Shown here piece after piece: positions 1-64,000 of a DNA stretch of 64,000 bases. The number at the start of each line of letters is the position of its first letter. Positions within the stretch are counted from its first letter, which is position 1. This DNA is from a virus, in the IMG/VR virus record IMGVR_UViG_3300031787_000005; one strand, given 5' to 3'. Under the pieces are notes generated by a model, which was not told the origin of the DNA, searched no databases, and saw only the letters and a list, made by a program, of their open reading frames with translations. Both the position numbers and the translations under genes were made by a program.

Positions 1-1728
1 AGGAATATTTGATCTTTGGAGAATAACATCTCCACCAAAATCTGTTTGGAATCCCGAAAATGTTGGATTAGAATCTTGCCATACTGATTTAATATCTTCT
101 GTAGAATAAGCAGTTACGGAAGAAACACTTCTGGGAAATTCTTGAGTTTCATTAATTATAAGTGCTTCCCCTACAATAAAGGTTCCAGAGGTCTGTATGA
201 GGTTTATTGTTGTGCCTGCAGCAGCAGTTACCACATATCCTGATGCTCCGCTACTCACACCCCTTACAAGAGATGTAGCGGGGCACTGAGTCGAGTTAAG
301 TGCTTGATTTAATGTTAGAGTTATATATGTCTGTAAGTCAAATAAGAACAAGTCCCAGGAAGTTGCACCAGTTCTATAAATGTCATCCGTTAATCCAAAT
401 GAATAAACTCTTGCTTCGCCAATTTCAGTTCCATTTCCAGCGGTTGTTGAGTTTCTTCTTTGATTATAAAGTTTTACTTTGTTACTGTTATTGTTTATTC
501 CAAAAAATGGAGTACCAAAAACGTTATTTAATCTTAATAATGTACCAAATTCAAAAGGAATGAGTGCTCTTGGAACCAATGCCGTTGTTCTTGGTTTTTC
601 TACATCAACAATAGTATCTGTTTGTTTTTCTATATCAAAACCTTTAACGTATGCTCTACCTGGAGAAATTTTTACAGACATTAGATTGTCTGATGGGGTT
701 AGTCCGTTTTGTGTTGTTTCTCCAGGTAAATAAGTACCTTCATTTGAAAGTCTATCATTTAAAGATTCTGTGACATTGACTATAAACTTATCTACTGCAT
801 AATTTCCCGACTCTTCAAATGTCCTCTTTGCAAAATAATCTTTAACGATTGAATATGTCGATTTATTCTGTAATTTTTTAATTAATCCACCATTTAATCT
901 TAATAACTCTACGAAATTCTTATCATCAATATCCGTTAGTGGTTTTTTAGTTAACGTCGTTGAAATTTTTAATCTGTCTGCACCTGGTGCAGCAAAGTTA
1001 GAAAATCCTCTTGCATTATCATAAAGATTTGGATCTTCTTTGATTGTGGTTATTTCTTCCGAAATATTTAATCCTACTCTATACGATGGTTCATTTGTAT
1101 ATGGATCTAAAACAATTTTATCTGCTGAAACATTAACAAAAGATCCTCTGATGAAATATACACCATTTGCAACAGCTGCAGCACAACCAATAGCACAAGC
1201 ACCAGTTGCTATTAAAGTTGCTACAGTATCATCTTCATTTAATGTCGTATTTCCATATGTAAATGCTGTTTCAGTTATTAACTCTTCTCCATCATCTAAA
1301 AACTTAATCGTGTTATCATCGCCAGCATTTAGATATTGGACGAATAATGTCAAATCAGTAATTTCGCTTGAATCCTCTGGGGTTAAATATGAGTCTACTA
1401 CTACGGAAATACCAGTAATTGATCCTGTGAGTTTTTTGCCAATTAATTGATCGGCATATAAAATAACAGGAATTCCAAGATGCTCTGTGTTTATTTTTAT
1501 CGAATGATAATCCGAAATATAAGTAATGCCACCAGGAATAACCATGGAGCCATCTTTAAACATATGGCTTCCAAAAGACTCAATTTGATCTTGAAGGATA
1601 GATTGTAAAGTTGTTAATTCTCTTGCCTGAATTGGAAATCCAGGTTTGAATAAAACTCTATAATAGTTATTCTCTTTATCAAAATCATCATAATATGGAT
1701 TAAGATTTAGATTAGTCTTTTGTGGCAT
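1..1728 (-). CDS. DUF4815-type virion/baseplate structural protein, N-terminal part (runs off the window)
   Basis: Read manually: ATG at 1728, MPQKTNLNLNPYYDDFDKENNYYRVLFKPGFPIQARELTTLQSILQ..., the typical start of the cyanophage gene after gp8; absent from the ORF track because no stop lies inside the window. Confidence 0.8.
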   Translation of the reverse strand, partial: MPQKTNLNLNPYYDDFDKENNYYRVLFKPGFPIQARELTTLQSILQDQIESFGSHMFKDGSMVIPGGITYISDYHSIKINTEHLGIPVILYADQLIGKKLTGSITGISVVVDSYLTPEDSSEITDLTLFVQYLNAGDDNTIKFLDDGEELITETAFTYGNTTLNEDDTVATLIATGACAIGCAAAVANGVYFIRGSFVNVSADKIVLDPYTNEPSYRVGLNISEEITTIKEDPNLYDNARGFSNFAAPGADRLKISTTLTKKPLTDIDDKNFVELLRLNGGLIKKLQNKSTYSIVKDYFAKRTFEESGNYAVDKFIVNVTESLNDRLSNEGTYLPGETTQNGLTPSDNLMSVKISPGRAYVKGFDIEKQTDTIVDVEKPRTTALVPRALIPFEFGTLLRLNNVFGTPFFGINNNSNKVKLYNQRRNSTTAGNGTEIGEARVYSFGLTDDIYRTGATSWDLFLFDLQTYITLTLNQALNSTQCPATSLVRGVSSGASGYVVTAAAGTTINLIQTSGTFIVGEALIINETQEFPRSVSSVTAYSTEDIKSVWQDSNPTFSGFQTDFGGDVILQRSNIP

Positions 1729-1730
1729 TT

Positions 1731-3281
1731 TTAAAATTCCAGAATGATTTTAACGTCTTCTTTTTGTCGAGAATTTCTACTAATTGCGGGTCTATTGTCA
1801 ATATAAAGAACATCCCCCGATCCTTTATTTATCTCAGGAGAAGCAAGACCATTAGTAAATCTAGATCCTAAACTAATAATTTTAGTACCTGTTGGATTTG
1901 TTGTAATTCCAGTAAATGAAATATCAATTGATCCAACAAATCCACCATTTGTTGTTAATGGAGTTGCAGTTGATTGAAAATCTAAAACTTTAGATGCTGT
2001 TCCAACTCCAATATAATCTGTTTGATCCAAATAAGTTTGGTTAAAATATAATGATCTATCTCTAAAATATTTTAGAACCTTTGTTTCTTCATCATATGAG
2101 GCAACATATCCTTTAGCGATTCCACCAGTTACATTTTGAGATACAATATCTCCAATATTAATCGATCCACTAGTTGAAATAAATTTCACTGCATATAATG
2201 AAGAAAATTCACTATCTGTATATGTTGACGTTGATCCAATGGAAGTTGGATTTTTTAGAACTGCTATTTGAGCAAATTTTGTATCTACAGGAAAATCTTT
2301 TGTAGAATCGTCAAATCTTGCATAGATTAAAACTCTGTCAGCACCTAGTTCTTTATATAAATCATATCCATGTCCTTTTGATGGTGGAATTATTGGAATT
2401 AACTTTGCAAAATTTGCAGATGCATTGGAGTTAATCGTTGCTAAATTTACAATTCCAAAAGTATAACCTTTTCCACCAGCAGAAACTGTAGCATTTGTGA
2501 TTTCACCACCAACCACATCAAGAATTACTTTTCCGCCAGTTCCATCACCTAGAATATCAACTTCCTGTCCCAGTCCCCCAGAATATCCAGATCCTCGATT
2601 TGCAATATAAACTTTTTTAATTTGATTATTATTTACACTAGAATCTCCATTAGATCTAACAGCATCTATTTGAGTATCAGTTGATGTACTCCAATTATTT
2701 GGTAATGAAATATACTCTGTAGAATCAAATTTAATAATATCATTAGGTGCTACTGTAAACAAATACTTCCAAAGATATCCATCTCCACTTTCACCTGCTC
2801 TAGAAGGTTCCAGAGTTGTGAAAAGTGGTTGATCTTGAGAAGCATTACCAGTGGTGTTTATTCCCGAAGATCCATTATCAATGCAAACATAAACACCATA
2901 ATTTTCATTCATTACATAATAATTTGCATCATACAATCTTGTTGATTGTGTTACTGGAGATGGTGCTTCAACACCATAATCATGTCTGTACATCTCATAT
3001 CTTGTACCTTTGCTCCAATCAATTCTTCTTATAAGTCTTCTTACGTTCAAACTGGTTACTTTTTTTCCAAATAAAATGGTATCTCCAATATGATTAACAT
3101 TATTAATGTTATCAAGAGGACTTGGTACATTTGTATTCCAAGAAGGAGTGCCACCAAAACCAACTCTTGTTGGGTTTGCCAAACCTAAAACAACATAATA
3201 TGAATTGTTGACATTATCAACAGTATCTACAAAATTATTTGCATTTAAAATTCTAAATTGATCCGTTACAATAGCAGCCAT
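1731..3281 (-). CDS. gp8: Baseplate wedge subunit gp8
   Basis: 516 aa, MAAIVTDQFRILNANNF start, RRIDW..G..Y.MYRHDY and GDGYLWKYLFT motifs; follows gp7. Confidence 0.88.
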   Translation of the reverse strand: MAAIVTDQFRILNANNFVDTVDNVNNSYYVVLGLANPTRVGFGGTPSWNTNVPSPLDNINNVNHIGDTILFGKKVTSLNVRRLIRRIDWSKGTRYEMYRHDYGVEAPSPVTQSTRLYDANYYVMNENYGVYVCIDNGSSGINTTGNASQDQPLFTTLEPSRAGESGDGYLWKYLFTVAPNDIIKFDSTEYISLPNNWSTSTDTQIDAVRSNGDSSVNNNQIKKVYIANRGSGYSGGLGQEVDILGDGTGGKVILDVVGGEITNATVSAGGKGYTFGIVNLATINSNASANFAKLIPIIPPSKGHGYDLYKELGADRVLIYARFDDSTKDFPVDTKFAQIAVLKNPTSIGSTSTYTDSEFSSLYAVKFISTSGSINIGDIVSQNVTGGIAKGYVASYDEETKVLKYFRDRSLYFNQTYLDQTDYIGVGTASKVLDFQSTATPLTTNGGFVGSIDISFTGITTNPTGTKIISLGSRFTNGLASPEINKGSGDVLYIDNRPAISRNSRQKEDVKIILEF

Positions 3282-3302
3282 TATACACTTAGCTTTTTTC
3301 TA

Positions 3303-3310
3303 TATTTATA
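3303..3310 (-). promoter_or_regulatory. T4-type late promoter TATAAATA
   Basis: Plus-strand TATTTATA 22 nt upstream of the gp8 start. Confidence 0.75.
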
Positions 3311-3316
3311 TTAGGT

Positions 3317-6300
3317 TTAATCGAGAAGTTTTCTGAGTGATCCAGTACTTCTTAATCCATAATCTCTTCTTTCTATTGATGGGAAAGTTGATAAACCTGA
3401 ATCAACTCTTAAACCACTTACCGTAACCCCAATCGCAACAGATCCTCTTATTATAGGACTTAATTTACCCCAAGAGAATCTACCTACAAAAGATCCAGAT
3501 GTTGTCAATCCAGTAATATTACTATTTGATCCAATATTTGTAATTATCTCCGCATTAGTTGCTGCTCTGGTAATACTATGAACATAATAAATGTTATTCA
3601 AGAAAGTAGTTCCAACTCCAACTGGAGAAGCATCTCCCGAATCTACAGAAGTAACACCTCTGCCAACATTAGTGTCTGTGACGCAAATTGGATATCCAAC
3701 TTGTAAACTACTAAAATCTCCGCTGGAAATCTTAAGATTTAATTTAAGTGCTAGTGAATGTCCACCCGTTCCAGTTGTGGTTGATATGCCCGTAATAATT
3801 CCAGCAAAACCTTCAATTACACTAATATTTCTAACTCTTTCTTTCAAAGGAGCAGGCGTTGGTACTAAAACTTTAGGTGCAACTGTATATCCTAGTCCAG
3901 GATTGGTTATGGTAATTGGGGTAGTTAATCTACCATTAGTGATTGTTACTGTTGCCGTAGCAGTAGTTCCTATCCCAACTCCAAGATTTCTTGGTCGAGT
4001 AATTGAAACTGTTGTTGTATTTCCAACATATCCAGATCCAGCATTTACAATAGTAAGTCCAGTTACTCTTGTATTAGTAACATTAATTGATGCGGTCATT
4101 GATCCAGTTGAATATCCAGTATCATATACGATCAATCCACCAACAGATTCTATGATTGTTGCGGAAGCATCTTCTTCGTAGTTAAAGAATCTTGCATCAT
4201 CAACAAAAAGTTCAGTAGATGCAGGTGTAAAATCTTTTATAATTCTTGCAACTGGATAAATCTGAGACTCTAAAGAATCTCTAGTTTTATATATTGTTTC
4301 ACCATTAATTACTTTATCAATTTTTTGTTTTTTCCATGCAAGTTCTCTAAAATTATCATCATCTATACCCAATCCAGTATAAAGATTAGTTTCTATACTA
4401 TCAGATGCAGCAATTAATGTAATTGTTCTATCTTTCTGTTCTTTGGAAGATGCAATTCCAGTAAATGCTGATAGTTTAACACTATCACCAGATTTTAATG
4501 TTTCTGGTACATCTATGGTAATGCTATCAGACTCTTTTGTACCATTATAGAAGAATATTGAAATACTATCTTCAAATTCTGGTGCCTGAGTAAATGTAAA
4601 TGATGTGCCCCCTGTAAATTCATAAGATTCACCAGGAACTTGAAGAACATTATTGATAAAGATCAAAAGTAAATTCTCCAGTTTTATCAATGATGATTCT
4701 GCATCTTGATCATTAGTTTCAAAACTCAATAACTTACCAGCAAATGCAAGTGGGAATCTCTTTCTCACTCCATTTTGTAGCGGTTTAATGGAATCAATAT
4801 AATCAAATTCTCCAAGTTCCCATGATGCTAATTGGTCACTATAAGTCTGTAATACCGTAATGCTAAAATCACTTATTGGACTTGCTAGTCTAGCATCTGT
4901 GACTAGACCAACTGGTTTAAATACATCACCAACTCTAAATGCATATCCAGGTCTAGAAATATCAAACTCAGTTACTTGGAATAGTGATCCAGGTGCAACT
5001 GTTTTTGATGCTGGAATTATACCAGTTGCGATTGTGGTTGTAATGATCCCAACAAAAGATCCTATTGCTGAAGCAACGTTAGCACAATCAGATGGTGAAT
5101 AGACCCCAGGCACTCCAGAAATATCACCAATTACTGTAAAGTCAAATATTTGTATCTCATTTGTATAACCACCTCTGTTTATAGCCTCATTTCGCATGGC
5201 TTGAATAGCCATATCTCTAGCTTGATTGAATGCATATATTGATTGTTGCTCTTCTCCATATAGGAGTGCTGGATTTGTTTTATATAAATTAGCTGCGTCC
5301 CAAACTTTATCATTTCCACCAAATCTTAAATTGTGTGTAATTGTTTGTAAAACGGATTTAATGTCATCGACACACTCTGCATTGCCATTAGGAACTGAGA
5401 ATCCAGGGTAGAATGCTAACATTCTTCCTACAGCAACTTCCGCAATTAGTTGTATGTTGCTTTCAATTAAATTAGCAGCATCATAAAATACACCATCATA
5501 TGCAATATTATCATTTGAACCAACTTTGAGTGTTAATAGTGTATTTAATCCACTATCTGTTGTTGATCCAAGACCAACTCTGGATACTCCAACAATTGGT
5601 AGATTTTCATAAGATGGTTCTCTAATATTGATATTTGTGGTTGTAGCAGCATATCCAGTTCCAGCATTAGCGATTGAGAATATAAGTGTTCCACCAGCTC
5701 CTACAACAGCATTAATAACGCCAGAATTTCCGGTTGGTGATGTAATTGCAATGGAAACGGGTCCACCATAATATCCAGAACCATAATTATAATCTTTCCA
5801 TTCAATTCCTACAGAACATGATCCAAGACCAGTATAAGTATGTGCAATTGTTGAAATTCCACCATTAACTACAATTGTACTGCCACCTGTTCCAACTAAA
5901 GATCTGAAAATACCGCCTTCTGGACCTGCTCCTGGATATGGGAAAATATTTGTTGTTACCCCAACTGTTGCAGTTCCTCCAGATACATATACATGATTTA
6001 CCGTTGAAACTCCAACATTTAGAACAATAGTGGTTCCAGCTGTCCCAGCAATGACTCTATAAACATCATAAGTACCTTCAAGAGTATTCTTACTACTTTG
6101 TGGGTATGCATTACCTAGAGTTCCAATACCTGCGGGATATGGGAATCTAGTTGTTGAATATCCTATTGGATTGCCAGGGCATGAAAGAATTATATTTGCC
6201 AATCTTACATATTTTCCTGCTCTTAAATTATGATTTCCATTAACTGTGATTGTTGCAATCCCAGCAGTTCTATTATAAACTAATCCAGTTACATTAAATG

Positions 6301-9300
6301 TTGAAATTCCAGTCCAGGAATTACATGAGAATCTTAGACCAGAAAGACCAAGTGGATCTCCAACTCTGAGATTATGTGCCCCATTTAATATAAATGTTGC
6401 AATACCAGTAGTATTGTCATAAGATCCAGTGACAATACCAAGAACTTTTGTTGGTGCAGAGTATGTGCCAATAGCAACTATAGTTGATATTCCACCAGAA
6501 GCATTTGTAACAATTCCAATTTGAGCTGGATAAAGAGGTGCAAATCCAAGTCCTTGTGTAGATCCAAATGAAATTATGACTCCACCTCTGGGAAGTTGAT
6601 TTTGATTTACATCATCTGTTGAAATAATATTTTGACCATTTGAAGATGTAATGCCAGAGAAAATAATACTACTTATTCCAACTGTTCCAACAATATAGGA
6701 TGATTGTGCGTATCCAACTGCATATTGGCTATAGTCTTGAACTATATTATCATATGGAAGTAATTCTGGATTTGGAATGTTTGATACTGGCAAATCAAAT
6801 TGTTTAAATGTGTATACATTATCTGGATTATTAGCTGTTGTTGGAGTCTGGAATATTCCATTCAGGAATAAGAATGCACTTCCGGTTTGAATTCCAGTTG
6901 TATTAAGTCCAGAAACAGTTGCTGTATAAGTTCTGCCTACACCACTCAAAGATGTTGAAATATCATCAAATATTCTATTATTGGAATAATCTTTCCTTAA
7001 ATAAACTCTTCCACCAAATACAGCTCTTGGATATGGAACATTATTCGAATTTTTTTCAAGTGTTCCCTTTCCTGTAGGTGCAGATGTAAAGTAAATAATA
7101 CTTCCAGAATCTATATTGTAAGTCCCACTATAAACTCTAACAGTACTTCCGATTCCATGAGAAGTTCCAATTGATCCAAGATACCCCCTTGTTACTTCTA
7201 TATTTGTAAAAGTACCAAAACCAGTAATTTGAGCACCAGAAGTAGTTGCAAATCCTACGTTGATGATTCTCATAATCTCATCATCAACTTTTATTGTCGC
7301 ATCTGGAATAAAATCTCTGATAGTTCCAAGAGAAAGTACAGAGGTTGACTCTCCAATTCCAGCTTGTAGTGGAGTATTTACTGGAGTATATGCTAATGGA
7401 TATTGAACAACACCATCAATTGTTATAAGAGTTTTTTCAAGTTTTGTGCTCATTTGAAGTTCATGAGCATTTCCAGATCCAAGACTTGTAAAAGTCACAT
7501 AAATTCCGGCCAGTGCATCGGACTTTCTTGTTGATAATCTGAATCTATCCTCATCAATTCTAATCGCATATACTTCAGATGGTAAAATGTCAGTGCTAAA
7601 TCCAGCTTGAGTTATTGACGTATTAATGCCAACCGCAGTTGATCCAATTCCTATGAATGTAGAACCTGGAGTATAAATTAATTTTTCTCCAGTATTGAAG
7701 AAATGTTTTTCAATTGTAAATACTCCAGTTACTGGATTTAAGAATATTGAGCTAGATGGTGAAAACTTTTTACTGAAGATAGGTACACCATCAGATGTTA
7801 ATTTAAATGATGTCTTATTTGATCTCGAACCATTAACTGCATTATAAGAAAGCAGTTCCATAGTTTCTCTCAATTTACCATATTCTATAGGTGGATAATT
7901 ATTTGAAAAATCACTTTCGGTGTAAATTACTTCATTAAAAGAGCTTATTTGTAATGATGCGGTAATGCCAGGATCTCTATAGAATCTTAATTGAGCAGGT
8001 GATGTTGAATAATCAATACCAAAAGTTCCAATGCCAGAAGTAGAACCAATAGAGACAAATGGATATTGAGTTATTACAGCATTTCCATTGTTATTTGCTA
8101 CTAATACCTGATGTAGGGCACTAGTATTTCCATAGGATACTCTTACCAAAGATTTTATTGTTGATACTTCTGTCTTATCAAATTTAAATATTGAGGTACT
8201 TGCCGCAGATACTTTTACATAATCAGATTCAAATTTGAATGATCTTTCAGTTCCTTCAATTTGACCATTTAGAATAGATCTATAAGTTCCAACACCTACT
8301 GCTGTAGTTCCAAATCCAACTACTCTGCTTCTTACAACAACTTCACCATTATAAGACGCATTTTGATAATTTAATGCAAAAATTCCTCCACTTAAAGATG
8401 CTGTAAATGTTCCAATTGGAGTGTATGAATTATTGTCTATTGCAATAGTGTCAAAGAAATAATCTGATTGATATGTATTTGTTCCATCATGAGTTATATA
8501 AAGTTCGACAATATTTTTAATTTGCTGATTGTTTTTATCATAAACTTCAGCAGTTACGTACATCGATTCTAGTTTATTTGATTGTGTAGATATTATTTGT
8601 GTTGTTATTCCAATGGTAGCAACATCAACAGATCCTGCTAGATCAATAAACCCAACATTAATTGTTCCAATACCAGCAGTATCTGCATTAAAATAAGTTT
8701 TTAGAATTTTGATATCATAATCAATATCTGTTGTGTTCGCTGGATAGAATCTAAGAGTTTTGTCCCCATATTCGTTTACATTACCTTCAATATCAACTGG
8801 TTGATTAGTTGTTGTAAATATTGATGATTTTTCAAATGTTACTAAATCAGATGGACGCCCCCCAACAACTATTACTTCTGTTGCTTGAATATCGGTAGTT
8901 GCTGGATCAATAATTTGAATCAAAAATCTGGCGAAAGAGTCTTCAAAGATAGTTTCTACATAAGGATTTAATGATGATCTTGAATTTGAAAATAGTGAAC
9001 TTATATCATCAATTTTTAAAACATTATTTGTCCTACATTCGATATAACCAGATAATTTTCTATTTCTAAGTTTTATATCCTTTGACCTTGATTGTACAAC
9101 ATTGTTATCAACAGCCAAATCAAATCCATAAATTGTATCAACGCGATCTTCATTAATGAAGTCAAAAGTAGTAATAGATTCAACTGGTGTTACAGTAACT
9201 CCAGCACCAGAAACAGACTTTACTTCAGTATCTGAGAAATTTTTCAATCCAACTGTGTGTAATAGTGAATTAACTGGATTAATTAATTTTTCAAATTCTA

Positions 9301-12300
9301 TTGGACTCTTAATTGTATATGATAAAGACTGATAATAATCATTATCCGGTAAAACCTGATAATCTTCATTTAATTTGCCGACATTATCTAACCACCCAAG
9401 ATCTTGCCTTGCAGAATAATTAATTTCAAATCTAGCGTTGTTATTGATAAAACTATCAACTTTTGCCCTTGTTCCACTAAATGATCCAATAATTAGATCG
9501 CCAATTTCTAATTCATATCTTCCAACAGCTTTAATAAATGTAGTTCTATCTTCTGTGATCACCAAATCAGTTTCAATATATTCGTTATTAACAAATACAA
9601 GTATCTTTTCACCAATACTAAATTTTGTTGCTCCAGTAACAACATCAAATCTAGGATAATCTTCGTATCTAACGAAAGAAGCAAAAGTAGGAGTTGTTAC
9701 GGCTATTCCAGCATTTGTTGTAATTCCAGTTAAATTAAATTCTAATTCTGCTGGGTTTGTATTTCTATATGCTGTAATATCATAGAATTTAAATTTATTG
9801 TCAATAGCATTAAAACCATTACCACTAGTCTCATATTTCTCAACACCCTCTACAAAAATTTTATCACCAACATTTACAACATTTTGAGCATATCCTGCAA
9901 TTGGTGTTTGAATAGTACAAGTTACTATTCCAGTTGGTCTATCATAAACTACTTTACTGATAGTAAAACTATTAGTATTATTAGTAGCAAAAAGAGTATG
10001 CTTTGAAGAATTTAAACCATTTGGCGCTTCAATGATATTAATTTTTCCTATGCCAGATCCACCTATAGTTGGTGTAATAATTCCATTATCTATCGCAATA
10101 CCATCAGAATTTGCTAATACAAGATCTGGTGCTGATTGGTAATATCTACCTCCATATGTTATGTCTATTGATTTTACAATATTTGTATCAAGTACAAAGA
10201 ATGTTGAGGGTACAAGTGCTTGAGGGCGTAAAGTTACATCAGATGGATATTCAAATCCAGGATCAATAACTCTTACTTGATCAATTTTTCCTATGGTATT
10301 TGACGCCGTATATATTTGAGCTCCAGTTCCATTTACTGAATTAAATCCATTGATAACTGGCAGTTTTTTATAACTAACTCCACTAGAAGTTAAAGATAGT
10401 CTTGCAATCGGACCATTGGCGGTTTTAGAGAAAGTTGTATAAGTGCAACTTTCACATTGGGTACTAGTATATGAAGTTGATTCTGGAATTTTTGTTAACG
10501 ATATTTTAAAATTATTTCCCGCAACATCAAATACAGAATATCTTCCATTATACAAACTATCGATATAATTTATTTTAGACGCATTGGTAACATCTAAATC
10601 AGATGTTGATATAAATCCAGATTTTTCTAAAGCATAGAAAAATACCTGAGGCATCCCAGTGTCATATCTTAAAGTTATTTTTGCATCGCCACTAACCCCT
10701 ACAGTTCCAACACCAGAAACCACAAAATTAGCAGTATTTCCAACGGATATAAATTCATTCTTAAATGCTGAATCATAATAGAATTTTAATCCATATCCAT
10801 CCAGAGTCGAATCTGAAACATCAAATACAATGTCATTATTTCTTACAATATTTAATTGTGGATTTACTAATGCTATAGTATGTGATGCTCCACCAACAGA
10901 ATTTATATTTACGATAGATGGTGGATATATTTTATTATCATATAAAGTTTCTGTAAAATTAAAAGTATTTTCATCTAAAACATAAATGTAGTAATCTCCA
11001 GTTTGCAATCCAGATGCTACCGTAGTAACAGGTCGATAATATACTTTATCACCATTCGTAAATCCATGACGATTGATTGTAATAGTATCTTTTATTGTAT
11101 TGATTCCAGAAGAACTAAACGTAATTCGATTTACAAGAATCCTTTGACCTATGGTATCATATCTAAGTCTAACTGAAGTTGATGTTCCAACACCAACTGC
11201 TTGATTTGATTTAACATCAAGATTGATAATGTCTCCATTCGTTAATCCATGGCTAGTTGAAAGAGAAACTAACGTTGTAACACGATTTACATCAGACGTT
11301 ACTTGAGTAAAATCTGATCTAACTGCATATCCAAAACTATTTGTTCCAAAATTAGCAAAAAATAGTCCTTTTGTTGTTGTAGTCAATCCAACTTGCGTTA
11401 CAATACCAATATGATCATCAGATTGTTTTACAACATAGAATGGTTCCCAATCTCCAGAACTTAGGATTGGTGTTGGACTATCATTAGGAGTTTTTTGTAC
11501 AAATAAAGATCCCTCTCCTGGTGGTTTTTTAATTAAAACTTTTTGATTTGTCTGGAACGGATGATTTGGGAGTCTAATACTCTGAATTGGAATTGATGTA
11601 GTTCCAGTTAGTTCACCAATTCCAATAGTATACGTAACAGATGTGCTGAATCCAACAGAAGTGCCAACACCTACAGATTCAACTGGATTAAAATAAACAA
11701 TATCATTTACTTTTGATTCAAATTTTGGAGTCGATATCGGTAATGAGAAATAAGTTGGAACAAGTTCAACTTTTGCTGATAATGTATGTGCAAATCCAGA
11801 ATTATTTCTAGTAACCCTTAATATTTTACGATCATCAAATCTATTAAGGATCGTCATAGTCTCGGTTCCACTGACTTTTACCACATCACCAACATTCATG
11901 TTTTCTGGAATACTGGAGACATAAATGTCTGTAATAACTCCAACAATAGAAGTTGATGGAATTGCTTTATATAAAAATGTTTGTGATGTTGTAATTCCTA
12001 CTTTGTAATTTTTACCGAGAACATTTTTTAATGATGTACTTATCCCACTCAAATAAACATTATCAGATTGGTTGAAAGTATGTGTTGTTGAAATATAACC
12101 TTGAACTTCATTTTCACTTTTCCAAATAAGAATGACATTTTGATATTTTAATGTATTAGTTGTTATATTGGTTATTTCCTTTCCTTTTATTAGGGAAACC
12201 TGTGCTGAAGCTCCAGATCCACTAGTATCTTCATTATTAAAAATTGCAGAGTCCCCAATTTTGTAATTATCACCTGCAGAGATAATATCTAACCTATCAA

Positions 12301-15300
12301 CAGAACCTCTTAAAACAGACTCTACAACTGATGTTTGGTTAATAATTTCGTTTGATTCAACTATAAAATCACTACCAGAATATTGATTGGATGTATTGTA
12401 CGGTAGAGTATTTCTGATTATTTCAGTTCCTTTAAAATTGTAATCTTGATTGATAATATAAGTTTCATCTAGCAAATTCGATCTAAAAGAATCCCCAAGA
12501 AAATAAGGAAATACCGGTTCAATTGTATTTGTTGTTTGATTTACTTTTAAAGTTGTAAAATATGCATATGTTCCTAATGGAAATTCTGGTGTCTTACAAA
12601 ATCTTCCATTTGATTCGTCTAAATCCCCAGATTCATTATAGACATAATCTTCAATAAAGAATCCTGCAGAGAATCCAGAAGGTCTATTAGTTATTGAATT
12701 AGTATTTAATACATAACTAGAATTTAATAATCTAACGGAAGAATCATTAACTTGAGGGTTATCATATCCATATGGTCCGTAAATTGGATTTCCATCTAAT
12801 GCCCAACCAATTATAGGTGAGTGATTGGATCCAGTATCACCAAAATATTGAGATCCTATATTTGTAGAGTATCCAACTATACAATATTTCAAATTAGTTA
12901 TTGATCTTTTTAAAATATCAGATCCATATCTAGAAAAAGTATTAACTCTTAAACTTCTAACATTTGGATCTAAAGAAACTTCAGATCCAGCTGATTTTAC
13001 TGTTATGCTAGTTGTATCTTGAAGATAATTTACACCAGGATTTATTACTCTGACTTCAGTAATTGCATTATTGACAATTATTGCTCTTAATTTTGCTCCC
13101 GTTCCTTCGCCACTAACAACAAGATCTGGTGTAGAATAATATTCTCTGCCACCACTTAAAACCTGTACGGAATCTATTTTTCCATTTTTAATATAAGGTT
13201 TTAACTGAGCATCTTTTCCAGTCTTTATTGTAATTAGTGGTTTTTTATGTAAATTTAAAATATTGGACCCATAATTAGTTCCTTTTTCATATAGATATAT
13301 GTCATTTATGACTCCACGAATAATGGGTGTTGCAGTTATGATGCCAGATATACCATCACGATATTTTACATTAACACTAATACTGATCGGTGGATATTGG
13401 AAAACTTGATATCCAGTTCCTTTTGATTGAAATTTAATATAATTCTTCCTTTCGTAATTTGAAGTTATTGTTCCACCAATTCCAGCATCTGCAAGTCTAA
13501 ATTTATTATCAGATAGTTTGATAACCTGATATTGTTTTGCTGTGGATAATCCAGAAATGATTGTTGGGAGAGTTGAACCAAGTCCAACATTTGTAGAATA
13601 TACTATTGTCTCACCATCATTAAATCCATGATTTACGAAATTAATCGTATTGTCACTAGTAGAAATACCAGATGGGAAAACTCTTAATTTTCTATTGGAA
13701 TATCCTTCTCCAGAAGATAATACATCAATACGAGTTACATTATTTGCAGACTCCAATAATCTAAATTTTTGGAACCCAATATTACTTGCAGTTGTAAATC
13801 CAATTGTGTTAATTCCAGAATTAAAATCTTTTTCTGTTCTATAAAGTCTTACAGTTTTTGGACCAGTTACTTGTGCAAAATATACTGAACCATTTTCTAG
13901 ATATTCAGTCTTGATACCAGTAGTATCATTTGATCCAGCAAATGTTCCGATGCTTACTGGTGGGCTTCCATTTTTATCATAAACTAATGCTTGTCCATTT
14001 TTAATATTGTGGTCTTTTATAAAACTTAAATCATCCAATATAACATCTAATCCACCACCCTGAGATGATGGCAAAGCACTAAAATCTAATTCTCTATATC
14101 TTTTTGATGTTATTGGTTTCAATATACATCCAGATCCATTTCCACCAGTAATGGTTACTGATACTGCATCGTCAATATCAAAATCTTGTGGATCCACAAA
14201 TACTTCTTTTACTGATCCAGTAACGACAGGTTGAATAAGTGCGGTAGTTCCAATTCCTGGAGATGAAACTTCAATAAGTGGTGGATTAATTACATCATAA
14301 TTTAAACCAGTATTTAATATGTTTATAGACTCTAAAGGTCCAAAATAAATTCGGTCGTTCGACTTATATGAATTTATTTCTACGCCATTTATCATTATGC
14401 CGACTGTTTCAGCTTCCGTTTTTGTCCTATTAGAACGTTGAATGTCTGGGAATAATGGGAATTTTTTAAGACTCTTTTGTGGTCCTATTTTTAGATTATT
14501 TTGGAAAGATAGTGTAAAAGTATGATTTCCTGTTCCTGGATCTAAAGTTCCAAATTCAATATAATCATCTGATGGAATGAAAGACCTTGAGGTATAAAGT
14601 TTAATCTTATTTGATTCTGTTAAAACTCTAACGTAATAAAGACCTTCATCCAATCCAGGAATAGATTGATTTTCTGGTTTATAGTATACTTCATCACCAG
14701 TTATGAATGGAACACTAGACTGGAATGATAATACAGAATATTTTAGTGATGATGGATCATATTCTTGGATTCTATTACCATTTGCTTCACCTAGAGAAAT
14801 TGATGATAAATTAGTTGTAATTGGATATGATGGTAGAGAATTTGAAGCAACATACATGTATTCATCATTTTCATTATAAACATTTTGAACATCGGATGTG
14901 ATTACATTATTTCCATATTCAATTTGTGCTCCAGAACTTGTTGCTTTATTTAAATTTCTACGGATGTCATACTCTTTAAGTGGATCAACATTAAATCCAG
15001 ATAGATTATTTAAAAGAATTTCTTTCGTTGATTTATTAATGTTAGATACAATTGCTCCAGCATATTCAACGATTTGTGTATTTCTTCTTAGAATTTCAAT
15101 TGTATCTCCAACTTTGAGAGAAGATTTATCTATATCCGAATAGAGTAAAAATGTGCTACCAGATATTCCTTTTACTTGATATCTAACGGAAGTATTGTAT
15201 ATCCAGGTATTAGAAAAAATTTGTTTCTTAGTTTTAAATTGATCGGGATTTTTTATTATTTCTCCCAGGTTTTTGACGTATATTATTTCTCCTTCATCAG

Positions 15301-16528
15301 TAAATGAGATATCGGATACTGGAACAAATTTTGATAAAACGCCAGTAATTCTTACTTCTACTTTTTTTGTTAGATCGCCATCTTCATATCCATACATAAC
15401 CTCATCAAATCTAATATCTGATGCTGGTGATATTGCAGAAGTTATCCCACTACATCCCAAAAATTGATTAATTGTTTTATCAGTGTAGGTTATCGTATTT
15501 CCAGAACAGAATACTGTTCCTGATTTTGGAAACTCAACAGTTGAATCCACACTAATAACTTTTGCCCCTGCAGTAATATTTCCAATTACTTTAGTTTTTC
15601 CTGGAACATTAAATGTTCCTTCAATAAGAGCATTTTCACTAAATCCTACAAATAATGAAAGTTTATAATATACTAGATTATTTTTTGATATAATTTCAAC
15701 TTCAGAGACAGATGCTTTTGTTGCTGAATCAGTTGACTTTCTGATGGTTTGACCAACTAGTTTTAGTGGATCTCCAGAAATTCTTTGCACAAGAAGAGTT
15801 TCTCTTCTAATGTACTCTGCAGATGATGGTTTGATTAAATATTTTTCTAAGTCTACAATTCTTGGAGTTACTCCATATAAAATATTAAAAAGTATTCTAA
15901 ACGACTCTTTTGTACCTTTAGACGCATAGAAAGATCTAGCTTCTTTTATGAAGTTACTTACGTCTAGATTTTGGACAAATGTTAATTCTTCTAATCCAGG
16001 AGTAAGAGAATATTTTACCTTTTTATAAAATTCTTGTAAGAATAAAGCACTGAGATTTTTTACACTAGATCCATCTTCATGAGAAGCAGCTTCTGAAGTG
16101 GAAAAAACTAAGTCATTTCTTTCTAGTTCTTCATAATATGTTGTGATACCACTAAAACCACGAACACAACCAGTGAATGTATTTGTTGTAATTCCAGAAT
16201 ATGTGATAATTTCATCATCAATTTTTAATAGACCCCAATTTAACGGAAATCCTTTTGTACTTTCTACCGAAATTACATCAGATTCGCTTGTTATATCAGA
16301 TTCTAGTGTAGTTTCACCACTAACTACTTCTGGAGTTAAGTTATCAAGTTTTAAATATTGATCTAAATTCTCGACAATATCAATTGAACCTCCAGGAATT
16401 TCCTGAGAAATATAATATTGCTTTAAAAAATCAGCAGCTTTTGGAGATTCTGAAAGAATAAATTCTGGAAGTTGATTTTCTACAATTTGGTGAATTTTTA
16501 CTCTCGTTTCAAATCCCGTTTTTATCAT
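3317..16528 (-). CDS. gp7: Baseplate wedge initiator gp7 (giant cyanophage form, 4403 aa)
   Basis: N-terminus RVKIHQIVENQLPEFI..FLKQYY..KGTKESFRILFNILYG; lies between gp6 and gp8; many G-x-G-Y beta repeats. Confidence 0.85.
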   Translation of the reverse strand: MIKTGFETRVKIHQIVENQLPEFILSESPKAADFLKQYYISQEIPGGSIDIVENLDQYLKLDNLTPEVVSGETTLESDITSESDVISVESTKGFPLNWGLLKIDDEIITYSGITTNTFTGCVRGFSGITTYYEELERNDLVFSTSEAASHEDGSSVKNLSALFLQEFYKKVKYSLTPGLEELTFVQNLDVSNFIKEARSFYASKGTKESFRILFNILYGVTPRIVDLEKYLIKPSSAEYIRRETLLVQRISGDPLKLVGQTIRKSTDSATKASVSEVEIISKNNLVYYKLSLFVGFSENALIEGTFNVPGKTKVIGNITAGAKVISVDSTVEFPKSGTVFCSGNTITYTDKTINQFLGCSGITSAISPASDIRFDEVMYGYEDGDLTKKVEVRITGVLSKFVPVSDISFTDEGEIIYVKNLGEIIKNPDQFKTKKQIFSNTWIYNTSVRYQVKGISGSTFLLYSDIDKSSLKVGDTIEILRRNTQIVEYAGAIVSNINKSTKEILLNNLSGFNVDPLKEYDIRRNLNKATSSGAQIEYGNNVITSDVQNVYNENDEYMYVASNSLPSYPITTNLSSISLGEANGNRIQEYDPSSLKYSVLSFQSSVPFITGDEVYYKPENQSIPGLDEGLYYVRVLTESNKIKLYTSRSFIPSDDYIEFGTLDPGTGNHTFTLSFQNNLKIGPQKSLKKFPLFPDIQRSNRTKTEAETVGIMINGVEINSYKSNDRIYFGPLESINILNTGLNYDVINPPLIEVSSPGIGTTALIQPVVTGSVKEVFVDPQDFDIDDAVSVTITGGNGSGCILKPITSKRYRELDFSALPSSQGGGLDVILDDLSFIKDHNIKNGQALVYDKNGSPPVSIGTFAGSNDTTGIKTEYLENGSVYFAQVTGPKTVRLYRTEKDFNSGINTIGFTTASNIGFQKFRLLESANNVTRIDVLSSGEGYSNRKLRVFPSGISTSDNTINFVNHGFNDGETIVYSTNVGLGSTLPTIISGLSTAKQYQVIKLSDNKFRLADAGIGGTITSNYERKNYIKFQSKGTGYQVFQYPPISISVNVKYRDGISGIITATPIIRGVINDIYLYEKGTNYGSNILNLHKKPLITIKTGKDAQLKPYIKNGKIDSVQVLSGGREYYSTPDLVVSGEGTGAKLRAIIVNNAITEVRVINPGVNYLQDTTSITVKSAGSEVSLDPNVRSLRVNTFSRYGSDILKRSITNLKYCIVGYSTNIGSQYFGDTGSNHSPIIGWALDGNPIYGPYGYDNPQVNDSSVRLLNSSYVLNTNSITNRPSGFSAGFFIEDYVYNESGDLDESNGRFCKTPEFPLGTYAYFTTLKVNQTTNTIEPVFPYFLGDSFRSNLLDETYIINQDYNFKGTEIIRNTLPYNTSNQYSGSDFIVESNEIINQTSVVESVLRGSVDRLDIISAGDNYKIGDSAIFNNEDTSGSGASAQVSLIKGKEITNITTNTLKYQNVILIWKSENEVQGYISTTHTFNQSDNVYLSGISTSLKNVLGKNYKVGITTSQTFLYKAIPSTSIVGVITDIYVSSIPENMNVGDVVKVSGTETMTILNRFDDRKILRVTRNNSGFAHTLSAKVELVPTYFSLPISTPKFESKVNDIVYFNPVESVGVGTSVGFSTSVTYTIGIGELTGTTSIPIQSIRLPNHPFQTNQKVLIKKPPGEGSLFVQKTPNDSPTPILSSGDWEPFYVVKQSDDHIGIVTQVGLTTTTKGLFFANFGTNSFGYAVRSDFTQVTSDVNRVTTLVSLSTSHGLTNGDIINLDVKSNQAVGVGTSTSVRLRYDTIGQRILVNRITFSSSGINTIKDTITINRHGFTNGDKVYYRPVTTVASGLQTGDYYIYVLDENTFNFTETLYDNKIYPPSIVNINSVGGASHTIALVNPQLNIVRNNDIVFDVSDSTLDGYGLKFYYDSAFKNEFISVGNTANFVVSGVGTVGVSGDAKITLRYDTGMPQVFFYALEKSGFISTSDLDVTNASKINYIDSLYNGRYSVFDVAGNNFKISLTKIPESTSYTSTQCESCTYTTFSKTANGPIARLSLTSSGVSYKKLPVINGFNSVNGTGAQIYTASNTIGKIDQVRVIDPGFEYPSDVTLRPQALVPSTFFVLDTNIVKSIDITYGGRYYQSAPDLVLANSDGIAIDNGIITPTIGGSGIGKINIIEAPNGLNSSKHTLFATNNTNSFTISKVVYDRPTGIVTCTIQTPIAGYAQNVVNVGDKIFVEGVEKYETSGNGFNAIDNKFKFYDITAYRNTNPAELEFNLTGITTNAGIAVTTPTFASFVRYEDYPRFDVVTGATKFSIGEKILVFVNNEYIETDLVITEDRTTFIKAVGRYELEIGDLIIGSFSGTRAKVDSFINNNARFEINYSARQDLGWLDNVGKLNEDYQVLPDNDYYQSLSYTIKSPIEFEKLINPVNSLLHTVGLKNFSDTEVKSVSGAGVTVTPVESITTFDFINEDRVDTIYGFDLAVDNNVVQSRSKDIKLRNRKLSGYIECRTNNVLKIDDISSLFSNSRSSLNPYVETIFEDSFARFLIQIIDPATTDIQATEVIVVGGRPSDLVTFEKSSIFTTTNQPVDIEGNVNEYGDKTLRFYPANTTDIDYDIKILKTYFNADTAGIGTINVGFIDLAGSVDVATIGITTQIISTQSNKLESMYVTAEVYDKNNQQIKNIVELYITHDGTNTYQSDYFFDTIAIDNNSYTPIGTFTASLSGGIFALNYQNASYNGEVVVRSRVVGFGTTAVGVGTYRSILNGQIEGTERSFKFESDYVKVSAASTSIFKFDKTEVSTIKSLVRVSYGNTSALHQVLVANNNGNAVITQYPFVSIGSTSGIGTFGIDYSTSPAQLRFYRDPGITASLQISSFNEVIYTESDFSNNYPPIEYGKLRETMELLSYNAVNGSRSNKTSFKLTSDGVPIFSKKFSPSSSIFLNPVTGVFTIEKHFFNTGEKLIYTPGSTFIGIGSTAVGINTSITQAGFSTDILPSEVYAIRIDEDRFRLSTRKSDALAGIYVTFTSLGSGNAHELQMSTKLEKTLITIDGVVQYPLAYTPVNTPLQAGIGESTSVLSLGTIRDFIPDATIKVDDEIMRIINVGFATTSGAQITGFGTFTNIEVTRGYLGSIGTSHGIGSTVRVYSGTYNIDSGSIIYFTSAPTGKGTLEKNSNNVPYPRAVFGGRVYLRKDYSNNRIFDDISTSLSGVGRTYTATVSGLNTTGIQTGSAFLFLNGIFQTPTTANNPDNVYTFKQFDLPVSNIPNPELLPYDNIVQDYSQYAVGYAQSSYIVGTVGISSIIFSGITSSNGQNIISTDDVNQNQLPRGGVIISFGSTQGLGFAPLYPAQIGIVTNASGGISTIVAIGTYSAPTKVLGIVTGSYDNTTGIATFILNGAHNLRVGDPLGLSGLRFSCNSWTGISTFNVTGLVYNRTAGIATITVNGNHNLRAGKYVRLANIILSCPGNPIGYSTTRFPYPAGIGTLGNAYPQSSKNTLEGTYDVYRVIAGTAGTTIVLNVGVSTVNHVYVSGGTATVGVTTNIFPYPGAGPEGGIFRSLVGTGGSTIVVNGGISTIAHTYTGLGSCSVGIEWKDYNYGSGYYGGPVSIAITSPTGNSGVINAVVGAGGTLIFSIANAGTGYAATTTNINIREPSYENLPIVGVSRVGLGSTTDSGLNTLLTLKVGSNDNIAYDGVFYDAANLIESNIQLIAEVAVGRMLAFYPGFSVPNGNAECVDDIKSVLQTITHNLRFGGNDKVWDAANLYKTNPALLYGEEQQSIYAFNQARDMAIQAMRNEAINRGGYTNEIQIFDFTVIGDISGVPGVYSPSDCANVASAIGSFVGIITTTIATGIIPASKTVAPGSLFQVTEFDISRPGYAFRVGDVFKPVGLVTDARLASPISDFSITVLQTYSDQLASWELGEFDYIDSIKPLQNGVRKRFPLAFAGKLLSFETNDQDAESSLIKLENLLLIFINNVLQVPGESYEFTGGTSFTFTQAPEFEDSISIFFYNGTKESDSITIDVPETLKSGDSVKLSAFTGIASSKEQKDRTITLIAASDSIETNLYTGLGIDDDNFRELAWKKQKIDKVINGETIYKTRDSLESQIYPVARIIKDFTPASTELFVDDARFFNYEEDASATIIESVGGLIVYDTGYSTGSMTASINVTNTRVTGLTIVNAGSGYVGNTTTVSITRPRNLGVGIGTTATATVTITNGRLTTPITITNPGLGYTVAPKVLVPTPAPLKERVRNISVIEGFAGIITGISTTTGTGGHSLALKLNLKISSGDFSSLQVGYPICVTDTNVGRGVTSVDSGDASPVGVGTTFLNNIYYVHSITRAATNAEIITNIGSNSNITGLTTSGSFVGRFSWGKLSPIIRGSVAIGVTVSGLRVDSGLSTFPSIERRDYGLRSTGSLRKLLD

Positions 16529-16529
16529 T

Positions 16530-18437
16530 TTATCCCCTCTTTAGATCTCCGTTTGAATAGCTTGATGTTACCTTAAATCCAACACCAGATATTTGTTCAC
16601 CAGATGTGATTGTATCCTTAACCATATTTATGGTGGAATTATCGATGTTAAAACTCAGATATAGGTCTTTCAATCCAATAACATCATTAGACTCTGGATA
16701 CGCCTGAACTTCGACTATATTATTTGCTTCAATTGTAGAAGAAATATTCAACGTGTTTAATAGAATTTCTCCTTTTATGTAATCAACAGATCCTGCAGAT
16801 TTTACTACAACTACAGGTGATCCAACATCATCAGATTCTTTAACGATCGAAATAACTCCCTTTCCACTGCCATCTAAATTACCAGTTGCATCTTTATTGG
16901 GAATATCGGTAAGGTAAACAATATCTGAAGATCCTATGATTGTAAATCCAGTGCTTTTAATATTGTATCCTTTTGGATCAATATGGAATTGATTGCCGAA
17001 ACATAATTCATATTGAGCATACTGATTAACGGATGCTCTCAAGTTTCTTCTCATTTTGACTTTTGTAATGTTTGAAGTTATTGCTTCATCTACAGTGTCA
17101 ATGAGTTTTACGACTTTACTATATCTGAATCTACCACCAAACTTATTCACATCAGATGATTGTGAATAAAGAGTAATCGAATTTAGAATATTTGACTTTA
17201 AATTATCAATACTCGATACTTTTGATGGATTATAATAAACATAAGAATCAATCTCAACAAAGAGTACCTGGAGATCTACAATAGATTGATTGATTCCAGA
17301 CAAACTATAGTTCTTTAACTTCGAAAGAATCTGCCTCTTATCAAAGTCGGAGATAAAGTCTCCATTTTTTGGTTTAATACTAATAATTACATTTCCATAT
17401 TGGGGTGGATCTAACTCCTCTCCACCAACAATAGAAACTGATTCTGTGTTTGGATATATTTCACGAACAATCGATTCATAATCTCTAGCAGTTACGGCAC
17501 GATAATTTGAAGAGTATAGTCTAGGTGCAAAATATTTAATAGAGTCTACACTCTCAATATCACCACCATTAATCGAAGGTTGTGTGGTTGTAACATTTAT
17601 TGAAGCAGATGGCAAAATCACTTCATTTGATGATCCAAGAAGTCTTCCAGAAAAATCAAAACTTCTGGCACCATTACCATCTGCACCATCTGTAACAATA
17701 TATGATGCGCTAATTACGGCATTGTTTTCTGGTTTTTTGCCGAAGATACCATCTCCAAACAATAGTTGATATCTTTCGTCCTTAATCTCTTGAATTAGAT
17801 AAGTCTCAGATGTTGAATTGATATTTAAGATACTTGATGTTAAAGAATATTCTCTACCTTTTCCTAAATCCGCAACAGATTTTACATAAACTGTAATTGT
17901 TGATGTGTCAATATATGCATTATCTAATACAAATTTTTGATCCAAAGATCCATCTACAAGGAATTGATTGACTAAGTATGATCCTTGATAGATTGTGATG
18001 TCTTGGAAAGTCGCAACTCCATTGTTAATGGTCGTTGTTATTGATTCTGGAATCGAAAATAGATACGTCGTATCATTGATGCTTCCTACACACACCAAGC
18101 CCGCCTCTAAGGTGCATGTCGGGGATGTGCTACTAGTTTGTACCTGAAATGAAACAATTGCCTTAGAAGCAGTCCTGGAGCGAGGTACGTACCCAATGTT
18201 TCTCGCAAGCGCAACCACATTCTCTCTGAGAGTTGCAGAATCCAAGAAGGATTCATTCACAATCATATTAGAATTAAAAGCAGTTACGTATGTGTTATAC
18301 GCAAGAATATCAATCAGTACAGAAAGATTAGATCCATCAAAATCAAAATCAGTGAAATTTGAATTTGCCCTAATATAATCTTTAATGGATCTCTTTATGT
18401 CCTCATAATCTAGATTGGTGAATTGTGTAAAAGGCAT
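16530..18437 (-). CDS. gp6: Baseplate wedge subunit gp6
   Basis: NLDYEDIK..FTDFDFDGSNLSVLIDILAYNTY..NESFLDSATLRENVV, and RAVTARDYE. Confidence 0.92.
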   Translation of the reverse strand: MPFTQFTNLDYEDIKRSIKDYIRANSNFTDFDFDGSNLSVLIDILAYNTYVTAFNSNMIVNESFLDSATLRENVVALARNIGYVPRSRTASKAIVSFQVQTSSTSPTCTLEAGLVCVGSINDTTYLFSIPESITTTINNGVATFQDITIYQGSYLVNQFLVDGSLDQKFVLDNAYIDTSTITVYVKSVADLGKGREYSLTSSILNINSTSETYLIQEIKDERYQLLFGDGIFGKKPENNAVISASYIVTDGADGNGARSFDFSGRLLGSSNEVILPSASINVTTTQPSINGGDIESVDSIKYFAPRLYSSNYRAVTARDYESIVREIYPNTESVSIVGGEELDPPQYGNVIISIKPKNGDFISDFDKRQILSKLKNYSLSGINQSIVDLQVLFVEIDSYVYYNPSKVSSIDNLKSNILNSITLYSQSSDVNKFGGRFRYSKVVKLIDTVDEAITSNITKVKMRRNLRASVNQYAQYELCFGNQFHIDPKGYNIKSTGFTIIGSSDIVYLTDIPNKDATGNLDGSGKGVISIVKESDDVGSPVVVVKSAGSVDYIKGEILLNTLNISSTIEANNIVEVQAYPESNDVIGLKDLYLSFNIDNSTINMVKDTITSGEQISGVGFKVTSSYSNGDLKRG

Positions 18438-18438
18438 T

Positions 18439-18840
18439 TTACCTTGTGCTTTCTAAGATGAATCTAAATTGTTGCTGTGGAAAATCTTGCCCAATAATAT
18501 CGTATTGAATTGCTATTTCAAAAGTATTTTCATTAGGTGAAGGAGTCACATATACTTTTACATTCTCAATTCTTTCCTCATATGTTTTCAATGCCGTCTT
18601 AATTTCTTCTTCAATTAGCAATGCAGAACCAACGTCAACAAAATCAAAAAGCAATTCGTTGACTCTTGAACCAAAATTTGGATTAAAGAACTTTTCGGAA
18701 GGTATTGTTTCAATAATATTTCTCACAGAACGCTTTATTGCAGATTCATTCTTCAAGATCTGTAAATCTTTGGTGACAGGATGAGGCTCAAAGGATAAAC
18801 TAATATCCTTAAATGTTCTCGATATTCTCTCTACTGCCAT
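18439..18840 (-). CDS. gp25: Baseplate wedge protein gp25
   Basis: FKDISLSF.PHPVT.D..KNE.AIKRSVRNI..EKFFNP.FGS..LF; adjacent to gp6. Confidence 0.9.
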   Translation of the reverse strand: MAVERISRTFKDISLSFEPHPVTKDLQILKNESAIKRSVRNIIETIPSEKFFNPNFGSRVNELLFDFVDVGSALLIEEEIKTALKTYEERIENVKVYVTPSPNENTFEIAIQYDIIGQDFPQQQFRFILESTR

Positions 18841-18863
18841 CGGAGACTAAGATTTTCTTCATT

Positions 18864-18870
18864 TATTTAG
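18864..18870 (-). promoter_or_regulatory. Late promoter (CTAAATA)
   Basis: TATTTAG on plus, 24 nt upstream of gp25. Confidence 0.6.
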
Positions 18871-18872
18871 GA

Positions 18873-19115
18873 TCATTTCCATGGAGATCCGTATGTTGGT
18901 TCTGTTCCATAGGTCCAATCATCATAGTCTTCATCATTACGAATTTTTTCATGCAGATCAGTTTGTTTCTTTAAATCATGCTTTGGTGCAGAATCGTGCA
19001 TGACTTCCTGAATGATTCTTTTTGGTGGTGCCGAATCATAATCAGTGATCAATTTTGTGGTTCCCCACATCTCTCTCATGTAATTTGAATCTCTATCTAT
19101 AGGTAGATTTGACAT
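18873..19115 (-). CDS. Conserved hypothetical protein
   Basis: 80-aa ORF preceded by a CAGGAG SD-like sequence. Confidence 0.7.
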   Translation of the reverse strand: MSNLPIDRDSNYMREMWGTTKLITDYDSAPPKRIIQEVMHDSAPKHDLKKQTDLHEKIRNDEDYDDWTYGTEPTYGSPWK

Positions 19116-19184
19116 TTTAGCTCCTGTTTTAATGAATAAAACAGAACTTTTATGAAGGAGGTTGCTATCTCCTTAAGTATTTAA

Positions 19185-19526
19185 CTACCGATCAACTTCT
19201 CTAAGACGATAGTTATCAGAATTGAGATATTTTAGCATTTCTAAGGCAATGAGTCGAGGGTTTCCTTCCCCACAAGTATATACATCGATTGCCAAACACC
19301 CATTTTCTGGCCAAGTATGACAAGAAACATGACTTTCCGAGAGTGCAATAACAACTGTGCACCCCTGTGGAACAAAACAATGGGCAAAAATGTTAAGAAT
19401 TGTCATCTTTGCACGTTTAATACCACTCTCCATCGCTGCCTGGAGTGATATCGCATCGTTTAAAAGTGCAAAATCCACATCATACACCTCTAAGAGCAGG
19501 TGTTTGCCCATTGAAAAATGTTCCAA
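19185..19526 (-). CDS. speD: S-adenosylmethionine decarboxylase proenzyme (pyruvoyl-dependent SpeD family)
   Basis: MGKHLLLEVYD, LSESHVSCHTWPE (E-S autocleavage motif), DVYTCG. Confidence 0.9.
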   Translation of the reverse strand: MEHFSMGKHLLLEVYDVDFALLNDAISLQAAMESGIKRAKMTILNIFAHCFVPQGCTVVIALSESHVSCHTWPENGCLAIDVYTCGEGNPRLIALEMLKYLNSDNYRLREVDR

Positions 19527-19547
19527 CTCAGTTTTTAATTAAAAAAT

Positions 19548-20003
19548 CTATTTATTTCTTATCTTTTGCACCAGTTCATAGTCTTTTTCTAAAATTTTCT
19601 TCAAATATTCATCATCCCACAGGTCATAATAACTAGTCTTTGCCAAAATTAGTCTCATTTTGGTTAAAAATTGAGAATTTTGGTACAAAACTAAGTTATA
19701 CTTGGCATTATTCGTCTGAACGCCACTGATAAAACTATCCTCATCACGAAAATCATCAAAAAATTTGTATTTTGCATACTTTTGATTTAATTCTTCAATC
19801 TTTTGATACCCATAATCAATATCTAAGTCATCTTCAACCACAAAAATAACGACACCAAACTCTTCATCGAGAGGTTTGATGTCGTCTATCGAGCAACTTA
19901 CGATTTTATAAGTATTTGCCTTTGCGAATGGACAAATTGAATGACCTTTTAGATCTGGATGTGACGTTTGAATGTGTTTAATCCAATCTTCAAGGTCTTT
20001 CAT
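19548..20003 (-). CDS. Hypothetical protein with CPFAK motif (DUF1415-like)
   Basis: 151-aa ORF, WIKHI..HP.LKG.SICPFAK. Confidence 0.6.
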   Translation of the reverse strand: MKDLEDWIKHIQTSHPDLKGHSICPFAKANTYKIVSCSIDDIKPLDEEFGVVIFVVEDDLDIDYGYQKIEELNQKYAKYKFFDDFRDEDSFISGVQTNNAKYNLVLYQNSQFLTKMRLILAKTSYYDLWDDEYLKKILEKDYELVQKIRNK

Positions 20004-20006
20004 AAA

Positions 20007-20153
20007 TTATTTTCCTTGCCCTCTATATTTCTTACGAGCCGAGTTACGCGAGGTAGCGGCATATTTTGTACCACCTCCGTCTCCTTGTCGAGACTTTTTC
20101 GGCGGACCAGGAATATAAGAACTTTTATTCAGACCAACCTTTGACTTTGCCAT
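20007..20153 (-). CDS. Small basic protein (48 aa)
   Basis: Manual translation MAKSKVGLNKSSYIPGPPKKSRQGDGGGTKYAATSRNSARKKYRGQGK. Confidence 0.65.
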   Translation of the reverse strand: MAKSKVGLNKSSYIPGPPKKSRQGDGGGTKYAATSRNSARKKYRGQGK

Positions 20154-20346
20154 TGTTTATAAGACTCCAGTGTTTTCCAATAATTTCAGTTTCAATTTCT
20201 CCAGGACTTGGAGAACCTGTCTGATAATACTGAATCGACAGATCCTCCATAATATCGAAGTATTCTTCCTCTGTGAGATGGGAATAAATCTTACGCCCAT
20301 TACAGAGTATGTTGTATCTTGTATCAGATGATTCTTGTTTTTTCAT
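20125..20346 (-). CDS. Hypothetical protein
   Basis: YNILCNGRKIYSHLTEEEYFDIMEDL; probable start at the 20346 ATG inside track ORF 20125-20475. Confidence 0.6.
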   Translation of the reverse strand: MKKQESSDTRYNILCNGRKIYSHLTEEEYFDIMEDLSIQYYQTGSPSPGEIETEIIGKHWSLINNGKVKGWSE

Positions 20347-21076
20347 GTCCAACACGAATGCGAGGATCGCACCAGATTTCGAAACCTGCTTCTTTTGCAT
20401 CAAGGCAGAATGAAACATCTTCGCCACACATATCTTGAACTTCGCCACTCTCAAAGACTTGCATCTTTGGTGCAAACCAAGGATACTTCATTTCGGAATG
20501 CTCGAAGACACCTTTCTTGATTAGAAGCCAACCAAATCCAGTGTAGTCTACAGTAAATGGTTTACGACGCTTGGAAATACTTTCAGTAGTTTCGTGATTC
20601 ATTACACCACCATTGCTACGGAAATCATCCTCTTCTAACCAGTGAGCAACAGATGTGGTCACTCCATCTTCCGTTGCATACCATCCAGCAGCAATATCTT
20701 TTTCCATCAGGACAAGTTGCCAGAACTTATCAGTATTGAAAACAATATCACTATCAATCCAAAGTTGCCAATCATAAGGCAGTTTTCCATCCCAGGGCAC
20801 TTGATCAGGTCCACGGAGCACGTTAGCACCAAGACACTTACAACGTGCAAAATTAACCATCGAGGAATAATCTTGCGAAATTTGGATGCTAGCACCAGCT
20901 TGCACCAGATCAAAGCACATCTGTACGAAGCTCTTTAAGTAGGTGTAAGAAACTCCACGTCCAGGGAGACAGAACACAATGGTTTTACCTCTCACTAACT
21001 CTCTGGCTTTATCGTAGTCCCACTCTTGTTCAGTCGTCTGCGGGGCTTTTGCTTTTACAGTAAATCCTTTAGCCAT
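20324..21076 (-). CDS. GT-A fold glycosyltransferase-like protein
   Basis: LWIDSDIVF (DxD), GFGWLLIK, GEDVSFC, DPRIRVGH. Confidence 0.75.
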   Translation of the reverse strand: MAKGFTVKAKAPQTTEQEWDYDKARELVRGKTIVFCLPGRGVSYTYLKSFVQMCFDLVQAGASIQISQDYSSMVNFARCKCLGANVLRGPDQVPWDGKLPYDWQLWIDSDIVFNTDKFWQLVLMEKDIAAGWYATEDGVTTSVAHWLEEDDFRSNGGVMNHETTESISKRRKPFTVDYTGFGWLLIKKGVFEHSEMKYPWFAPKMQVFESGEVQDMCGEDVSFCLDAKEAGFEIWCDPRIRVGHEKTRII

Positions 21077-21123
21077 AATAGAATGCGTTTACTTCAGTAT
21101 CATACCTTATTATGTATGAGATG

Positions 21124-21297
21124 TCAATTCGTTCGTTCTGTGATGATTACCTCATTCCCATCTAGGGCAATCCGTACTTCCGTATCTTCATACCATTCGA
21201 GTTCATTGATCATCTCTTCAGGTATCGTTATAAAGTACTCCCCCGTAATTGGATCAACCTGTACGGGCACAAATTTATCTCCGGAATTTTTTCTCAT
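21124..21297 (-). CDS. AbrB/MazE/SpoVT-like small DNA-binding protein
   Basis: GEYFITIPEEMINELEWYEDTEVRIALDGNEVII pattern; start at ATG 21297. Confidence 0.6.
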   Translation of the reverse strand: MRKNSGDKFVPVQVDPITGEYFITIPEEMINELEWYEDTEVRIALDGNEVIITERTN

Positions 21298-21410
21298 ACT
21301 ATGAAACTTATTTTTAATCTTATATATGGGAAAAAAATTTTTAAGTTGGGCGGAACATTTAGATCGCTTTCGTAACACTTTGTAGGTTACAGGGACCCAT
21401 CGTTTTTATA

Positions 21411-21447
21411 CGGCGGCGCCCCGCCCGAACGGGGGCGGCGGGGGCGC
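21411..21447. other. Very GC-rich imperfect hairpin at the early/late boundary
   Basis: CGGCGGCGCCCCGCCCGAACGGGGGCGGCGGGGGCGC, next to an AT-rich flank. Confidence 0.7.
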
Positions 21448-21473
21448 TGCTGCTGCACGAACGCATGAGGGCG

Positions 21474-21671
21474 TCACCCCTGCTGTGTGACCCACCCGCT
21501 GACGGGGCACGGGGTCACATCGGCACGGAAGGTATCCTCAAACTGGGCAGACCACACGGCGGCGGGGTGACCCATGGGAGGGGTTAGGCGGTTAAAGTTG
21601 GTGCCGTCGTTGCGGTAGGCGACCCATTCGGTCTGGCGGTCGGCAAGGCGGGTGGCGGGGGAGAGGCGCAT
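21474..21671 (-). CDS. Hypothetical early protein
   Basis: 65-aa ORF directly downstream of a promoter cassette. Confidence 0.65.
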   Translation of the reverse strand: MRLSPATRLADRQTEWVAYRNDGTNFNRLTPPMGHPAAVWSAQFEDTFRADVTPCPVSGWVTQQG

Positions 21672-21693
21672 CGGGTGGGTTGCTGTTGAGAGA

Positions 21694-21754
21694 ATTCTAC
21701 AGGGTCAGGAAGGGGGCAGGGTGCCCCCTGTGTGACAGCGCCTCAATCGGCATA
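21694..21754 (-). promoter_or_regulatory. Dyad + stem-loop promoter cassette 1
   Basis: -10 TAGAAT; hairpin AGGGGGCA/TGCCCCCT; dyad TGTGACAGCG-CCTC-AATCGGCATA. Confidence 0.65.
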
Positions 21755-21925
21755 GGAGAGCAGGAAGTCCTCCAGAAATTCCCGGGCATCGTCCCCGCTC
21801 ATCTGGGAGATCATTTCACGGGCGATCGTCTCCCAGGAGAACACGTCTGCCAGGTCGGTGATGGCAGCACGGGCATCACGGGCGCTCATGGTACGGCGAT
21901 CGAGCATGGCGTAGGTCAGAGGCAT
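21743..21925 (-). CDS. Hypothetical early protein
   Basis: MPLTYAMLDRR..., ATG 21925 downstream of cassette 2. Confidence 0.65.
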   Translation of the reverse strand: MPLTYAMLDRRTMSARDARAAITDLADVFSWETIAREMISQMSGDDAREFLEDFLLSYAD

Positions 21926-21951
21926 GGGGTCAGGTCGTTTGATCTGAAAGA

Positions 21952-22011
21952 ATTCTACAGGCAACCCCCCGCCGAATCGGTGAGGGGTGTGCCACCTGTC
22001 AGAGTGTCACC
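21952..22011 (-). promoter_or_regulatory. Promoter cassette 2
   Basis: TAGAAT; CCCC..GGGG hairpin; dyad TGTGCCACCT-GTCA-GAGTGTCACC. Confidence 0.7.
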
Positions 22012-22144
22012 AGATGATGGGGTTCCCCTGCAGATCGGTTACAGTGCCCGCCTGTTCATCTTGGGCAATTGATTCAAGAATCCGCAGGATTTGCTCTCCA
22101 TTGTTACCTTTCTTCAGGAGAGAGATTGCCAGGGATTGAGTCAT
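22007..22144 (-). CDS. Hypothetical 45-aa protein
   Basis: MTQSLAISLLKKGNNGEQILRILESI... Confidence 0.6.
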   Translation of the reverse strand: MTQSLAISLLKKGNNGEQILRILESIAQDEQAGTVTDLQGNPIIW

Positions 22145-22312
22145 GATAAAAAAGGAAAGTGTACGGGTGGCAGTCTTTAAAGGCGCTGCCATTCCTGGGG
22201 GATTAAAACTTAGGGGTCAGAACCTTAAAGATAACGACCTTACGATTGAAGGGGTGGAGAGTGTAGTTTAGGAGGCGGAGCATTTGTGAAAAGAAAGGGG
22301 TGGACAGAAAGT

Positions 22313-22630
22313 TCAGTTCAGACGCATTCCAGAAAAGAAAGGAATTGTGCCGAACTGAGAGGAAGAAAAGAACCAATCAAAGTTCTTTTGAAATACACGT
22401 TCGTCACCAATTCCGTGTGCAGAAAGAATAGCATTCAGACGGGATTTGGTGGTGTTGGTTTGATGTCCACCATCGAAAAGTTCAATCCAAGTCTCACCAA
22501 TTCGGGCGATCAGATTGCCGTGCAGAAAGACATCAGTAACGTTAGAACATGAGATGACTTCAGTGTTTGCCAGTTTGAAATCTTTGCCAGCGGTGATAGC
22601 GGCATTCATCAGACGTTCGATCTTACGCAT
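22313..22630 (-). CDS. Hypothetical early protein
   Basis: 105 aa, MRKIERLMNAAI..LHGNLIA..TTKSRLNAIL. Confidence 0.75.
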   Translation of the reverse strand: MRKIERLMNAAITAGKDFKLANTEVISCSNVTDVFLHGNLIARIGETWIELFDGGHQTNTTKSRLNAILSAHGIGDERVFQKNFDWFFSSSQFGTIPFFSGMRLN

Positions 22631-22659
22631 GGTTGGGGTCGGTTGGTTGACTTGAGAGA

Positions 22660-22719
22660 ATAGTAGAACGGATGGGGGGTGGAATCAACTCCCCATGTGA
22701 CACTTCGGGGACTGTCACA
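22660..22719 (-). promoter_or_regulatory. Promoter cassette 3
   Basis: TACTAT; TGGGGGGT/ACTCCCCA hairpin; dyad TGTGACACTT-CGGG-GACTGTCACA. Confidence 0.75.
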
Positions 22720-22876
22720 TCCCGTCAGTGTAGTCTCCGATGATCATGCCATTCTGGCGGACCTGGGCGTACCCGTACTCTTCAGAGAGGGAGAGGCACA
22801 GATCCCAGGCACGATCCTCATCGGTGGTGGTGTTCTCCCAGGGAGCGGAGGGGCAGATCACGTCCAGGCGTTGCAT
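22715..22876 (-). CDS. Hypothetical 53-aa protein
   Basis: Manual translation MQRLDVICPSAPWENTTTDEDRAWDLCLSLSEEYGYAQVRQNGMIIGDYTDGM. Confidence 0.7.
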   Translation of the reverse strand: MQRLDVICPSAPWENTTTDEDRAWDLCLSLSEEYGYAQVRQNGMIIGDYTDGM

Positions 22877-22900
22877 CGTTTCGGTTCGGTTGATGGAATC

Positions 22901-22960
22901 AGTCTACAGGGTCAGTCCCTGATGATGTCGGCGGTGAGTGCCAGTGCGTCAGCTGTCACA
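22901..22960 (-). promoter_or_regulatory. Promoter cassette 4
   Basis: TAGACT; dyad AGTGCCAGTG-CGTC-AGCTGTCACA. Confidence 0.65.
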
Positions 22961-23030
22961 TGGCGGAGCGGTTGCAGGGGGTGCCAGAATATTGTCACCA
23001 GGGCAACCGCTAAGATTGCTTTCCCCAAGG

Positions 23031-23219
23031 TCACAGAATGACGGGGGCAAAAGGTTTGTGAAGGATGCCATAATCTTCGATGGATTGATCTAAGATAGCA
23101 TCGATTGCTTCGTTGATACGCTTCCAGGAATTGATCGGAGCGACAACATCCTGGCAGGTTTTTTTCCAGGATCCGTTAACTTTAACCACAACAGACTTAG
23201 TGAGAGTTTGTTTGATCAT
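23031..23219 (-). CDS. Hypothetical protein
   Basis: MIKQTLTKSVVVKVNGSWKK..., ATG 23219. Confidence 0.55.
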   Translation of the reverse strand: MIKQTLTKSVVVKVNGSWKKTCQDVVAPINSWKRINEAIDAILDQSIEDYGILHKPFAPVIL

Positions 23220-23259
23220 GGTTTGAAGGCGGTGGGGGGCGTCTCTCCCCCCGATGAAC

Positions 23260-23321
23260 ATAGTATGGCACCCCACAGGGGTCAGATCAATAGGGTGTGT
23301 GCCAGTTCCTCAACTGGCACA
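23260..23321 (-). promoter_or_regulatory. Promoter cassette 5 (perfect dyad)
   Basis: TACTAT; ACCCC/GGGGT hairpin; GTGTGCCAGTT-CCTC-AACTGGCACAC. Confidence 0.8.
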
Positions 23322-24206
23322 CTGAAAGCGTCCGTTGTTGAAGTTAGCGTTAGAAAAGACCTCACGATTGACCAACTTAAACATACCGAACTGGTTGGTC
23401 ATCACATAACCCTCAGCATCGATTCTGTTGCCGTAGAGGTATGCTGCAGGACCACCATTGCGGCAGAGATAGAGGCAGTCATCTTTGATCGACTTCACCA
23501 ATGCCCACAGACGCAGCAGGTTAGCATCACAATCGAAGTCGTCGGGGTTGATCCCATCACCAGCACGAATGCAGGCGTTGATCTGCTGTTTGATCTTTGC
23601 CGCTTCCTTATCAGTTACAAACTCACAGGCAGTTGACATTTGACGGGCAAAGTCACAAACTTCCTTTACATCAGCAAACGATTCTTGATTGTAAAGAATG
23701 TACGTGTTGGGTTTCACAAACAGGCACGAATCGGTGCTGATCAGATCACCCTCAAGCGGGTGAGCGATAGCATCACGCAGATCAGAATCTGCAGTGTAGA
23801 AGGTATGCGGAGCGATGATGATTTGCTCCTGAATCACCTCAGGGAATTGGTAAGTGATTGTATTAGGAGTGTACTCACAATCACCACCGAAACCAATAAA
23901 ATCGCCTTGAAAGATACCATCTGCACGAGGCAACCAATCAAGACAAGCGTGCAGAATGTTTGCAACCTGCCCTGCATGATTCTGATCGATTTCATCATGA
24001 GAATGATTGATCTTGATTTTAACTTTGTTGAACACAGATTTGGTGCCAACGAAGAACTTACCATTGGCGGGATTGATACCCCAAACGATGGCAGGTGCGC
24101 CGTCAATCTTAACACTCATGGTGCCAGGATTCACGAACCAATCCAGAACAGAAAGATCACCCGTCAGGATGGTATCTTCGGGGTGTTCGAGGTGTGTGTT
24201 TTTCAT
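23310..24206 (-). CDS. Putative ATP-dependent ligase/nucleotidyltransferase (DUF6267-like)
   Basis: MKNTHLEHPED; motif I SVKIDGAP, III IFQGD, IV AEGYV, V FKLVNR. Confidence 0.6.
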   Translation of the reverse strand: MKNTHLEHPEDTILTGDLSVLDWFVNPGTMSVKIDGAPAIVWGINPANGKFFVGTKSVFNKVKIKINHSHDEIDQNHAGQVANILHACLDWLPRADGIFQGDFIGFGGDCEYTPNTITYQFPEVIQEQIIIAPHTFYTADSDLRDAIAHPLEGDLISTDSCLFVKPNTYILYNQESFADVKEVCDFARQMSTACEFVTDKEAAKIKQQINACIRAGDGINPDDFDCDANLLRLWALVKSIKDDCLYLCRNGGPAAYLYGNRIDAEGYVMTNQFGMFKLVNREVFSNANFNNGRFQCAS

Positions 24207-24210
24207 GCTG

Positions 24211-24272
24211 TTAGTATGGCACGGAATCAGAGGGATCACAAGGGGTCTTGTGCCAGTTCCTCAACTGTCACT
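24211..24272 (-). promoter_or_regulatory. Promoter cassette 6
   Basis: TACTAA; dyad TGTGCCAGTT-CCTC-AACTGTCACT. Confidence 0.7.
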
Positions 24273-24441
24273 CCTCCAGCAGTTCAGGATAGTATTCTTC
24301 AACCTCTGCAATCAGTTCCTCATCACTATACCCAGAAAGATTTTCTTCGATCTGGTCACCAACAATACGCATCAAATCTTTGGTGGACATGTTATCAAGG
24401 ATGCGGTCAATGTACGCATCCAGAAGTTCTTGGCGGTTCAT
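24268..24441 (-). CDS. Small acidic hypothetical protein
   Basis: MNRQELLDAYIDRILDNM...; coupled to the upstream stop (ATGA). Confidence 0.65.
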   Translation of the reverse strand: MNRQELLDAYIDRILDNMSTKDLMRIVGDQIEENLSGYSDEELIAEVEEYYPELLEE

Positions 24442-24641
24442 TTCAGAATGTGGCGATAGTTTAGACTTTTGATGCACCAACCATAAGCGGTGGTGATTTC
24501 TTCCACGAGGTCATCTTCATCATCTGCCTCCCAGATTTGACCATAGACTTCACATACAATTTCGTATGCTTCATCTACACTTAATGCTTCATCATCATAA
24601 TCATCAAAATCAAACTCAATGTCGGTGATTTGGAATTGCAT
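24438..24641 (-). CDS. Small acidic hypothetical protein
   Basis: 67 aa, MQFQITDIEFDFDD..WEADDEDDLVEEIT...GWCI. Confidence 0.7.
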   Translation of the reverse strand: MQFQITDIEFDFDDYDDEALSVDEAYEIVCEVYGQIWEADDEDDLVEEITTAYGWCIKSLNYRHILK

Positions 24642-24790
24642 CAGTAGGTCACAAGTGCAGCAACTTTATCATACAACTGGGCAACATTTACACCCACGAT
24701 TTCACTCACTTCATCCCAATCTTCATGGAACTCAATGAGATCCAGAAGGGCACGAATCTCGTCTTGAGTGAGAGAAAGAACTTCAGACAT
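24641..24790 (-). CDS. Hypothetical 49-aa protein
   Basis: Manual translation MSEVLSLTQDEIRALLDLIEFHEDWDEVSEIVGVNVAQLYDKVAALVTY. Confidence 0.65.
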   Translation of the reverse strand: MSEVLSLTQDEIRALLDLIEFHEDWDEVSEIVGVNVAQLYDKVAALVTY

Positions 24791-24792
24791 GT

Positions 24793-24921
24793 TCAGTAAT
24801 CGTAGTTAGCGTTCAGGTACTCATTGACATCGAACTTCTCAGTATCACGAAGTTCGGGAATGTCGAGGTCAAAAATCTCACCAGGCATGTCTTGGATTTC
24901 GGACCAGAGTTCATCAAACAT
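24793..24921 (-). CDS. Small acidic hypothetical protein (42 aa)
   Basis: MFDELWSEIQDMPGEIFDLDIPEL... Confidence 0.65.
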   Translation of the reverse strand: MFDELWSEIQDMPGEIFDLDIPELRDTEKFDVNEYLNANYDY

Positions 24922-24943
24922 TGTGTGTCTCTCAGGAACAAAC

Positions 24944-25005
24944 GTAGTATGGCACGAATCGGGGGGTCTCACAACCCCCCTTGTGCCACTTCTCAAAGTG
25001 ACCCA
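24944..25005 (-). promoter_or_regulatory. Promoter cassette 7
   Basis: TACTAC; GGGGGGT/ACCCCCC hairpin; dyad TGTGCCACTT-CTCA-AAGTGACCCA. Confidence 0.65.
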
Positions 25006-25178
25006 TTCTCGTCCAGAATGCCCCAATTAATAGAATTACCGTAGAACCCAATGTATACACGACCAATTGAGAATCCGATGATTTCTTCACACTCATCGTT
25101 CAACTTGGTCATCATATCACGAAAGTCAATGTTGAAGTAGAAGTAATCAGAAATCGCAACAGGAGTGGTGAATTTCAT
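24993..25178 (-). CDS. Hypothetical protein
   Basis: MKFTTPVAISDYFYFNIDF..., ATG 25178. Confidence 0.55.
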   Translation of the reverse strand: MKFTTPVAISDYFYFNIDFRDMMTKLNDECEEIIGFSIGRVYIGFYGNSINWGILDENGSL

Positions 25179-25201
25179 GAGTGTTTCAGGTGAACGAATG
25201 T

Positions 25202-25261
25202 AATGTAGAACGGATCGGGGAGAATGTCTAGGGGGTTTGTGCCAGTTCCCCGACTGGCACA
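25202..25261 (-). promoter_or_regulatory. Promoter cassette 8
   Basis: TACATT; dyad TGTGCCAGTT-CCCC-GACTGGCACA. Confidence 0.7.
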
Positions 25262-25269
25262 CGAGTTAA

Positions 25270-25404
25270 CTATACAAACTCCGCAAGGTAATAGTCTAAC
25301 GGCAGCTCAAGTTCTGCTGCTTTCTGTTCCCAAGAATCCCATTCTTGCTGGGAAGCATCATTCAGGAAATCTTCCCGAGTATACTCAAATGCAGGACCAC
25401 ACAT
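25270..25404 (-). CDS. Hypothetical 44-aa protein ending AAELELPLDYYLAEFV
   Basis: ATG 25404; C-terminal motif shared with ORF 30487-30720. Confidence 0.6.
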   Translation of the reverse strand: MCGPAFEYTREDFLNDASQQEWDSWEQKAAELELPLDYYLAEFV

Positions 25405-25406
25405 AA

Positions 25407-25649
25407 TCAGATCACCGAAACGTTGACTTCTTTGATGTTCAAACCACAGAGTTGATTGTATACTCGCTTGCTGATAATGTCGCAAGCATTCTTGAGTTTT
25501 GAACGCTCATACCAAATAGTACACAAACCATCGTAAGTTTCAACGCGGATCCTGATGTCTTTCAAGGTGAATTCCCGACGACGAATGTAGAATATCCCAC
25601 GACGTGGGCAATTGCAACTAGTCTTGTGACAGTTCAAAAAGTGGCACAA
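25407..25649 (-). CDS. Hypothetical protein (true start probably further downstream)
   Basis: IRIRVETYDGLCTIWYERSKLK; the 5' part of the track ORF overlaps cassette 9. Confidence 0.45.
   Translation of the reverse strand: MCHFLNCHKTSCNCPRRGIFYIRRREFTLKDIRIRVETYDGLCTIWYERSKLKNACDIISKRVYNQLCGLNIKEVNVSVI
25584..25648 (-). promoter_or_regulatory. Promoter cassette 9
   Basis: TACATT; CCCAC/GTGGG hairpin; dyad TGTGACAGTT-CAAA-AAGTGGCACA. Confidence 0.65.
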
Positions 25650-25695
25650 GATCGATTGAATTCCGACGATCCACGTGCTAACAGGGAATTATACC

Positions 25696-25749
25696 ATTCT
25701 CAATAAGCGAGACCTTATTGAGAATCAATAATATTATATTATTGAGAAT
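25696..25749. repeat. ATTCTCAAT/ATTGAGAAT inverted repeats, cluster 1
   Basis: ATTCTCAATAAG-CGAGAC-CTTATTGAGAAT plus a third copy at 25741. Confidence 0.8.
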
Positions 25750-25773
25750 AAGACCAATCTTTAAACTGGCACA

Positions 25774-25932
25774 TCAGAAGATATCGCTGTAATCTTTGAT
25801 GCTAACATTCACATCTTCATCACCTTCTAGGTGTAGGATCTCACGCCAATTGATATCTTCTAGTTCTAGATCATCATAACACATGAGGTCTAGCGTGATA
25901 CGTACCACGCGCTTTGTATGTGTGTTAGGCAT
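25774..25932 (-). CDS. Hypothetical 52-aa protein
   Basis: Manual translation MPNTHTKRVVRITLDLMCYDDLELEDINWREILHLEGDEDVNVSIKDYSDIF. Confidence 0.65.
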   Translation of the reverse strand: MPNTHTKRVVRITLDLMCYDDLELEDINWREILHLEGDEDVNVSIKDYSDIF

Positions 25933-25962
25933 AAGAATCTCGTGCGTGTTTACTTGATTATA

Positions 25963-26112
25963 TCATGCATAATGACGATATGCAAGCGTTTCGTAATCTT
26001 GCCCATCTCGTGCATAATCCTCGTCGAGATCTGCATCTTGTGCATAATACTCGTCGAGATCGTATGTGTAATCTGATGCGTATGTATAGTCGAGATCGTA
26101 GTCGTCGTACAT
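25963..26112 (-). CDS. Asp/Tyr-rich 49-aa peptide overlapping the repeat array
   Basis: Manual translation MYDDYDLDYTYASDYTYDLDEYYAQDADLDEDYARDGQDYETLAYRHYA. Confidence 0.5.
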   Translation of the reverse strand: MYDDYDLDYTYASDYTYDLDEYYAQDADLDEDYARDGQDYETLAYRHYA

Positions 26113-26269
26113 AATGCTCGTCGAGATTTGTATGATGCTTATGAATTATAGCATAAAGCTCGACGAGATTGCAAGCCCTTATGATGCACACGTCTCGTCG
26201 AGATTCATAAGAGTATATATGCATTCTCGTCGAGATTTGTTAAGAAATGCTTATAAGTCTCGTCGAGAT
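26020..26269. repeat. Array of 11-bp CTCGTCGAGAT repeats (iteron-like)
   Basis: Exact copies at 26020, 26050, 26117, 26194, 26226 and 26259; variant CTCGACGAGAT at 26159; partial copy near 26087. Confidence 0.85.
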
Positions 26270-26306
26270 TTGTGTGGGTCTCCTGGCATTTTTGCGGCGG
26301 TGGCAC

Positions 26307-26335
26307 TTGACAAACTGCGCGTCTTATGATACGCT
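26307..26335 (+). promoter_or_regulatory. Sigma70-type promoter on the plus strand
   Basis: TTGACA-N17-TACGCT with TGn extended -10; no plus-strand gene follows. Confidence 0.6.
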
Positions 26336-26429
26336 CGCTTAGCTCACAAGACCCAGAGGCATTTATGAGACTTTATAAGCATTTAGAGAGCATAAAGATC
26401 GACCATTTATGAAACCTTTAGAACACCTT

Positions 26430-26482
26430 ATTCTCAACTATATTCTCAATTGATTCTCATTAATTATCACCTTATTGAGAAT
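26430..26482. repeat. ATTCTCAA repeats, cluster 2
   Basis: Direct copies at 26430, 26442 and 26453; inverted CTTATTGAGAAT at 26471. Confidence 0.75.
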
Positions 26483-26536
26483 GTTATAAAACACTAACAT
26501 ATATTTTTTAATACCTTTTTTAATTAAATTTACATT

Positions 26537-26557
26537 AAAAAACCCCTAAAATGGGGT
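26537..26557 (-). terminator. Rho-independent terminator
   Basis: ACCCC-ATTTTA-GGGGT followed by a T-run on minus, just after the 26565 stop. Confidence 0.7.
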
Positions 26558-26564
26558 AATTTGG

Positions 26565-27383
26565 TTAATTTTCGGTATTTTCACTCTTTCTCGGTCTACC
26601 TCTCCGTTTTGGAATAGGATGCTCTTCTTCCACCTCTTCATGGACATTCTCAAGAGTATTCAATGCAATCTCATCAATAATAGAATCAATCAATTGTGCT
26701 GTCTCTGTATCCTCTTCAGTCTGTGATGATTCTTCTTCCTCTAATGTGTCTGGGTCAATACCTTGTGCAATTAGACGTTCTCTTTCCATTTTTCTCCACA
26801 TTACTAATTCGGGAGAATCATCCTGTAGAGCAACATGATCAACAAAACCTACACGTTGCATTTCCTGTTCTGCAACCATTTGACGATGTGCTAATACCTC
26901 TTCCTCAGTATAATTTGGTTCTTCAGGTGTTGGATCAAACTCCCACATTGAACCATTCCAATACCAATACAATGTACGACTATCAGGTTCTGGCATTGTC
27001 CAACTATACTTTGTTCCTAATTCCTTTTGATGTGGGAATCGGGGACGATCAATTTCTGGATCTGGATTCAGGACCTTTTCCTTAACTTGTTCAAATCCAG
27101 ATTCTAACCAATCCTGTTCACTAATTGTCCATTTCTCAATTGGGCATGATTCTAATGAGAACCTTACCTTATAAGCAAGGAAACATCCACAATGACGGCA
27201 ACGTCCTTGTTTACCATCAAAGTAAGGACATTCTCTACAAATATCTAAACGTTGATTTTGAATCTCCTGACTTACAAACAACTTCTCATGTCCATTGGCA
27301 AATGCTTCTTTAATCACTTCAAATGTGAACTTTGCCAGATTCTTACCTTGTTCTCCTAATGAAGGATATTCCTGTTCAGCCAT
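26565..27383 (-). CDS. Cys-rich (DUF6171-like) protein with C-terminal AT-hook
   Basis: RLDICRECPYF..CRHCGCFL..K..SCPIEKW; ends PKRRGRPRKS. Confidence 0.7.
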   Translation of the reverse strand: MAEQEYPSLGEQGKNLAKFTFEVIKEAFANGHEKLFVSQEIQNQRLDICRECPYFDGKQGRCRHCGCFLAYKVRFSLESCPIEKWTISEQDWLESGFEQVKEKVLNPDPEIDRPRFPHQKELGTKYSWTMPEPDSRTLYWYWNGSMWEFDPTPEEPNYTEEEVLAHRQMVAEQEMQRVGFVDHVALQDDSPELVMWRKMERERLIAQGIDPDTLEEEESSQTEEDTETAQLIDSIIDEIALNTLENVHEEVEEEHPIPKRRGRPRKSENTEN

Positions 27384-27425
27384 GTTTTTTGAATAAAAAA
27401 TGCACGTATACTAATTATAACACAA

Positions 27426-28550
27426 TTATTGATAAAGTCCTCTGATATTCGTCGTTGATCCACTGACGGTGTAATTAGCACCAGTAATTGCTCTTCCTGC
27501 AGTTCCACCATTGAATGCATCAGTACCAGCAGAATTAGTACCCCAATCGGCACCATTGGATCCTCTTTGTCCATCAAATCCATTTCCACCATAAGTTGGG
27601 CAACCACCTGGGGATCCTGAATTTGGTCCTTCTGATTGTCCTAATGTCGCAGAATCAGTCCTTGTTAAAGTATAACCCTGACCATTTCCTCCTCCACCTC
27701 CAGCACCACCAGGGGCACCAGGAACTGAGAATACTTGTGGATATGTGCATTGACGATAATAGTAGTAATAAGTCGGTCCTTTGAAATACTGGGCACAAAT
27801 ACCATTATTAATACAACCATTATCGGAAGAGGCACCAGCAGAACATCCAGGGCAATTGTTACAATCTTGTCCAGTGTTCTGATTATAATATGTCGTACAT
27901 TGTCCAGATGATCCTGTTGCTCCTACGGCACCTCTGGATCCACCAGCTCCACCACCCCAGATTCTGGCAGTTCCTCCTACAATGATCTCAACAGGTCCAC
28001 CAGATGGTGAATTCACAAATAGGGCAGGTCCACCATTATTACCTTGTCCACTTCCACTGCTCTTTAATGCACCAGTTCCACCCTGCCCATAGATATTTCC
28101 ATTGACCAGAATCTGTAAATTAAATGCCGTCGCATTGAATGATGCTCCATAGGCACCAGTCGAAACATTACCACAGGTTCCTTCAATGAAGATTCTCTTT
28201 TTAATGTTCTTTGCCAGATTATTATTCCAGTATACCGATGCATCTAAATTAATACCATTCGCAGATGGTGTTCCTGCCGTGTTTTGATCCGTATTTGATT
28301 GAATAATATCATAACGCTTAATCGAATAACGGAATTGCTGTGTCTTCCAGTTTGTTTGTGTCGTTGTAATTGCATCGTTTTCGGTGCAGTTCGGTACGAT
28401 AGGATTGGTATTATTGGTCGGAAGAATTCTCAATAGTTCTGATGCAGAAATCTTCCCAGGATTCGCTGGTTCCTGAAAATTAGTTCTTAATGATGAAAAT
28501 GTAATCGGACCAGATGAATATAATGGTGTTGTTGATATGGCAACTGACAT
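27426..28550 (-). CDS. Glycine-rich tail-fibre-like virion protein
   Basis: GQGGTG/GGGAGG repeats, 7-Cys loop, CTAAATA late-promoter-like site near 28576. Confidence 0.6.
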   Translation of the reverse strand: MSVAISTTPLYSSGPITFSSLRTNFQEPANPGKISASELLRILPTNNTNPIVPNCTENDAITTTQTNWKTQQFRYSIKRYDIIQSNTDQNTAGTPSANGINLDASVYWNNNLAKNIKKRIFIEGTCGNVSTGAYGASFNATAFNLQILVNGNIYGQGGTGALKSSGSGQGNNGGPALFVNSPSGGPVEIIVGGTARIWGGGAGGSRGAVGATGSSGQCTTYYNQNTGQDCNNCPGCSAGASSDNGCINNGICAQYFKGPTYYYYYRQCTYPQVFSVPGAPGGAGGGGGNGQGYTLTRTDSATLGQSEGPNSGSPGGCPTYGGNGFDGQRGSNGADWGTNSAGTDAFNGGTAGRAITGANYTVSGSTTNIRGLYQ

Positions 28551-28574
28551 CGAAATTGAACGCTATTCTTTCTC

Positions 28575-28850
28575 CTATTTAGAATTACTCTTTGTATTTT
28601 CGGTGTAAGGTACCCGTCCGGTCTCCTGATACATTACCATGTCATACTTGAACTTACATTCCATTGGTTTCTGATTACACAACTTAAGAGTCGAATTGAT
28701 CGTTGATTGTGTATAGGCATTCGATCCCAGTGCAAAACTGATCATACCTGTCAGAATGAGTGCAGGATAATACACCAGTTTACTTTTCACTGAAACACTG
28801 GTACGATTTCCGAGTTCAGGTATCCGTTCTTCTGTACGTGTTGTTCCCAT
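28575..28850 (-). CDS. Hypothetical membrane protein
   Basis: 91 aa with the hydrophobic stretch LVYYPALILTGMISFALG. Confidence 0.55.
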   Translation of the reverse strand: MGTTRTEERIPELGNRTSVSVKSKLVYYPALILTGMISFALGSNAYTQSTINSTLKLCNQKPMECKFKYDMVMYQETGRVPYTENTKSNSK

Positions 28851-28862
28851 AATGATGCATCC

Positions 28863-29114
28863 TCAATGTTGTAAAATACTGCTGTTTGTTTTGTTTGTTT
28901 GTCCTTTTTCTGTTTGTAGTAGATAACTTGGTACTTCATAATGATCATTCCAATGTCTTATGACCCCTGCGATAATAAAACAATTAGTAAGAAGATAAGA
29001 AAGGAATATAAAAGTCCGTACACCAGCAATGTAGTCTGCTTCTCTGTCATTTTTCGTCGCCTTCTCCCCTAATGCTTTCGCCCACCATCTCCACATAGAC
29101 TTTCTCTTCTTCAT
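28863..29114 (-). CDS. Hypothetical membrane protein
   Basis: WRWWAKALGEKA..READ.IA.VRTFIF..NCFIIAGVIRHW. Confidence 0.65.
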   Translation of the reverse strand: MKKRKSMWRWWAKALGEKATKNDREADYIAGVRTFIFLSYLLTNCFIIAGVIRHWNDHYEVPSYLLQTEKGQTNKTNSSILQH

Positions 29115-29337
29115 AGACAGATTCCCTTGACTTCACATACGTTAATTCATCCCATTGAGTATGATAGCACAGAACTAATAAACGATTGTTCTTATGAATA
29201 CTACAGGCATTATAGTTCTCTTGTGTTTTAGGTCTTACCCAAGATTCAATCGTGATGTATTGTTGATCTTTAAAATACACCCATCCTTCAATATGATCTT
29301 TCCATAGTACATAATCGTTCACCTGTGGTTCATACAT
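29047..29337 (-). CDS. Hypothetical protein
   Basis: MYEPQVNDYVLW..EGWVYFKD..YITIE. Confidence 0.65.
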   Translation of the reverse strand: MYEPQVNDYVLWKDHIEGWVYFKDQQYITIESWVRPKTQENYNACSIHKNNRLLVLCYHTQWDELTYVKSRESVYEEEKVYVEMVGESIRGEGDEK

Positions 29338-29617
29338 ACGCTGCCTCCAGTGGTGTTTGCTTTGGGACCATTGCAGAATATGGACTGGTCCGTTCTATAC
29401 TAACAACGTTTCCGATCGTGTTGGAATTAACTGGGGCATGATAGGTTCGGGTTTTGGTGTTGTAGAATCCCCAGATAGATCGTACAGGAGTGCCCCCGTT
29501 ATAATCAAACCGAGTGCCATTCCAAATCCAAATAGAAATGACATTTCGTTTGAAGTCTTCATACTCATAACGATAACCTTCGGGTGCCTTGTGTGGGAAT
29601 TCAATAGTCATCACCAT
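29330..29617 (-). CDS. Hypothetical protein
   Basis: EFPHKAPEGYRYE..SIWGFYNTKT..YHAP.NS..TSPYSAM. Confidence 0.7.
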   Translation of the reverse strand: MVMTIEFPHKAPEGYRYEYEDFKRNVISIWIWNGTRFDYNGGTPVRSIWGFYNTKTRTYHAPVNSNTIGNVVSIERTSPYSAMVPKQTPLEAAYV

Positions 29618-29903
29618 ATTCTAATCCAGATTCGGCATTCATCAATTCAACAGTTGTCTGATACCCCTTGGCAATCGTTAGTTCATGAGTCTTTCCGATG
29701 TCCTGTAAGGTTTCAACATCGAACTCTGGTGCAGTGATCCAACTAAAACCTTTGCCAAATGTGTTATCAGGATTAACCACATACCAATGACAAGAAGTGT
29801 CAGGGACGAATACAGAACATTTCTTCCAATCATTGTCCCATTGAGGTACTTGAACAAATGATAGTGCGGCAAACAGAATTGCAAACAGACTTGAGAACAT
29901 CAT
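29601..29903 (-). CDS. Hypothetical secreted/membrane protein
   Basis: Hydrophobic N-terminus; 100 aa. Confidence 0.6.
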   Translation of the reverse strand: MMFSSLFAILFAALSFVQVPQWDNDWKKCSVFVPDTSCHWYVVNPDNTFGKGFSWITAPEFDVETLQDIGKTHELTIAKGYQTTVELMNAESGLEYGDDY

Positions 29904-30058
29904 TCACAAAGATAAACTTTTAGATACTCTGGATTGATACCACCAGAGAGTAGTGTATTTAGAACTTCATCACATTGCTCTTTGGTTAGATTGTCGGCAA
30001 CTGCTTCCCATCCACCAGTGTAGTTTTGAAGAATTTTGTAACGTTTGTCTTCGGTCAT
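29900..30058 (-). CDS. Hypothetical 52-aa protein
   Basis: Manual translation MTEDKRYKILQNYTGGWEAVADNLTKEQCDEVLNTLLSGGINPEYLKVYLCE. Confidence 0.65.
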   Translation of the reverse strand: MTEDKRYKILQNYTGGWEAVADNLTKEQCDEVLNTLLSGGINPEYLKVYLCE

Positions 30059-30060
30059 GA

Positions 30061-30306
30061 TCAGGTCAGGAAGATGTCAATAACTCTGGACTCTTCATCA
30101 TCGACAAGTGCAAATTTTGGTGCCTTGACGATGTTAGGCATGACGCGATCTTCATATTGTGGATCAAATGGATTGGTTTCACCTTCATCAAAATTGGTGA
30201 GAAGATCAAAGCATTCTTGATCATCTTCGGCAATCACACTGATCATGCCACCATACTCAGAAGAGGGGAACGGAACCCAATAATCAACAAGATAAATGTA
30301 CTTCAT
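30061..30306 (-). CDS. Hypothetical protein
   Basis: MKYIYLVDYWVPFPSSEYGG. Confidence 0.7.
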   Translation of the reverse strand: MKYIYLVDYWVPFPSSEYGGMISVIAEDDQECFDLLTNFDEGETNPFDPQYEDRVMPNIVKAPKFALVDDEESRVIDIFLT

Positions 30307-30319
30307 TTGTTTTTCTAAA

Positions 30320-30490
30320 TTACTCCTTAATTTTAGATGAATGATTCAGATTTGTCAACTGACGTTGGAGTTCAACTTGTGCAGGAATGAGATGAGAATA
30401 TAGAAAATGTTGATACTCATTACCTTCAAGCAGTGATGTCAGATTATCAATCTGCATGAGAGCAAAGATCAGTTTCGTCTGTTCGTTCAT
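30320..30490 (-). CDS. Hypothetical 56-aa protein
   Basis: Manual translation MNEQTKLIFALMQIDNLTSLLEGNEYQHFLYSHLIPAQVELQRQLTNLNHSSKIKE. Confidence 0.65.
   Translation of the reverse strand: MNEQTKLIFALMQIDNLTSLLEGNEYQHFLYSHLIPAQVELQRQLTNLNHSSKIKE
30330..30358 (-). promoter_or_regulatory. Canonical sigma70 promoter
   Basis: TTGACA-N17-TAAAAT then AAGGAG, embedded in the 3' end of the upstream ORF. Confidence 0.8.
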
Positions 30491-30720
30491 ACAAACTCAG
30501 AAATGTAATAATCAACAGACACATTCATCTCTGCTGCTTGACGTTCAAAGTAACTCTTTGTATATTTTCGTGCTGCTTCACGTCTCACATAGTTTTGGAC
30601 TTCGACATCAGCATGTTTCATAAAGTCTTCAAAAGCAGTCATAAACTGCTTGATGTCTTCATCGTTCATTTGCACATCCAATGGTTTGACAATAATAGGA
30701 CTCGAACATGCGATTGTCAC
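30487..30720 (-). CDS. Hypothetical protein ending AAEMNVSVDYYISEFV
   Basis: Track ORF; ATG 30669 is a likely alternative start. Confidence 0.6.
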   Translation of the reverse strand: MTIACSSPIIVKPLDVQMNDEDIKQFMTAFEDFMKHADVEVQNYVRREAARKYTKSYFERQAAEMNVSVDYYISEFV

Positions 30721-30795
30721 GTTGAATTAACCAATAGTTGTAACTCAACATGCCAATCGCAATCAATACACCATAGAACACATACTTCCGTGTCA

Positions 30796-31059
30796 TCAGC
30801 AGGCACCATAGAAAGGATTACCAGTTTGGGGCAGGTTTTGATTGTCACCCGTCACCACATAATCATATGCCAGGCGCTCACGAATGGCAACTGCCTTCTC
30901 CACACGATTCAGATACTTCTTGGAAACCTGATCCACACCTTTCCAGGAGAGAATTTGCATACACCATTCGGTGCTGATGTCACCGAAAGGAGTTTGGACA
31001 GGATAGAAACCGACCAGCATCGTGCCATCCTTAGACTGGAGAGTGGGGAAGTCGATCAT
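30796..31059 (-). CDS. Hypothetical protein
   Basis: MIDFPTLQSKDGTMLVGFYP; downstream of cassette 10. Confidence 0.7.
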   Translation of the reverse strand: MIDFPTLQSKDGTMLVGFYPVQTPFGDISTEWCMQILSWKGVDQVSKKYLNRVEKAVAIRERLAYDYVVTGDNQNLPQTGNPFYGAC

Positions 31060-31084
31060 GGGGGCGTCCCTCGATTACCTTAGT

Positions 31085-31143
31085 ATTATAGGTCAGAAGG
31101 ACGGCACCACGTCGTTCCGTAGACCAGTTTGGGAACTGTCCAT
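31085..31143 (-). promoter_or_regulatory. Promoter cassette 10
   Basis: TATAAT; dyad TAGACCAGTT-TGGG-AACTGTCCAT. Confidence 0.65.
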
Positions 31144-31296
31144 CCGCTCCCAGACGCTGTAGAGTTTGTTATAAAGTGCAGGCACACTTCCATATTCCCG
31201 TGCAATTCTATTTTCCTCACGGAGATTCAATTCCTGCAGTGCAGATAGAATAATGCCCATTTCATGGACATTTAGTTGTACGTTCGTTTCGATCAT
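31093..31296 (-). CDS. Hypothetical protein
   Basis: MIETNVQLNVHEMGIILSALQ.. Confidence 0.65.
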   Translation of the reverse strand: MIETNVQLNVHEMGIILSALQELNLREENRIAREYGSVPALYNKLYSVWERMDSSQTGLRNDVVPSF

Positions 31297-31301
31297 TGTT
31301 T

Positions 31302-31712
31302 TCAATCCCAACTAACATTTTGCAAAAGAAATCCTGGCATCACATAAGTCCAGGCACCATCATTATCTTGACCACCAACTTTATACTCCCACTTATATTC
31401 ACGCTTGTTGTAATTATCCCACGTCATGTATCCTTTCTGTTTGTCAAATCGTCCTTTGATGGTGAGACGGAAACGATTCGAAAAAATATTACGAGTGCGA
31501 AGTGCTCCACCAACCTCACGGGTTTCTACAATTTTACAGGTATCATAATGTGGATTGCCATTATTCTCCAACATGCAGGGAGTTTCGTATGCGAATGGAC
31601 GTGGCAACCTAGGTGCAACTGGAGCAGAATTGTATTTACTTTCAGTTGCAGATGGTGTCGCAAATGCTGGTGATGCCAATAGCAACGATGCGATTAGAAA
31701 AAACTTTTTCAT
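31302..31712 (-). CDS. Secreted hypothetical protein
   Basis: Signal peptide MKKFFLIASLLLASPAFA. Confidence 0.65.
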   Translation of the reverse strand: MKKFFLIASLLLASPAFATPSATESKYNSAPVAPRLPRPFAYETPCMLENNGNPHYDTCKIVETREVGGALRTRNIFSNRFRLTIKGRFDKQKGYMTWDNYNKREYKWEYKVGGQDNDGAWTYVMPGFLLQNVSWD

Positions 31713-32023
31713 CCAACTACCCTCCAACATACGGTTGCGTTTCCTTGTTTTGTAGAAGCAATGTGAGCAAATGCAGCATAACTTAAATCAAGGTCAGCAT
31801 GAGAATAAGGACCGCGATCATTGACTCTTACGATTACCTGTTTGAGATTGTCTTGGTTTGTAACTCTAATTTTAGTTCCCATAGGTAAGTAAGGGTGAGC
31901 AGCAGTCCAACGATAAGTATCAAATCGTTCTCCATTTGCAGTAGTTTGTCCGTGAAATCCGTCACCAATTCCATAGAATGTGGCAACTCCACAAGTAAGA
32001 CCAGCAATCAGTGTTTCAATCAT
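31709..32023 (-). CDS. rlpA: RlpA-like (DPBB) lytic transglycosylase
   Basis: FHGQTTANGERFD...TAAHPYLPMGTKIRVTN..VIVRVNDRGPY...DLS. Confidence 0.85.
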   Translation of the reverse strand: MIETLIAGLTCGVATFYGIGDGFHGQTTANGERFDTYRWTAAHPYLPMGTKIRVTNQDNLKQVIVRVNDRGPYSHADLDLSYAAFAHIASTKQGNATVCWRVVG

Positions 32024-32214
32024 TGTTTGACTTTCATCTCCCAAACATCACGACTCAGAGATTGAACAGCAGAATTCACATTGCTGTCCAGAGAGTGAAC
32101 TTTGTACTCAAGTTCACCAAGTTGACGATATAGGTTCAGGCACATGAGAGTATTGGCAGCAATACCCACAATGATTGACCAACCAACAACTTTCTCAAGA
32201 CTCACATTATTCAC
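32020..32214 (-). CDS. Hypothetical membrane protein
   Basis: N-terminal transmembrane segment plus coiled coil. Confidence 0.55.
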   Translation of the reverse strand: MNNVSLEKVVGWSIIVGIAANTLMCLNLYRQLGELEYKVHSLDSNVNSAVQSLSRDVWEMKVKQ

Positions 32215-32375
32215 TCTGTCACCTCATCATAATCAACGGCAAGTTCAAGATAATTGTAACCAATTACCTTACGACCTTCATGGGTAGATGTATTCACAAC
32301 CACACCATCTTGGGTCAGTTTTTCAACACGACGATTTGCCGCATTGTTCATTTTAATAGTCCAATAATAACTCAT
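32211..32375 (-). CDS. Hypothetical 54-aa protein
   Basis: Manual translation MSYYWTIKMNNAANRRVEKLTQDG...; start/stop coupling. Confidence 0.6.
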   Translation of the reverse strand: MSYYWTIKMNNAANRRVEKLTQDGVVVNTSTHEGRKVIGYNYLELAVDYDEVTE

Positions 32376-32530
32376 GAGATTCCTCCTGTTTTGTTATATT
32401 CTATCATAGATCGACGTGCAGAGTAAGCCTCAAATTCGGATGGAAATGATGCAATGGTCCGACCATTATCTGCCCAGTACAGATACCAACGTCTGGCAAA
32501 ATGTTTGATGAGAATAGGTTTGTCCATCAT
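32372..32530 (-). CDS. Hypothetical 52-aa protein
   Basis: Manual translation MMDKPILIKHFARRWYLYWADNGRTIASFPSEFEAY... Confidence 0.6.
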   Translation of the reverse strand: MMDKPILIKHFARRWYLYWADNGRTIASFPSEFEAYSARRSMIEYNKTGGIS

Positions 32531-32685
32531 TCCTCGGGGTAAAGTTTCCAAGTATCGGGATAGATTCCCATCTCTTCACAGCGCACCTCATAGGCAATAC
32601 GCTGTAAGCAAAGAAGATCCATGGATTCAACTGCTTTCATAATGGAGCGGCGAATCTGCTTGTCTTGAACTGTGTCGGCAATCAT
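32527..32685 (-). CDS. Hypothetical 52-aa protein
   Basis: Manual translation MIADTVQDKQIRRSIMKAVESMDL...; ATGA coupling at both ends. Confidence 0.6.
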   Translation of the reverse strand: MIADTVQDKQIRRSIMKAVESMDLLCLQRIAYEVRCEEMGIYPDTWKLYPEE

Positions 32686-32873
32686 TTGATGTCACCTTCA
32701 GCGATCAGACCCATGATTTCACGAGCAGTAGCAGCAAAGTTGATGTGATCCTCCAGACCTTCATCGGAATAGACCTTGAACAGATCAGATTCCCTGTAGG
32801 TATCCATGATCAGAGCGCAGGCATCATACAGGGCAGCGATGTGATGTGCCTTGGACTGAAAGGAAAGTGCCAT
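32682..32873 (-). CDS. Hypothetical protein
   Basis: 63 aa, downstream of cassette 11. Confidence 0.65.
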   Translation of the reverse strand: MALSFQSKAHHIAALYDACALIMDTYRESDLFKVYSDEGLEDHINFAATAREIMGLIAEGDIK

Positions 32874-32898
32874 GGGGGCGCCCCTCGATTACCTTTGT

Positions 32899-32958
32899 AT
32901 TATAGGGCAAAGGAGAGGGGGGTTCAACGACTCCTGTACCACTTGTTCAACTGTCCAC
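32899..32958 (-). promoter_or_regulatory. Promoter cassette 11
   Basis: TATAAT; dyad TGTACCACTT-GTTC-AACTGTCCAC. Confidence 0.65.
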
Positions 32959-33849
32959 CTTCACGATCAGGATCTCATGAGATTCTTTAGTATTGCTCCC
33001 ACCAGATACAATACGATTATCACCAATACGTGTCTCTCCTAATTGATAGGAATAGTGCCACTCTGGGAAATACTGATCAAAATCTTTGTAGTATTCACGG
33101 ATCGTCTCACAATTGTTGTAAGACAGGATAAAACTGCCTTTATGGTTGTGCAACAGATCCCTCAGTGTTTCATGATCAAAACCAGTATGATGCACGTCAA
33201 TATTGCAGTTGGGATACATTCCCTTCAGCATTTTGTTATCGGAATCCTTATCCAAATAGTATGGAGGATCCAGATAAAGAAGATCACCAGAATGTTCTGG
33301 GATTACATCAACAAACGATGCCTTTTCCACATGCAGATCTTTATTCTTGTAGGATCTGATGTTGTGGACCATCTTATCCCATTTGGTCTGACTTTCATAG
33401 ATCTTACTCATCCAACCCAGATACATCGGTCCATAGGACAGATTATGATTGAAATAATAGTATGCTGCAGCAGTCAGATCATCCAATTGGATTGGATCAC
33501 GCTTATAATAATCAGTGTGCCAATCTTTGAGCATGTCCTGAGTATACTGCCACTGCAGCAACATTTCCTTAATCTCAGCATACTTTTCCTTGGTAGGAGT
33601 CAACTCCTGAAGTTTATCTGCCAACTCATGTGGAGAAGACAGAAGAACATTCCAGAAGTTGACCAGGGCATCAAAGATGTCGAACCCATAAACAGGAACG
33701 CCAAGTTCAGATGCCCACTTTGATTCTAAACTACCTCCACCAACAAATGGTGAGATGATACGCTGGGGATATGGTAGTCTAGGAATATATTGGGTGATAA
33801 GTTTGTATGCCTTTGACTTACCACCAGCATAGCGGAGAGGTGTCTTCAT
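32947..33849 (-). CDS. dam: D12-class N6-adenine DNA methyltransferase (Dam-like)
   Basis: PLRYAGGKS, SPFVGGGS (SAM binding), LYLDPPY catalytic motif. Confidence 0.88.
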   Translation of the reverse strand: MKTPLRYAGGKSKAYKLITQYIPRLPYPQRIISPFVGGGSLESKWASELGVPVYGFDIFDALVNFWNVLLSSPHELADKLQELTPTKEKYAEIKEMLLQWQYTQDMLKDWHTDYYKRDPIQLDDLTAAAYYYFNHNLSYGPMYLGWMSKIYESQTKWDKMVHNIRSYKNKDLHVEKASFVDVIPEHSGDLLYLDPPYYLDKDSDNKMLKGMYPNCNIDVHHTGFDHETLRDLLHNHKGSFILSYNNCETIREYYKDFDQYFPEWHYSYQLGETRIGDNRIVSGGSNTKESHEILIVKVDS

Positions 33850-34412
33850 TTAGTCTTGCGATCGATTTTGTACTGCCCAAATGCTTCATGAATAATACTA
33901 GGAAGTGCTACACCAGTCTCTTGATAGTTCCACTTAGGATAGCAACCTTCAATAGCATTATACTGCATCAGACAATTTTCTTCAATACCCTTGGCACTCA
34001 CAGGAACAACCATCTGCTCAGACTTAAAGAGACCAGGAACTTCAACAACAATCGGTTCCATGTAAATCATATAAACTTCTACCTTGTTTCCTTGATCCAG
34101 TTGCTCACGCATAAACCAATTGATAGCAAACCGATTGATGCCAGGGTCATCTTGACCAGCATTCAAATAAAAACCCATACAACCTTGAATACCGCTCTTG
34201 GTAGAAGATTGACCAATCTTATAGATCTCTCCGTTGACACACAAAATATACACAAGAGAGACATGCTTGTTTTTCAACTTCTTAGGGAAGTTGCTGTCAT
34301 AATTCAGAACAAGTTTAGTCTTGTAAAGCACATGCTTAGGACCAGAATAAGTATCAGTTCCGTGAACAATCTCACCGACACGAATTGCATTTGGAATGTC
34401 AGAAACGTTCAT
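33846..34412 (-). CDS. GIY-YIG-family nuclease-like protein (Hpy188I-like)
   Basis: LVYILCVNGEIYKIGQS ... KVEVY ... AKGIEENCL..P.WNYQ; ATGA-coupled to the MTase. Confidence 0.55.
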   Translation of the reverse strand: MNVSDIPNAIRVGEIVHGTDTYSGPKHVLYKTKLVLNYDSNFPKKLKNKHVSLVYILCVNGEIYKIGQSSTKSGIQGCMGFYLNAGQDDPGINRFAINWFMREQLDQGNKVEVYMIYMEPIVVEVPGLFKSEQMVVPVSAKGIEENCLMQYNAIEGCYPKWNYQETGVALPSIIHEAFGQYKIDRKTK

Positions 34413-34434
34413 GTGTTTGACTGATTACCTTGTA

Positions 34435-34493
34435 ATTATACTGCCTGCATCAGGCGGTTGGGGAAATGGTGTACCACTTCTGGAACTGGCACA
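34435..34493 (-). promoter_or_regulatory. Promoter cassette 12
   Basis: TATAAT; GCCTG/CAGGC hairpin; dyad TGTACCACTT-CTGG-AACTGGCACA. Confidence 0.7.
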
Positions 34494-34912
34494 TTCAATT
34501 CATCATACAAATACTCCAGATATAGGGTTTCTTCTTGCTCCCGTGCCTCTATTTCGTGTGCCTGATGCCAATAGTCCACATCTTCCATACATTCTTTACC
34601 ATAATACATTTTTCCGCTTCGGAGTCGCAGTGAACCTACTACCCACTGCCGCAGGTGCGTCAGTTCATGTAAAAGAGTTTGTATATACAACTCTTGGTCC
34701 ATATGGGTATTCAGTTCAATCAGGAAGTGACGGGGGCGATAAGTTTCACCCACAACATCACAATACCCATAAACACACTCACGATTCAGACCACGATGAA
34801 CAATATCCACCGTGATCTTGTGGCGTGGGAAGAACCTATTCAGAAACCAAGAGGTAACATCCTCACAGATCCGCTTGCGATAACCATATCCAGAATGCGT
34901 GATGTAAGACAT
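34436..34912 (-). CDS. Zn-dependent metallopeptidase-like protein (HExxH)
   Basis: TLLHELTHLRQW plus downstream HEIEA. Confidence 0.7.
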   Translation of the reverse strand: MSYITHSGYGYRKRICEDVTSWFLNRFFPRHKITVDIVHRGLNRECVYGYCDVVGETYRPRHFLIELNTHMDQELYIQTLLHELTHLRQWVVGSLRLRSGKMYYGKECMEDVDYWHQAHEIEAREQEETLYLEYLYDELNVPVPEVVHHFPNRLMQAV

Positions 34913-34974
34913 TGACCCCAGTGCAAAAACCAAATGAACGATGAAACAAACAGGAGTTTTTCTTTAGCAGTCAT
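34840..34974 (-). CDS. 44-aa hydrophobic peptide overlapping the metallopeptidase 5' end
   Basis: Manual translation MTAKEKLLFVSSFIWFLHWGQCLTSRILDMVIASGSVRMLPLGF. Confidence 0.5.
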   Translation of the reverse strand: MTAKEKLLFVSSFIWFLHWGQCLTSRILDMVIASGSVRMLPLGF

Positions 34975-34976
34975 AC

Positions 34977-35432
34977 TCAACGAGCGTACAAATAAGAACC
35001 TGCCCAGTCAGCATTCTCAAGCAACCATTCACGCTGCTCAATGATACGCAGATCGTAGCGAACACCTTTGGCAGGAGACTTCCAAGATGCAGACTTGTAA
35101 ACCTGACCAGTCTTCTTATCCACAAAAGCATGAACAGAGCGGGAACCATTAGCAACCATAATGATTTTGTGATACTTACGACCCGTTTCAGGGTAGAACT
35201 CATAATCACAAATACCTTCTTTCAGTTTAGCAACAGATGCCTTGTGATAGGCAATACCAGTTTCAGTATTACCTTCCAGACGCTTCAGAGAACTCTGATG
35301 GGACTTGATGCTATATTCAATGTAGTTCTGGCGCAGTGCCTCACAGAGAGCATAGGTGTGCCCCAGAACTGCCTCTGCGATGTTCTTCCGTGCCTCTGCT
35401 TGGGCGGAATACTCAGCGAAGGTGGTGGTCAT
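34977..35432 (-). CDS. Conserved phage hypothetical protein
   Basis: GRKYHKII..SRSVHAFVDKKTGQVYKSASWKSPAKGVRYDL. Confidence 0.75.
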   Translation of the reverse strand: MTTTFAEYSAQAEARKNIAEAVLGHTYALCEALRQNYIEYSIKSHQSSLKRLEGNTETGIAYHKASVAKLKEGICDYEFYPETGRKYHKIIMVANGSRSVHAFVDKKTGQVYKSASWKSPAKGVRYDLRIIEQREWLLENADWAGSYLYAR

Positions 35433-35453
35433 TGCTTGGTTGCGTATGTGCTT

Positions 35454-35512
35454 ATTATAGGGCACTCAGAGGCGCCCAGAGCGGTCAGTATGCCAGTTCA
35501 GGATCTGGCACC
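35454..35512 (-). promoter_or_regulatory. Promoter cassette 13
   Basis: TATAAT; dyad TATGCCAGTT-CAGG-ATCTGGCACC. Confidence 0.65.
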
Positions 35513-35610
35513 CAGTAGTCGTCATTCTCCAAATAACCCATCCAATCTTGGGGGTCTGTATCATACAGGGCAATTTCCCGCAGTTCATCAATCAGTTCAG
35601 ACAGGTCCAT
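35485..35610 (-). CDS. Small acidic 41-aa protein
   Basis: Manual translation MDLSELIDELREIALYDTDPQDWMGYLENDDYWVPDPELAY. Confidence 0.6.
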   Translation of the reverse strand: MDLSELIDELREIALYDTDPQDWMGYLENDDYWVPDPELAY

Positions 35611-35635
35611 GAGAGAAGCGTTCAACTACTTGGAT

Positions 35636-35693
35636 ATTATAGCAGAAAACCCGCCGAGTGGGCGGGTCTTGTGCCAGTTTTTAGACTGCCAAT
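35636..35693 (-). promoter_or_regulatory. Promoter cassette 14
   Basis: TATAAT; ACCCGCC/GGCGGGT hairpin; TGTGCCAGTT half-site. Confidence 0.7.
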
Positions 35694-36091
35694 GCACCAG
35701 AGGGAATTTCTACACCTTCCAAGTAAGAATCGTGCCAATCGCAAGTATCATAGCACAACCAACCTTCAGATTGAGTGTAGACATAAGCAAACTCTTCACC
35801 ATTCTGAAGATACTCTGCCAAGTTTGCATCAAGGCGAGGAGGAGAATCTTCACCACGTTGAGAGTAGTATTGGGGACCATAAACACCCTTCACACCAGAA
35901 CCATCCCAACGCTCATCTGTCCAGGCACAGGACATATCACCACCATCAATCAGTTCAGCGGCAAGAGATTTGGTATTGTAGTGAGTCTTCAAGATACGAC
36001 CCAACCACTCAGGATAACCATCCCAATGGGAATAAGCAGAGAGAATAGAACCATCAAGGAGTTCGATACCAATCCGAGAGCGGGTTGCCAT
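35681..36091 (-). CDS. Conserved phage hypothetical protein
   Basis: MATRSRIGI..SAYSHWDGYPEWLGRILKTHY..LIDGGDMS. Confidence 0.75.
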   Translation of the reverse strand: MATRSRIGIELLDGSILSAYSHWDGYPEWLGRILKTHYNTKSLAAELIDGGDMSCAWTDERWDGSGVKGVYGPQYYSQRGEDSPPRLDANLAEYLQNGEEFAYVYTQSEGWLCYDTCDWHDSYLEGVEIPSGALAV

Positions 36092-36116
36092 GAGGCGTTT
36101 CGTTGATTACCTCCAT

Positions 36117-36176
36117 ATTATAATGGGTCTCCCAGCGAACCAGAAGACCCAGTGTGCCAGTTTACAAACTGGTCTC
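36117..36176 (-). promoter_or_regulatory. Promoter cassette 15
   Basis: TATAAT; GGGTCT..TTCG..AGACCC hairpin; dyad TGTGCCAGTT-TACA-AACTGGTCTC. Confidence 0.7.
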
Positions 36177-36387
36177 AGTCATCATACACTCTACACTCTA
36201 ATGCATCAGGATTGGCATCACAATAAAGTTCCAGTGGTGTAGGATCGTGAGAGTCTTCAGGATGGTGTTCTTTATATGTTTTAAGTGCTTCTAATTCTTC
36301 TTCAGTATGTCTTCTCGCCTGTGGAGAAATAGTTGGGTCACTCAAAAGGTCCTCGTCCTTCTGAATATGTTGGTCGATGTTATCCAT
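36175..36387 (-). CDS. cp12: CP12 Calvin-cycle inhibitor (cyanophage type)
   Basis: C-terminal PTPLELYCDANPDALECRVYDD (Cx8C..YDD); TAAATA upstream at 36408-36414. Confidence 0.88.
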   Translation of the reverse strand: MDNIDQHIQKDEDLLSDPTISPQARRHTEEELEALKTYKEHHPEDSHDPTPLELYCDANPDALECRVYDD

Positions 36388-36418
36388 AGTTTTGTATCAT
36401 GATGATATATTTATTTTT

Positions 36419-36625
36419 TTATTCACTCAAAGAACTACCACGCCAGTTCTTTGGAGTGGGTGGATCACACTTCCCTTCCAGACTTTTGACCATTAATTGA
36501 GCAAATTTCTCCATTTTTTCTGCAGAAACAGATGCTGGACGATAGGTAATTGCCTCTTTTAGGGCAACAAGTTCGTTCCATTCTTCAGTTGTGAGGTCAG
36601 CCGTGCTGGTTTTGGGGAGTGACAT
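36419..36625 (-). CDS. Hypothetical protein
   Basis: LTTEEWNELVALKEAI..PASV..KMEKF..L.VKSLEGK. Confidence 0.65.
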   Translation of the reverse strand: MSLPKTSTADLTTEEWNELVALKEAITYRPASVSAEKMEKFAQLMVKSLEGKCDPPTPKNWRGSSLSE

Positions 36626-36714
36626 AGAGTTTCCTGCGATGTAGTTCAATGTTAGCATTCCAATATAATACTATCTAGAAACTTAATGTTTTCTTTGGGA
36701 TCATGTTACACTGC

Positions 36715-37341
36715 TTAATAATGCATCTCTGCAACATATCTTTTTAGGTAATCAATCTTGACATCAACTGATAAAATAATCCTTTCTTTTGTTCCACCAT
36801 GCACAACAGAATGCTTAAGGGGTCCACCATCTTTGAATGCAAGGATCTTTCCATCTTCCCATGTTCTAGTTTGATCACCAACTGTAATTCTACATCCAGG
36901 ATCGCATGAGATTCCAAGATGCATTCTCATGTAATTATCAGTCCATCCAGTGTGAGGATTGATAACTGAACCAGGAACCAATCTGCTGATAAAAGAATTA
37001 TGAAGAACGTCTAGTTCTTCTTCATACTTTCTGAGTATTCCCGTTGTTACTGGACATTTTTTTCTAGAGTTTTCAATGATAACTTTTAGAAATGCCATCT
37101 CTTGCTCACTAGCATAAGATGACATAAACTCACCCTCAAACTTTGTTAAAGGTGCTGCCTTCCAATAGTGCTCATATAGATTTCTACCATCAATTTGGTA
37201 TCGTGGATAATCAAATAACGATAAAGGTGCCTCACAAAAGTTAAGGACTTCTTCTTTAATTACTGGATAATTTTCAATCAGTTCATTATATACTGGAACA
37301 TCTTCAAAATAAGAGTCCCAAAATGCTATTTTCTTGCTCAT
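36715..37341 (-). CDS. Asp/Asn beta-hydroxylase-family (LpxO-like) 2OG-Fe(II) oxygenase, paralogue 1
   Basis: PGSVINPHTG..RMHLG..TVG..RTWEDGKILAFKD..HSV.H..ERIILSVD. Confidence 0.85.
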   Translation of the reverse strand: MSKKIAFWDSYFEDVPVYNELIENYPVIKEEVLNFCEAPLSLFDYPRYQIDGRNLYEHYWKAAPLTKFEGEFMSSYASEQEMAFLKVIIENSRKKCPVTTGILRKYEEELDVLHNSFISRLVPGSVINPHTGWTDNYMRMHLGISCDPGCRITVGDQTRTWEDGKILAFKDGGPLKHSVVHGGTKERIILSVDVKIDYLKRYVAEMHY

Positions 37342-38006
37342 TTTAAATACTTCTCCAGGTAACTTAACTTAAGATCAAACGACATAACATATCTATCTTT
37401 CTTTCCATTATGGACTACACTATGATAGTATGGACCGCCATCTTTAAATGCTAATATTTTACCATTCTTCCACGTTTTTGTCACGTTTCCTACAGTTATC
37501 TGGCATCCAGGATCTTCCACAAGACACAAGTGAACTCTCATATAATCTTTAGAGTATCCTTGATGAGGTCTGATAATTGTACCAGGAGATAGCATACTTA
37601 GGAACATATTCGCAAGTATTCCTTCTTTTTCTGGTTTTTTAATAATATTATGAATTACAGGTGTTAATATCCATCGATACTGATCAATTAACATGTCGAG
37701 ATCCTTTCCTCCCTGCAACTTCTTTACGATCATATTCACTTCATGATGATATGACTCGCTGAATCTGGAGAGAGCTAGAACATCCCAGGTATTATCATAC
37801 ATTCTCACCTTTTGACCAGTTTGTGGATCGGTAATCTTATACTTTGGATAAGGATTCATCCATTTGTAAGAAGATCCACCGACCTTTGGAAATAGTTTAG
37901 ATTTGATAATGAGTTCCCACTTAATGAATCTCCAATACCGCATAAATGTGCGACATATGGGCTCATCCATCAAATAATCTTCCCAAAATTCTGGTTCTTG
38001 TGTCAT
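37338..38006 (-). CDS. Asp/Asn beta-hydroxylase-family oxygenase, paralogue 2
   Basis: PGTIIRPHQG..RVHLCL..KTWKNGKILAFKD..YHSVVH..DRYVMSFD. Confidence 0.85.
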   Translation of the reverse strand: MTQEPEFWEDYLMDEPICRTFMRYWRFIKWELIIKSKLFPKVGGSSYKWMNPYPKYKITDPQTGQKVRMYDNTWDVLALSRFSESYHHEVNMIVKKLQGGKDLDMLIDQYRWILTPVIHNIIKKPEKEGILANMFLSMLSPGTIIRPHQGYSKDYMRVHLCLVEDPGCQITVGNVTKTWKNGKILAFKDGGPYYHSVVHNGKKDRYVMSFDLKLSYLEKYLK

Positions 38007-38677
38007 TCGATGTCAATATATTCTTTCAGGTAATCTACACTCAAGTCAAACGAAAGATAGAGTCGATCTTGGTCCTTACTTTCATTCTTCATGCTGATAA
38101 AATATGGACCTTGATCTCGAAATGCCAGAATATCTCCATCACTCCAGGTTCGAGTCTCATCACCAACAGTAATCGTGGCAGCATCATCGTCCCAGGCAAG
38201 TCCCAGATGCACTCGTACATATTCTTTAGTCCAACCTTTATGACGATTCACCACACAACCAGGATAAAGTGTGCCGAGGAAAGCATTCGCCAGTTTCTTA
38301 TCTCGTTCTGCTCTCCAGATCAGATTATGAAGTACAGGTAGACCACGCTTACGCAGTTTCCTAATAGTATCATCCAGACTCAGATCGAGTTTCTTCTCTT
38401 GTTCTTCCTTAAATTCAAGGAACTCTGGACTTACAGACTTCTCCTCATCAACATAACCAACAGGAAGAGTTGTCCAGTTACCAGTATACAATGGATTCTG
38501 ATCTCCAGTATCAGGATCCACAACCAAAGGATTGAAATAAGGAAGCGACCAGTGTGCTGCCATACCAGCAAAATGAGTCAGTTCAATATAAAGTTTATCA
38601 AAGTTTTCAATCAATGAAGCACAGATAGGTTCCTTTCCTTGCTTCAGTTTAAAATCCCAAAATGCAGGTTCTGTCAT
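38003..38677 (-). CDS. Asp/Asn beta-hydroxylase-family protein, paralogue 3 (distal His missing)
   Basis: PGCVVNRHKG..RVHLGL..RTWSDGDILAFRD, but PYFISM in place of PYYHSV. Confidence 0.8.
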   Translation of the reverse strand: MTEPAFWDFKLKQGKEPICASLIENFDKLYIELTHFAGMAAHWSLPYFNPLVVDPDTGDQNPLYTGNWTTLPVGYVDEEKSVSPEFLEFKEEQEKKLDLSLDDTIRKLRKRGLPVLHNLIWRAERDKKLANAFLGTLYPGCVVNRHKGWTKEYVRVHLGLAWDDDAATITVGDETRTWSDGDILAFRDQGPYFISMKNESKDQDRLYLSFDLSVDYLKEYIDIE

Positions 38678-38704
38678 ACTTAAATCTCCACTTGTAGTAT
38701 TATA

Positions 38705-39895
38705 TCACACTTCGATGACTTGACTGATACACTTACCACCAAAGGCAAATGAATTGTTGAGAGTGCGAAGTGTTCGGTTTGGTAGTTCTAGATTCTCCTT
38801 GACAAGACATTCTTTTCTGTCAAGTGAACATTTATTTAGGTTCTGGATGTGAGGGATGACTCTGTTCTTCATCGACTCAATTGCATAGATTGTTTCAAGA
38901 ATACTAGCAGCGCCGATTGTATGCCCAATCTTACTCTTTGGTGCATAGATTGGAGTCTTATCAAGAACATCCGTGATTGCCATATATTCAATCGGATCAC
39001 CAATGAATGTGGAGGTTGCATGACCCGATACAGCATCAATGATCATGGGCATAGGACTATGCATATCAGCGTTCTTCAGCGCCTTTGTAATCGCTATCTT
39101 GGCGCCTCTGGCATCAGGTGCTGGAGCAGTCATATCCAGGGCATCAGACGCCATTCCAGCGGGGTATAGAGTGGCGTGAATGGTGCTACCATACTCCTTT
39201 GCCTTCTGACTGGATTGTAGGATCAGGCATCCAGCACCATCACCCATCATGAAACCTTCACGCTTGTCATCAAATGGGCAGTTATAGTTTCCAAGGGCAC
39301 CAAGTGCCTGAAAATATAACATCAGTTCCACGTTCACATTATAGTCAGACGATCCAACCACAACATATTCATATTCATCACACAGGCGTTGAGCATACTC
39401 CATGGTAAACATTGAGGTTGCACATGATGCCAACATGGAAACAGATGCTCCCATGAATCCATAATGTCCACACAGGTGAGATGGAATCATATCAGGCAGA
39501 ATGTTTACCAGTTTCCGCAGATTGATTCGCTTGTTATTATACAAATCATTTACAATCTTGTTACCTGCCTCATAGGAATTAGAAGCAGATGAAAAGATCA
39601 CGGCAACTTCCTGCTGTGGTTTCAGACCAGACATCTTAAGTGCCTGCTCTACAACATGGAATGCAAGAAGTTGTGACCTTGTGTAGGTTCGCATCAATTT
39701 GGGATCAAGATCTGGCAGTTGTAGAGTTTCATAGTCTACCATCAGACCCCTGGTGATCTTTTCACCCCGTTCAATCATGGGATGAAAATCCACAGAATAA
39801 TCTACATCATCCAAAAACCTTGGAAAACAATCGCTAGGATTGTTACCCAAAGCGTCAATCATTCCATAACCAACAACATGGACTGGATTAACCAT
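38705..39895 (-). CDS. fabF: Beta-ketoacyl-ACP synthase (FabF/FabB-type)
   Basis: Cys-His-His triad (ASCATS, GHATST, KSKIGHTIGAA), PFDDKREGFMMGDGAG, NNSFAFGG. Confidence 0.88.
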   Translation of the reverse strand: MVNPVHVVGYGMIDALGNNPSDCFPRFLDDVDYSVDFHPMIERGEKITRGLMVDYETLQLPDLDPKLMRTYTRSQLLAFHVVEQALKMSGLKPQQEVAVIFSSASNSYEAGNKIVNDLYNNKRINLRKLVNILPDMIPSHLCGHYGFMGASVSMLASCATSMFTMEYAQRLCDEYEYVVVGSSDYNVNVELMLYFQALGALGNYNCPFDDKREGFMMGDGAGCLILQSSQKAKEYGSTIHATLYPAGMASDALDMTAPAPDARGAKIAITKALKNADMHSPMPMIIDAVSGHATSTFIGDPIEYMAITDVLDKTPIYAPKSKIGHTIGAASILETIYAIESMKNRVIPHIQNLNKCSLDRKECLVKENLELPNRTLRTLNNSFAFGGKCISQVIEV

Positions 39896-40131
39896 TACTC
39901 GTCATCTCCACGATTAAAAAATGTACCAAAGAAACCAGAATCACCTGGTTTTCGGTTTTCGAGTTTGTCAAGCAAGGAATCTGTAGTCTGTAGAGATTCA
40001 ATACGACTGATTAGATCAGCGATCACACTACAAACCATCGGACGCTCTTGACGTGCAGCATATGCTAATGCATTTCGCAGAGATTGCTCTGCTTCCTTTA
40101 ACGATTCTTCAACAGATTGTGATAGTGCCAT
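39895..40131 (-). CDS. Hypothetical protein
   Basis: MALSQSVEESLKEAEQSLRNALAYAARQERP; TAATG-coupled to fabF. Confidence 0.7.
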   Translation of the reverse strand: MALSQSVEESLKEAEQSLRNALAYAARQERPMVCSVIADLISRIESLQTTDSLLDKLENRKPGDSGFFGTFFNRGDDE

Positions 40132-40343
40132 ACTTCAGGGTTCTCCAAGTCTTTACAACGGGGGTAGAAAATGCCATCACGATAGCAGGCATTTTCGGGG
40201 TCTTGTGGATCATATTTTGTCACTTTTGCTGGATAATCTCTAATATTACAGAGTTCTCCTTGTCTGTGTAGGTAATTATCAAGGCATAAACCGCCAACAA
40301 ATGGAGCAAGACCTTGTAGCATATAGAGTGTATACATCAGCAC
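40098..40343 (-). CDS. Hypothetical Cys-containing protein
   Basis: 81-aa ORF filling the gap in the minus-strand gene train. Confidence 0.55.
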   Translation of the reverse strand: MLMYTLYMLQGLAPFVGGLCLDNYLHRQGELCNIRDYPAKVTKYDPQDPENACYRDGIFYPRCKDLENPEVWHYHNLLKNR

Positions 40344-40966
40344 TCATCAGATCCAAGTGGTTTAGTAGATTTACGAATGGTATAAGAACCATCGTTGTTA
40401 TCAATCCAATGGACTGCATCACCTTCTTTGAGGTCTGCTGCTTCTAACAAGTCTTGTGGGAATGAAACAAAGTATTCTGTTTCATCAGTATCCATATCCT
40501 TTGCTTCTTGAACAGGAAGAATCCATCGGGTCACAACATCTTTTTTGACTTCTGGTGTCCATTCATATCCACCTGCTTTACGGATTTCTTCTACTTGAGC
40601 ATCAAGTTCTGCTTTATCACACATCGCATCAAGTTCTTCATCAGTATATCGCACACTACTTACAGTCGTGCCCCAATCTTGAGAAAGATACTCTAAGTCA
40701 CTATGTCCCCAAGGAGGCATACAATCTTCTTCTAATTTTTTATTTTCTTTTACTACAGTTTCCTGCCAAGCAAGTTTAAACTTCTCATCAAACTCGCTCA
40801 GATAATACTCAAGAAACTCATACGCAGCAGACATCATAGTTTCTGCTTTATCATACTGATGTTCTTGAATTTTATCGATCGCAGCGTCAATAATCTCACG
40901 AGCGGAACAAATCTTGGATGTTACCATCTCAAGATCGTTCATTGTGTCCCATACTTTACTTACCAT
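40337..40966 (-). CDS. Hypothetical protein with C-terminal AbrB/MazE-like domain
   Basis: C-terminus EYFVSFPQDLLEAADLKEGDAVHWIDNNDGSYTIRK. Confidence 0.6.
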   Translation of the reverse strand: MVSKVWDTMNDLEMVTSKICSAREIIDAAIDKIQEHQYDKAETMMSAAYEFLEYYLSEFDEKFKLAWQETVVKENKKLEEDCMPPWGHSDLEYLSQDWGTTVSSVRYTDEELDAMCDKAELDAQVEEIRKAGGYEWTPEVKKDVVTRWILPVQEAKDMDTDETEYFVSFPQDLLEAADLKEGDAVHWIDNNDGSYTIRKSTKPLGSDEC

Positions 40967-41123
40967 GACGTTTGAGTTCTTCTTCAATTGCTTGCTGTAC
41001 TATAACTGAAACTTCTTTGGATGTCAACCCATTCAACCATTTCCAGTTTGGGTCTTCTGGATCCCAGTCCATTGTGAACGACCCATCCTCATTCTGTGTT
41101 ATCTTAAGACTATCAGCAGTCAT
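40956..41123 (-). CDS. Hypothetical 55-aa protein
   Basis: Manual translation MTADSLKITQNEDGSFTMDWDPEDPNWKWLNGLT... Confidence 0.65.
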   Translation of the reverse strand: MTADSLKITQNEDGSFTMDWDPEDPNWKWLNGLTSKEVSVIVQQAIEEELKRHGK

Positions 41124-41298
41124 CGCAGTCAGTATCCTTGTGTTTCTTACGAATTTTTTTAAGTTGTTTGAGTTCTTCCTTAATCATTTTATAAGCAGCA
41201 TCACTATCAATCTTATCACCTATTTCTAGAGCAACAATAATGTCCACACGAGTTCCAAAATGTGCTAGTGCTTTTTCAAAACAATCTAGATCATACAT
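41113..41298 (-). CDS. Hypothetical protein
   Basis: FEKALAHFGTRVDIIVALE..KI...AY..IK.ELK.LKK. Confidence 0.7.
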   Translation of the reverse strand: MYDLDCFEKALAHFGTRVDIIVALEIGDKIDSDAAYKMIKEELKQLKKIRKKHKDTDCDDC

Positions 41299-41530
41299 TG
41301 TCTTTAGTCTCCTTAATCCATTGTTCTGCTGTCAAAATATCTATGCGAGCATCAACAGCATCAATAGAATTCATCAGTTCATACAAACAATTAGATGTTT
41401 CTACGTTTTCTGCTTCAAGTGCAGTAATTCTATCCTGAAGTTCAATCAACTTTGAATAAGTGTCAATTTCTTCAACAATAAGTTTTTGTGAAGGAGCAAA
41501 AAACCAATCAACAAATCGCCTAATCATCAT
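41291..41530 (-). CDS. Hypothetical coiled-coil protein
   Basis: LEAENVETSNCLYELMNSIDAVDARID. Confidence 0.65.
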   Translation of the reverse strand: MMIRRFVDWFFAPSQKLIVEEIDTYSKLIELQDRITALEAENVETSNCLYELMNSIDAVDARIDILTAEQWIKETKDNV

Positions 41531-41691
41531 AATACACCTACAGATTTTAGATAGTTACGATAACTCATATATCGTCTTATGCTTGGTTGATTCTTCACAT
41601 CTAGTTGATGGCAAATTTCACAATAACACAACCACTCATACCAGGGTGTGGTAGGATCTAACTCATGATATGGGTAATCAGAGTTTTCCAC
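41527..41691 (-). CDS. Hypothetical 54-aa protein
   Basis: Manual translation from GTG: MENSDYPYHELDPTTPWYEWLCYCEICHQLD... Confidence 0.6.
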   Translation of the reverse strand: MENSDYPYHELDPTTPWYEWLCYCEICHQLDVKNQPSIRRYMSYRNYLKSVGVL

Positions 41692-41884
41692 CTACTTGCC
41701 CATCATAAGTTTTGGTTTCAGGCCAACCTTCCTGCCGTCCTTTAAGATAAAAACGGGTGCCTGATATACATGACTCTTCAGTGAGAGCCGTGACCAATCC
41801 TTTTCCTTCAAGGTCTGTTGAATCCCATAGTCCATACTTTTTTTTCTCAACATAAAAGCAATCGTCAATTAGTTTCTTTTCCAT
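41678..41884 (-). CDS. Hypothetical protein
   Basis: 68 aa ending YDGQVGGKL. Confidence 0.65.
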   Translation of the reverse strand: MEKKLIDDCFYVEKKKYGLWDSTDLEGKGLVTALTEESCISGTRFYLKGRQEGWPETKTYDGQVGGKL

Positions 41885-42032
41885 CTTTGTTTATGTAGGG
41901 ATGAGGTGCATAAAGAGGACCAGGATAATTTCCAGCAAACTTTTGATACGCTTTAAGTGCAGCAATTACCTCTGGGGTCTCCTCCCAGTTCCACTCATTA
42001 CCATTTTTGTCAGTAAAAGTTCTTAAAGTCAT
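41865..42032 (-). CDS. Hypothetical 55-aa protein
   Basis: Manual translation MTLRTFTDKNGNEWNWEETPEVIAAL...; ATGA-coupled. Confidence 0.6.
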   Translation of the reverse strand: MTLRTFTDKNGNEWNWEETPEVIAALKAYQKFAGNYPGPLYAPHPYINKDGKETN

Positions 42033-43063
42033 AGAGTAATCCAGCGATTGTTTTTAAGTGTCCATTGAGTTACTTCTGCGATACGTTCTCTAACAGACTT
42101 AGAAGGAACCCATCCCAGTTGCTTCATTTTATCACCATCAAGGGCATAACGCAAATCATGTCCAGGACGAGAAGAATGAAAATCTACCAAATCATACTTC
42201 AGTTCTTTTCCTTGGGCTTCGGCAATGATTTGTGCAAGTTCCAAGTTATTGAGCTCTTCCGCTCCGACAATGTTAAACTTAGGACACTTAGCATTACCCC
42301 AAGTAGGTTCGAACTTACCCTCATAATTTAACAGAAATAGAACAGCAGATGCGACATCTTCGGCATGAATGTAATGGCGAGAACCAGGAATCGTTCTGGT
42401 AGAATCACTATGAATCGTCACATTTTCACCATCACGAATCCGTTTGATGCACATCGGAATATACTTCTCAGGATGTTGACGCTCACCAAACACATTCATT
42501 GTGTGGGTGATGTAAATTGGAAGATTATATGTATTTTCATAAGCAACAGCAAGTTCTTCACCACCTGCCTTGGTTGCACTATAAGGATTAGTCGAATTAT
42601 AACGATCATTCTCCTTATATTTGATTCCGTTTGGTGCAGGACCAAAAACTTCATCAGTACCAAAATAGACAAATCGTTCCAGATTATCTTTCTGAAGACG
42701 TGCAAATTCAAGAATGTTACAGGTCGCAACAACATTATCCATGACAAATTCCATGGGATAAAGAATGCTACGATCAACATGAGATCCAGCAGCAAGGTGT
42801 AGAATGTAATCTACATTACCAATCTCAGAGCGAACCAAAGGATTGAGTTCTGCCTTCAAATCATGGTGAACAATCTTCACACGCTTACGAACTTCAGGAT
42901 CAAATGAAAGCATCAGATCGTGAAGACGATTTAGATTTCCACTATAATCAAGACGATCAAGTGTGATCACTTCCCAATCAGTTGTCTTGAGAATTTGTCC
43001 AATCAGATGGTGAGCAATGAAACCTGCACCACCAGTAATAAGTGCTCTTTTAGTCATAGTCAT
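42029..43063 (-). CDS. rmlB: NAD-dependent epimerase/dehydratase (dTDP-glucose 4,6-dehydratase, RmlB-like)
   Basis: LITGGAGFIA, HLAAGSHVDRS, GTDEVFG, PYSATKAG, FGERQHPEK, RPGHDLRYA. Confidence 0.85.
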   Translation of the reverse strand: MTMTKRALITGGAGFIAHHLIGQILKTTDWEVITLDRLDYSGNLNRLHDLMLSFDPEVRKRVKIVHHDLKAELNPLVRSEIGNVDYILHLAAGSHVDRSILYPMEFVMDNVVATCNILEFARLQKDNLERFVYFGTDEVFGPAPNGIKYKENDRYNSTNPYSATKAGGEELAVAYENTYNLPIYITHTMNVFGERQHPEKYIPMCIKRIRDGENVTIHSDSTRTIPGSRHYIHAEDVASAVLFLLNYEGKFEPTWGNAKCPKFNIVGAEELNNLELAQIIAEAQGKELKYDLVDFHSSRPGHDLRYALDGDKMKQLGWVPSKSVRERIAEVTQWTLKNNRWITL

Positions 43064-43233
43064 TCTTCAAATTTGTAACTAAGTTTAATATCTTTTTTCT
43101 TTAGTTTGTAGCGATCAATGTGCTTTTGTCGGTGTGCTTCTGATTCAAAGTAACATTTGCGAGTCTCATTCCCTTCCTTATACACAAGTTTCCAAGGGAA
43201 TCCGTCAAAGGGGAATTCTTCAGTGTGTTCCAT
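43060..43233 (-). CDS. Hypothetical 57-aa protein
   Basis: Manual translation MEHTEEFPFDGFPWKLVYKEGNETRKCYFESEAHRQKHIDRYKLK... Confidence 0.65.
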   Translation of the reverse strand: MEHTEEFPFDGFPWKLVYKEGNETRKCYFESEAHRQKHIDRYKLKKKDIKLSYKFEE

Positions 43234-43391
43234 TAAGTTGGTTGTTCTCTCCGTTGAGTATACACTGAATCAAACAATTCGTCAAGCACTTCCCCACACT
43301 CAACATAAGTTTTAGGGTCATATGTACTCTGTTCTTGATAACGGCGAACCGCAGTATAAATGAGTCTATATTGTTCAGATGTAAAGTCCAT
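43233..43391 (-). CDS. Hypothetical 52-aa protein
   Basis: Manual translation MDFTSEQYRLIYTAVRRYQ...; TAATG coupling at both ends. Confidence 0.65.
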   Translation of the reverse strand: MDFTSEQYRLIYTAVRRYQEQSTYDPKTYVECGEVLDELFDSVYTQRREQPT

Positions 43392-44164
43392 TAGAAAAAA
43401 ATCCTCCAAATACCATCACAAAGTAATCCATGTCCTTGCATTGTAATTCTCCTTTCATTTTCTTCAAGAGATATGAAAGGTGCAATCTGATGAAGCAATA
43501 CTCCTTTAAAGAAGAAAGATTCTCCAAGATTATATGATACCACACTATCTGGTGGTCTATGATTTAGATACTCTTGATAGTGACTTAAACCCCTGACATA
43601 ATCAGATAGTTCTTTATTCGTATCATATTGTTTTAGTACAGATTCATCCCATATTGCTAATCCACTACCACATTTAGGAGATTCAAGAAGCAATGTCCAG
43701 GTTAATGAATTATGAATTGTTACATCCTTGAATTTTGCCCATACCATCCTTGCTTTTTGATGTGCATATGGTCTATCCTCATGAATTTTAAATAAAGGTT
43801 TTTGACTCAACTTCATTGTGAGTTTATTATTTAATTGTCCAGGAGGGTGCCCAAGTACATGAAACCCAGGATGACCAAGATCATCTATAATTTCACATGG
43901 TCCTATCTGCTCAGTAAGTTTTTCAATGACAAGATCATAAATCCATTCGAAATTCTTTTTCAAAATTGGATTCATTTTATTCATCTGGGCAGTATATCTT
44001 TCAGAATGAGTCATTCCTTCTTGATAACTGGTGGACCCTATGGTATAAAAATCCCAGGGTTCTGGTTCTCTCCTGACCCAATATTCATAAAGGTCATCAA
44101 CAATACCTACAGCAGTTTTACATTGTTCATCATTGAGAACTTTTATAAATCCATGTCTTTTCAT
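43391..44164 (-). CDS. 2OG-Fe(II) oxygenase
   Basis: PGFHV, IHED (HxD), LLHQIAP, RITMQGH. Confidence 0.75.
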   Translation of the reverse strand: MKRHGFIKVLNDEQCKTAVGIVDDLYEYWVRREPEPWDFYTIGSTSYQEGMTHSERYTAQMNKMNPILKKNFEWIYDLVIEKLTEQIGPCEIIDDLGHPGFHVLGHPPGQLNNKLTMKLSQKPLFKIHEDRPYAHQKARMVWAKFKDVTIHNSLTWTLLLESPKCGSGLAIWDESVLKQYDTNKELSDYVRGLSHYQEYLNHRPPDSVVSYNLGESFFFKGVLLHQIAPFISLEENERRITMQGHGLLCDGIWRIFF

Positions 44165-44556
44165 CGACCAGTAATATCTGCATAGTCTTGAAGTTTACCA
44201 TATCTAAAGTGTAATCTCAAGCGGGGCCAATCTTCCCACTTACCCTCCCATTCAGCAGGATACACTTCGACATACTTGGTGATATGATGTGGTTGAAATT
44301 TGCCATGCTGACCAGTTGGAATCCATTCAAAGTTTAGAAACCTTGCTGTATCATTATATCGCTCATCATCCTCTGAGATTGTCTCAAAGGTATGTGTGCC
44401 ATTATAACTTGGATACCACAACTGACCACTGGGATCTAACCAGTAGTCAGTCATTGTACCACCAATACCCTCTTCGATGTCTTTGGTTTGGCACACTACA
44501 TTAGTGAACTGCTTACCCAAATCATAGGATGATCTAAAATAATCAAACATTCCCAT
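44161..44556 (-). CDS. Conserved hypothetical protein
   Basis: MGMFDYFRSSYDLG..CQTKD..YWLDPSGQL. Confidence 0.7.
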   Translation of the reverse strand: MGMFDYFRSSYDLGKQFTNVVCQTKDIEEGIGGTMTDYWLDPSGQLWYPSYNGTHTFETISEDDERYNDTARFLNFEWIPTGQHGKFQPHHITKYVEVYPAEWEGKWEDWPRLRLHFRYGKLQDYADITGR

Positions 44557-44558
44557 TC

Positions 44559-45032
44559 TTATTCTCCAAGTGTATGAATGACTGGTTTTTCGTGTGCTAG
44601 AATATGATATAGATCTTTATTTTTTGCTGCTGATACTGGAACAAACTCCGTCTCTGGATCAAACTCATCATCACGAATGGCTTGATTGATGACAATAGAA
44701 CCATCAGCACCAGAATATGAACGATGGAAAGTCATTTTAGGGATGACTAGAGCGCCTGAACTGCGATTTAAATGAACGATATGGTAAGGGTAACGCCATT
44801 CTGGATTGACAAGTTCAAATGTGCGAAGTCCAGATAGCACACGATTGTGGTCTATCTGGTGATAGTGAATATAAAATTGTTTGGCGCCTACAATATCATC
44901 TGGTGGTGAGATAGCAGCACCAGTATGACATACAAGGTCTTGTGCATTAGATCCATCTACTGAAATATCATAGAATACAACCGCTTCTGTTTCACGGAAT
45001 ACTCTGTGTTTTTTGAATTGAACTTCGCTCAT
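44559..45032 (-). CDS. Cupin protein (RmlC/sugar epimerase-like, cyanobacterial type)
   Basis: FRETEAVVFYDI, QFYIHYHQIDHNRV, ALVIP..FHRS.SG. Confidence 0.65.
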   Translation of the reverse strand: MSEVQFKKHRVFRETEAVVFYDISVDGSNAQDLVCHTGAAISPPDDIVGAKQFYIHYHQIDHNRVLSGLRTFELVNPEWRYPYHIVHLNRSSGALVIPKMTFHRSYSGADGSIVINQAIRDDEFDPETEFVPVSAAKNKDLYHILAHEKPVIHTLGE

Positions 45033-45226
45033 TAGTCGTAAACGTTTTGCTCCTGTTGTATTCTATCTAGGTGATGGTAAATCGTCTCTTGAGAGTACTT
45101 AAATTCTTCAAATCTTTGTGGATTATTTTTCTGCATTTTGGTAAGCATATTAATCCATTGATATCGACTATCAACGACCCAACCATAACGTCGTTCGTCT
45201 TGCATCATGTCGTAAATGGAAATCAT
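45032..45226 (-). CDS. Hypothetical protein
   Basis: 64-aa coupled ORF. Confidence 0.6.
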   Translation of the reverse strand: MISIYDMMQDERRYGWVVDSRYQWINMLTKMQKNNPQRFEEFKYSQETIYHHLDRIQQEQNVYD

Positions 45227-45426
45227 TGGAACCCCTTCGTTTTCTTTTTCTTCTGTGGAATGTCAAGAACTTCAATGTGACTTAAAAAACCAGATGGACT
45301 ATTCCACCAAGTTAATTGAACATCTTCAAAGTTATCAAAAATAACTTCTTTACCATTTGTGGACACCAACTTATAGTGATGGCGATCATAAGGTTTATCA
45401 CAAGTTTGTTTAAATGTTTCAGTCAT
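45223..45426 (-). CDS. Hypothetical protein
   Basis: FKQTCDKPYDRHHYK..FD..EDVQ..WW..KGF. Confidence 0.65.
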   Translation of the reverse strand: MTETFKQTCDKPYDRHHYKLVSTNGKEVIFDNFEDVQLTWWNSPSGFLSHIEVLDIPQKKKKTKGFQ

Positions 45427-45665
45427 TTTGGACAATGTAAAAAGTATTTGTATTCGGCAAGGGCACCATAATGCCATTGTACCACATCACAATCCTTATA
45501 CTTACTCACAACATTGTAAGTGCCGTGATTGGGTTCAGGTTGTTCCACTTTTGTCTCTGGTTCTTTGACATCCAATGCTACACCCACCATATAAAATAGT
45601 GAGAGAGATGCCATACCCAATACTACTCCAAGTATCACGGCACGATAATAATCAAAGTTTCTCAT
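45423..45665 (-). CDS. Hypothetical membrane protein
   Basis: N-terminal TM segment, then VVSKYKDCDVVQW. Confidence 0.6.
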   Translation of the reverse strand: MRNFDYYRAVILGVVLGMASLSLFYMVGVALDVKEPETKVEQPEPNHGTYNVVSKYKDCDVVQWHYGALAEYKYFLHCPK

Positions 45666-45835
45666 TGTTCTTTAACAACACAAGACGAAGTACATTTGAG
45701 ATCACCAGAAGACCCAGACACTGTAGAATTATGTTGAGGTGTCCTCTCTGGTGTTAGATTATAGGACACAATCGCAGAAATGAAAAACGCAAGTGCGGGA
45801 ATCGCAACATATTGAAGATAAGTTTTACTACTCAT
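45662..45835 (-). CDS. Hypothetical membrane protein (57 aa)
   Basis: Manual translation MSSKTYLQYVAIPALAFFISAIVSYNL...; ATGA-coupled. Confidence 0.55.
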   Translation of the reverse strand: MSSKTYLQYVAIPALAFFISAIVSYNLTPERTPQHNSTVSGSSGDLKCTSSCVVKEQ

Positions 45836-46032
45836 AATGCTTCTACCTCATCAGCAATTTTATTTAATACATCAACAGGATGTTCCAACTCACCCCAATC
45901 GGTACAAAGTCGGTCTGCTGCTTCACGAATCACACGAGCAATCAACTTCTGTCTATCGCCACTTTTAGGACGCATAGAAAGTTCCATCGTTGATTCCAAG
46001 ATTTGTAGGGCTCTGGTAGTCATTTTAATCAT
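45832..46032 (-). CDS. Hypothetical protein
   Basis: 66-aa coupled ORF. Confidence 0.6.
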   Translation of the reverse strand: MIKMTTRALQILESTMELSMRPKSGDRQKLIARVIREAADRLCTDWGELEHPVDVLNKIADEVEAL

Positions 46033-46366
46033 CCCAAGGTGCTTTACGACTTAATACTCTGGCAATCTTTTTATCATACTCTGGTGGTTTGTTAATTGCT
46101 TCTACCAGTTTATCATATGCTTCTTCTGAAACATAAACAACTGGTGGTTTTTGACCTAATCTCAACTTACGTTCTGGTGAAGGAATGTGTCCATAAAATA
46201 CATCATCATAAGGATAGATGTAGTCATCATACCATCCAGATGATAGTGCCTCCCAGAACTCATCATAACTATATTCATCACCTGCAATATAACAATCCCA
46301 GGCATACAGAAAGTCGTGGAAACCTTCAAGGAATAGTTCCCATTTTGTTGGGTTTTCAAATCTCAC
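46025..46366 (-). CDS. Hypothetical protein
   Basis: 113-aa coupled ORF. Confidence 0.6.
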   Translation of the reverse strand: MRFENPTKWELFLEGFHDFLYAWDCYIAGDEYSYDEFWEALSSGWYDDYIYPYDDVFYGHIPSPERKLRLGQKPPVVYVSEEAYDKLVEAINKPPEYDKKIARVLSRKAPWDD

Positions 46367-46548
46367 GGGGTCTCATCACTCCAATAATAACGCAGTTTAT
46401 CACTATCCGCAGAAATATTCAAGTGATAGATTTTATCATCTTCTGTATAAACACCAATCCAAAGTGTGCGTTCATTCATACTTTCAAGATGAAACATTTG
46501 AATGTCTTGAAGCACAATTTCGTCTGGATTTTCTTGAAATCTACTCAT
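46363..46548 (-). CDS. Hypothetical protein
   Basis: NPDEIVLQDIQMFHLESMNERTLWIGVY. Confidence 0.65.
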   Translation of the reverse strand: MSRFQENPDEIVLQDIQMFHLESMNERTLWIGVYTEDDKIYHLNISADSDKLRYYWSDETP

Positions 46549-46847
46549 TTCAATACCTCCGTTACAGTTGCTTGACCATACTCTTCAATCTTCAAGAGTT
46601 CCATCACATAACCCTCAAAGTCAGTTTCATCCTTCTCATAGATGACGTGACCATGATTATTATCACTCTCTGTGTGATTATCAAGGTAGTCACCAATCAC
46701 CAGAAAGATTGCCGCAGTTCGTGCCTTATCGTGTTCTGTTAGGTGCTGATGTGGATGTGCTACGATATTCATAATCGTGTTGAAGAGTTCTGCTCTGGTA
46801 TAAGAGAACGCAGGTGCTTCTTCGTTCAGTTCATAAGGGTTTCTCAT
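46545..46847 (-). CDS. Hypothetical protein
   Basis: MRNPYELN..., ATG 46847. Confidence 0.6.
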   Translation of the reverse strand: MRNPYELNEEAPAFSYTRAELFNTIMNIVAHPHQHLTEHDKARTAAIFLVIGDYLDNHTESDNNHGHVIYEKDETDFEGYVMELLKIEEYGQATVTEVLK

Positions 46848-46848
46848 C

Positions 46849-47088
46849 TCAACCAACTCCATATGCTTCCAGAATAGCACGGGCAAGAGCAATAGCCAAG
46901 TCCTTCTGTTCAATACTTATATCTTCACGAGCACCACCAGAACAAGAAGTAACGAAGATACCACCATTATCTACTGTGAGTTCTACTCGGTGAGTTTCAT
47001 TCTCATCAGCAGGATTAGTCCAAGTAAAGACATCAATCTTACTGCGGAGCACATCAGTTCCAGGAAGTAAAGTGTAAAAATTACTCAT
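46849..47088 (-). CDS. Hypothetical protein
   Basis: 79-aa coupled ORF. Confidence 0.6.
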   Translation of the reverse strand: MSNFYTLLPGTDVLRSKIDVFTWTNPADENETHRVELTVDNGGIFVTSCSGGAREDISIEQKDLAIALARAILEAYGVG

Positions 47089-47480
47089 ACCAAGCTCCTC
47101 AATACTTTACGAAGAAACTGAATAGAACCATAAAACTCTTCACCATCTTGCCCACCAATCACAATCCAGTCAATTTCTTCTAGTGCAAGTTGAATTCGTT
47201 GCTCTCTTGTGAGGTCTTCAAAATCTTTTTCAGCAAGTTCTTTTCTTTCAATCGCAGCAAGATGTTGGAATGCTTCCTTATTTTCTTCCATAAGGTTCCT
47301 TGCGATGTCTAATACCTTTTCTTCTTTTTCTCTTCGTGCTGCTTCTTCAAGCATTTCTTCGTGAGTCATTTCTTTAACCTCTAATTTCATTTCTGGAGTT
47401 TGGATTTTTCCCCAAGAACTACCATCAATTGCGAAATTTTCTTTTCCTTTATCATAGAACCTCAACTTACCATCAGTCAT
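47085..47480 (-). CDS. Hypothetical protein
   Basis: MTDGKLRF..EMTHEEMLEEAARRE.. Confidence 0.6.
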   Translation of the reverse strand: MTDGKLRFYDKGKENFAIDGSSWGKIQTPEMKLEVKEMTHEEMLEEAARREKEEKVLDIARNLMEENKEAFQHLAAIERKELAEKDFEDLTREQRIQLALEEIDWIVIGGQDGEEFYGSIQFLRKVLRSLV

Positions 47481-47671
47481 ACATCCCACTCCCTTGCTTC
47501 CCAGTCCATCAAGCACATTTCACCTTGCTCCTTGTCTGTGTAGTTGTCGTAGGCATATTGTCGGCACTGGTCTTCTGTGCCCTCAAATAGCATTTCATAC
47601 ATCTTGTGGTCTCCATCATAGGTAATTTTATAGAGTCCCCACTCGTCGTAGCAATCAGGGAAGAACGGCAT
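47477..47671 (-). CDS. Hypothetical acidic protein
   Basis: MPFFPDCYDEWGLYKITYDGD. Confidence 0.6.
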   Translation of the reverse strand: MPFFPDCYDEWGLYKITYDGDHKMYEMLFEGTEDQCRQYAYDNYTDKEQGEMCLMDWEAREWDV

Positions 47672-47933
47672 CTTTGTTTCTCCTATACCATTCAAGATTT
47701 CTGGGTGCCCCATCAATTATATCACAACTCATCTCAAATGCTCGCCAGCGGAAAGTAAATCCACACAAACATTTACTACCAATATTCACAATCAGCATGG
47801 GGAAGATTTCCGTGGCAGGATATTCATCCCACTGTAGGGTGAAATCAAACAGAGCAAACTTGGGGGATGTGAGAACCTGAAAGAACCATTCGTGCCCGTA
47901 GTCCTCATAGTGTTCGGTATCAAAGAGTTTCAT
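47655..47933 (-). CDS. Hypothetical protein
   Basis: EDYGHEWFFQVL. Confidence 0.6.
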   Translation of the reverse strand: MKLFDTEHYEDYGHEWFFQVLTSPKFALFDFTLQWDEYPATEIFPMLIVNIGSKCLCGFTFRWRAFEMSCDIIDGAPRNLEWYRRNKDAVLP

Positions 47934-48148
47934 CGTAATTTACTTTTGATGGTTCTAATACATTCATTCCATTTATAACTGTTGGTATCGTGTTCTTTCG
48001 GCAACCAGTTTTCAATACTCTCAACAAGGTCCATAATGGTGGGGGTTTTATCCATATATTCACCATCACGATCTACTGGTGCTGGATTATTACAGAATAC
48101 ATCATCCCACCAGTCGGCAATCACATCATAGAGTTTTTGTTCATTCAT
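47930..48148 (-). CDS. Hypothetical protein
   Basis: MNEQKLYDVIADWW.. Confidence 0.6.
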   Translation of the reverse strand: MNEQKLYDVIADWWDDVFCNNPAPVDRDGEYMDKTPTIMDLVESIENWLPKEHDTNSYKWNECIRTIKSKLR

Positions 48149-48320
48149 CTTCATCTTCCTCATAAGGGAACATTTCATCATACTCTTCATCAGTCAGAGT
48201 AAGATACTGAACATTAGCGTTCTTGTGCTCTTCGGCATACACTGACTGATAGTGTGCGAAAGAAGATGGGTCAGAACTAGCGTATTCTAGCAGACCATCA
48301 ACAAAACAAAGGTAGTTCAT
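48141..48320 (-). CDS. Small acidic hypothetical protein
   Basis: MNYLCFVDGLLEYAS..LTDEEYDEMFPYEEDE. Confidence 0.65.
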   Translation of the reverse strand: MNYLCFVDGLLEYASSDPSSFAHYQSVYAEEHKNANVQYLTLTDEEYDEMFPYEEDEDE

Positions 48321-48517
48321 AATACCTCCCAATCACATTCCCAGTTACAATCGTTGCTTACATTAACCCAGAAGAAGTATTTCTGGTTCTCTGATGCGAG
48401 AAACATCATACCATCTCCCTTATCTTGCTCTACAATACAGATGGGGTTGTTGCCCATCATATTAGCAAGACGATTCTTAGCCTTGCTACTCTTTGGTTTT
48501 ACGGTCACTCTTCGCAT
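48317..48517 (-). CDS. Conserved hypothetical protein
   Basis: VTVKPKSSKAKNRLANMM..FLASEN.KYFFWV. Confidence 0.7.
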   Translation of the reverse strand: MRRVTVKPKSSKAKNRLANMMGNNPICIVEQDKGDGMMFLASENQKYFFWVNVSNDCNWECDWEVL

Positions 48518-48518
48518 T

Positions 48519-48983
48519 TCAATCTTTTACCCCAGTTTCAGGACTACCATCGGGCCAAACATCATCAAGTGTAGTATCTACTTCAAATCCTTCATCTTCC
48601 TTATCAGTCAGGACAGTTCCCATAGGACCTTTTTTCAGTCGTGCCCACTCTTCTTCTGCTTGCTGCATATCATCAAACTTCTTCCTCAGGTCTTCACCCA
48701 AAGTCAGTTCAAACTCATCAGCAACTTTACGCATATCTTCTTCTCTTCGGTCCTCACCAAATGCGACACCACAAGCACCTCTCATAATGTTGATCTCATC
48801 GTGACCCATCGCACGGGCAACAGTTGCAAAGAAGCGAAAAAGTTGATGAACATTAAGATCTTCAGCAGGAACCTGAAAAGTATAATGCTCTTCAGGCAAC
48901 ACTGAATCATCAAAACCACTGCTATAATGAGTGGAAGTCCACTCAGTATCAAACTGAACTTTAAGGGTTGCCTTGTAAGTCAT
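48519..48983 (-). CDS. Hypothetical protein
   Basis: 154 aa, downstream of cassette 16. Confidence 0.7.
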   Translation of the reverse strand: MTYKATLKVQFDTEWTSTHYSSGFDDSVLPEEHYTFQVPAEDLNVHQLFRFFATVARAMGHDEINIMRGACGVAFGEDRREEDMRKVADEFELTLGEDLRKKFDDMQQAEEEWARLKKGPMGTVLTDKEDEGFEVDTTLDDVWPDGSPETGVKD

Positions 48984-49004
48984 TGGTCTGTTGCGTATGA
49001 AAGT

Positions 49005-49063
49005 ATTATAATGGAAATTCCACCCATTCTATGAGTGAGTGTGCCAGTTCCTCAAGTGTCCTC
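49005..49063 (-). promoter_or_regulatory. Promoter cassette 16
   Basis: TATAAT; dyad TGTGCCAGTT-CCTC-AAGTGTCCTC. Confidence 0.7.
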
Positions 49064-49414
49064 ATCATCTTCATCATCAAACAAATCTACATCAACACCA
49101 TCAGTAAGTTCTTTTATTCTATCAAAAAAGTCTTCATCAAGTGGATATACTTTCTCTTCACCTCTATCAATACGATCACACATTTCCATCAGATACTCAA
49201 GAAATTCTTTGGGATAAGTTTCATCTAGGTTGATACTCGTCCAGAACCATTGATAACACTCTTGGTAGGGGTCATCATCATCCAAGAGAGCATATCCCTC
49301 ATAGTTTCCACTGATAAGGTCTCTCCACATCTTAAAGTTATTCCACATCTCACGCCATCCAGTTTGGAAGCAGTGACCGAAGTAATACTCAATCCAGTTC
49401 ATTTTTTTGGACAT
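49052..49414 (-). CDS. Hypothetical protein
   Basis: MNWIEYYFGHC..DDPYQECYQWFW..YPKEFLEYL. Confidence 0.65.
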   Translation of the reverse strand: MSKKMNWIEYYFGHCFQTGWREMWNNFKMWRDLISGNYEGYALLDDDDPYQECYQWFWTSINLDETYPKEFLEYLMEMCDRIDRGEEKVYPLDEDFFDRIKELTDGVDVDLFDDEDDEDT

Positions 49415-49670
49415 AGAACAATTCATCCCGCCAGTTACGACCTGCAATATCAAAACTAAATCCTAACTTACCAAGAGTGAATAGAAATGAGAATAATCTA
49501 CCATATCCCATAGAGATTTGTAGATAAGGCCATTCTATCCAGTTACCATACTCACCAAAGTCAATTGCGACTTGAAGAAGTGCATATCGTTCGGTTAGAA
49601 AGAGTGAAAAGTAGAACTCTTTACCGTAGTCTTCTCTGACTCCCCACTTTGCGACTTGAAATAGTTTCAT
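49389..49670 (-). CDS. Hypothetical protein
   Basis: 93 aa, EDYGKEFYF. Confidence 0.6.
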   Translation of the reverse strand: MKLFQVAKWGVREDYGKEFYFSLFLTERYALLQVAIDFGEYGNWIEWPYLQISMGYGRLFSFLFTLGKLGFSFDIAGRNWRDELFYVQKNELD

Positions 49671-49861
49671 TCTTCCAATTCCTGTGCTAGTTGTAGCATA
49701 TCATTTTTATCAAGAACAATCAAGTCATTTTGAGCAGTATAAAACTGAATGTTTTCAGCAGCAATACGCAAAACAGAAGCAATTAACTTCTCTTCGGTAT
49801 CAGCACCAGCATTTCGTGCTTCCCATATTTGATTCATTAATGATTGAGATCGTTCAGTCAA
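49667..49861 (-). CDS. Hypothetical protein
   Basis: 64-aa coupled ORF. Confidence 0.6.
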   Translation of the reverse strand: MTERSQSLMNQIWEARNAGADTEEKLIASVLRIAAENIQFYTAQNDLIVLDKNDMLQLAQELEE

Positions 49862-50058
49862 TGTACTTTCCTCTTTTTTAAGTAATGATGGTTTTCAGAA
49901 TCAAAGATTGTCCATTTTGCTATTTTAAGACACATTAGCACAGTTTGGTGCTCTCTCTGATACAAGTCCCAATCTTCTTTAAGTTTTGCAGCGTGTCTTC
50001 TACGATAGGCACAGCACCAAACATTTTTATAAATTTGTGCTTTTTCGGTTAAAGTCAT
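49858..50058 (-). CDS. Hypothetical protein
   Basis: NVWCCAYRRR..LYQREH. Confidence 0.6.
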   Translation of the reverse strand: MTLTEKAQIYKNVWCCAYRRRHAAKLKEDWDLYQREHQTVLMCLKIAKWTIFDSENHHYLKKRKVH

Positions 50059-50765
50059 CCCAAACTTCTCAAAAAATCTTTGTCAATTTCCTGATCAAAA
50101 CAGAGGCAGTATCTTGGTGTAGATAATTCATTTTCTACTTTATGGCGAATTCTACCCCAAAAGAACATGTGTTGATTGTTTACGAACAATCTTTTCTCTG
50201 CTTTTTCTCTATTGTTACCAAACATTAGATAACATTCTTTACCTTCTTCCTGACGAACATCAAGTCCCCAGAGACCACGAATAATTGCTAGATTATCACG
50301 TTCTGGATCTGGATCAAGATGCCAACCAATACCTTTACCAGGACCAACCATACTAATACCAAATCTTCTCTTAATTCCAGCCTCTCTCATTGTTGATGTG
50401 AGAATAGGAAGTAATTCAGAGTTTTCTCTGTGATATCCAATTTTTTCTTCTTTAACAAAAATTGGATCTCCAAAGTTTTTGCCAATAATTGTGGGTGCTA
50501 TTTTAACAAATGAGTCCCATTCATCATCAGTGATTAGTTTTGCACTAAAGGGATCTCTACACTCCATAAAGATCGGAGCAATTTGCCAACCAGCATAAGC
50601 AATTGCAGTATGACCAGAATACCCAGTATCATATCCCCAGTTACACCAATAAATCTTATCGAAATTGTCAAGAAATTCTTTTTGAATCTCTTCAAATCTT
50701 TCCTCAACAAGTTTAAGTTTTGGATTTAACTCCTCAAGAGTAAAGAAACGATCTATTTTATTCAT
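50055..50765 (-). CDS. Asp/Asn beta-hydroxylase-family oxygenase
   Basis: PGKGIGWHLD (HxD) ... IRHKVENELSTPRY. Confidence 0.75.
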   Translation of the reverse strand: MNKIDRFFTLEELNPKLKLVEERFEEIQKEFLDNFDKIYWCNWGYDTGYSGHTAIAYAGWQIAPIFMECRDPFSAKLITDDEWDSFVKIAPTIIGKNFGDPIFVKEEKIGYHRENSELLPILTSTMREAGIKRRFGISMVGPGKGIGWHLDPDPERDNLAIIRGLWGLDVRQEEGKECYLMFGNNREKAEKRLFVNNQHMFFWGRIRHKVENELSTPRYCLCFDQEIDKDFLRSLG

Positions 50766-51424
50766 AGCATACTTCTAAAAAATACATTTGGTTTATTATT
50801 AATGTGTGCAAGACTTTTAGAGGCAAACACATCCATTGCTATCACTGTTCTTGGTTGAGACATCATATTCTCAACACGATGAGTAGTATTTGAGTCAAAA
50901 GTATAAAACTTATTGTTCTCAAACAATTGAGTTTCTACATTTCCAGATTCATCTTTCATTTGAAAGATCGAATATTTATCTTCTTCTACTGGAACATCAA
51001 TTCCCCACAAAACACGATAGGTATTCAATCCTCCACCACCATAATCCTTATCACAATGCCAATCTAATGAAGCTCCTGGATGTAATACGTTGATTCCCGC
51101 AACTAATACTGCTTTAATGGAAGAAAGTGTTTGACATAATATAGGAAGGTACATTGCATTGCATGGATGAAATACTCCATGGTAACTCAATGCTCCCATA
51201 TGCCATCCAATATCACTATTGGTTTGCTTGGCATCCAAATAACTATTGAATTGAATTGGAAATCCTCTTTTATTTTGTGTAATATATTCCTTTTGTTGAT
51301 CTGTAAAATCCCTAATTTCTAGAGATTCTCGATTTGTGACAAACTCATCGTGAATTGAATCAAAATTGTCGGATAATATCTGCAATTCTGGTAGAATCTC
51401 TTTATAGTCTAAGAAGAGAGACAT
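50762..51424 (-). CDS. Asp/Asn beta-hydroxylase-family oxygenase
   Basis: PGASLDWHCD (HxD) ... FDSNTTHRVENMMSQPRTVIAMD. Confidence 0.78.
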   Translation of the reverse strand: MSLFLDYKEILPELQILSDNFDSIHDEFVTNRESLEIRDFTDQQKEYITQNKRGFPIQFNSYLDAKQTNSDIGWHMGALSYHGVFHPCNAMYLPILCQTLSSIKAVLVAGINVLHPGASLDWHCDKDYGGGGLNTYRVLWGIDVPVEEDKYSIFQMKDESGNVETQLFENNKFYTFDSNTTHRVENMMSQPRTVIAMDVFASKSLAHINNKPNVFFRSML

Positions 51425-51425
51425 C

Positions 51426-51938
51426 TTACAACCAATTAAAGTTTATATTTGCTCTATATTTAGAATCAGAAGTTGTACTAGAATTGTGCTCGTCATGGGC
51501 ATCAAATAAAATCAATCTATTTGCAACACTATCAACTTTAGTGCCATCAGACATCCGTGTGAATCCGTCACAAGTATTCAAAGAAAATATTGCTGCTTTA
51601 TGTGAAAAATCGTAATCAGAATGTTTAGTATGTTCTTTTATATTTTCAGTATTGGGATATAGATTTGCTTTAATTCTTAACCAAGATCTTAATGGATTTT
51701 CTTTATCAAGTTTTGAAGCAAAAATTTGATTTAAAAATTGAAAATGTCTGCTATTAGGAACGTTAGAAATATAAAAAACATGTACAAAATAGGTTGACCA
51801 TATTTCTGATTCTGCTTTTACATGTGTCACACCATCACTGAAGAACCATTCAAATCCTTCTTCATTATCAAGTATCAAATTAGAAATCTGTTTAAACTCA
51901 TTCTTATCTAAAAAATTATCAATAACTTTATAACTCAT
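51426..51938 (-). CDS. 2OG-Fe(II) oxygenase (cyanophage type)
   Basis: RIKANLYP..HSD..NTCDGFT..NRLILFD..HNS..RANINFN. Confidence 0.8.
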   Translation of the reverse strand: MSYKVIDNFLDKNEFKQISNLILDNEEGFEWFFSDGVTHVKAESEIWSTYFVHVFYISNVPNSRHFQFLNQIFASKLDKENPLRSWLRIKANLYPNTENIKEHTKHSDYDFSHKAAIFSLNTCDGFTRMSDGTKVDSVANRLILFDAHDEHNSSTTSDSKYRANINFNWL

Positions 51939-52132
51939 ACTGATTTCAATCCATTTAGAACTTCTTTAAACTTTTCGGCACGACTTTGATGCTCTGCAGC
52001 ATTCTGCCCAAGCACATCCACAATATCTCCCAGAATCACATCCGCAGGAGCATCGGTATCAAAGTATTGTTGGATTGCTTCGGCAAGATATCGCCGCCTG
52101 GTCCACTCTACGCTGTAGGGTTTGTAGTCCAT
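51935..52132 (-). CDS. Hypothetical protein
   Basis: MDYKPYSVEWTRRRYLAEAIQQYFD. Confidence 0.65.
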   Translation of the reverse strand: MDYKPYSVEWTRRRYLAEAIQQYFDTDAPADVILGDIVDVLGQNAAEHQSRAEKFKEVLNGLKSV

Positions 52133-52154
52133 AATGAAAGAGTTATATATGGGT

Positions 52155-52183
52155 ATTATAGGGTATCTATCCCTGTTCGTCAA
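52155..52183 (-). promoter_or_regulatory. Canonical sigma70 promoter
   Basis: TTGACG-N17-TATAAT. Confidence 0.8.
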
Positions 52184-52388
52184 GTCCTAAACATTTCTCA
52201 AACTTATCTCTCATCTCATTAATCTTGACCTGATGCTGAAATTCCATAATGTGGTCCTTTATTTCCTTCTCTTCATCAGTCAGTTCCAAACGATATTTGA
52301 GTTTAACATCAACAAGACGTACCATTTCCATATAGAACTCGGTGCCTTTATGAATAAACTCGTCGTATGTCAATCTCTGGTCCTCCAA
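52167..52388 (-). CDS. Hypothetical protein
   Basis: 73-aa ORF. Confidence 0.6.
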   Translation of the reverse strand: MEDQRLTYDEFIHKGTEFYMEMVRLVDVKLKYRLELTDEEKEIKDHIMEFQHQVKINEMRDKFEKCLGLDEQG

Positions 52389-52693
52389 TCAGTTTCGTCT
52401 TCATCACGTTTAAACCAATCATGTAAGTCATCTACACTATCAAAACCGCGACGACCAAATCGTTCATGACCTAAACCACCAATATCCAACTGATTCATAA
52501 AATCATCTAAGTCACCCTCAACCATATCAGGGTTTTCTGCTCTTCTTCTTGCCTGACGAAGCATTGTACCAGCAGAGCGGTTTGCCTTGGCAAGTTTCTC
52601 TGCCCAAATCATATCTTCAAGACTGACTTCTTCGTGTAGAACGATCTTTTCACAGATTGCTTCCAGTCTCAATCTATATTGTGTGGATAACAT
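52370..52693 (-). CDS. Conserved cyanophage/cyanobacterial hypothetical protein
   Basis: MLSTQYRLRLEAIC..WAEKLAKANRSA..LRQARR. Confidence 0.7.
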   Translation of the reverse strand: MLSTQYRLRLEAICEKIVLHEEVSLEDMIWAEKLAKANRSAGTMLRQARRRAENPDMVEGDLDDFMNQLDIGGLGHERFGRRGFDSVDDLHDWFKRDEDETDWRTRD

Positions 52694-52712
52694 AAGTCTT
52701 TCCAGATATAGT

Positions 52713-52949
52713 TTATTTATTTTTAGATTCTAATTCTTTCATCAACTCTTTGGCAAGTTGATTTGAGCGTCTCCACATTAAATACTTGACAATCGGATTG
52801 CGTGGATTATTCTTTATCCACCAGATTTGTCTTACTATCTTATTTTTTACAATATCAAAAATATACACAAAAGCATCAGCAACATTTCTGTCGCTGATGA
52901 TTACATAAGCAATGATAGCAAGTAAAGCAAACCAGGCGTAGTAAGTCAT
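52713..52949 (-). CDS. Hypothetical membrane protein
   Basis: TM N-terminus, HP/NP.NPIVKYLMW motif. Confidence 0.65.
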   Translation of the reverse strand: MTYYAWFALLAIIAYVIISDRNVADAFVYIFDIVKNKIVRQIWWIKNNPRNPIVKYLMWRRSNQLAKELMKELESKNK

Positions 52950-53116
52950 CGTCTTAGAATTTTTAGATATTCTAGCACATGTTCCCGAACTGCCATGAGT
53001 TCATTGTAACATTTTTGATTGTGAGCACACTGACGAAGTTCGTGGTCTGGTTTGTGTACACTTTCAATAAACAAATCCAGTCCTCGGTTCCATTTAACGT
53101 CTTGTGCTTCATCCAT
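52946..53116 (-). CDS. Conserved 56-aa hypothetical protein
   Basis: Manual translation MDEAQDVKWNRGLDLFIESVHKPDHELRQCAHNQKCYNELM... Confidence 0.7.
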   Translation of the reverse strand: MDEAQDVKWNRGLDLFIESVHKPDHELRQCAHNQKCYNELMAVREHVLEYLKILRR

Positions 53117-53139
53117 AATGTTCAATGTAATTGTACTAT

Positions 53140-53394
53140 TTAACTAAAAAATTGATCGATACTTGTAGTCTTTTTCTTTGATGCATTGACTTGCTTCAAG
53201 ATGTAAGACTTTGCCGATGAATAATTGTTAGCGGTGTGAACTTGCTGCCCGTTATGAATGATAATGAATTTTTTACCAGTCCAGGGGACAGCAGCCCACA
53301 TTCCGTCTTTAGTCACATAACCTTCTGGATCTCCTGGTTTAGGATCAAGGACACCAGGACGAGGAACAAATGGTTTGAGAAAGTTTTCGCTCAT
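53140..53394 (-). CDS. Conserved hypothetical protein
   Basis: GYVTKDGMWAAVPW..FIIIHNGQQVH. Confidence 0.7.
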   Translation of the reverse strand: MSENFLKPFVPRPGVLDPKPGDPEGYVTKDGMWAAVPWTGKKFIIIHNGQQVHTANNYSSAKSYILKQVNASKKKTTSIDQFFS

Positions 53395-53534
53395 CCGAAT
53401 ACTGCAGTGACACCAACAACTTTAGCAGTAGGATTACGTGCTAGAGCAGTACGACGGGCATCTTCATAGTCCCGTGCTTCAACAATTTCATCAAAAGTGC
53501 GACCAGCGACGTAGAGTTGGACTTTGCAGCGCAT
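53391..53534 (-). CDS. Conserved 47-aa hypothetical protein
   Basis: Manual translation MRCKVQLYVAGRTFDEIVEARDYEDARRTALARNPTAKVVGVTAVFG. Confidence 0.7.
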   Translation of the reverse strand: MRCKVQLYVAGRTFDEIVEARDYEDARRTALARNPTAKVVGVTAVFG

Positions 53535-53560
53535 TAGGGGGTTCCTCCTTGTGTGTGAGT

Positions 53561-53589
53561 ATTATAGCAGAAAAGTCAGCGCCTGACAA
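53561..53589 (-). promoter_or_regulatory. Sigma70-like promoter
   Basis: TTGTCA-N17-TATAAT. Confidence 0.65.
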
Positions 53590-54757
53590 TGCTGATGGCA
53601 GGTTGACCCTGTTGGAATACGGTGTCTACGACCGCCTGAACGCTCTTGGCGGTGCTGATGCCCACCTTGTCATAGACAGGCACACAGACCAGTCCAAACG
53701 TCTTCTGGGCGCCCCCCAGGCGGATCACACGCCCGATGCTCTGGGAGATACCGATGTAGTCCATGTTCCGCATGAACAACACTGCCTCCAAACCAGACAC
53801 ATTGATACCCTCAGACAGAATGCTGTGGTGCAGAACCACAAACTTCTTAGAGGAGTCTTTGCCCCAGGCATTGAGAGTATCAAAGAACACCTCACGATTA
53901 ACCTTCTGACCATCAATCACGGCACCAGTCTTGGAAGTAATATACATCCAAGAATATCCACGCTCCTTGAGGTCAGAGCAGAAGTCAGACTGAGAGACCA
54001 GATTGACGATCTGTTTGGTAGAACGAGCACAGATCAGAATCTTATCCAAACCATTATCATCAATCGTCTCCAGCAGATTAGCAGAGTCACGATCAGCAAT
54101 CATCTGCTTGTCCTGAACCATCTCAAGTTGCTTCACGACAACTTTAGGGGGCAATATGTATCCTTGATCCACCAGTTCGGGAGCAGGGACATTACAGATC
54201 ACTTGACCATAAACCTCGGGCATGTTCATCCCAGGTTTGGAAATCGTAGCAGAATGCTTAGGAGTAGCAGTGAAGAAATAACAGCGGTCAGCAACAGAAG
54301 AGAAGTGCTCCGTAGCAGGGAAAAAGTTACGTTGGACCGAGTTGTGTGCCTCATCAAAATAAATGGTATCGACATGAATATCTGCCTGCTGCAGACGTTG
54401 CAGGGAGTTGTACGTGGTGAAGATAAGTTTATGACCTTGAGTTGCTTCTACCCAAGTGCGGATTACATTAGGACGAGTGCTGCTGAAGTGGTGCGTCTCA
54501 CCGCTGTGAACGTGAAGAACTTGTGCGTTGGTGATAAACTCAAGAAACTCACTAGATAACTGCTCTGCCAGCAAGATGCGCGGGCAGCACACTACAATGG
54601 TCTGAGGAGTATCTTTCAGAAACTGACGGATGGCATCGAAGATCATCGTAGGAGTCTTACCAGCACCCGTTGGCATCACCAGTTGACCCAGTTGATGCTG
54701 TTCCATAGCATCAAGACCACGTTGCTGGTGAGGACGAAGTTCGAACACAGGTCTCAT
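53576..54757 (-). CDS. SF2 DEAH-type helicase
   Basis: LRPHQ, MPTGAGKT, FDEAH, FFTATP, ILSEGINV, QSIGRVIR. Confidence 0.88.
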   Translation of the reverse strand: MRPVFELRPHQQRGLDAMEQHQLGQLVMPTGAGKTPTMIFDAIRQFLKDTPQTIVVCCPRILLAEQLSSEFLEFITNAQVLHVHSGETHHFSSTRPNVIRTWVEATQGHKLIFTTYNSLQRLQQADIHVDTIYFDEAHNSVQRNFFPATEHFSSVADRCYFFTATPKHSATISKPGMNMPEVYGQVICNVPAPELVDQGYILPPKVVVKQLEMVQDKQMIADRDSANLLETIDDNGLDKILICARSTKQIVNLVSQSDFCSDLKERGYSWMYITSKTGAVIDGQKVNREVFFDTLNAWGKDSSKKFVVLHHSILSEGINVSGLEAVLFMRNMDYIGISQSIGRVIRLGGAQKTFGLVCVPVYDKVGISTAKSVQAVVDTVFQQGQPAISIVRR

Positions 54758-54770
54758 CGCGTATGAAACT

Positions 54771-54828
54771 ATTATAGCAGAAAGGGGTCCCCGAAGGAAC
54801 CCCCTGTGCCAGTTATGTAAGTGTCCTT
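54771..54828 (-). promoter_or_regulatory. Promoter cassette 17
   Basis: TGnTATAAT; GGGGTTCC-TTCG-GGGACCCC hairpin; dyad TGTGCCAGTT-ATGT-AAGTGTCCTT. Confidence 0.75.
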
Positions 54829-57820
54829 AAGTGACTCCTGACCCCTGTACGACAAATGTATTTGTTCCTACACATAAAAGTCTAGCAACTGTTCTTTGAG
54901 CTAGAGTTCTATTTCCTGTAGTTGCAGTACCACTAAGATACATTGTAACACCTGCACCCTGAGATAATGTTTGAGATAATGCAGTGTTATTATAAATTAA
55001 CACTTCATCACCAATAGAAAAGACACCCGATGGAACTGTAGCAATTCCTGCAGAAGTTGAGAACGAAATATGCTTACCAGCATCACTAGAAGCAAGAACA
55101 TAACCAGTTAAAGAAGATTGAGCATTTTGAGGATAACTCCTTACATTTCCAATCGAATCACTAATTGTACCCGTTGATGTGATATTATCCTGAACGTCTA
55201 AGGTGCCTCCTGCAGAATCAAGAATAAGATTTCCAGAAGCAGTATCAATTTCATTAACTGCCGTTGTACCGACTCGAATATTTTGATGATGTGATCCAGA
55301 GGCAAATGTAGAAACTCCAGTTGACTGATAAATTGCTCCACTAACTGTGAGTTTTGCATTTGTTAATGTTGTTGTTCCAACTCCAAGATTAAACTGACTA
55401 TTACCAACTAACCAATATTCACAAGTATTAGAGGCATTAACACCAATTGCTAGTACTTTATTGCCAGGGAATGGTGGAGCAAAAAATCCGTTAGCAACAC
55501 TTGTGCTAAGTCCAGCTGCAGTTGTTCCTGGGCGACCAGCAAATACATCACCATTACTACCAGCAGTGTTTGTTCCTACACCAATAACAACGTTGTGAGA
55601 AACGTTTAGGTGTCCTTGAGCAGAAGCTCTTCCTGCTTTATATCCAAGACAAAGATTATTGTCACCAGCAATATCAAATCCAGAACGATCTCCAAGGAAA
55701 GTATTGTATCTTGCACTTGCACTCAAACCAGAACCAACTCTAGTTCCGATAAAGACGTTACTTGTTGCACCTAAACTTACATAGTTCCCAGTGATGTATC
55801 CTTGCTGAGGAGATCCAGCAGTTCTGTCATGAGTGCTATTTGAATCATATTCAACACCAAGAACAACGTTTGGCCAAACAATATATCCTGCGGGTTGCCA
55901 TAAACTATTTTGGTGGAAATATTCTGGTCTACGAGAACTTCTTTCTTGAATAAATCCCCCACTTCCCAGATCAACATCATAAACAAGAGCTTCTCTTTCA
56001 GCTCTTGTTAATTGTGGAGCATAGAAAACTGCCCTTCTCGTTGCACTATAATTAGCACATCTTAAGTCAACAGCACCAAAAGGAACATTGGTACCAACTC
56101 CAATGAATCCATTTACTTTTGGATTGGCACTATTTCCAACAAGAATAACGTCCGCATTTACTGCAACAATATCCCTACCAAAAACTGATAATCCAGTTGC
56201 ATCCACAAAACTATTATCTGGTCCTGGAATGGTATCCAGACTGATTGTAGCACCTATTGAAACTCTATCTCTGAATAATGCTGTGCCTCCACTTACAAAA
56301 GCAGCAGCTGCTGATGTCGTTGTTCCGATTCCAACATTAGCAAAATGAGCACTAATAGTCTTACCATCTAATCCAAGACCAGCTGCTGGAAGAGTTGTTC
56401 CTATTCCCAATATTGCATCATTGGTTAGATATAACCTATTAAGAGTGCTGATTCCAGTAGTAACGTTAATATTTGTTGGTATTGCAGGAGGATTTCCACC
56501 ACCACCGAGAGTAAATCTTGAGGATCCAGATCCAAAGGTTAATGTTCCAGCGGCAATGAAATTACCAGCAACTGTTAGATCGGAAGTAATAGTTCCTGTA
56601 CCAACAACATGCAAGTTAAAGCTTGGATTTGTAAGTCCGATTCCAAGTCTTCTATCAGATAATGCTGGTCCTGCTGTTAAGACTGCTGCAGCAGAATTAT
56701 CTTGTCCATAAAGCCATTGGAATGATCCAGTTCCAATTCCTGGTTGACCAGCATGTAAAACTGAAATGAGAGAACCTGTTCCTCTGTTAATGATCTCAAG
56801 AGTTCCTCTTGTCGCACCATATCTTAAATATCCAGTGCTATTTCCAAGACCCACTGAATTTCCTAATGAAATTCTTGATTCTCCACTTGGATTAACAACT
56901 TCAATCGTTGGATTAGCAGAAAGTCCGTTTTTAAAGATTTGAAGTTCTACAGTTGGGAGTGCAGTTCCTACACCAATTCTTCCAGACTCTACAGCAGCAA
57001 CGGCAGTTCCACCAACACCAACTCTGAAAATAGTTAGAATAGTAGCAACTCCAACGGTTGCAAATGGACTATTTAAAGCAGTGGCAGTTACAATTCCAAC
57101 ATTAATACTTGGTTGTCCAGTCAATGCAAGCGCAGAATCTGCGGTAATAGAATTACCATTGATATTACCAAAGAAACTTCCATAGAAATTAGTTGCTGTA
57201 ATGCTTCCAGCAATACTAATAGGTGAAGGTAATTTATCGTTAGGAAGAACAGGTAAAACTGATGTGCTAATAACACCATTTGTAATATTTTGTCCTGTAA
57301 GTGCGGTAATTCCAGCACCACTACCAACAAAAGATGCAGCACTGACAATGCCAGATGCTCTCATATCACCTACGGTATTAAATCCGACACCAAGTTGTCC
57401 AACAAATGGATTTCCACCGATTTGGAATGTGTTTCTCGGATCAAGTGTTGCAATACCAACAAATCCAGCAGCATAAATGCTGGTGAATCCTAAACCAACA
57501 TCAACGTCAACCCACTGAGAAGTTGGTAAGTTGGACAATGTAGCGCCGTTTCCATAAAAAGAAGTAGCAGTAATTGATCCGCTACTTCCAACAACTCTAA
57601 CTGTTGATCCAACTCTAAGAGTATTATTAATTGTTGCGATGCCACTTACAAAAGCATCAGTGGCAGTCATTAATCCAACTACTCTGGCATTACCTCTTAC
57701 GTCTAGACGTTCGGTTGGAACTGTGGTGCCAATTCCAACCAAAGTACCACGTACTACGAGATCTTTATCATCGACCTGAACACCATCACGAAAATTAAAA
57801 GTCTTCCTGATATTCGCCAT
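54827..57820 (-). CDS. Tail fibre protein
   Basis: 997 aa with about 8 GIGT-type repeats and a YadA-like N..IG...G segment; TAAATA upstream at 57838-57844. Confidence 0.8.
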   Translation of the reverse strand: MANIRKTFNFRDGVQVDDKDLVVRGTLVGIGTTVPTERLDVRGNARVVGLMTATDAFVSGIATINNTLRVGSTVRVVGSSGSITATSFYGNGATLSNLPTSQWVDVDVGLGFTSIYAAGFVGIATLDPRNTFQIGGNPFVGQLGVGFNTVGDMRASGIVSAASFVGSGAGITALTGQNITNGVISTSVLPVLPNDKLPSPISIAGSITATNFYGSFFGNINGNSITADSALALTGQPSINVGIVTATALNSPFATVGVATILTIFRVGVGGTAVAAVESGRIGVGTALPTVELQIFKNGLSANPTIEVVNPSGESRISLGNSVGLGNSTGYLRYGATRGTLEIINRGTGSLISVLHAGQPGIGTGSFQWLYGQDNSAAAVLTAGPALSDRRLGIGLTNPSFNLHVVGTGTITSDLTVAGNFIAAGTLTFGSGSSRFTLGGGGNPPAIPTNINVTTGISTLNRLYLTNDAILGIGTTLPAAGLGLDGKTISAHFANVGIGTTTSAAAAFVSGGTALFRDRVSIGATISLDTIPGPDNSFVDATGLSVFGRDIVAVNADVILVGNSANPKVNGFIGVGTNVPFGAVDLRCANYSATRRAVFYAPQLTRAEREALVYDVDLGSGGFIQERSSRRPEYFHQNSLWQPAGYIVWPNVVLGVEYDSNSTHDRTAGSPQQGYITGNYVSLGATSNVFIGTRVGSGLSASARYNTFLGDRSGFDIAGDNNLCLGYKAGRASAQGHLNVSHNVVIGVGTNTAGSNGDVFAGRPGTTAAGLSTSVANGFFAPPFPGNKVLAIGVNASNTCEYWLVGNSQFNLGVGTTTLTNAKLTVSGAIYQSTGVSTFASGSHHQNIRVGTTAVNEIDTASGNLILDSAGGTLDVQDNITSTGTISDSIGNVRSYPQNAQSSLTGYVLASSDAGKHISFSTSAGIATVPSGVFSIGDEVLIYNNTALSQTLSQGAGVTMYLSGTATTGNRTLAQRTVARLLCVGTNTFVVQGSGVT

Positions 57821-57843
57821 CTTAAAATGTTTTTAGTTATTTA

Positions 57844-60800
57844 TCAATCTGATAACAAACCCCTTTCTCTGGCAATATTTTCCAGTGTTTCAACTTTATG
57901 TGTCAGTTCCTTAATTGATTCAATTAGAAGTGGAGTTATCTTATGATAATCAACGGCGAGATATCCGTTATCTCTTTCTCTAACTGCTTCTGGGAGAACT
58001 TCTTGAACTTCTTGTGCGATAACACCAATGTCAAGTCCTTCTTTTTCAGATTTTTCATTCCAGGTATAAGTATTACCACTTAGTGCATTAACTTTTTCAA
58101 GAGAATTAGGAATTGGAGTAATGTTATCTTTTAATCTCTTATCTGAAGCATAGAATGCAGTGATGTCGCCTGTTACATCTAGTGGTCCAGTTACAAGTAC
58201 ACCTGCACCAGCAGCAGTATTTCTGCATCTCAATCTTTCATTTCCACTATCAGTCTGGAAGATAATTGCAGAGTTGTCTATCTGACTGATAATTGCACCA
58301 CCAGAAGACGAAGAAATATTCAGTCTGTTTGCATTCCCTCCAGTCTCACTAATTCCAAGTGAACCTTCTACACGAACACTTGATTTAGCATTTAATTGTG
58401 CATCAAAAGTCGAAGTGCTAGTTACATTAAACGTACCACCAACAGAAACGGCAGTTGCAACAAATAGTTTTTTCTTAATTGCAACACCACCACTAAAGAT
58501 GACTGATGCAGTATCAGTTGCTAATACACCTGTTGCTTCAGTTGCATTTGTATACAGAGATAATCCTGTTACTTTATGAACACCATTGGTAGTTGTGTTG
58601 CTATTAAACTTCAGTTCTTTATTGAAGCTAACTGGACCATCAAATTGTGATAGAACTGTGCCTGAAGAACCACCTTCAACGATAATTCTTTCTTTGGCAA
58701 CAATTTCATCGAATACAACACTCAATCTAGAAGAATCTTGTCCTGCAGTTGTTGGAATTGGAATATCAAACGTCTTCTGAGTTCCAGATGAAGATGCATA
58801 CTTAGTATTTCCTACGAAGAAGTCACCATTACCATTCATTCCAGTGTAGGCAACATTACCACAAGATCTTTCTTGTGCCTGTACCAGGAAGTCCTCTCTT
58901 TCACTTAGAGTTTTAACCTGAACCTGTGGTAGACCAGTTGAATAGTTACCAGGACCATATCCAAGATATTCAAATGTGTGACCAGATGCACGAATAATCG
59001 AAGGTCTGCGAGTTTCAACCGCGATTGGATGAATCTTTCTGAGGAATTGACCAGTAGAATGATTCTCTCTAGGAGTTCCTAAAGCACCACGAATTACGCT
59101 GATTTCATCAAGTCCAGATCCTGTTAGAGAACTGGATGTGATTCTCATAATTTCGTTTCCAGATTGGATGTAAGATCCCATTGGGAATCTTGTAACCGTA
59201 CCAATACCAGAACTCTTCGCTTTTACTCTAAGGATTGATTCTGTAGTAATTCCTGCTTGTAGAACTAGGTCTTCACCAGAATAGAAAGATAATCCTCTTG
59301 TACCAAGATTCTCAAAGGAACTGTCAGATGTTGTATCACCTGCAACCAGAGCAGTATGATAGAGGAATGTTGGAGATACCGATGCATTTGTTATGGCAGT
59401 AAATGTATTGACCCCAACTCTTTCTCTAACATTATAATCACCAATAACATTATTAGTAGATCCAACCAACCTAAATTTTTCTCCAGCAACTAATCCATGT
59501 GAGAATGCACAAGTAAATGTTGTGATTCCACTTGCAGAATCATATACATTTGAAGATACGTTAACTGCTGGACCAACGTTAATTGCATATTGACCAGAAA
59601 TAATTTTTGGATATGATGAAGTAATTGCAAAAGTAAGTTGATTCTTTGCAGGAACTGAACTGATTCTAACATATCCATCGGAAGTGGTACCAATACCAGT
59701 TACATGCAATACATCACCAATATTAGTGCTAATACCAGCTGTTGCAATTGTTATTCTTGCACCAGTTCCACCACCCAAAGCAGTGCTATCAAAATCTAAT
59801 GTTTCTCCATTTGTATATTGAGAACCACCATTGGTAATTGTTGCGGCAGTAACAACACCAGATGCAACGGTAACTCTTGCAAGGGCACCATCCCAGTTTA
59901 GAGTTGTTGTATTATAGAGTTTTACATTATGATATGTTCCACTTTGAGTATATCCAGATCCTGGTATTAAAGTACTATAGGTTGTAATCCCGCCATATCC
60001 ATGATTTCTATCAAGAGTAATTGTTGCAACACCAGCAGTAGCAGTCGTAAAGAATGTTGTTACTCCAACAATTTTTAGTCCTACACCAAGATCTTTCAGA
60101 GTTTTATCAATACTTTCTCTTGTAATACTCTTAGAGATATCATTTGTAACAACTTCGCCTAGAGGACTTCTCTTAGCATAACTTTGAGTTGATTGTGGAT
60201 TGTCATCGATATTATCTTTATCATTCTGTGGATACAGATCAGTAATATTTTGATTGTACTTTAGGTCTGTGAATTCGGTTTCAACTGCATTCGATGCATT
60301 GAGAATATAAACGTGATAAATGCCATCCTGAATATCTTGAATGTATGGTTTAATAACTTCACTTCTATAGATGTAAAGATTTGACTTAAGATCATTTCTT
60401 TCAAATCTAGGTAATGCTGTTGTTCTCGAATTAATATTTGTATTAAATGTTCCGACACCATGTACAACTCCAAGAACATCAGTTGTTGTATATTGGAACT
60501 GCATGTCATCAACAAGTGCTGTGACTTCAAAAGTTCCATTAAATCCAAGATTTAATGTTGCTTGTGGATTTGCTGTACTTGCAACATTTTTGATGTTTAC
60601 AATATCACCAGCATTTAAATTGTGAGGTAAGTCACAAACAACTGTGATAGTATTAGAAGCAACAGTACAGGTTGTGATGAATCTTGGGTTTCTATTATAT
60701 CCATAATCATCTTGTCCGATCGTCGTCAGAGAGAAGTCTGTATTTCTTCTCGCACCAGTATTGCTGGATTCTTGGATAACATATCCATCTGTTGGATCCT

Positions 60801-63222
60801 TAGCATTAACAGATTCTTTAGGAATGACAAGACGGACCTTATAAAGTTTTTCATCAAGGCTTCTATCATCATCAATTCTCTTAATATATGTAATATCAGT
60901 TCTTTCAGTTAATCCAGCAACTCCTTGTGTATTGATCTCACTAAAAATTGTATTACTAGAAGAAGCATGGACAAACCAATTCTTTTGAATTGGGTCAAAT
61001 TGAACTGGTGATCCAAGATCTCCACTATTCTTATCATTTACTCTACTTTCAATTCTAAGTTGCTTACCACCATAGATTGTTAAGGCAGTTCCATTATCAG
61101 CATTTGTTTTTGATGATGCGATTTTGATCTTTTCATCATCAACCTTAATTGCATAATATAAAGTGTTTTCTACAATGTTCTGAGGAAGATCCCCATTGTC
61201 ACTGAACATTCGAATTGATTCACCAGTTTGTAATTTATGTTGATTTTGAGGTGTTCCAATGGTTAAAACACTATTATTAATCTCCGATATAACTCTATAA
61301 ATTTTCCTATTTGTAGTCTGACCAAAAGCAACTGTTGCACCAACAGCTACTGTATTATCCATCATGCAAATTGTTGCATTTCTAATGACACCCAGACCAA
61401 CATCTAGATAAAGTTGATCGTTTGTTTTTGCACCAACTCTATAACCTTGAAGAACAATAGGTGGTTTTGTATCAACGTCAGTGTATCCATAAAGATACAA
61501 GTGACTGGAAAGTCCAACGTTTTTAGTTAATGCAACGTCTAGGGATGTCCAGTCAACGTTGAATTCTGGATTTGCAATTGCCCTTGGTCTAATGACAGAG
61601 GTAATATATCCATGATTATCTTTGGCAAATGCCTCTTTCTTAAATCCTTCAGCAGAAAGAGAAATTTGTCCAAAGTTAGAGTTAGAGTTGGTGATTGAAC
61701 CATCACCACCAGATAAAGAATCAAAATGCTTATTGAATCCAATCGCAAACACAGATACAATCTGAACGAATGAATCGTTCGACATCTTAATGTGACTAGT
61801 TTCCCAACCTGGTCTGTAAATAGAATCAGAATCTAGGTGATAAACTGTTGCTGGGTTCGTTGATGATGAACCAGATGAAAGTTCTGCGCCTTTTACTGGG
61901 GTAATAGTTAGAGATTCATAAAGTCTCGATGTGGAATTATATCTTGCGAATGCTCTATCGTCTTTTTGAAGTGAAATAGCAGTGAACTGGGCAACAACCA
62001 TTGAGCGGAATCCAGCTGCTTTGGATCCGTCAGCGTGCATACCCTGCATACCCCAAACAGATCTTAGGGATACGTTAAAGACATATGGAGATGCACCAGA
62101 TACAGTGTCAGTTTCAATTGTTACAGTTGAACCAGAAATAATAGGAGTTGCTGGTAGATTAACTCTTACGAATGGTAAGAGATATGTAAATGTTGTTTCG
62201 TTGAGTACCGATTGTACTTTCGTAGAAATATTATAATCAACTGGATCAACACTATCAATCTTAATTGGCGTTCCAGATGTAAGATTATGGGGAACTGCTG
62301 TGCTAACAGTTACAATTGTACCAGGAGTAAATCCATCTCCAGAATACAATTCAGAAATGTTAAGTGGATCAGATGCGAATGCGCCAACAATTTCATACTC
62401 TGGACGCTGCTTAGCAAATCCTAGTGACTCTGTTGGGTACTTCTGATCAATATCTCTACCAGATGCAGCATTAAATGCATTTGATAGTTTACTATAATAC
62501 ATGTCAAGGTCGGTGAGATCATAACCAGAAGGAATGGTTACACCATCAGCATATTCAAAACAAGTTAGTTTATGGTGAGAAAAAGTTGGTTTTGATTGAT
62601 TGTTTGCAGAGAAATCAACAGGATCGGTATAAACAAGTCCAGAATCATCTCCATCAAACATGGAGAATTGCCAGAAGTAACAAGCACCAGTAATTCTGAA
62701 TAAAGCAGAAGACTTTACAGCAGGATCAGTTGGGTTAGGAACATATTTTGCACGAATCTTAGTCTTTCTTAGGTCAAGACCAACGATCGAAGTACCACGA
62801 GGAACGATAACTCCACCATAGATACTATTAAACCTATAAAGAATATTATCTCTTTGAGTAAGGTCAAAGTTAGATGATAAATTGAGAGTTAATGTTTCTT
62901 GTGCTGATGTTTGTGCGCCAGAAGTGGAAACTGCAGTGGCAGTTCCATTCACATTCTTAATCGCAAAACCAGGTCTGTTATCGAGAACATGCTCACCTGG
63001 GAAAAGTAAGATAGTAGTTTTTTCTACAATATCATTGTTTCCACCTCTCACATATGAGAATCTTGCCGATTCGAGAAGTGCTCTTTGAATTGTTTTAAAT
63101 GGTTTGCTAAGAGAATTACCTTGGTTCTCTATAGCATCAGTAGCATCAATGTCGTTGGGGTTGACATATAGTATTCTACCTTCTGTATTCTTAACGAAAT
63201 TCTCTAGCTTATTGAGAGGCAT
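57844..63222 (-). CDS. Tail spike/fibre with C-terminal peptidase S74 intramolecular chaperone
   Basis: PFKTIQRAL beta-helix-type N-terminus; C-terminal SDKRLKDNI..IGVIAQEV..VDY..ITPLLIESIKEL. Confidence 0.82.
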   Translation of the reverse strand: MPLNKLENFVKNTEGRILYVNPNDIDATDAIENQGNSLSKPFKTIQRALLESARFSYVRGGNNDIVEKTTILLFPGEHVLDNRPGFAIKNVNGTATAVSTSGAQTSAQETLTLNLSSNFDLTQRDNILYRFNSIYGGVIVPRGTSIVGLDLRKTKIRAKYVPNPTDPAVKSSALFRITGACYFWQFSMFDGDDSGLVYTDPVDFSANNQSKPTFSHHKLTCFEYADGVTIPSGYDLTDLDMYYSKLSNAFNAASGRDIDQKYPTESLGFAKQRPEYEIVGAFASDPLNISELYSGDGFTPGTIVTVSTAVPHNLTSGTPIKIDSVDPVDYNISTKVQSVLNETTFTYLLPFVRVNLPATPIISGSTVTIETDTVSGASPYVFNVSLRSVWGMQGMHADGSKAAGFRSMVVAQFTAISLQKDDRAFARYNSTSRLYESLTITPVKGAELSSGSSSTNPATVYHLDSDSIYRPGWETSHIKMSNDSFVQIVSVFAIGFNKHFDSLSGGDGSITNSNSNFGQISLSAEGFKKEAFAKDNHGYITSVIRPRAIANPEFNVDWTSLDVALTKNVGLSSHLYLYGYTDVDTKPPIVLQGYRVGAKTNDQLYLDVGLGVIRNATICMMDNTVAVGATVAFGQTTNRKIYRVISEINNSVLTIGTPQNQHKLQTGESIRMFSDNGDLPQNIVENTLYYAIKVDDEKIKIASSKTNADNGTALTIYGGKQLRIESRVNDKNSGDLGSPVQFDPIQKNWFVHASSSNTIFSEINTQGVAGLTERTDITYIKRIDDDRSLDEKLYKVRLVIPKESVNAKDPTDGYVIQESSNTGARRNTDFSLTTIGQDDYGYNRNPRFITTCTVASNTITVVCDLPHNLNAGDIVNIKNVASTANPQATLNLGFNGTFEVTALVDDMQFQYTTTDVLGVVHGVGTFNTNINSRTTALPRFERNDLKSNLYIYRSEVIKPYIQDIQDGIYHVYILNASNAVETEFTDLKYNQNITDLYPQNDKDNIDDNPQSTQSYAKRSPLGEVVTNDISKSITRESIDKTLKDLGVGLKIVGVTTFFTTATAGVATITLDRNHGYGGITTYSTLIPGSGYTQSGTYHNVKLYNTTTLNWDGALARVTVASGVVTAATITNGGSQYTNGETLDFDSTALGGGTGARITIATAGISTNIGDVLHVTGIGTTSDGYVRISSVPAKNQLTFAITSSYPKIISGQYAINVGPAVNVSSNVYDSASGITTFTCAFSHGLVAGEKFRLVGSTNNVIGDYNVRERVGVNTFTAITNASVSPTFLYHTALVAGDTTSDSSFENLGTRGLSFYSGEDLVLQAGITTESILRVKAKSSGIGTVTRFPMGSYIQSGNEIMRITSSSLTGSGLDEISVIRGALGTPRENHSTGQFLRKIHPIAVETRRPSIIRASGHTFEYLGYGPGNYSTGLPQVQVKTLSEREDFLVQAQERSCGNVAYTGMNGNGDFFVGNTKYASSSGTQKTFDIPIPTTAGQDSSRLSVVFDEIVAKERIIVEGGSSGTVLSQFDGPVSFNKELKFNSNTTTNGVHKVTGLSLYTNATEATGVLATDTASVIFSGGVAIKKKLFVATAVSVGGTFNVTSTSTFDAQLNAKSSVRVEGSLGISETGGNANRLNISSSSGGAIISQIDNSAIIFQTDSGNERLRCRNTAAGAGVLVTGPLDVTGDITAFYASDKRLKDNITPIPNSLEKVNALSGNTYTWNEKSEKEGLDIGVIAQEVQEVLPEAVRERDNGYLAVDYHKITPLLIESIKELTHKVETLENIARERGLLSD

Positions 63223-63255
63223 CTGCTTATTTTCAAAAATATTTCTATGTTTTAT

Positions 63256-63561
63256 TTATCCCATTAAATCTTCTTCATCATATTCAAATTCAATATCATC
63301 TGGCATATCTTCAGGGTTTTCTAACTCGACTGGAAAAAAACAAGGATGTACTTCTTCGTCTATTAGATAGAAAGAATTTCGATATAAGTCCTCTGGTTCA
63401 AACGATCTATTCTTATCTGCTTCTCTACAAAGATCTTGGTCGTATAAGTGACCTTCTGGCATTTCATCAAACGTAAAAGGAACGTGATTGATGAAGTACA
63501 TTTTCACAATCATGCTGCCATCATTGTACCAGCAGTATGCAGTATCGATACGATAAGACAT
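63256..63561 (-). CDS. Conserved hypothetical protein
   Basis: MSYRIDTAYCWY..IVKMYFINHVPFTFDE; TAAATA at 63582-63588. Confidence 0.7.
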   Translation of the reverse strand: MSYRIDTAYCWYNDGSMIVKMYFINHVPFTFDEMPEGHLYDQDLCREADKNRSFEPEDLYRNSFYLIDEEVHPCFFPVELENPEDMPDDIEFEYDEEDLMG

Positions 63562-63594
63562 AGGGATTTTCCCATATCTTATATTTATTTTCAA

Positions 63595-63667
63595 TAGCGA
63601 TGGTGGGATTCGAACCCACCCTTGAACGATTTTAAGTCGTTTGCCTCTTCCGCTGGGCTACATCGCC
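63595..63667 (-). tRNA. tRNA-Leu(UAA) with short variable region, no encoded CCA
   Basis: GGCGATG/CATCGCT-A acceptor, AACGA-CTTAAAA-TCGTT anticodon arm, GTGGG-TTCGAAT-CCCAC T arm. Confidence 0.85.
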
Positions 63668-63670
63668 AGG

Positions 63671-63743
63671 TGCTCCTTGAGGGGATCGAACCCACCTCAC
63701 ATCGATTATGAGTCGATTGCTTTCACCAGATAGCTAAAGGAGC
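63671..63743 (-). tRNA. tRNA with CAU anticodon, probably Ile2
   Basis: GCTCCTT/AAGGAGC-A, ATCGA-CTCATAA-TCGAT; G1-C72, C4-G69, U12-A23 and C29-G41 fit Ile2 rather than fMet. Confidence 0.8.
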
Positions 63744-63745
63744 AA

Positions 63746-63818
63746 TAGGAGTGCTGGGAATTGAACCCAGACTACCCCGTTATAAGCAGGGCGCTCTGAC
63801 CGATTAAGCTACACTCCC
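63746..63818 (-). tRNA. tRNA-Ile(UAU)
   Basis: GGGAGTG/CACTCCT-A, CCCTG-CTTATAA-CGGGG, CTGGG-TTCAATT-CCCAG. Confidence 0.88.
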
Positions 63819-63992
63819 TCAGGGGGCTTCGTTGTTTAACTCAGTGTGTATTCGTATCAGATCATCATCAGCGGGCATCATCACTGCTGCTTGCCCATCA
63901 TCGTTGATGATACCTATGCGCTCCCCATTTTCAACTCGTTCCATTAGTTCATCGAACCTTTCTTGAAACTCTTCCACGGTAAAAACTTCCAT
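63819..63992 (-). CDS. Phd/YefM antitoxin-like 57-aa protein
   Basis: Manual translation MEVFTVEEFQERFDELMERVENGERIGIINDDGQAAVMMPAD... Confidence 0.55.
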   Translation of the reverse strand: MEVFTVEEFQERFDELMERVENGERIGIINDDGQAAVMMPADDDLIRIHTELNNEAP

Positions 63993-64000
63993 TTTAGTTT

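Follow-up and report, generated by a model that had tools for sequence, protein, structure and literature searches.

A ketosynthase of a viral FabF-like family heads a cassette of AspH-type oxygenase genes in a T4-like Synechococcus myovirus

What would a cyanophage do with a condensing enzyme whose gene is followed directly by three copies of an oxygenase gene, and do the products act on the same substrate? The question arises from a 64,000-nt stretch of viral DNA (IMG/VR record IMGVR_UViG_3300031787_000005; hereafter the window), in which a first-pass annotation had recognised a FabF-type ketosynthase and three hydroxylases resembling LpxO and AspH, had read their genes as one unit inserted among ordinary cyanophage genes and had proposed an undescribed pathway for the elongation and hydroxylation of acyl chains, possibly those of host lipid A. 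An ORF check of the window found the four ORFs where they had been placed, all on the minus strand and spanning positions 36715-39895. These ORFs and their immediate neighbours are, in the direction of transcription:

39895..40131, minus strand: upstream backbone gene (phrog_1179), 78 aa, TAATG-coupled to the ketosynthase gene
38705..39895, minus strand: ketosynthase P0001 (KS), 396 aa, member of a viral FabF-like family, with intact Cys158, His292, Lys320 and His325
38003..38677, minus strand: AspH-family paralogue 1 (P0002), 224 aa, with the HxG His and the 2OG-binding Arg kept and Ile at the distal Fe His
37338..38006, minus strand: AspH-family paralogue 2 (P0003), 222 aa, with both His and the Arg
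36715..37341, minus strand: AspH-family paralogue 3 (P0004), 208 aa, with both His and the Arg, and a model that corresponds to the whole AspH oxygenase domain
36419..36658, minus strand: downstream backbone gene, 79 aa, at the other edge of the cassette and syntenic in S-SRM01

The four cassette genes are co-oriented and translationally coupled, and their junctions read as originally described. The start of KS lies in the sequence gagTAATGgtt, the TGA of KS is followed by 27 nt containing GGAG and then by the ATG of P0002, and the P0002/P0003 and P0003/P0004 pairs share 4-nt ATGA overlaps at 38003-38006 and 37338-37341, respectively. No terminator was found between the four genes, all of which are under strong purifying selection, with dN/dS values of 0.04-0.06 when compared to L002 (0.04 for P0002).

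Gene content and DNA similarity assign the window to a T4-like cyanomyovirus (Kyanoviridae-type) of marine Synechococcus. Its best DNA matches are S-SRM01, S-SKS1, S-CAM7 and S-SM2, it has T4-type baseplate/tail-fibre matches (phrog_2885, phrog_219, phrog_438 and phrog_529) and a CP12 gene is syntenic. In S-SRM01, the closest cultured relative, both flanks are syntenic and a single 122-aa ORF replaces the 3.2-kb block. The upstream phrog_1179 gene also occurs in S-SRM01 and in S-CAM1, both of which are devoid of KS. At the same backbone site, relatives carry a block with 1 to 3 AspH copies, and two members of the clade (L004 and L013) have KS and no AspH. The block is best described, from these comparisons, as a 3.2-kb auxiliary cassette of a T4-like Synechococcus myovirus.

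P0001 matches the N- and C-terminal ketoacyl-synt domains of Pfam with E-values of 2e-20 and 1e-23 (73.7 and 83.7 bits against a gathering score of 20.8) and, with both PF00109 and PF02801 above that score, is predicted to be a thiolase-fold elongating ketosynthase. The Cys-His-His triad previously noted in the motifs ASCATS, GHATST and KSKIGH was recovered in full: Cys158, His292, Lys320 and His325, together with the gating residues F383/F385, align to FabF residues and are invariant in 34 family members, as are the motifs HATST, GD..E and NNSF(G/A)FGG. The protein has the full complement of residues that acyl transfer and the decarboxylation of malonyl groups require. As to the name "FabF-type", P0001 is not a FabF orthologue, a conclusion drawn from three observations. 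Its score against the FabF equivalog model of NCBIfam (TIGR03150) is 182.7 bits for a cut-off of 493.75. The KS family forms a monophyletic clade (support 100) apart from the canonical FabF rows, in a tree in which one outgroup row (L098), a bad ORF with a branch length of 10, was disregarded. Finally, MAGs of Deinococcales carry a second gene that belongs to the KS family (ca. 220 bits) beside a canonical FabF (ca. 566 bits with TIGR03150).

The KS family is widespread, with at least 126 IMG/VR contigs as carriers, and almost wholly viral, the cellular carriers found being uncultured Deinococcales and one Flavobacteriales MAG contig, a candidate cellular carrier. No close homologue of KS was found among 50,697 GenBank phage records, in which the best matches are fabF/fabB-like stretches of 23-34% identity, some of them in bacterially named records.

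Downstream of KS, PF05118 (Asp_Arg_Hydrox) was found in all three products, P0002, P0003 and P0004, with E-values of 1e-13, 3e-20 and 9e-30 (52, 73 and 104 bits against a gathering score of 22.6), so that they do belong to the Asp/Asn beta-hydroxylase family. Their description as three hydroxylases applies to two of them only, as the two Fe-binding His and the 2OG-binding Arg are complete in P0003 and P0004, both predicted to be competent Fe/2OG oxygenases, whereas in P0002 an Ile takes the place of the distal Fe-binding His and the protein is therefore probably not a working hydroxylase. This replacement is kept in all five orthologues of P0002, down to 62% identity. The predicted model of P0004 matches the oxygenase domain of human AspH (5APA and 5JQY) over its whole length with a TM of 0.70-0.74, and by this modelling the paralogues would have the fold of a free-standing AspH catalytic domain. 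Two more AspH-like genes occur at 50-51 kb of the window, 11 kb from the cassette and with no KS there; apart from these, no other oxygenase family was detected elsewhere in the window. Among cellular relatives of the paralogues, the Burkholderiaceae gene context offered no hint of function, and a second relative again lies in a T4-like phage.

The analogy drawn with LpxO proved weak. The LpxO (NF033391) and OlsC (NF052565) models give 23-36 bits with the three paralogues for cut-offs of 500 and 450, respectively, and a maximal 19-residue Kyte-Doolittle mean of 0.65-1.0 predicts no transmembrane segment in the phage proteins, which would be soluble, unlike LpxO and OlsC, which are membrane enzymes. 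To our knowledge, these two are the only PF05118 members that act on lipids, and since they do so, hydroxylation of acyl chains by PF05118 enzymes is chemically plausible by analogy.

Across 33 KS lineages, a cupin or 2OG oxygenase gene directly adjoins KS in 13 and no such gene is adjacent in the remaining 20. Oxygenase-like genes occupy 13 of the 66 KS-adjacent positions against 10 of the 541 positions located five genes away or more (odds ratio 13, p 5e-8), a test that is biased upward in that the oxygenase profiles were first recognised near KS and that KS lineages are not fully independent. The oxygenase family varies with the KS clade (PF05118, an unnamed HxD..H..R cupin family, 2OG-FeII_Oxy_3 or PhyH), and several deep KS clades, whose oxygenase families are not homologous, show direct adjacency with overlapping stops and starts. 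Profile comparison tied only some of the neighbour clusters to AspH (cluster 12), and for the neighbour family designated "Ox2" the label "cupin-fold metalloenzyme" is safer than "2OG oxygenase" because its fold-model matches are weak (TM of 0.3-0.5). Complete or near-complete KS phages without any PF05118 gene exist and, together with the 20 lineages devoid of an adjacent oxygenase, indicate that the link is facultative. The linkage of KS to oxygenases does recur in related viral contigs but is not obligate.

No ACP had been seen in the window and none was detected when its six-frame translation was searched with a viral ACP probe. The search beyond the window that had been advised gave the same result, with no PF00550 match in a 115-kb IMG/VR record of 99% identity that is expected to cover the equivalent of the window. 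Complete KS phages likewise have no ACP and no partner fab genes, and this gene content implies the use of host ACP. The 78-aa upstream gene was considered as a candidate ACP for its "DSL" tripeptide and was rejected, as it has no Pfam match and corresponds to phrog_1179, which is conserved in KS-less phages. P-HM1, which has ACP, ACPS and AspH-like genes, was also set aside, no ACP being annotated within 9 kb of tlmH. No desaturase was found in the window or in the 115-kb record, and no reductase, dehydratase, acyltransferase or thioesterase in the cassette.

Related loci are richer in such genes. In a sister lineage (L009, L070 and L012), KS overlaps an acyl-ACP desaturase gene which itself overlaps a PhyH gene, with a DSL-motif ACP in the flank; L009 and L070 also have P450 and AspH-like genes, and the whole L009 array comprises ACP, four 2OG oxygenases, a P450, two AspH, KS, the desaturase and PhyH. 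The presence of ACP, acyl-ACP desaturase, P450 and PhyH in this lineage favours an acyl-thioester as the likely substrate. A further locus, L007, adds a sulfotransferase, a glycosyltransferase and a methyltransferase, and DesC-type desaturases are located at 8 kb or less from KS in 29 loci.

The best reading of the cassette, tentative and rated somewhat below an even chance, is a viral module for acyl-ACP elongation and oxidation. During infection, KS would load acyl groups from host acyl-ACP and condense them with host malonyl-ACP, which would alter the host pool of acyl-ACP in its chain length or its flux. The oxygenases next to KS would then oxidise, and most likely hydroxylate, the acyl chain as a thioester or just after its transfer, so that host lipids would come to contain modified (hydroxy or longer-chain) acyl groups, or an oxidised lipid would arise in free form. 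The catalytic set of KS, the recurrent oxygenase linkage and the lipid genes of the sister lineage speak for this part of the pathway initially proposed. Its lipid A target is not upheld, and the link between the two enzymes is facultative. Against the reading, AspH, the characterised structural match of the modelled paralogue, is a protein hydroxylase and not a lipid enzyme, AspH-like genes also occur in T4-like phages devoid of KS, and dioxygenase genes are known to accumulate in the hypervariable regions of cyanophages. Rather unlikely, in our estimate, is a broader version in which the viral FabF-like family would anchor the oxygenase arrays of aquatic T4-like phages as part of a pathway specific to viruses, in which acyl chains would be built and oxidised on host ACP (on phage ACP in one lineage), yielding hydroxy- or oxo-lipids only in infected cells, with the His-less paralogue as a non-catalytic subunit.

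The cassette may instead bring together auxiliary genes that are independent of each other and have only a hypervariable slot in common, which is possible although we lean against it. KS alone would then tune host fatty-acid elongation, much as cyanophage desaturase genes are thought to tune membranes, and the AspH-like proteins would hydroxylate phage structural or host proteins, or unrelated small molecules. Such independence would suit the occurrence of KS without oxygenases and of AspH-like genes in T4-like phages without KS, the separate AspH-like pair of the window and the protein substrates of AspH; according to Iyer et al. 2010 (PMC2938197), moreover, tandem dioxygenase arrays are a general cyanophage feature, and beta-hydroxylases are proposed to modify collagen-like or tail-collar proteins. 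It accounts poorly for the direct adjacency and overlapping stops and starts seen in several deep KS clades with non-homologous oxygenases, for the acyl-ACP desaturase, PhyH and ACP that adjoin KS in the sister lineage, and for phage proteins devoid of the TPR domain with which AspH holds its protein substrate. Secondary-metabolite roles are also among those proposed for the arrays in that article, the L009 lineage does resemble a tailoring cluster, and the additional transferases of L007 point in this direction. KS might accordingly use host ACP to make a scaffold, either short beta-keto or extended acyl, that the oxygenases tailor to a diffusible, polyketide-like or oxylipin-like metabolite; this is improbable, with chain-length factor, cyclase, thioesterase and loading or release enzyme absent in the window and in most loci, and cassette oxygenases that are all of the AspH type.

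Two further explanations are both very unlikely. In one, host lipid A would be 2-hydroxylated in the manner of LpxO and its chains remodelled, so as to mask receptors or exclude superinfection. In its favour, no NCBIfam models other than LpxO and OlsC are touched by the three paralogues, and a nucleotide-sugar epimerase/dehydratase gene lies 2 kb upstream and recurs near KS in other clades; the scores far below cut-off, the lack of a hydrophobic segment and the absence of an Lpx-type acyltransferase nearby all argue against it. Alternatively, KS could act as a brake: FabF overproduction in E. coli shuts down fatty-acid synthesis, and an over-supply of a FabF-like protein could titrate malonyl-ACP or FabD, halt host synthesis and free carbon and reductant for the phage. 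Complete KS phages without partner fab genes or ACP, and the solitary position of KS in most lineages, are compatible with a brake, but the strict conservation of all catalytic residues, among them the gating Phe and the two His of decarboxylation, suggests turnover rather than sequestration, and desaturases, to which KS is linked, need products.

Cyanophages and pelagiphages are rich in 2OG/cupin oxygenase genes, the substrates of which have been guessed since 2010 (DNA repair, 2OG sensing, secondary metabolites or protein hydroxylation), and no report settling them was found in the literature. A conserved and, by its residues, catalytically intact condensing enzyme inside such arrays offers a concrete and cheaply testable hypothesis, namely that acyl thioesters are what these oxygenases act on. 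Should this hold, infection would endow some of the most abundant cells in the ocean with a distinct lipid chemistry, with a bearing on membrane function during infection, on lipid biomarkers and on carbon flow. The KS family is, in addition, a naturally occurring collection of FabF-like enzymes that seem able to use foreign ACPs.

When compared to known enzymes, P0001 resembles FabF (Thermus thermophilus 1J3N and E. coli 2GFW) in having both Pfam KS domains at full length, the Cys-His-His triad, the Lys, HxTST, GD..E and the C-terminal F-G-F-G-G gate, but differs by an identity of only ca. 25-30%, by a well-supported clade of its own and by a family that is almost entirely virus-borne. The paralogues share with human AspH the HxG..H two-His iron site and the 2OG-binding Arg, although they are 25-27% identical, have neither TPR domain nor membrane anchor and, for P0002, have no distal His. 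With LpxO and OlsC they have the Pfam family in common; they are not members of either group.

At the level of gene sets, to call the system undescribed was an overstatement, as pelagimyophage fabF (PMC7029224) and cyanophage tandem dioxygenase arrays (PMC2938197) are already published. In pelagimyophages, fabF and a stearoyl-CoA desaturase are listed without analysis as lipid auxiliary genes, and AspH-like genes are reported as core (Zaragoza-Solas et al. 2020, PMC7029224). These are also T4-like aquatic phages with a fabF-annotated gene, desaturases near it in many relatives and common AspH-like genes; here, in contrast, the host is of the Synechococcus type, KS stands in an operon with three AspH paralogues, and a family-wide link of KS to oxygenase arrays and to ACP is documented. 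For cyanophage genes acting on the acyl chains of the host, lipid desaturases (Roitman et al. 2017, PMC5776448) provide a precedent, and DesC-like genes accompany KS in the related loci counted above but not in the window or its near-identical record. Finally, the hypervariable regions of cyanophages such as Syn9 collect dioxygenase genes and contain, like the locus studied here, successive 2OG/cupin oxygenase genes, both paralogous and non-paralogous; no condensing enzyme is reported there in the available part of the article (PMC2938197), whereas here KS heads the array or sits in its middle, a position that suggests the class of substrate on which these oxygenases may act.

The genes lying between positions 36715 and 39895 of the window form a real, ordinary-looking operon of a ketosynthase (KS) and three AspH-type paralogues, in the following gene order:

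39895-40131, minus strand: 78-aa backbone gene, first in the gene order, ahead of the KS
38705-39895, minus strand: ketosynthase P0001, 396 aa, with both KS domains (Pfam)
38003-38677, minus strand: P0002, 224 aa, PF05118 (Pfam)
37338-38006, minus strand: P0003, 222 aa, PF05118 (Pfam)
36715-37341, minus strand: P0004, 208 aa, PF05118 (Pfam)
downstream of P0004, minus strand: 79-aa gene, then a CP12 homologue

The 78-aa gene and the KS gene meet at TAATG, a 27-nt spacer containing GGAG precedes P0002, and ATGA overlaps of 4 nt each join P0002 to P0003 and P0003 to P0004; no terminator-like sites were found between the cassette genes on the minus strand. In all details open to inspection in the sequence itself, the first-pass annotation had described this operon correctly. 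In comparison with the 91%-identical locus L002, each cassette gene has a dN/dS of 0.04-0.06 (dS ca. 0.7-1.6), indicating that all four are maintained.

The window belongs to a T4-like cyanomyovirus, with PHROGs of the baseplate wedge and tail fibres, among them a baseplate-type ORF of 4403 aa (3317-16528), and DNA matches to Synechococcus phages S-SRM01, S-SKS1, S-CAM7 and S-SM2. Since S-SRM01 has the same flanks in identical order (CP12, 79-aa gene, 78-aa gene, AbrB-like gene) and a single 122-aa ORF in place of the 3.2-kb block, this block is a cassette set into a conserved backbone; in GC content it does not stand apart from its flanks. Along the window, GC content changes sharply from 32.7% in the structural block that holds the baseplate genes and the 4403-aa ORF (1-20000) to 40.5% (20001-64000), with a peak of 48-49% at 20-24 kb. 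A DUF7717 protein (34977-35465, minus strand; E 1e-45), with a marginal match to the ribosome-inactivating protein family (E 0.004), neighbours an SprT/DUF6782-like putative metallopeptidase (34436-34933) and a D12 adenine methyltransferase (32947-33849). An NAD-dependent sugar-nucleotide epimerase/dehydratase (42029-43063, minus strand; GDP_Man_Dehyd and Epimerase, more weakly NAD_binding_4) has homologues no more than a few genes from the KS in two further clades of the family, L060-L066 and L070/L076. L009, too, has a similar epimerase-family gene close to its KS. The window's gene is also present in S-SM2, from which no KS match was obtained.

All residues defining an elongating KS are present in P0001, and Cys158, His292, Lys320 and His325, as well as the HATST, GD..E and C-terminal NNSF(G/A)FGG motifs, are invariant in 34 family members sharing 53-84% identity. 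Judged by its sequence, P0001 is nevertheless not the FabF-type enzyme initially proposed: it scores 183 bits against the TIGR03150 cut-off of 494 and is only about 25-30% identical to the solved FabF and FabB structures. No PHROG assignment was found for it, nor any close homologue among 50,697 GenBank phage records. The family is large in metagenomes (346 clusters in a word-indexed search), occurs on at least 126 IMG/VR contigs and forms, in a maximum-likelihood tree, a single clade (support 100) separate from canonical FabF. A pattern-limited scan of 185,579 species genomes recovered ten loci of uncultured Deinococcales MAGs and one Flavobacteriales MAG contig. Scanning of the KS neighbourhood on two of the Deinococcales contigs showed both to be truly cellular (MFS transporter, subtilase, TrmFO/GidA, PASTA kinase, solute-binding proteins), and canonical FabF was also present in the three Deinococcales genomes searched (ca. 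566 bits versus ca. 220 for the viral-type gene). The Deinococcales genes form one clade within the viral radiation, in a tree whose rooting is provisional because one outgroup row was mis-extracted. In this clade (L091-L094, L085-L089) the KS is solitary, adjoining an MFS transporter in some genomes, with the canonical FabF encoded at another place in the genome; this pattern suggests gene transfer between viruses and cells.

P0002, P0003 and P0004 correspond to the AspH catalytic domain alone, with no TPR domain or hydrophobic segment in any of them. At sequence level P0004 can be aligned with the oxygenase domain of human AspH (E 9e-14), and the match of its AlphaFold model (pLDDT 94) to AspH extends along the entire protein (TM 0.70-0.74). 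P0003 and P0004 retain the HxG..H pair typical of AspH along with the Arg that binds 2OG; in P0002, and in orthologues of it as distant as 62% identity, Ile takes the place of the distal His, so that P0002 is probably not a standard hydroxylase, though kept by selection. Two further AspH-like genes, 11 kb from the cassette and with ATGA-type coupling, bring the total for this phage to at least five (PF05118, E 5e-4 and 3e-12 for the pair):

50055-50765, minus strand: AspH-like gene with classical HxD motif
50762-51424, minus strand: second tandem AspH-like gene with classical HxD motif

ORFs were clustered in 98 stretches, namely the window and 97 loci around KS homologues. In the window's own KS clade (19 rows, support 96), one to three PF05118 genes follow the KS in L001, L002, L003, L005 and L011 and none does in L004 and L013. 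KS genes of other clades sit directly beside as many as five tandem copies of a ca. 200-aa family without Pfam model; arrays of two to five paralogues lie upstream of the KS in L014, L021, L022, L025, L034, L038, L046, L048 and L062. H81, D83 and H158 are invariant and R167 near-invariant in this family, whose model (pLDDT 86) has a cupin/DSBH fold with weak matches to PCO, GriE, OGFOD1 and NO66, and the ESM Atlas clusters holding it are 95-100% viral. Further neighbours include the 2OG-FeII_Oxy_3 family and PhyH.

The best-supported mechanism, held tentatively, is a facultative viral module in which the KS, as an active condensing enzyme, would use host acyl-ACP and malonyl-ACP, while oxidation of the acyl chain would fall to the oxygenases encoded beside it. 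After collapsing KS genes at 80% identity, an oxygenase-type gene directly adjoined the KS in 13 of 33 groups, and such genes filled 13/66 KS-neighbour positions versus 10/541 positions at least five genes away (odds ratio 13, p 5e-8), with profiles drawn from clusters first noticed near KS and lineages that are not fully independent. In a sister lineage (L009, L070/L076, L012) an acyl-ACP desaturase gene (FA_desaturase_2) overlaps both the KS gene and a PhyH gene; the L009 run upstream of the KS begins with a DSL-motif ACP and continues through several 2OG oxygenases and a P450 to two AspH-like genes, most of this run being kept in the other members. DesC-type membrane desaturases (His boxes HRxxSH, HRxHH, HxxHH) lie within 8 kb of the KS in 29 loci. 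No ACP was found in three complete or nearly complete KS phages, and the carrier is accordingly expected to be host ACP. In L007 and L008, whose tailoring context differs from that of the window, the KS adjoins a divergently oriented FA_desaturase gene, with a sulfotransferase, a glycosyltransferase and a 710-aa methyltransferase-glycosyltransferase fusion upstream.

The main rival, doubtful yet to be taken seriously, holds that the KS and AspH-like genes are separate auxiliary genes sharing a common variable slot and that the oxygenases act on proteins. An adjacent oxygenase is absent in 20 of the 33 KS lineages, no PF05118 gene was found in two KS phages (G007, complete, and G006, 92% complete), and T4-like phages lacking a KS commonly carry AspH-like genes; the linkage is thus facultative, and the evidence counts against an obligate one, the enrichment beside the KS remaining on the side of the acyl-chain module. 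Less likely than either is a small-molecule pathway, a rather improbable reading with a precedent in the metabolite role proposed for cyanophage tandem dioxygenase arrays, described in 2010 (PMC2938197). The lipid A remodelling put forward in the first-pass annotation is very unlikely: LpxO and OlsC models give the cassette AspH-like proteins just 23-36 bits versus cut-offs of 450-500. Equally unlikely is a KS that acts, by FabF overdose, as a brake on lipid synthesis in the host.

Several components have been reported before. Freshwater pelagimyophages are listed with fabF and stearoyl-CoA desaturase, and AspH-like genes are termed core in pelagimyophages (PMC7029224); fabF, fabG and fabZ are virome auxiliary genes reported at depth (PMC10653327); P-HM1 and P-HM2 have been noted to carry AspH-like genes as well as ACP and ACPS (PMC3037559), and cyanophage desaturases have already been studied (PMC5776448). 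No published analysis of the viral KS family or of its embedding in oxygenase arrays was found in the literature. The operon is a variation on known phage auxiliary gene sets, and provides a useful, testable lead on the role of oxygenase arrays.
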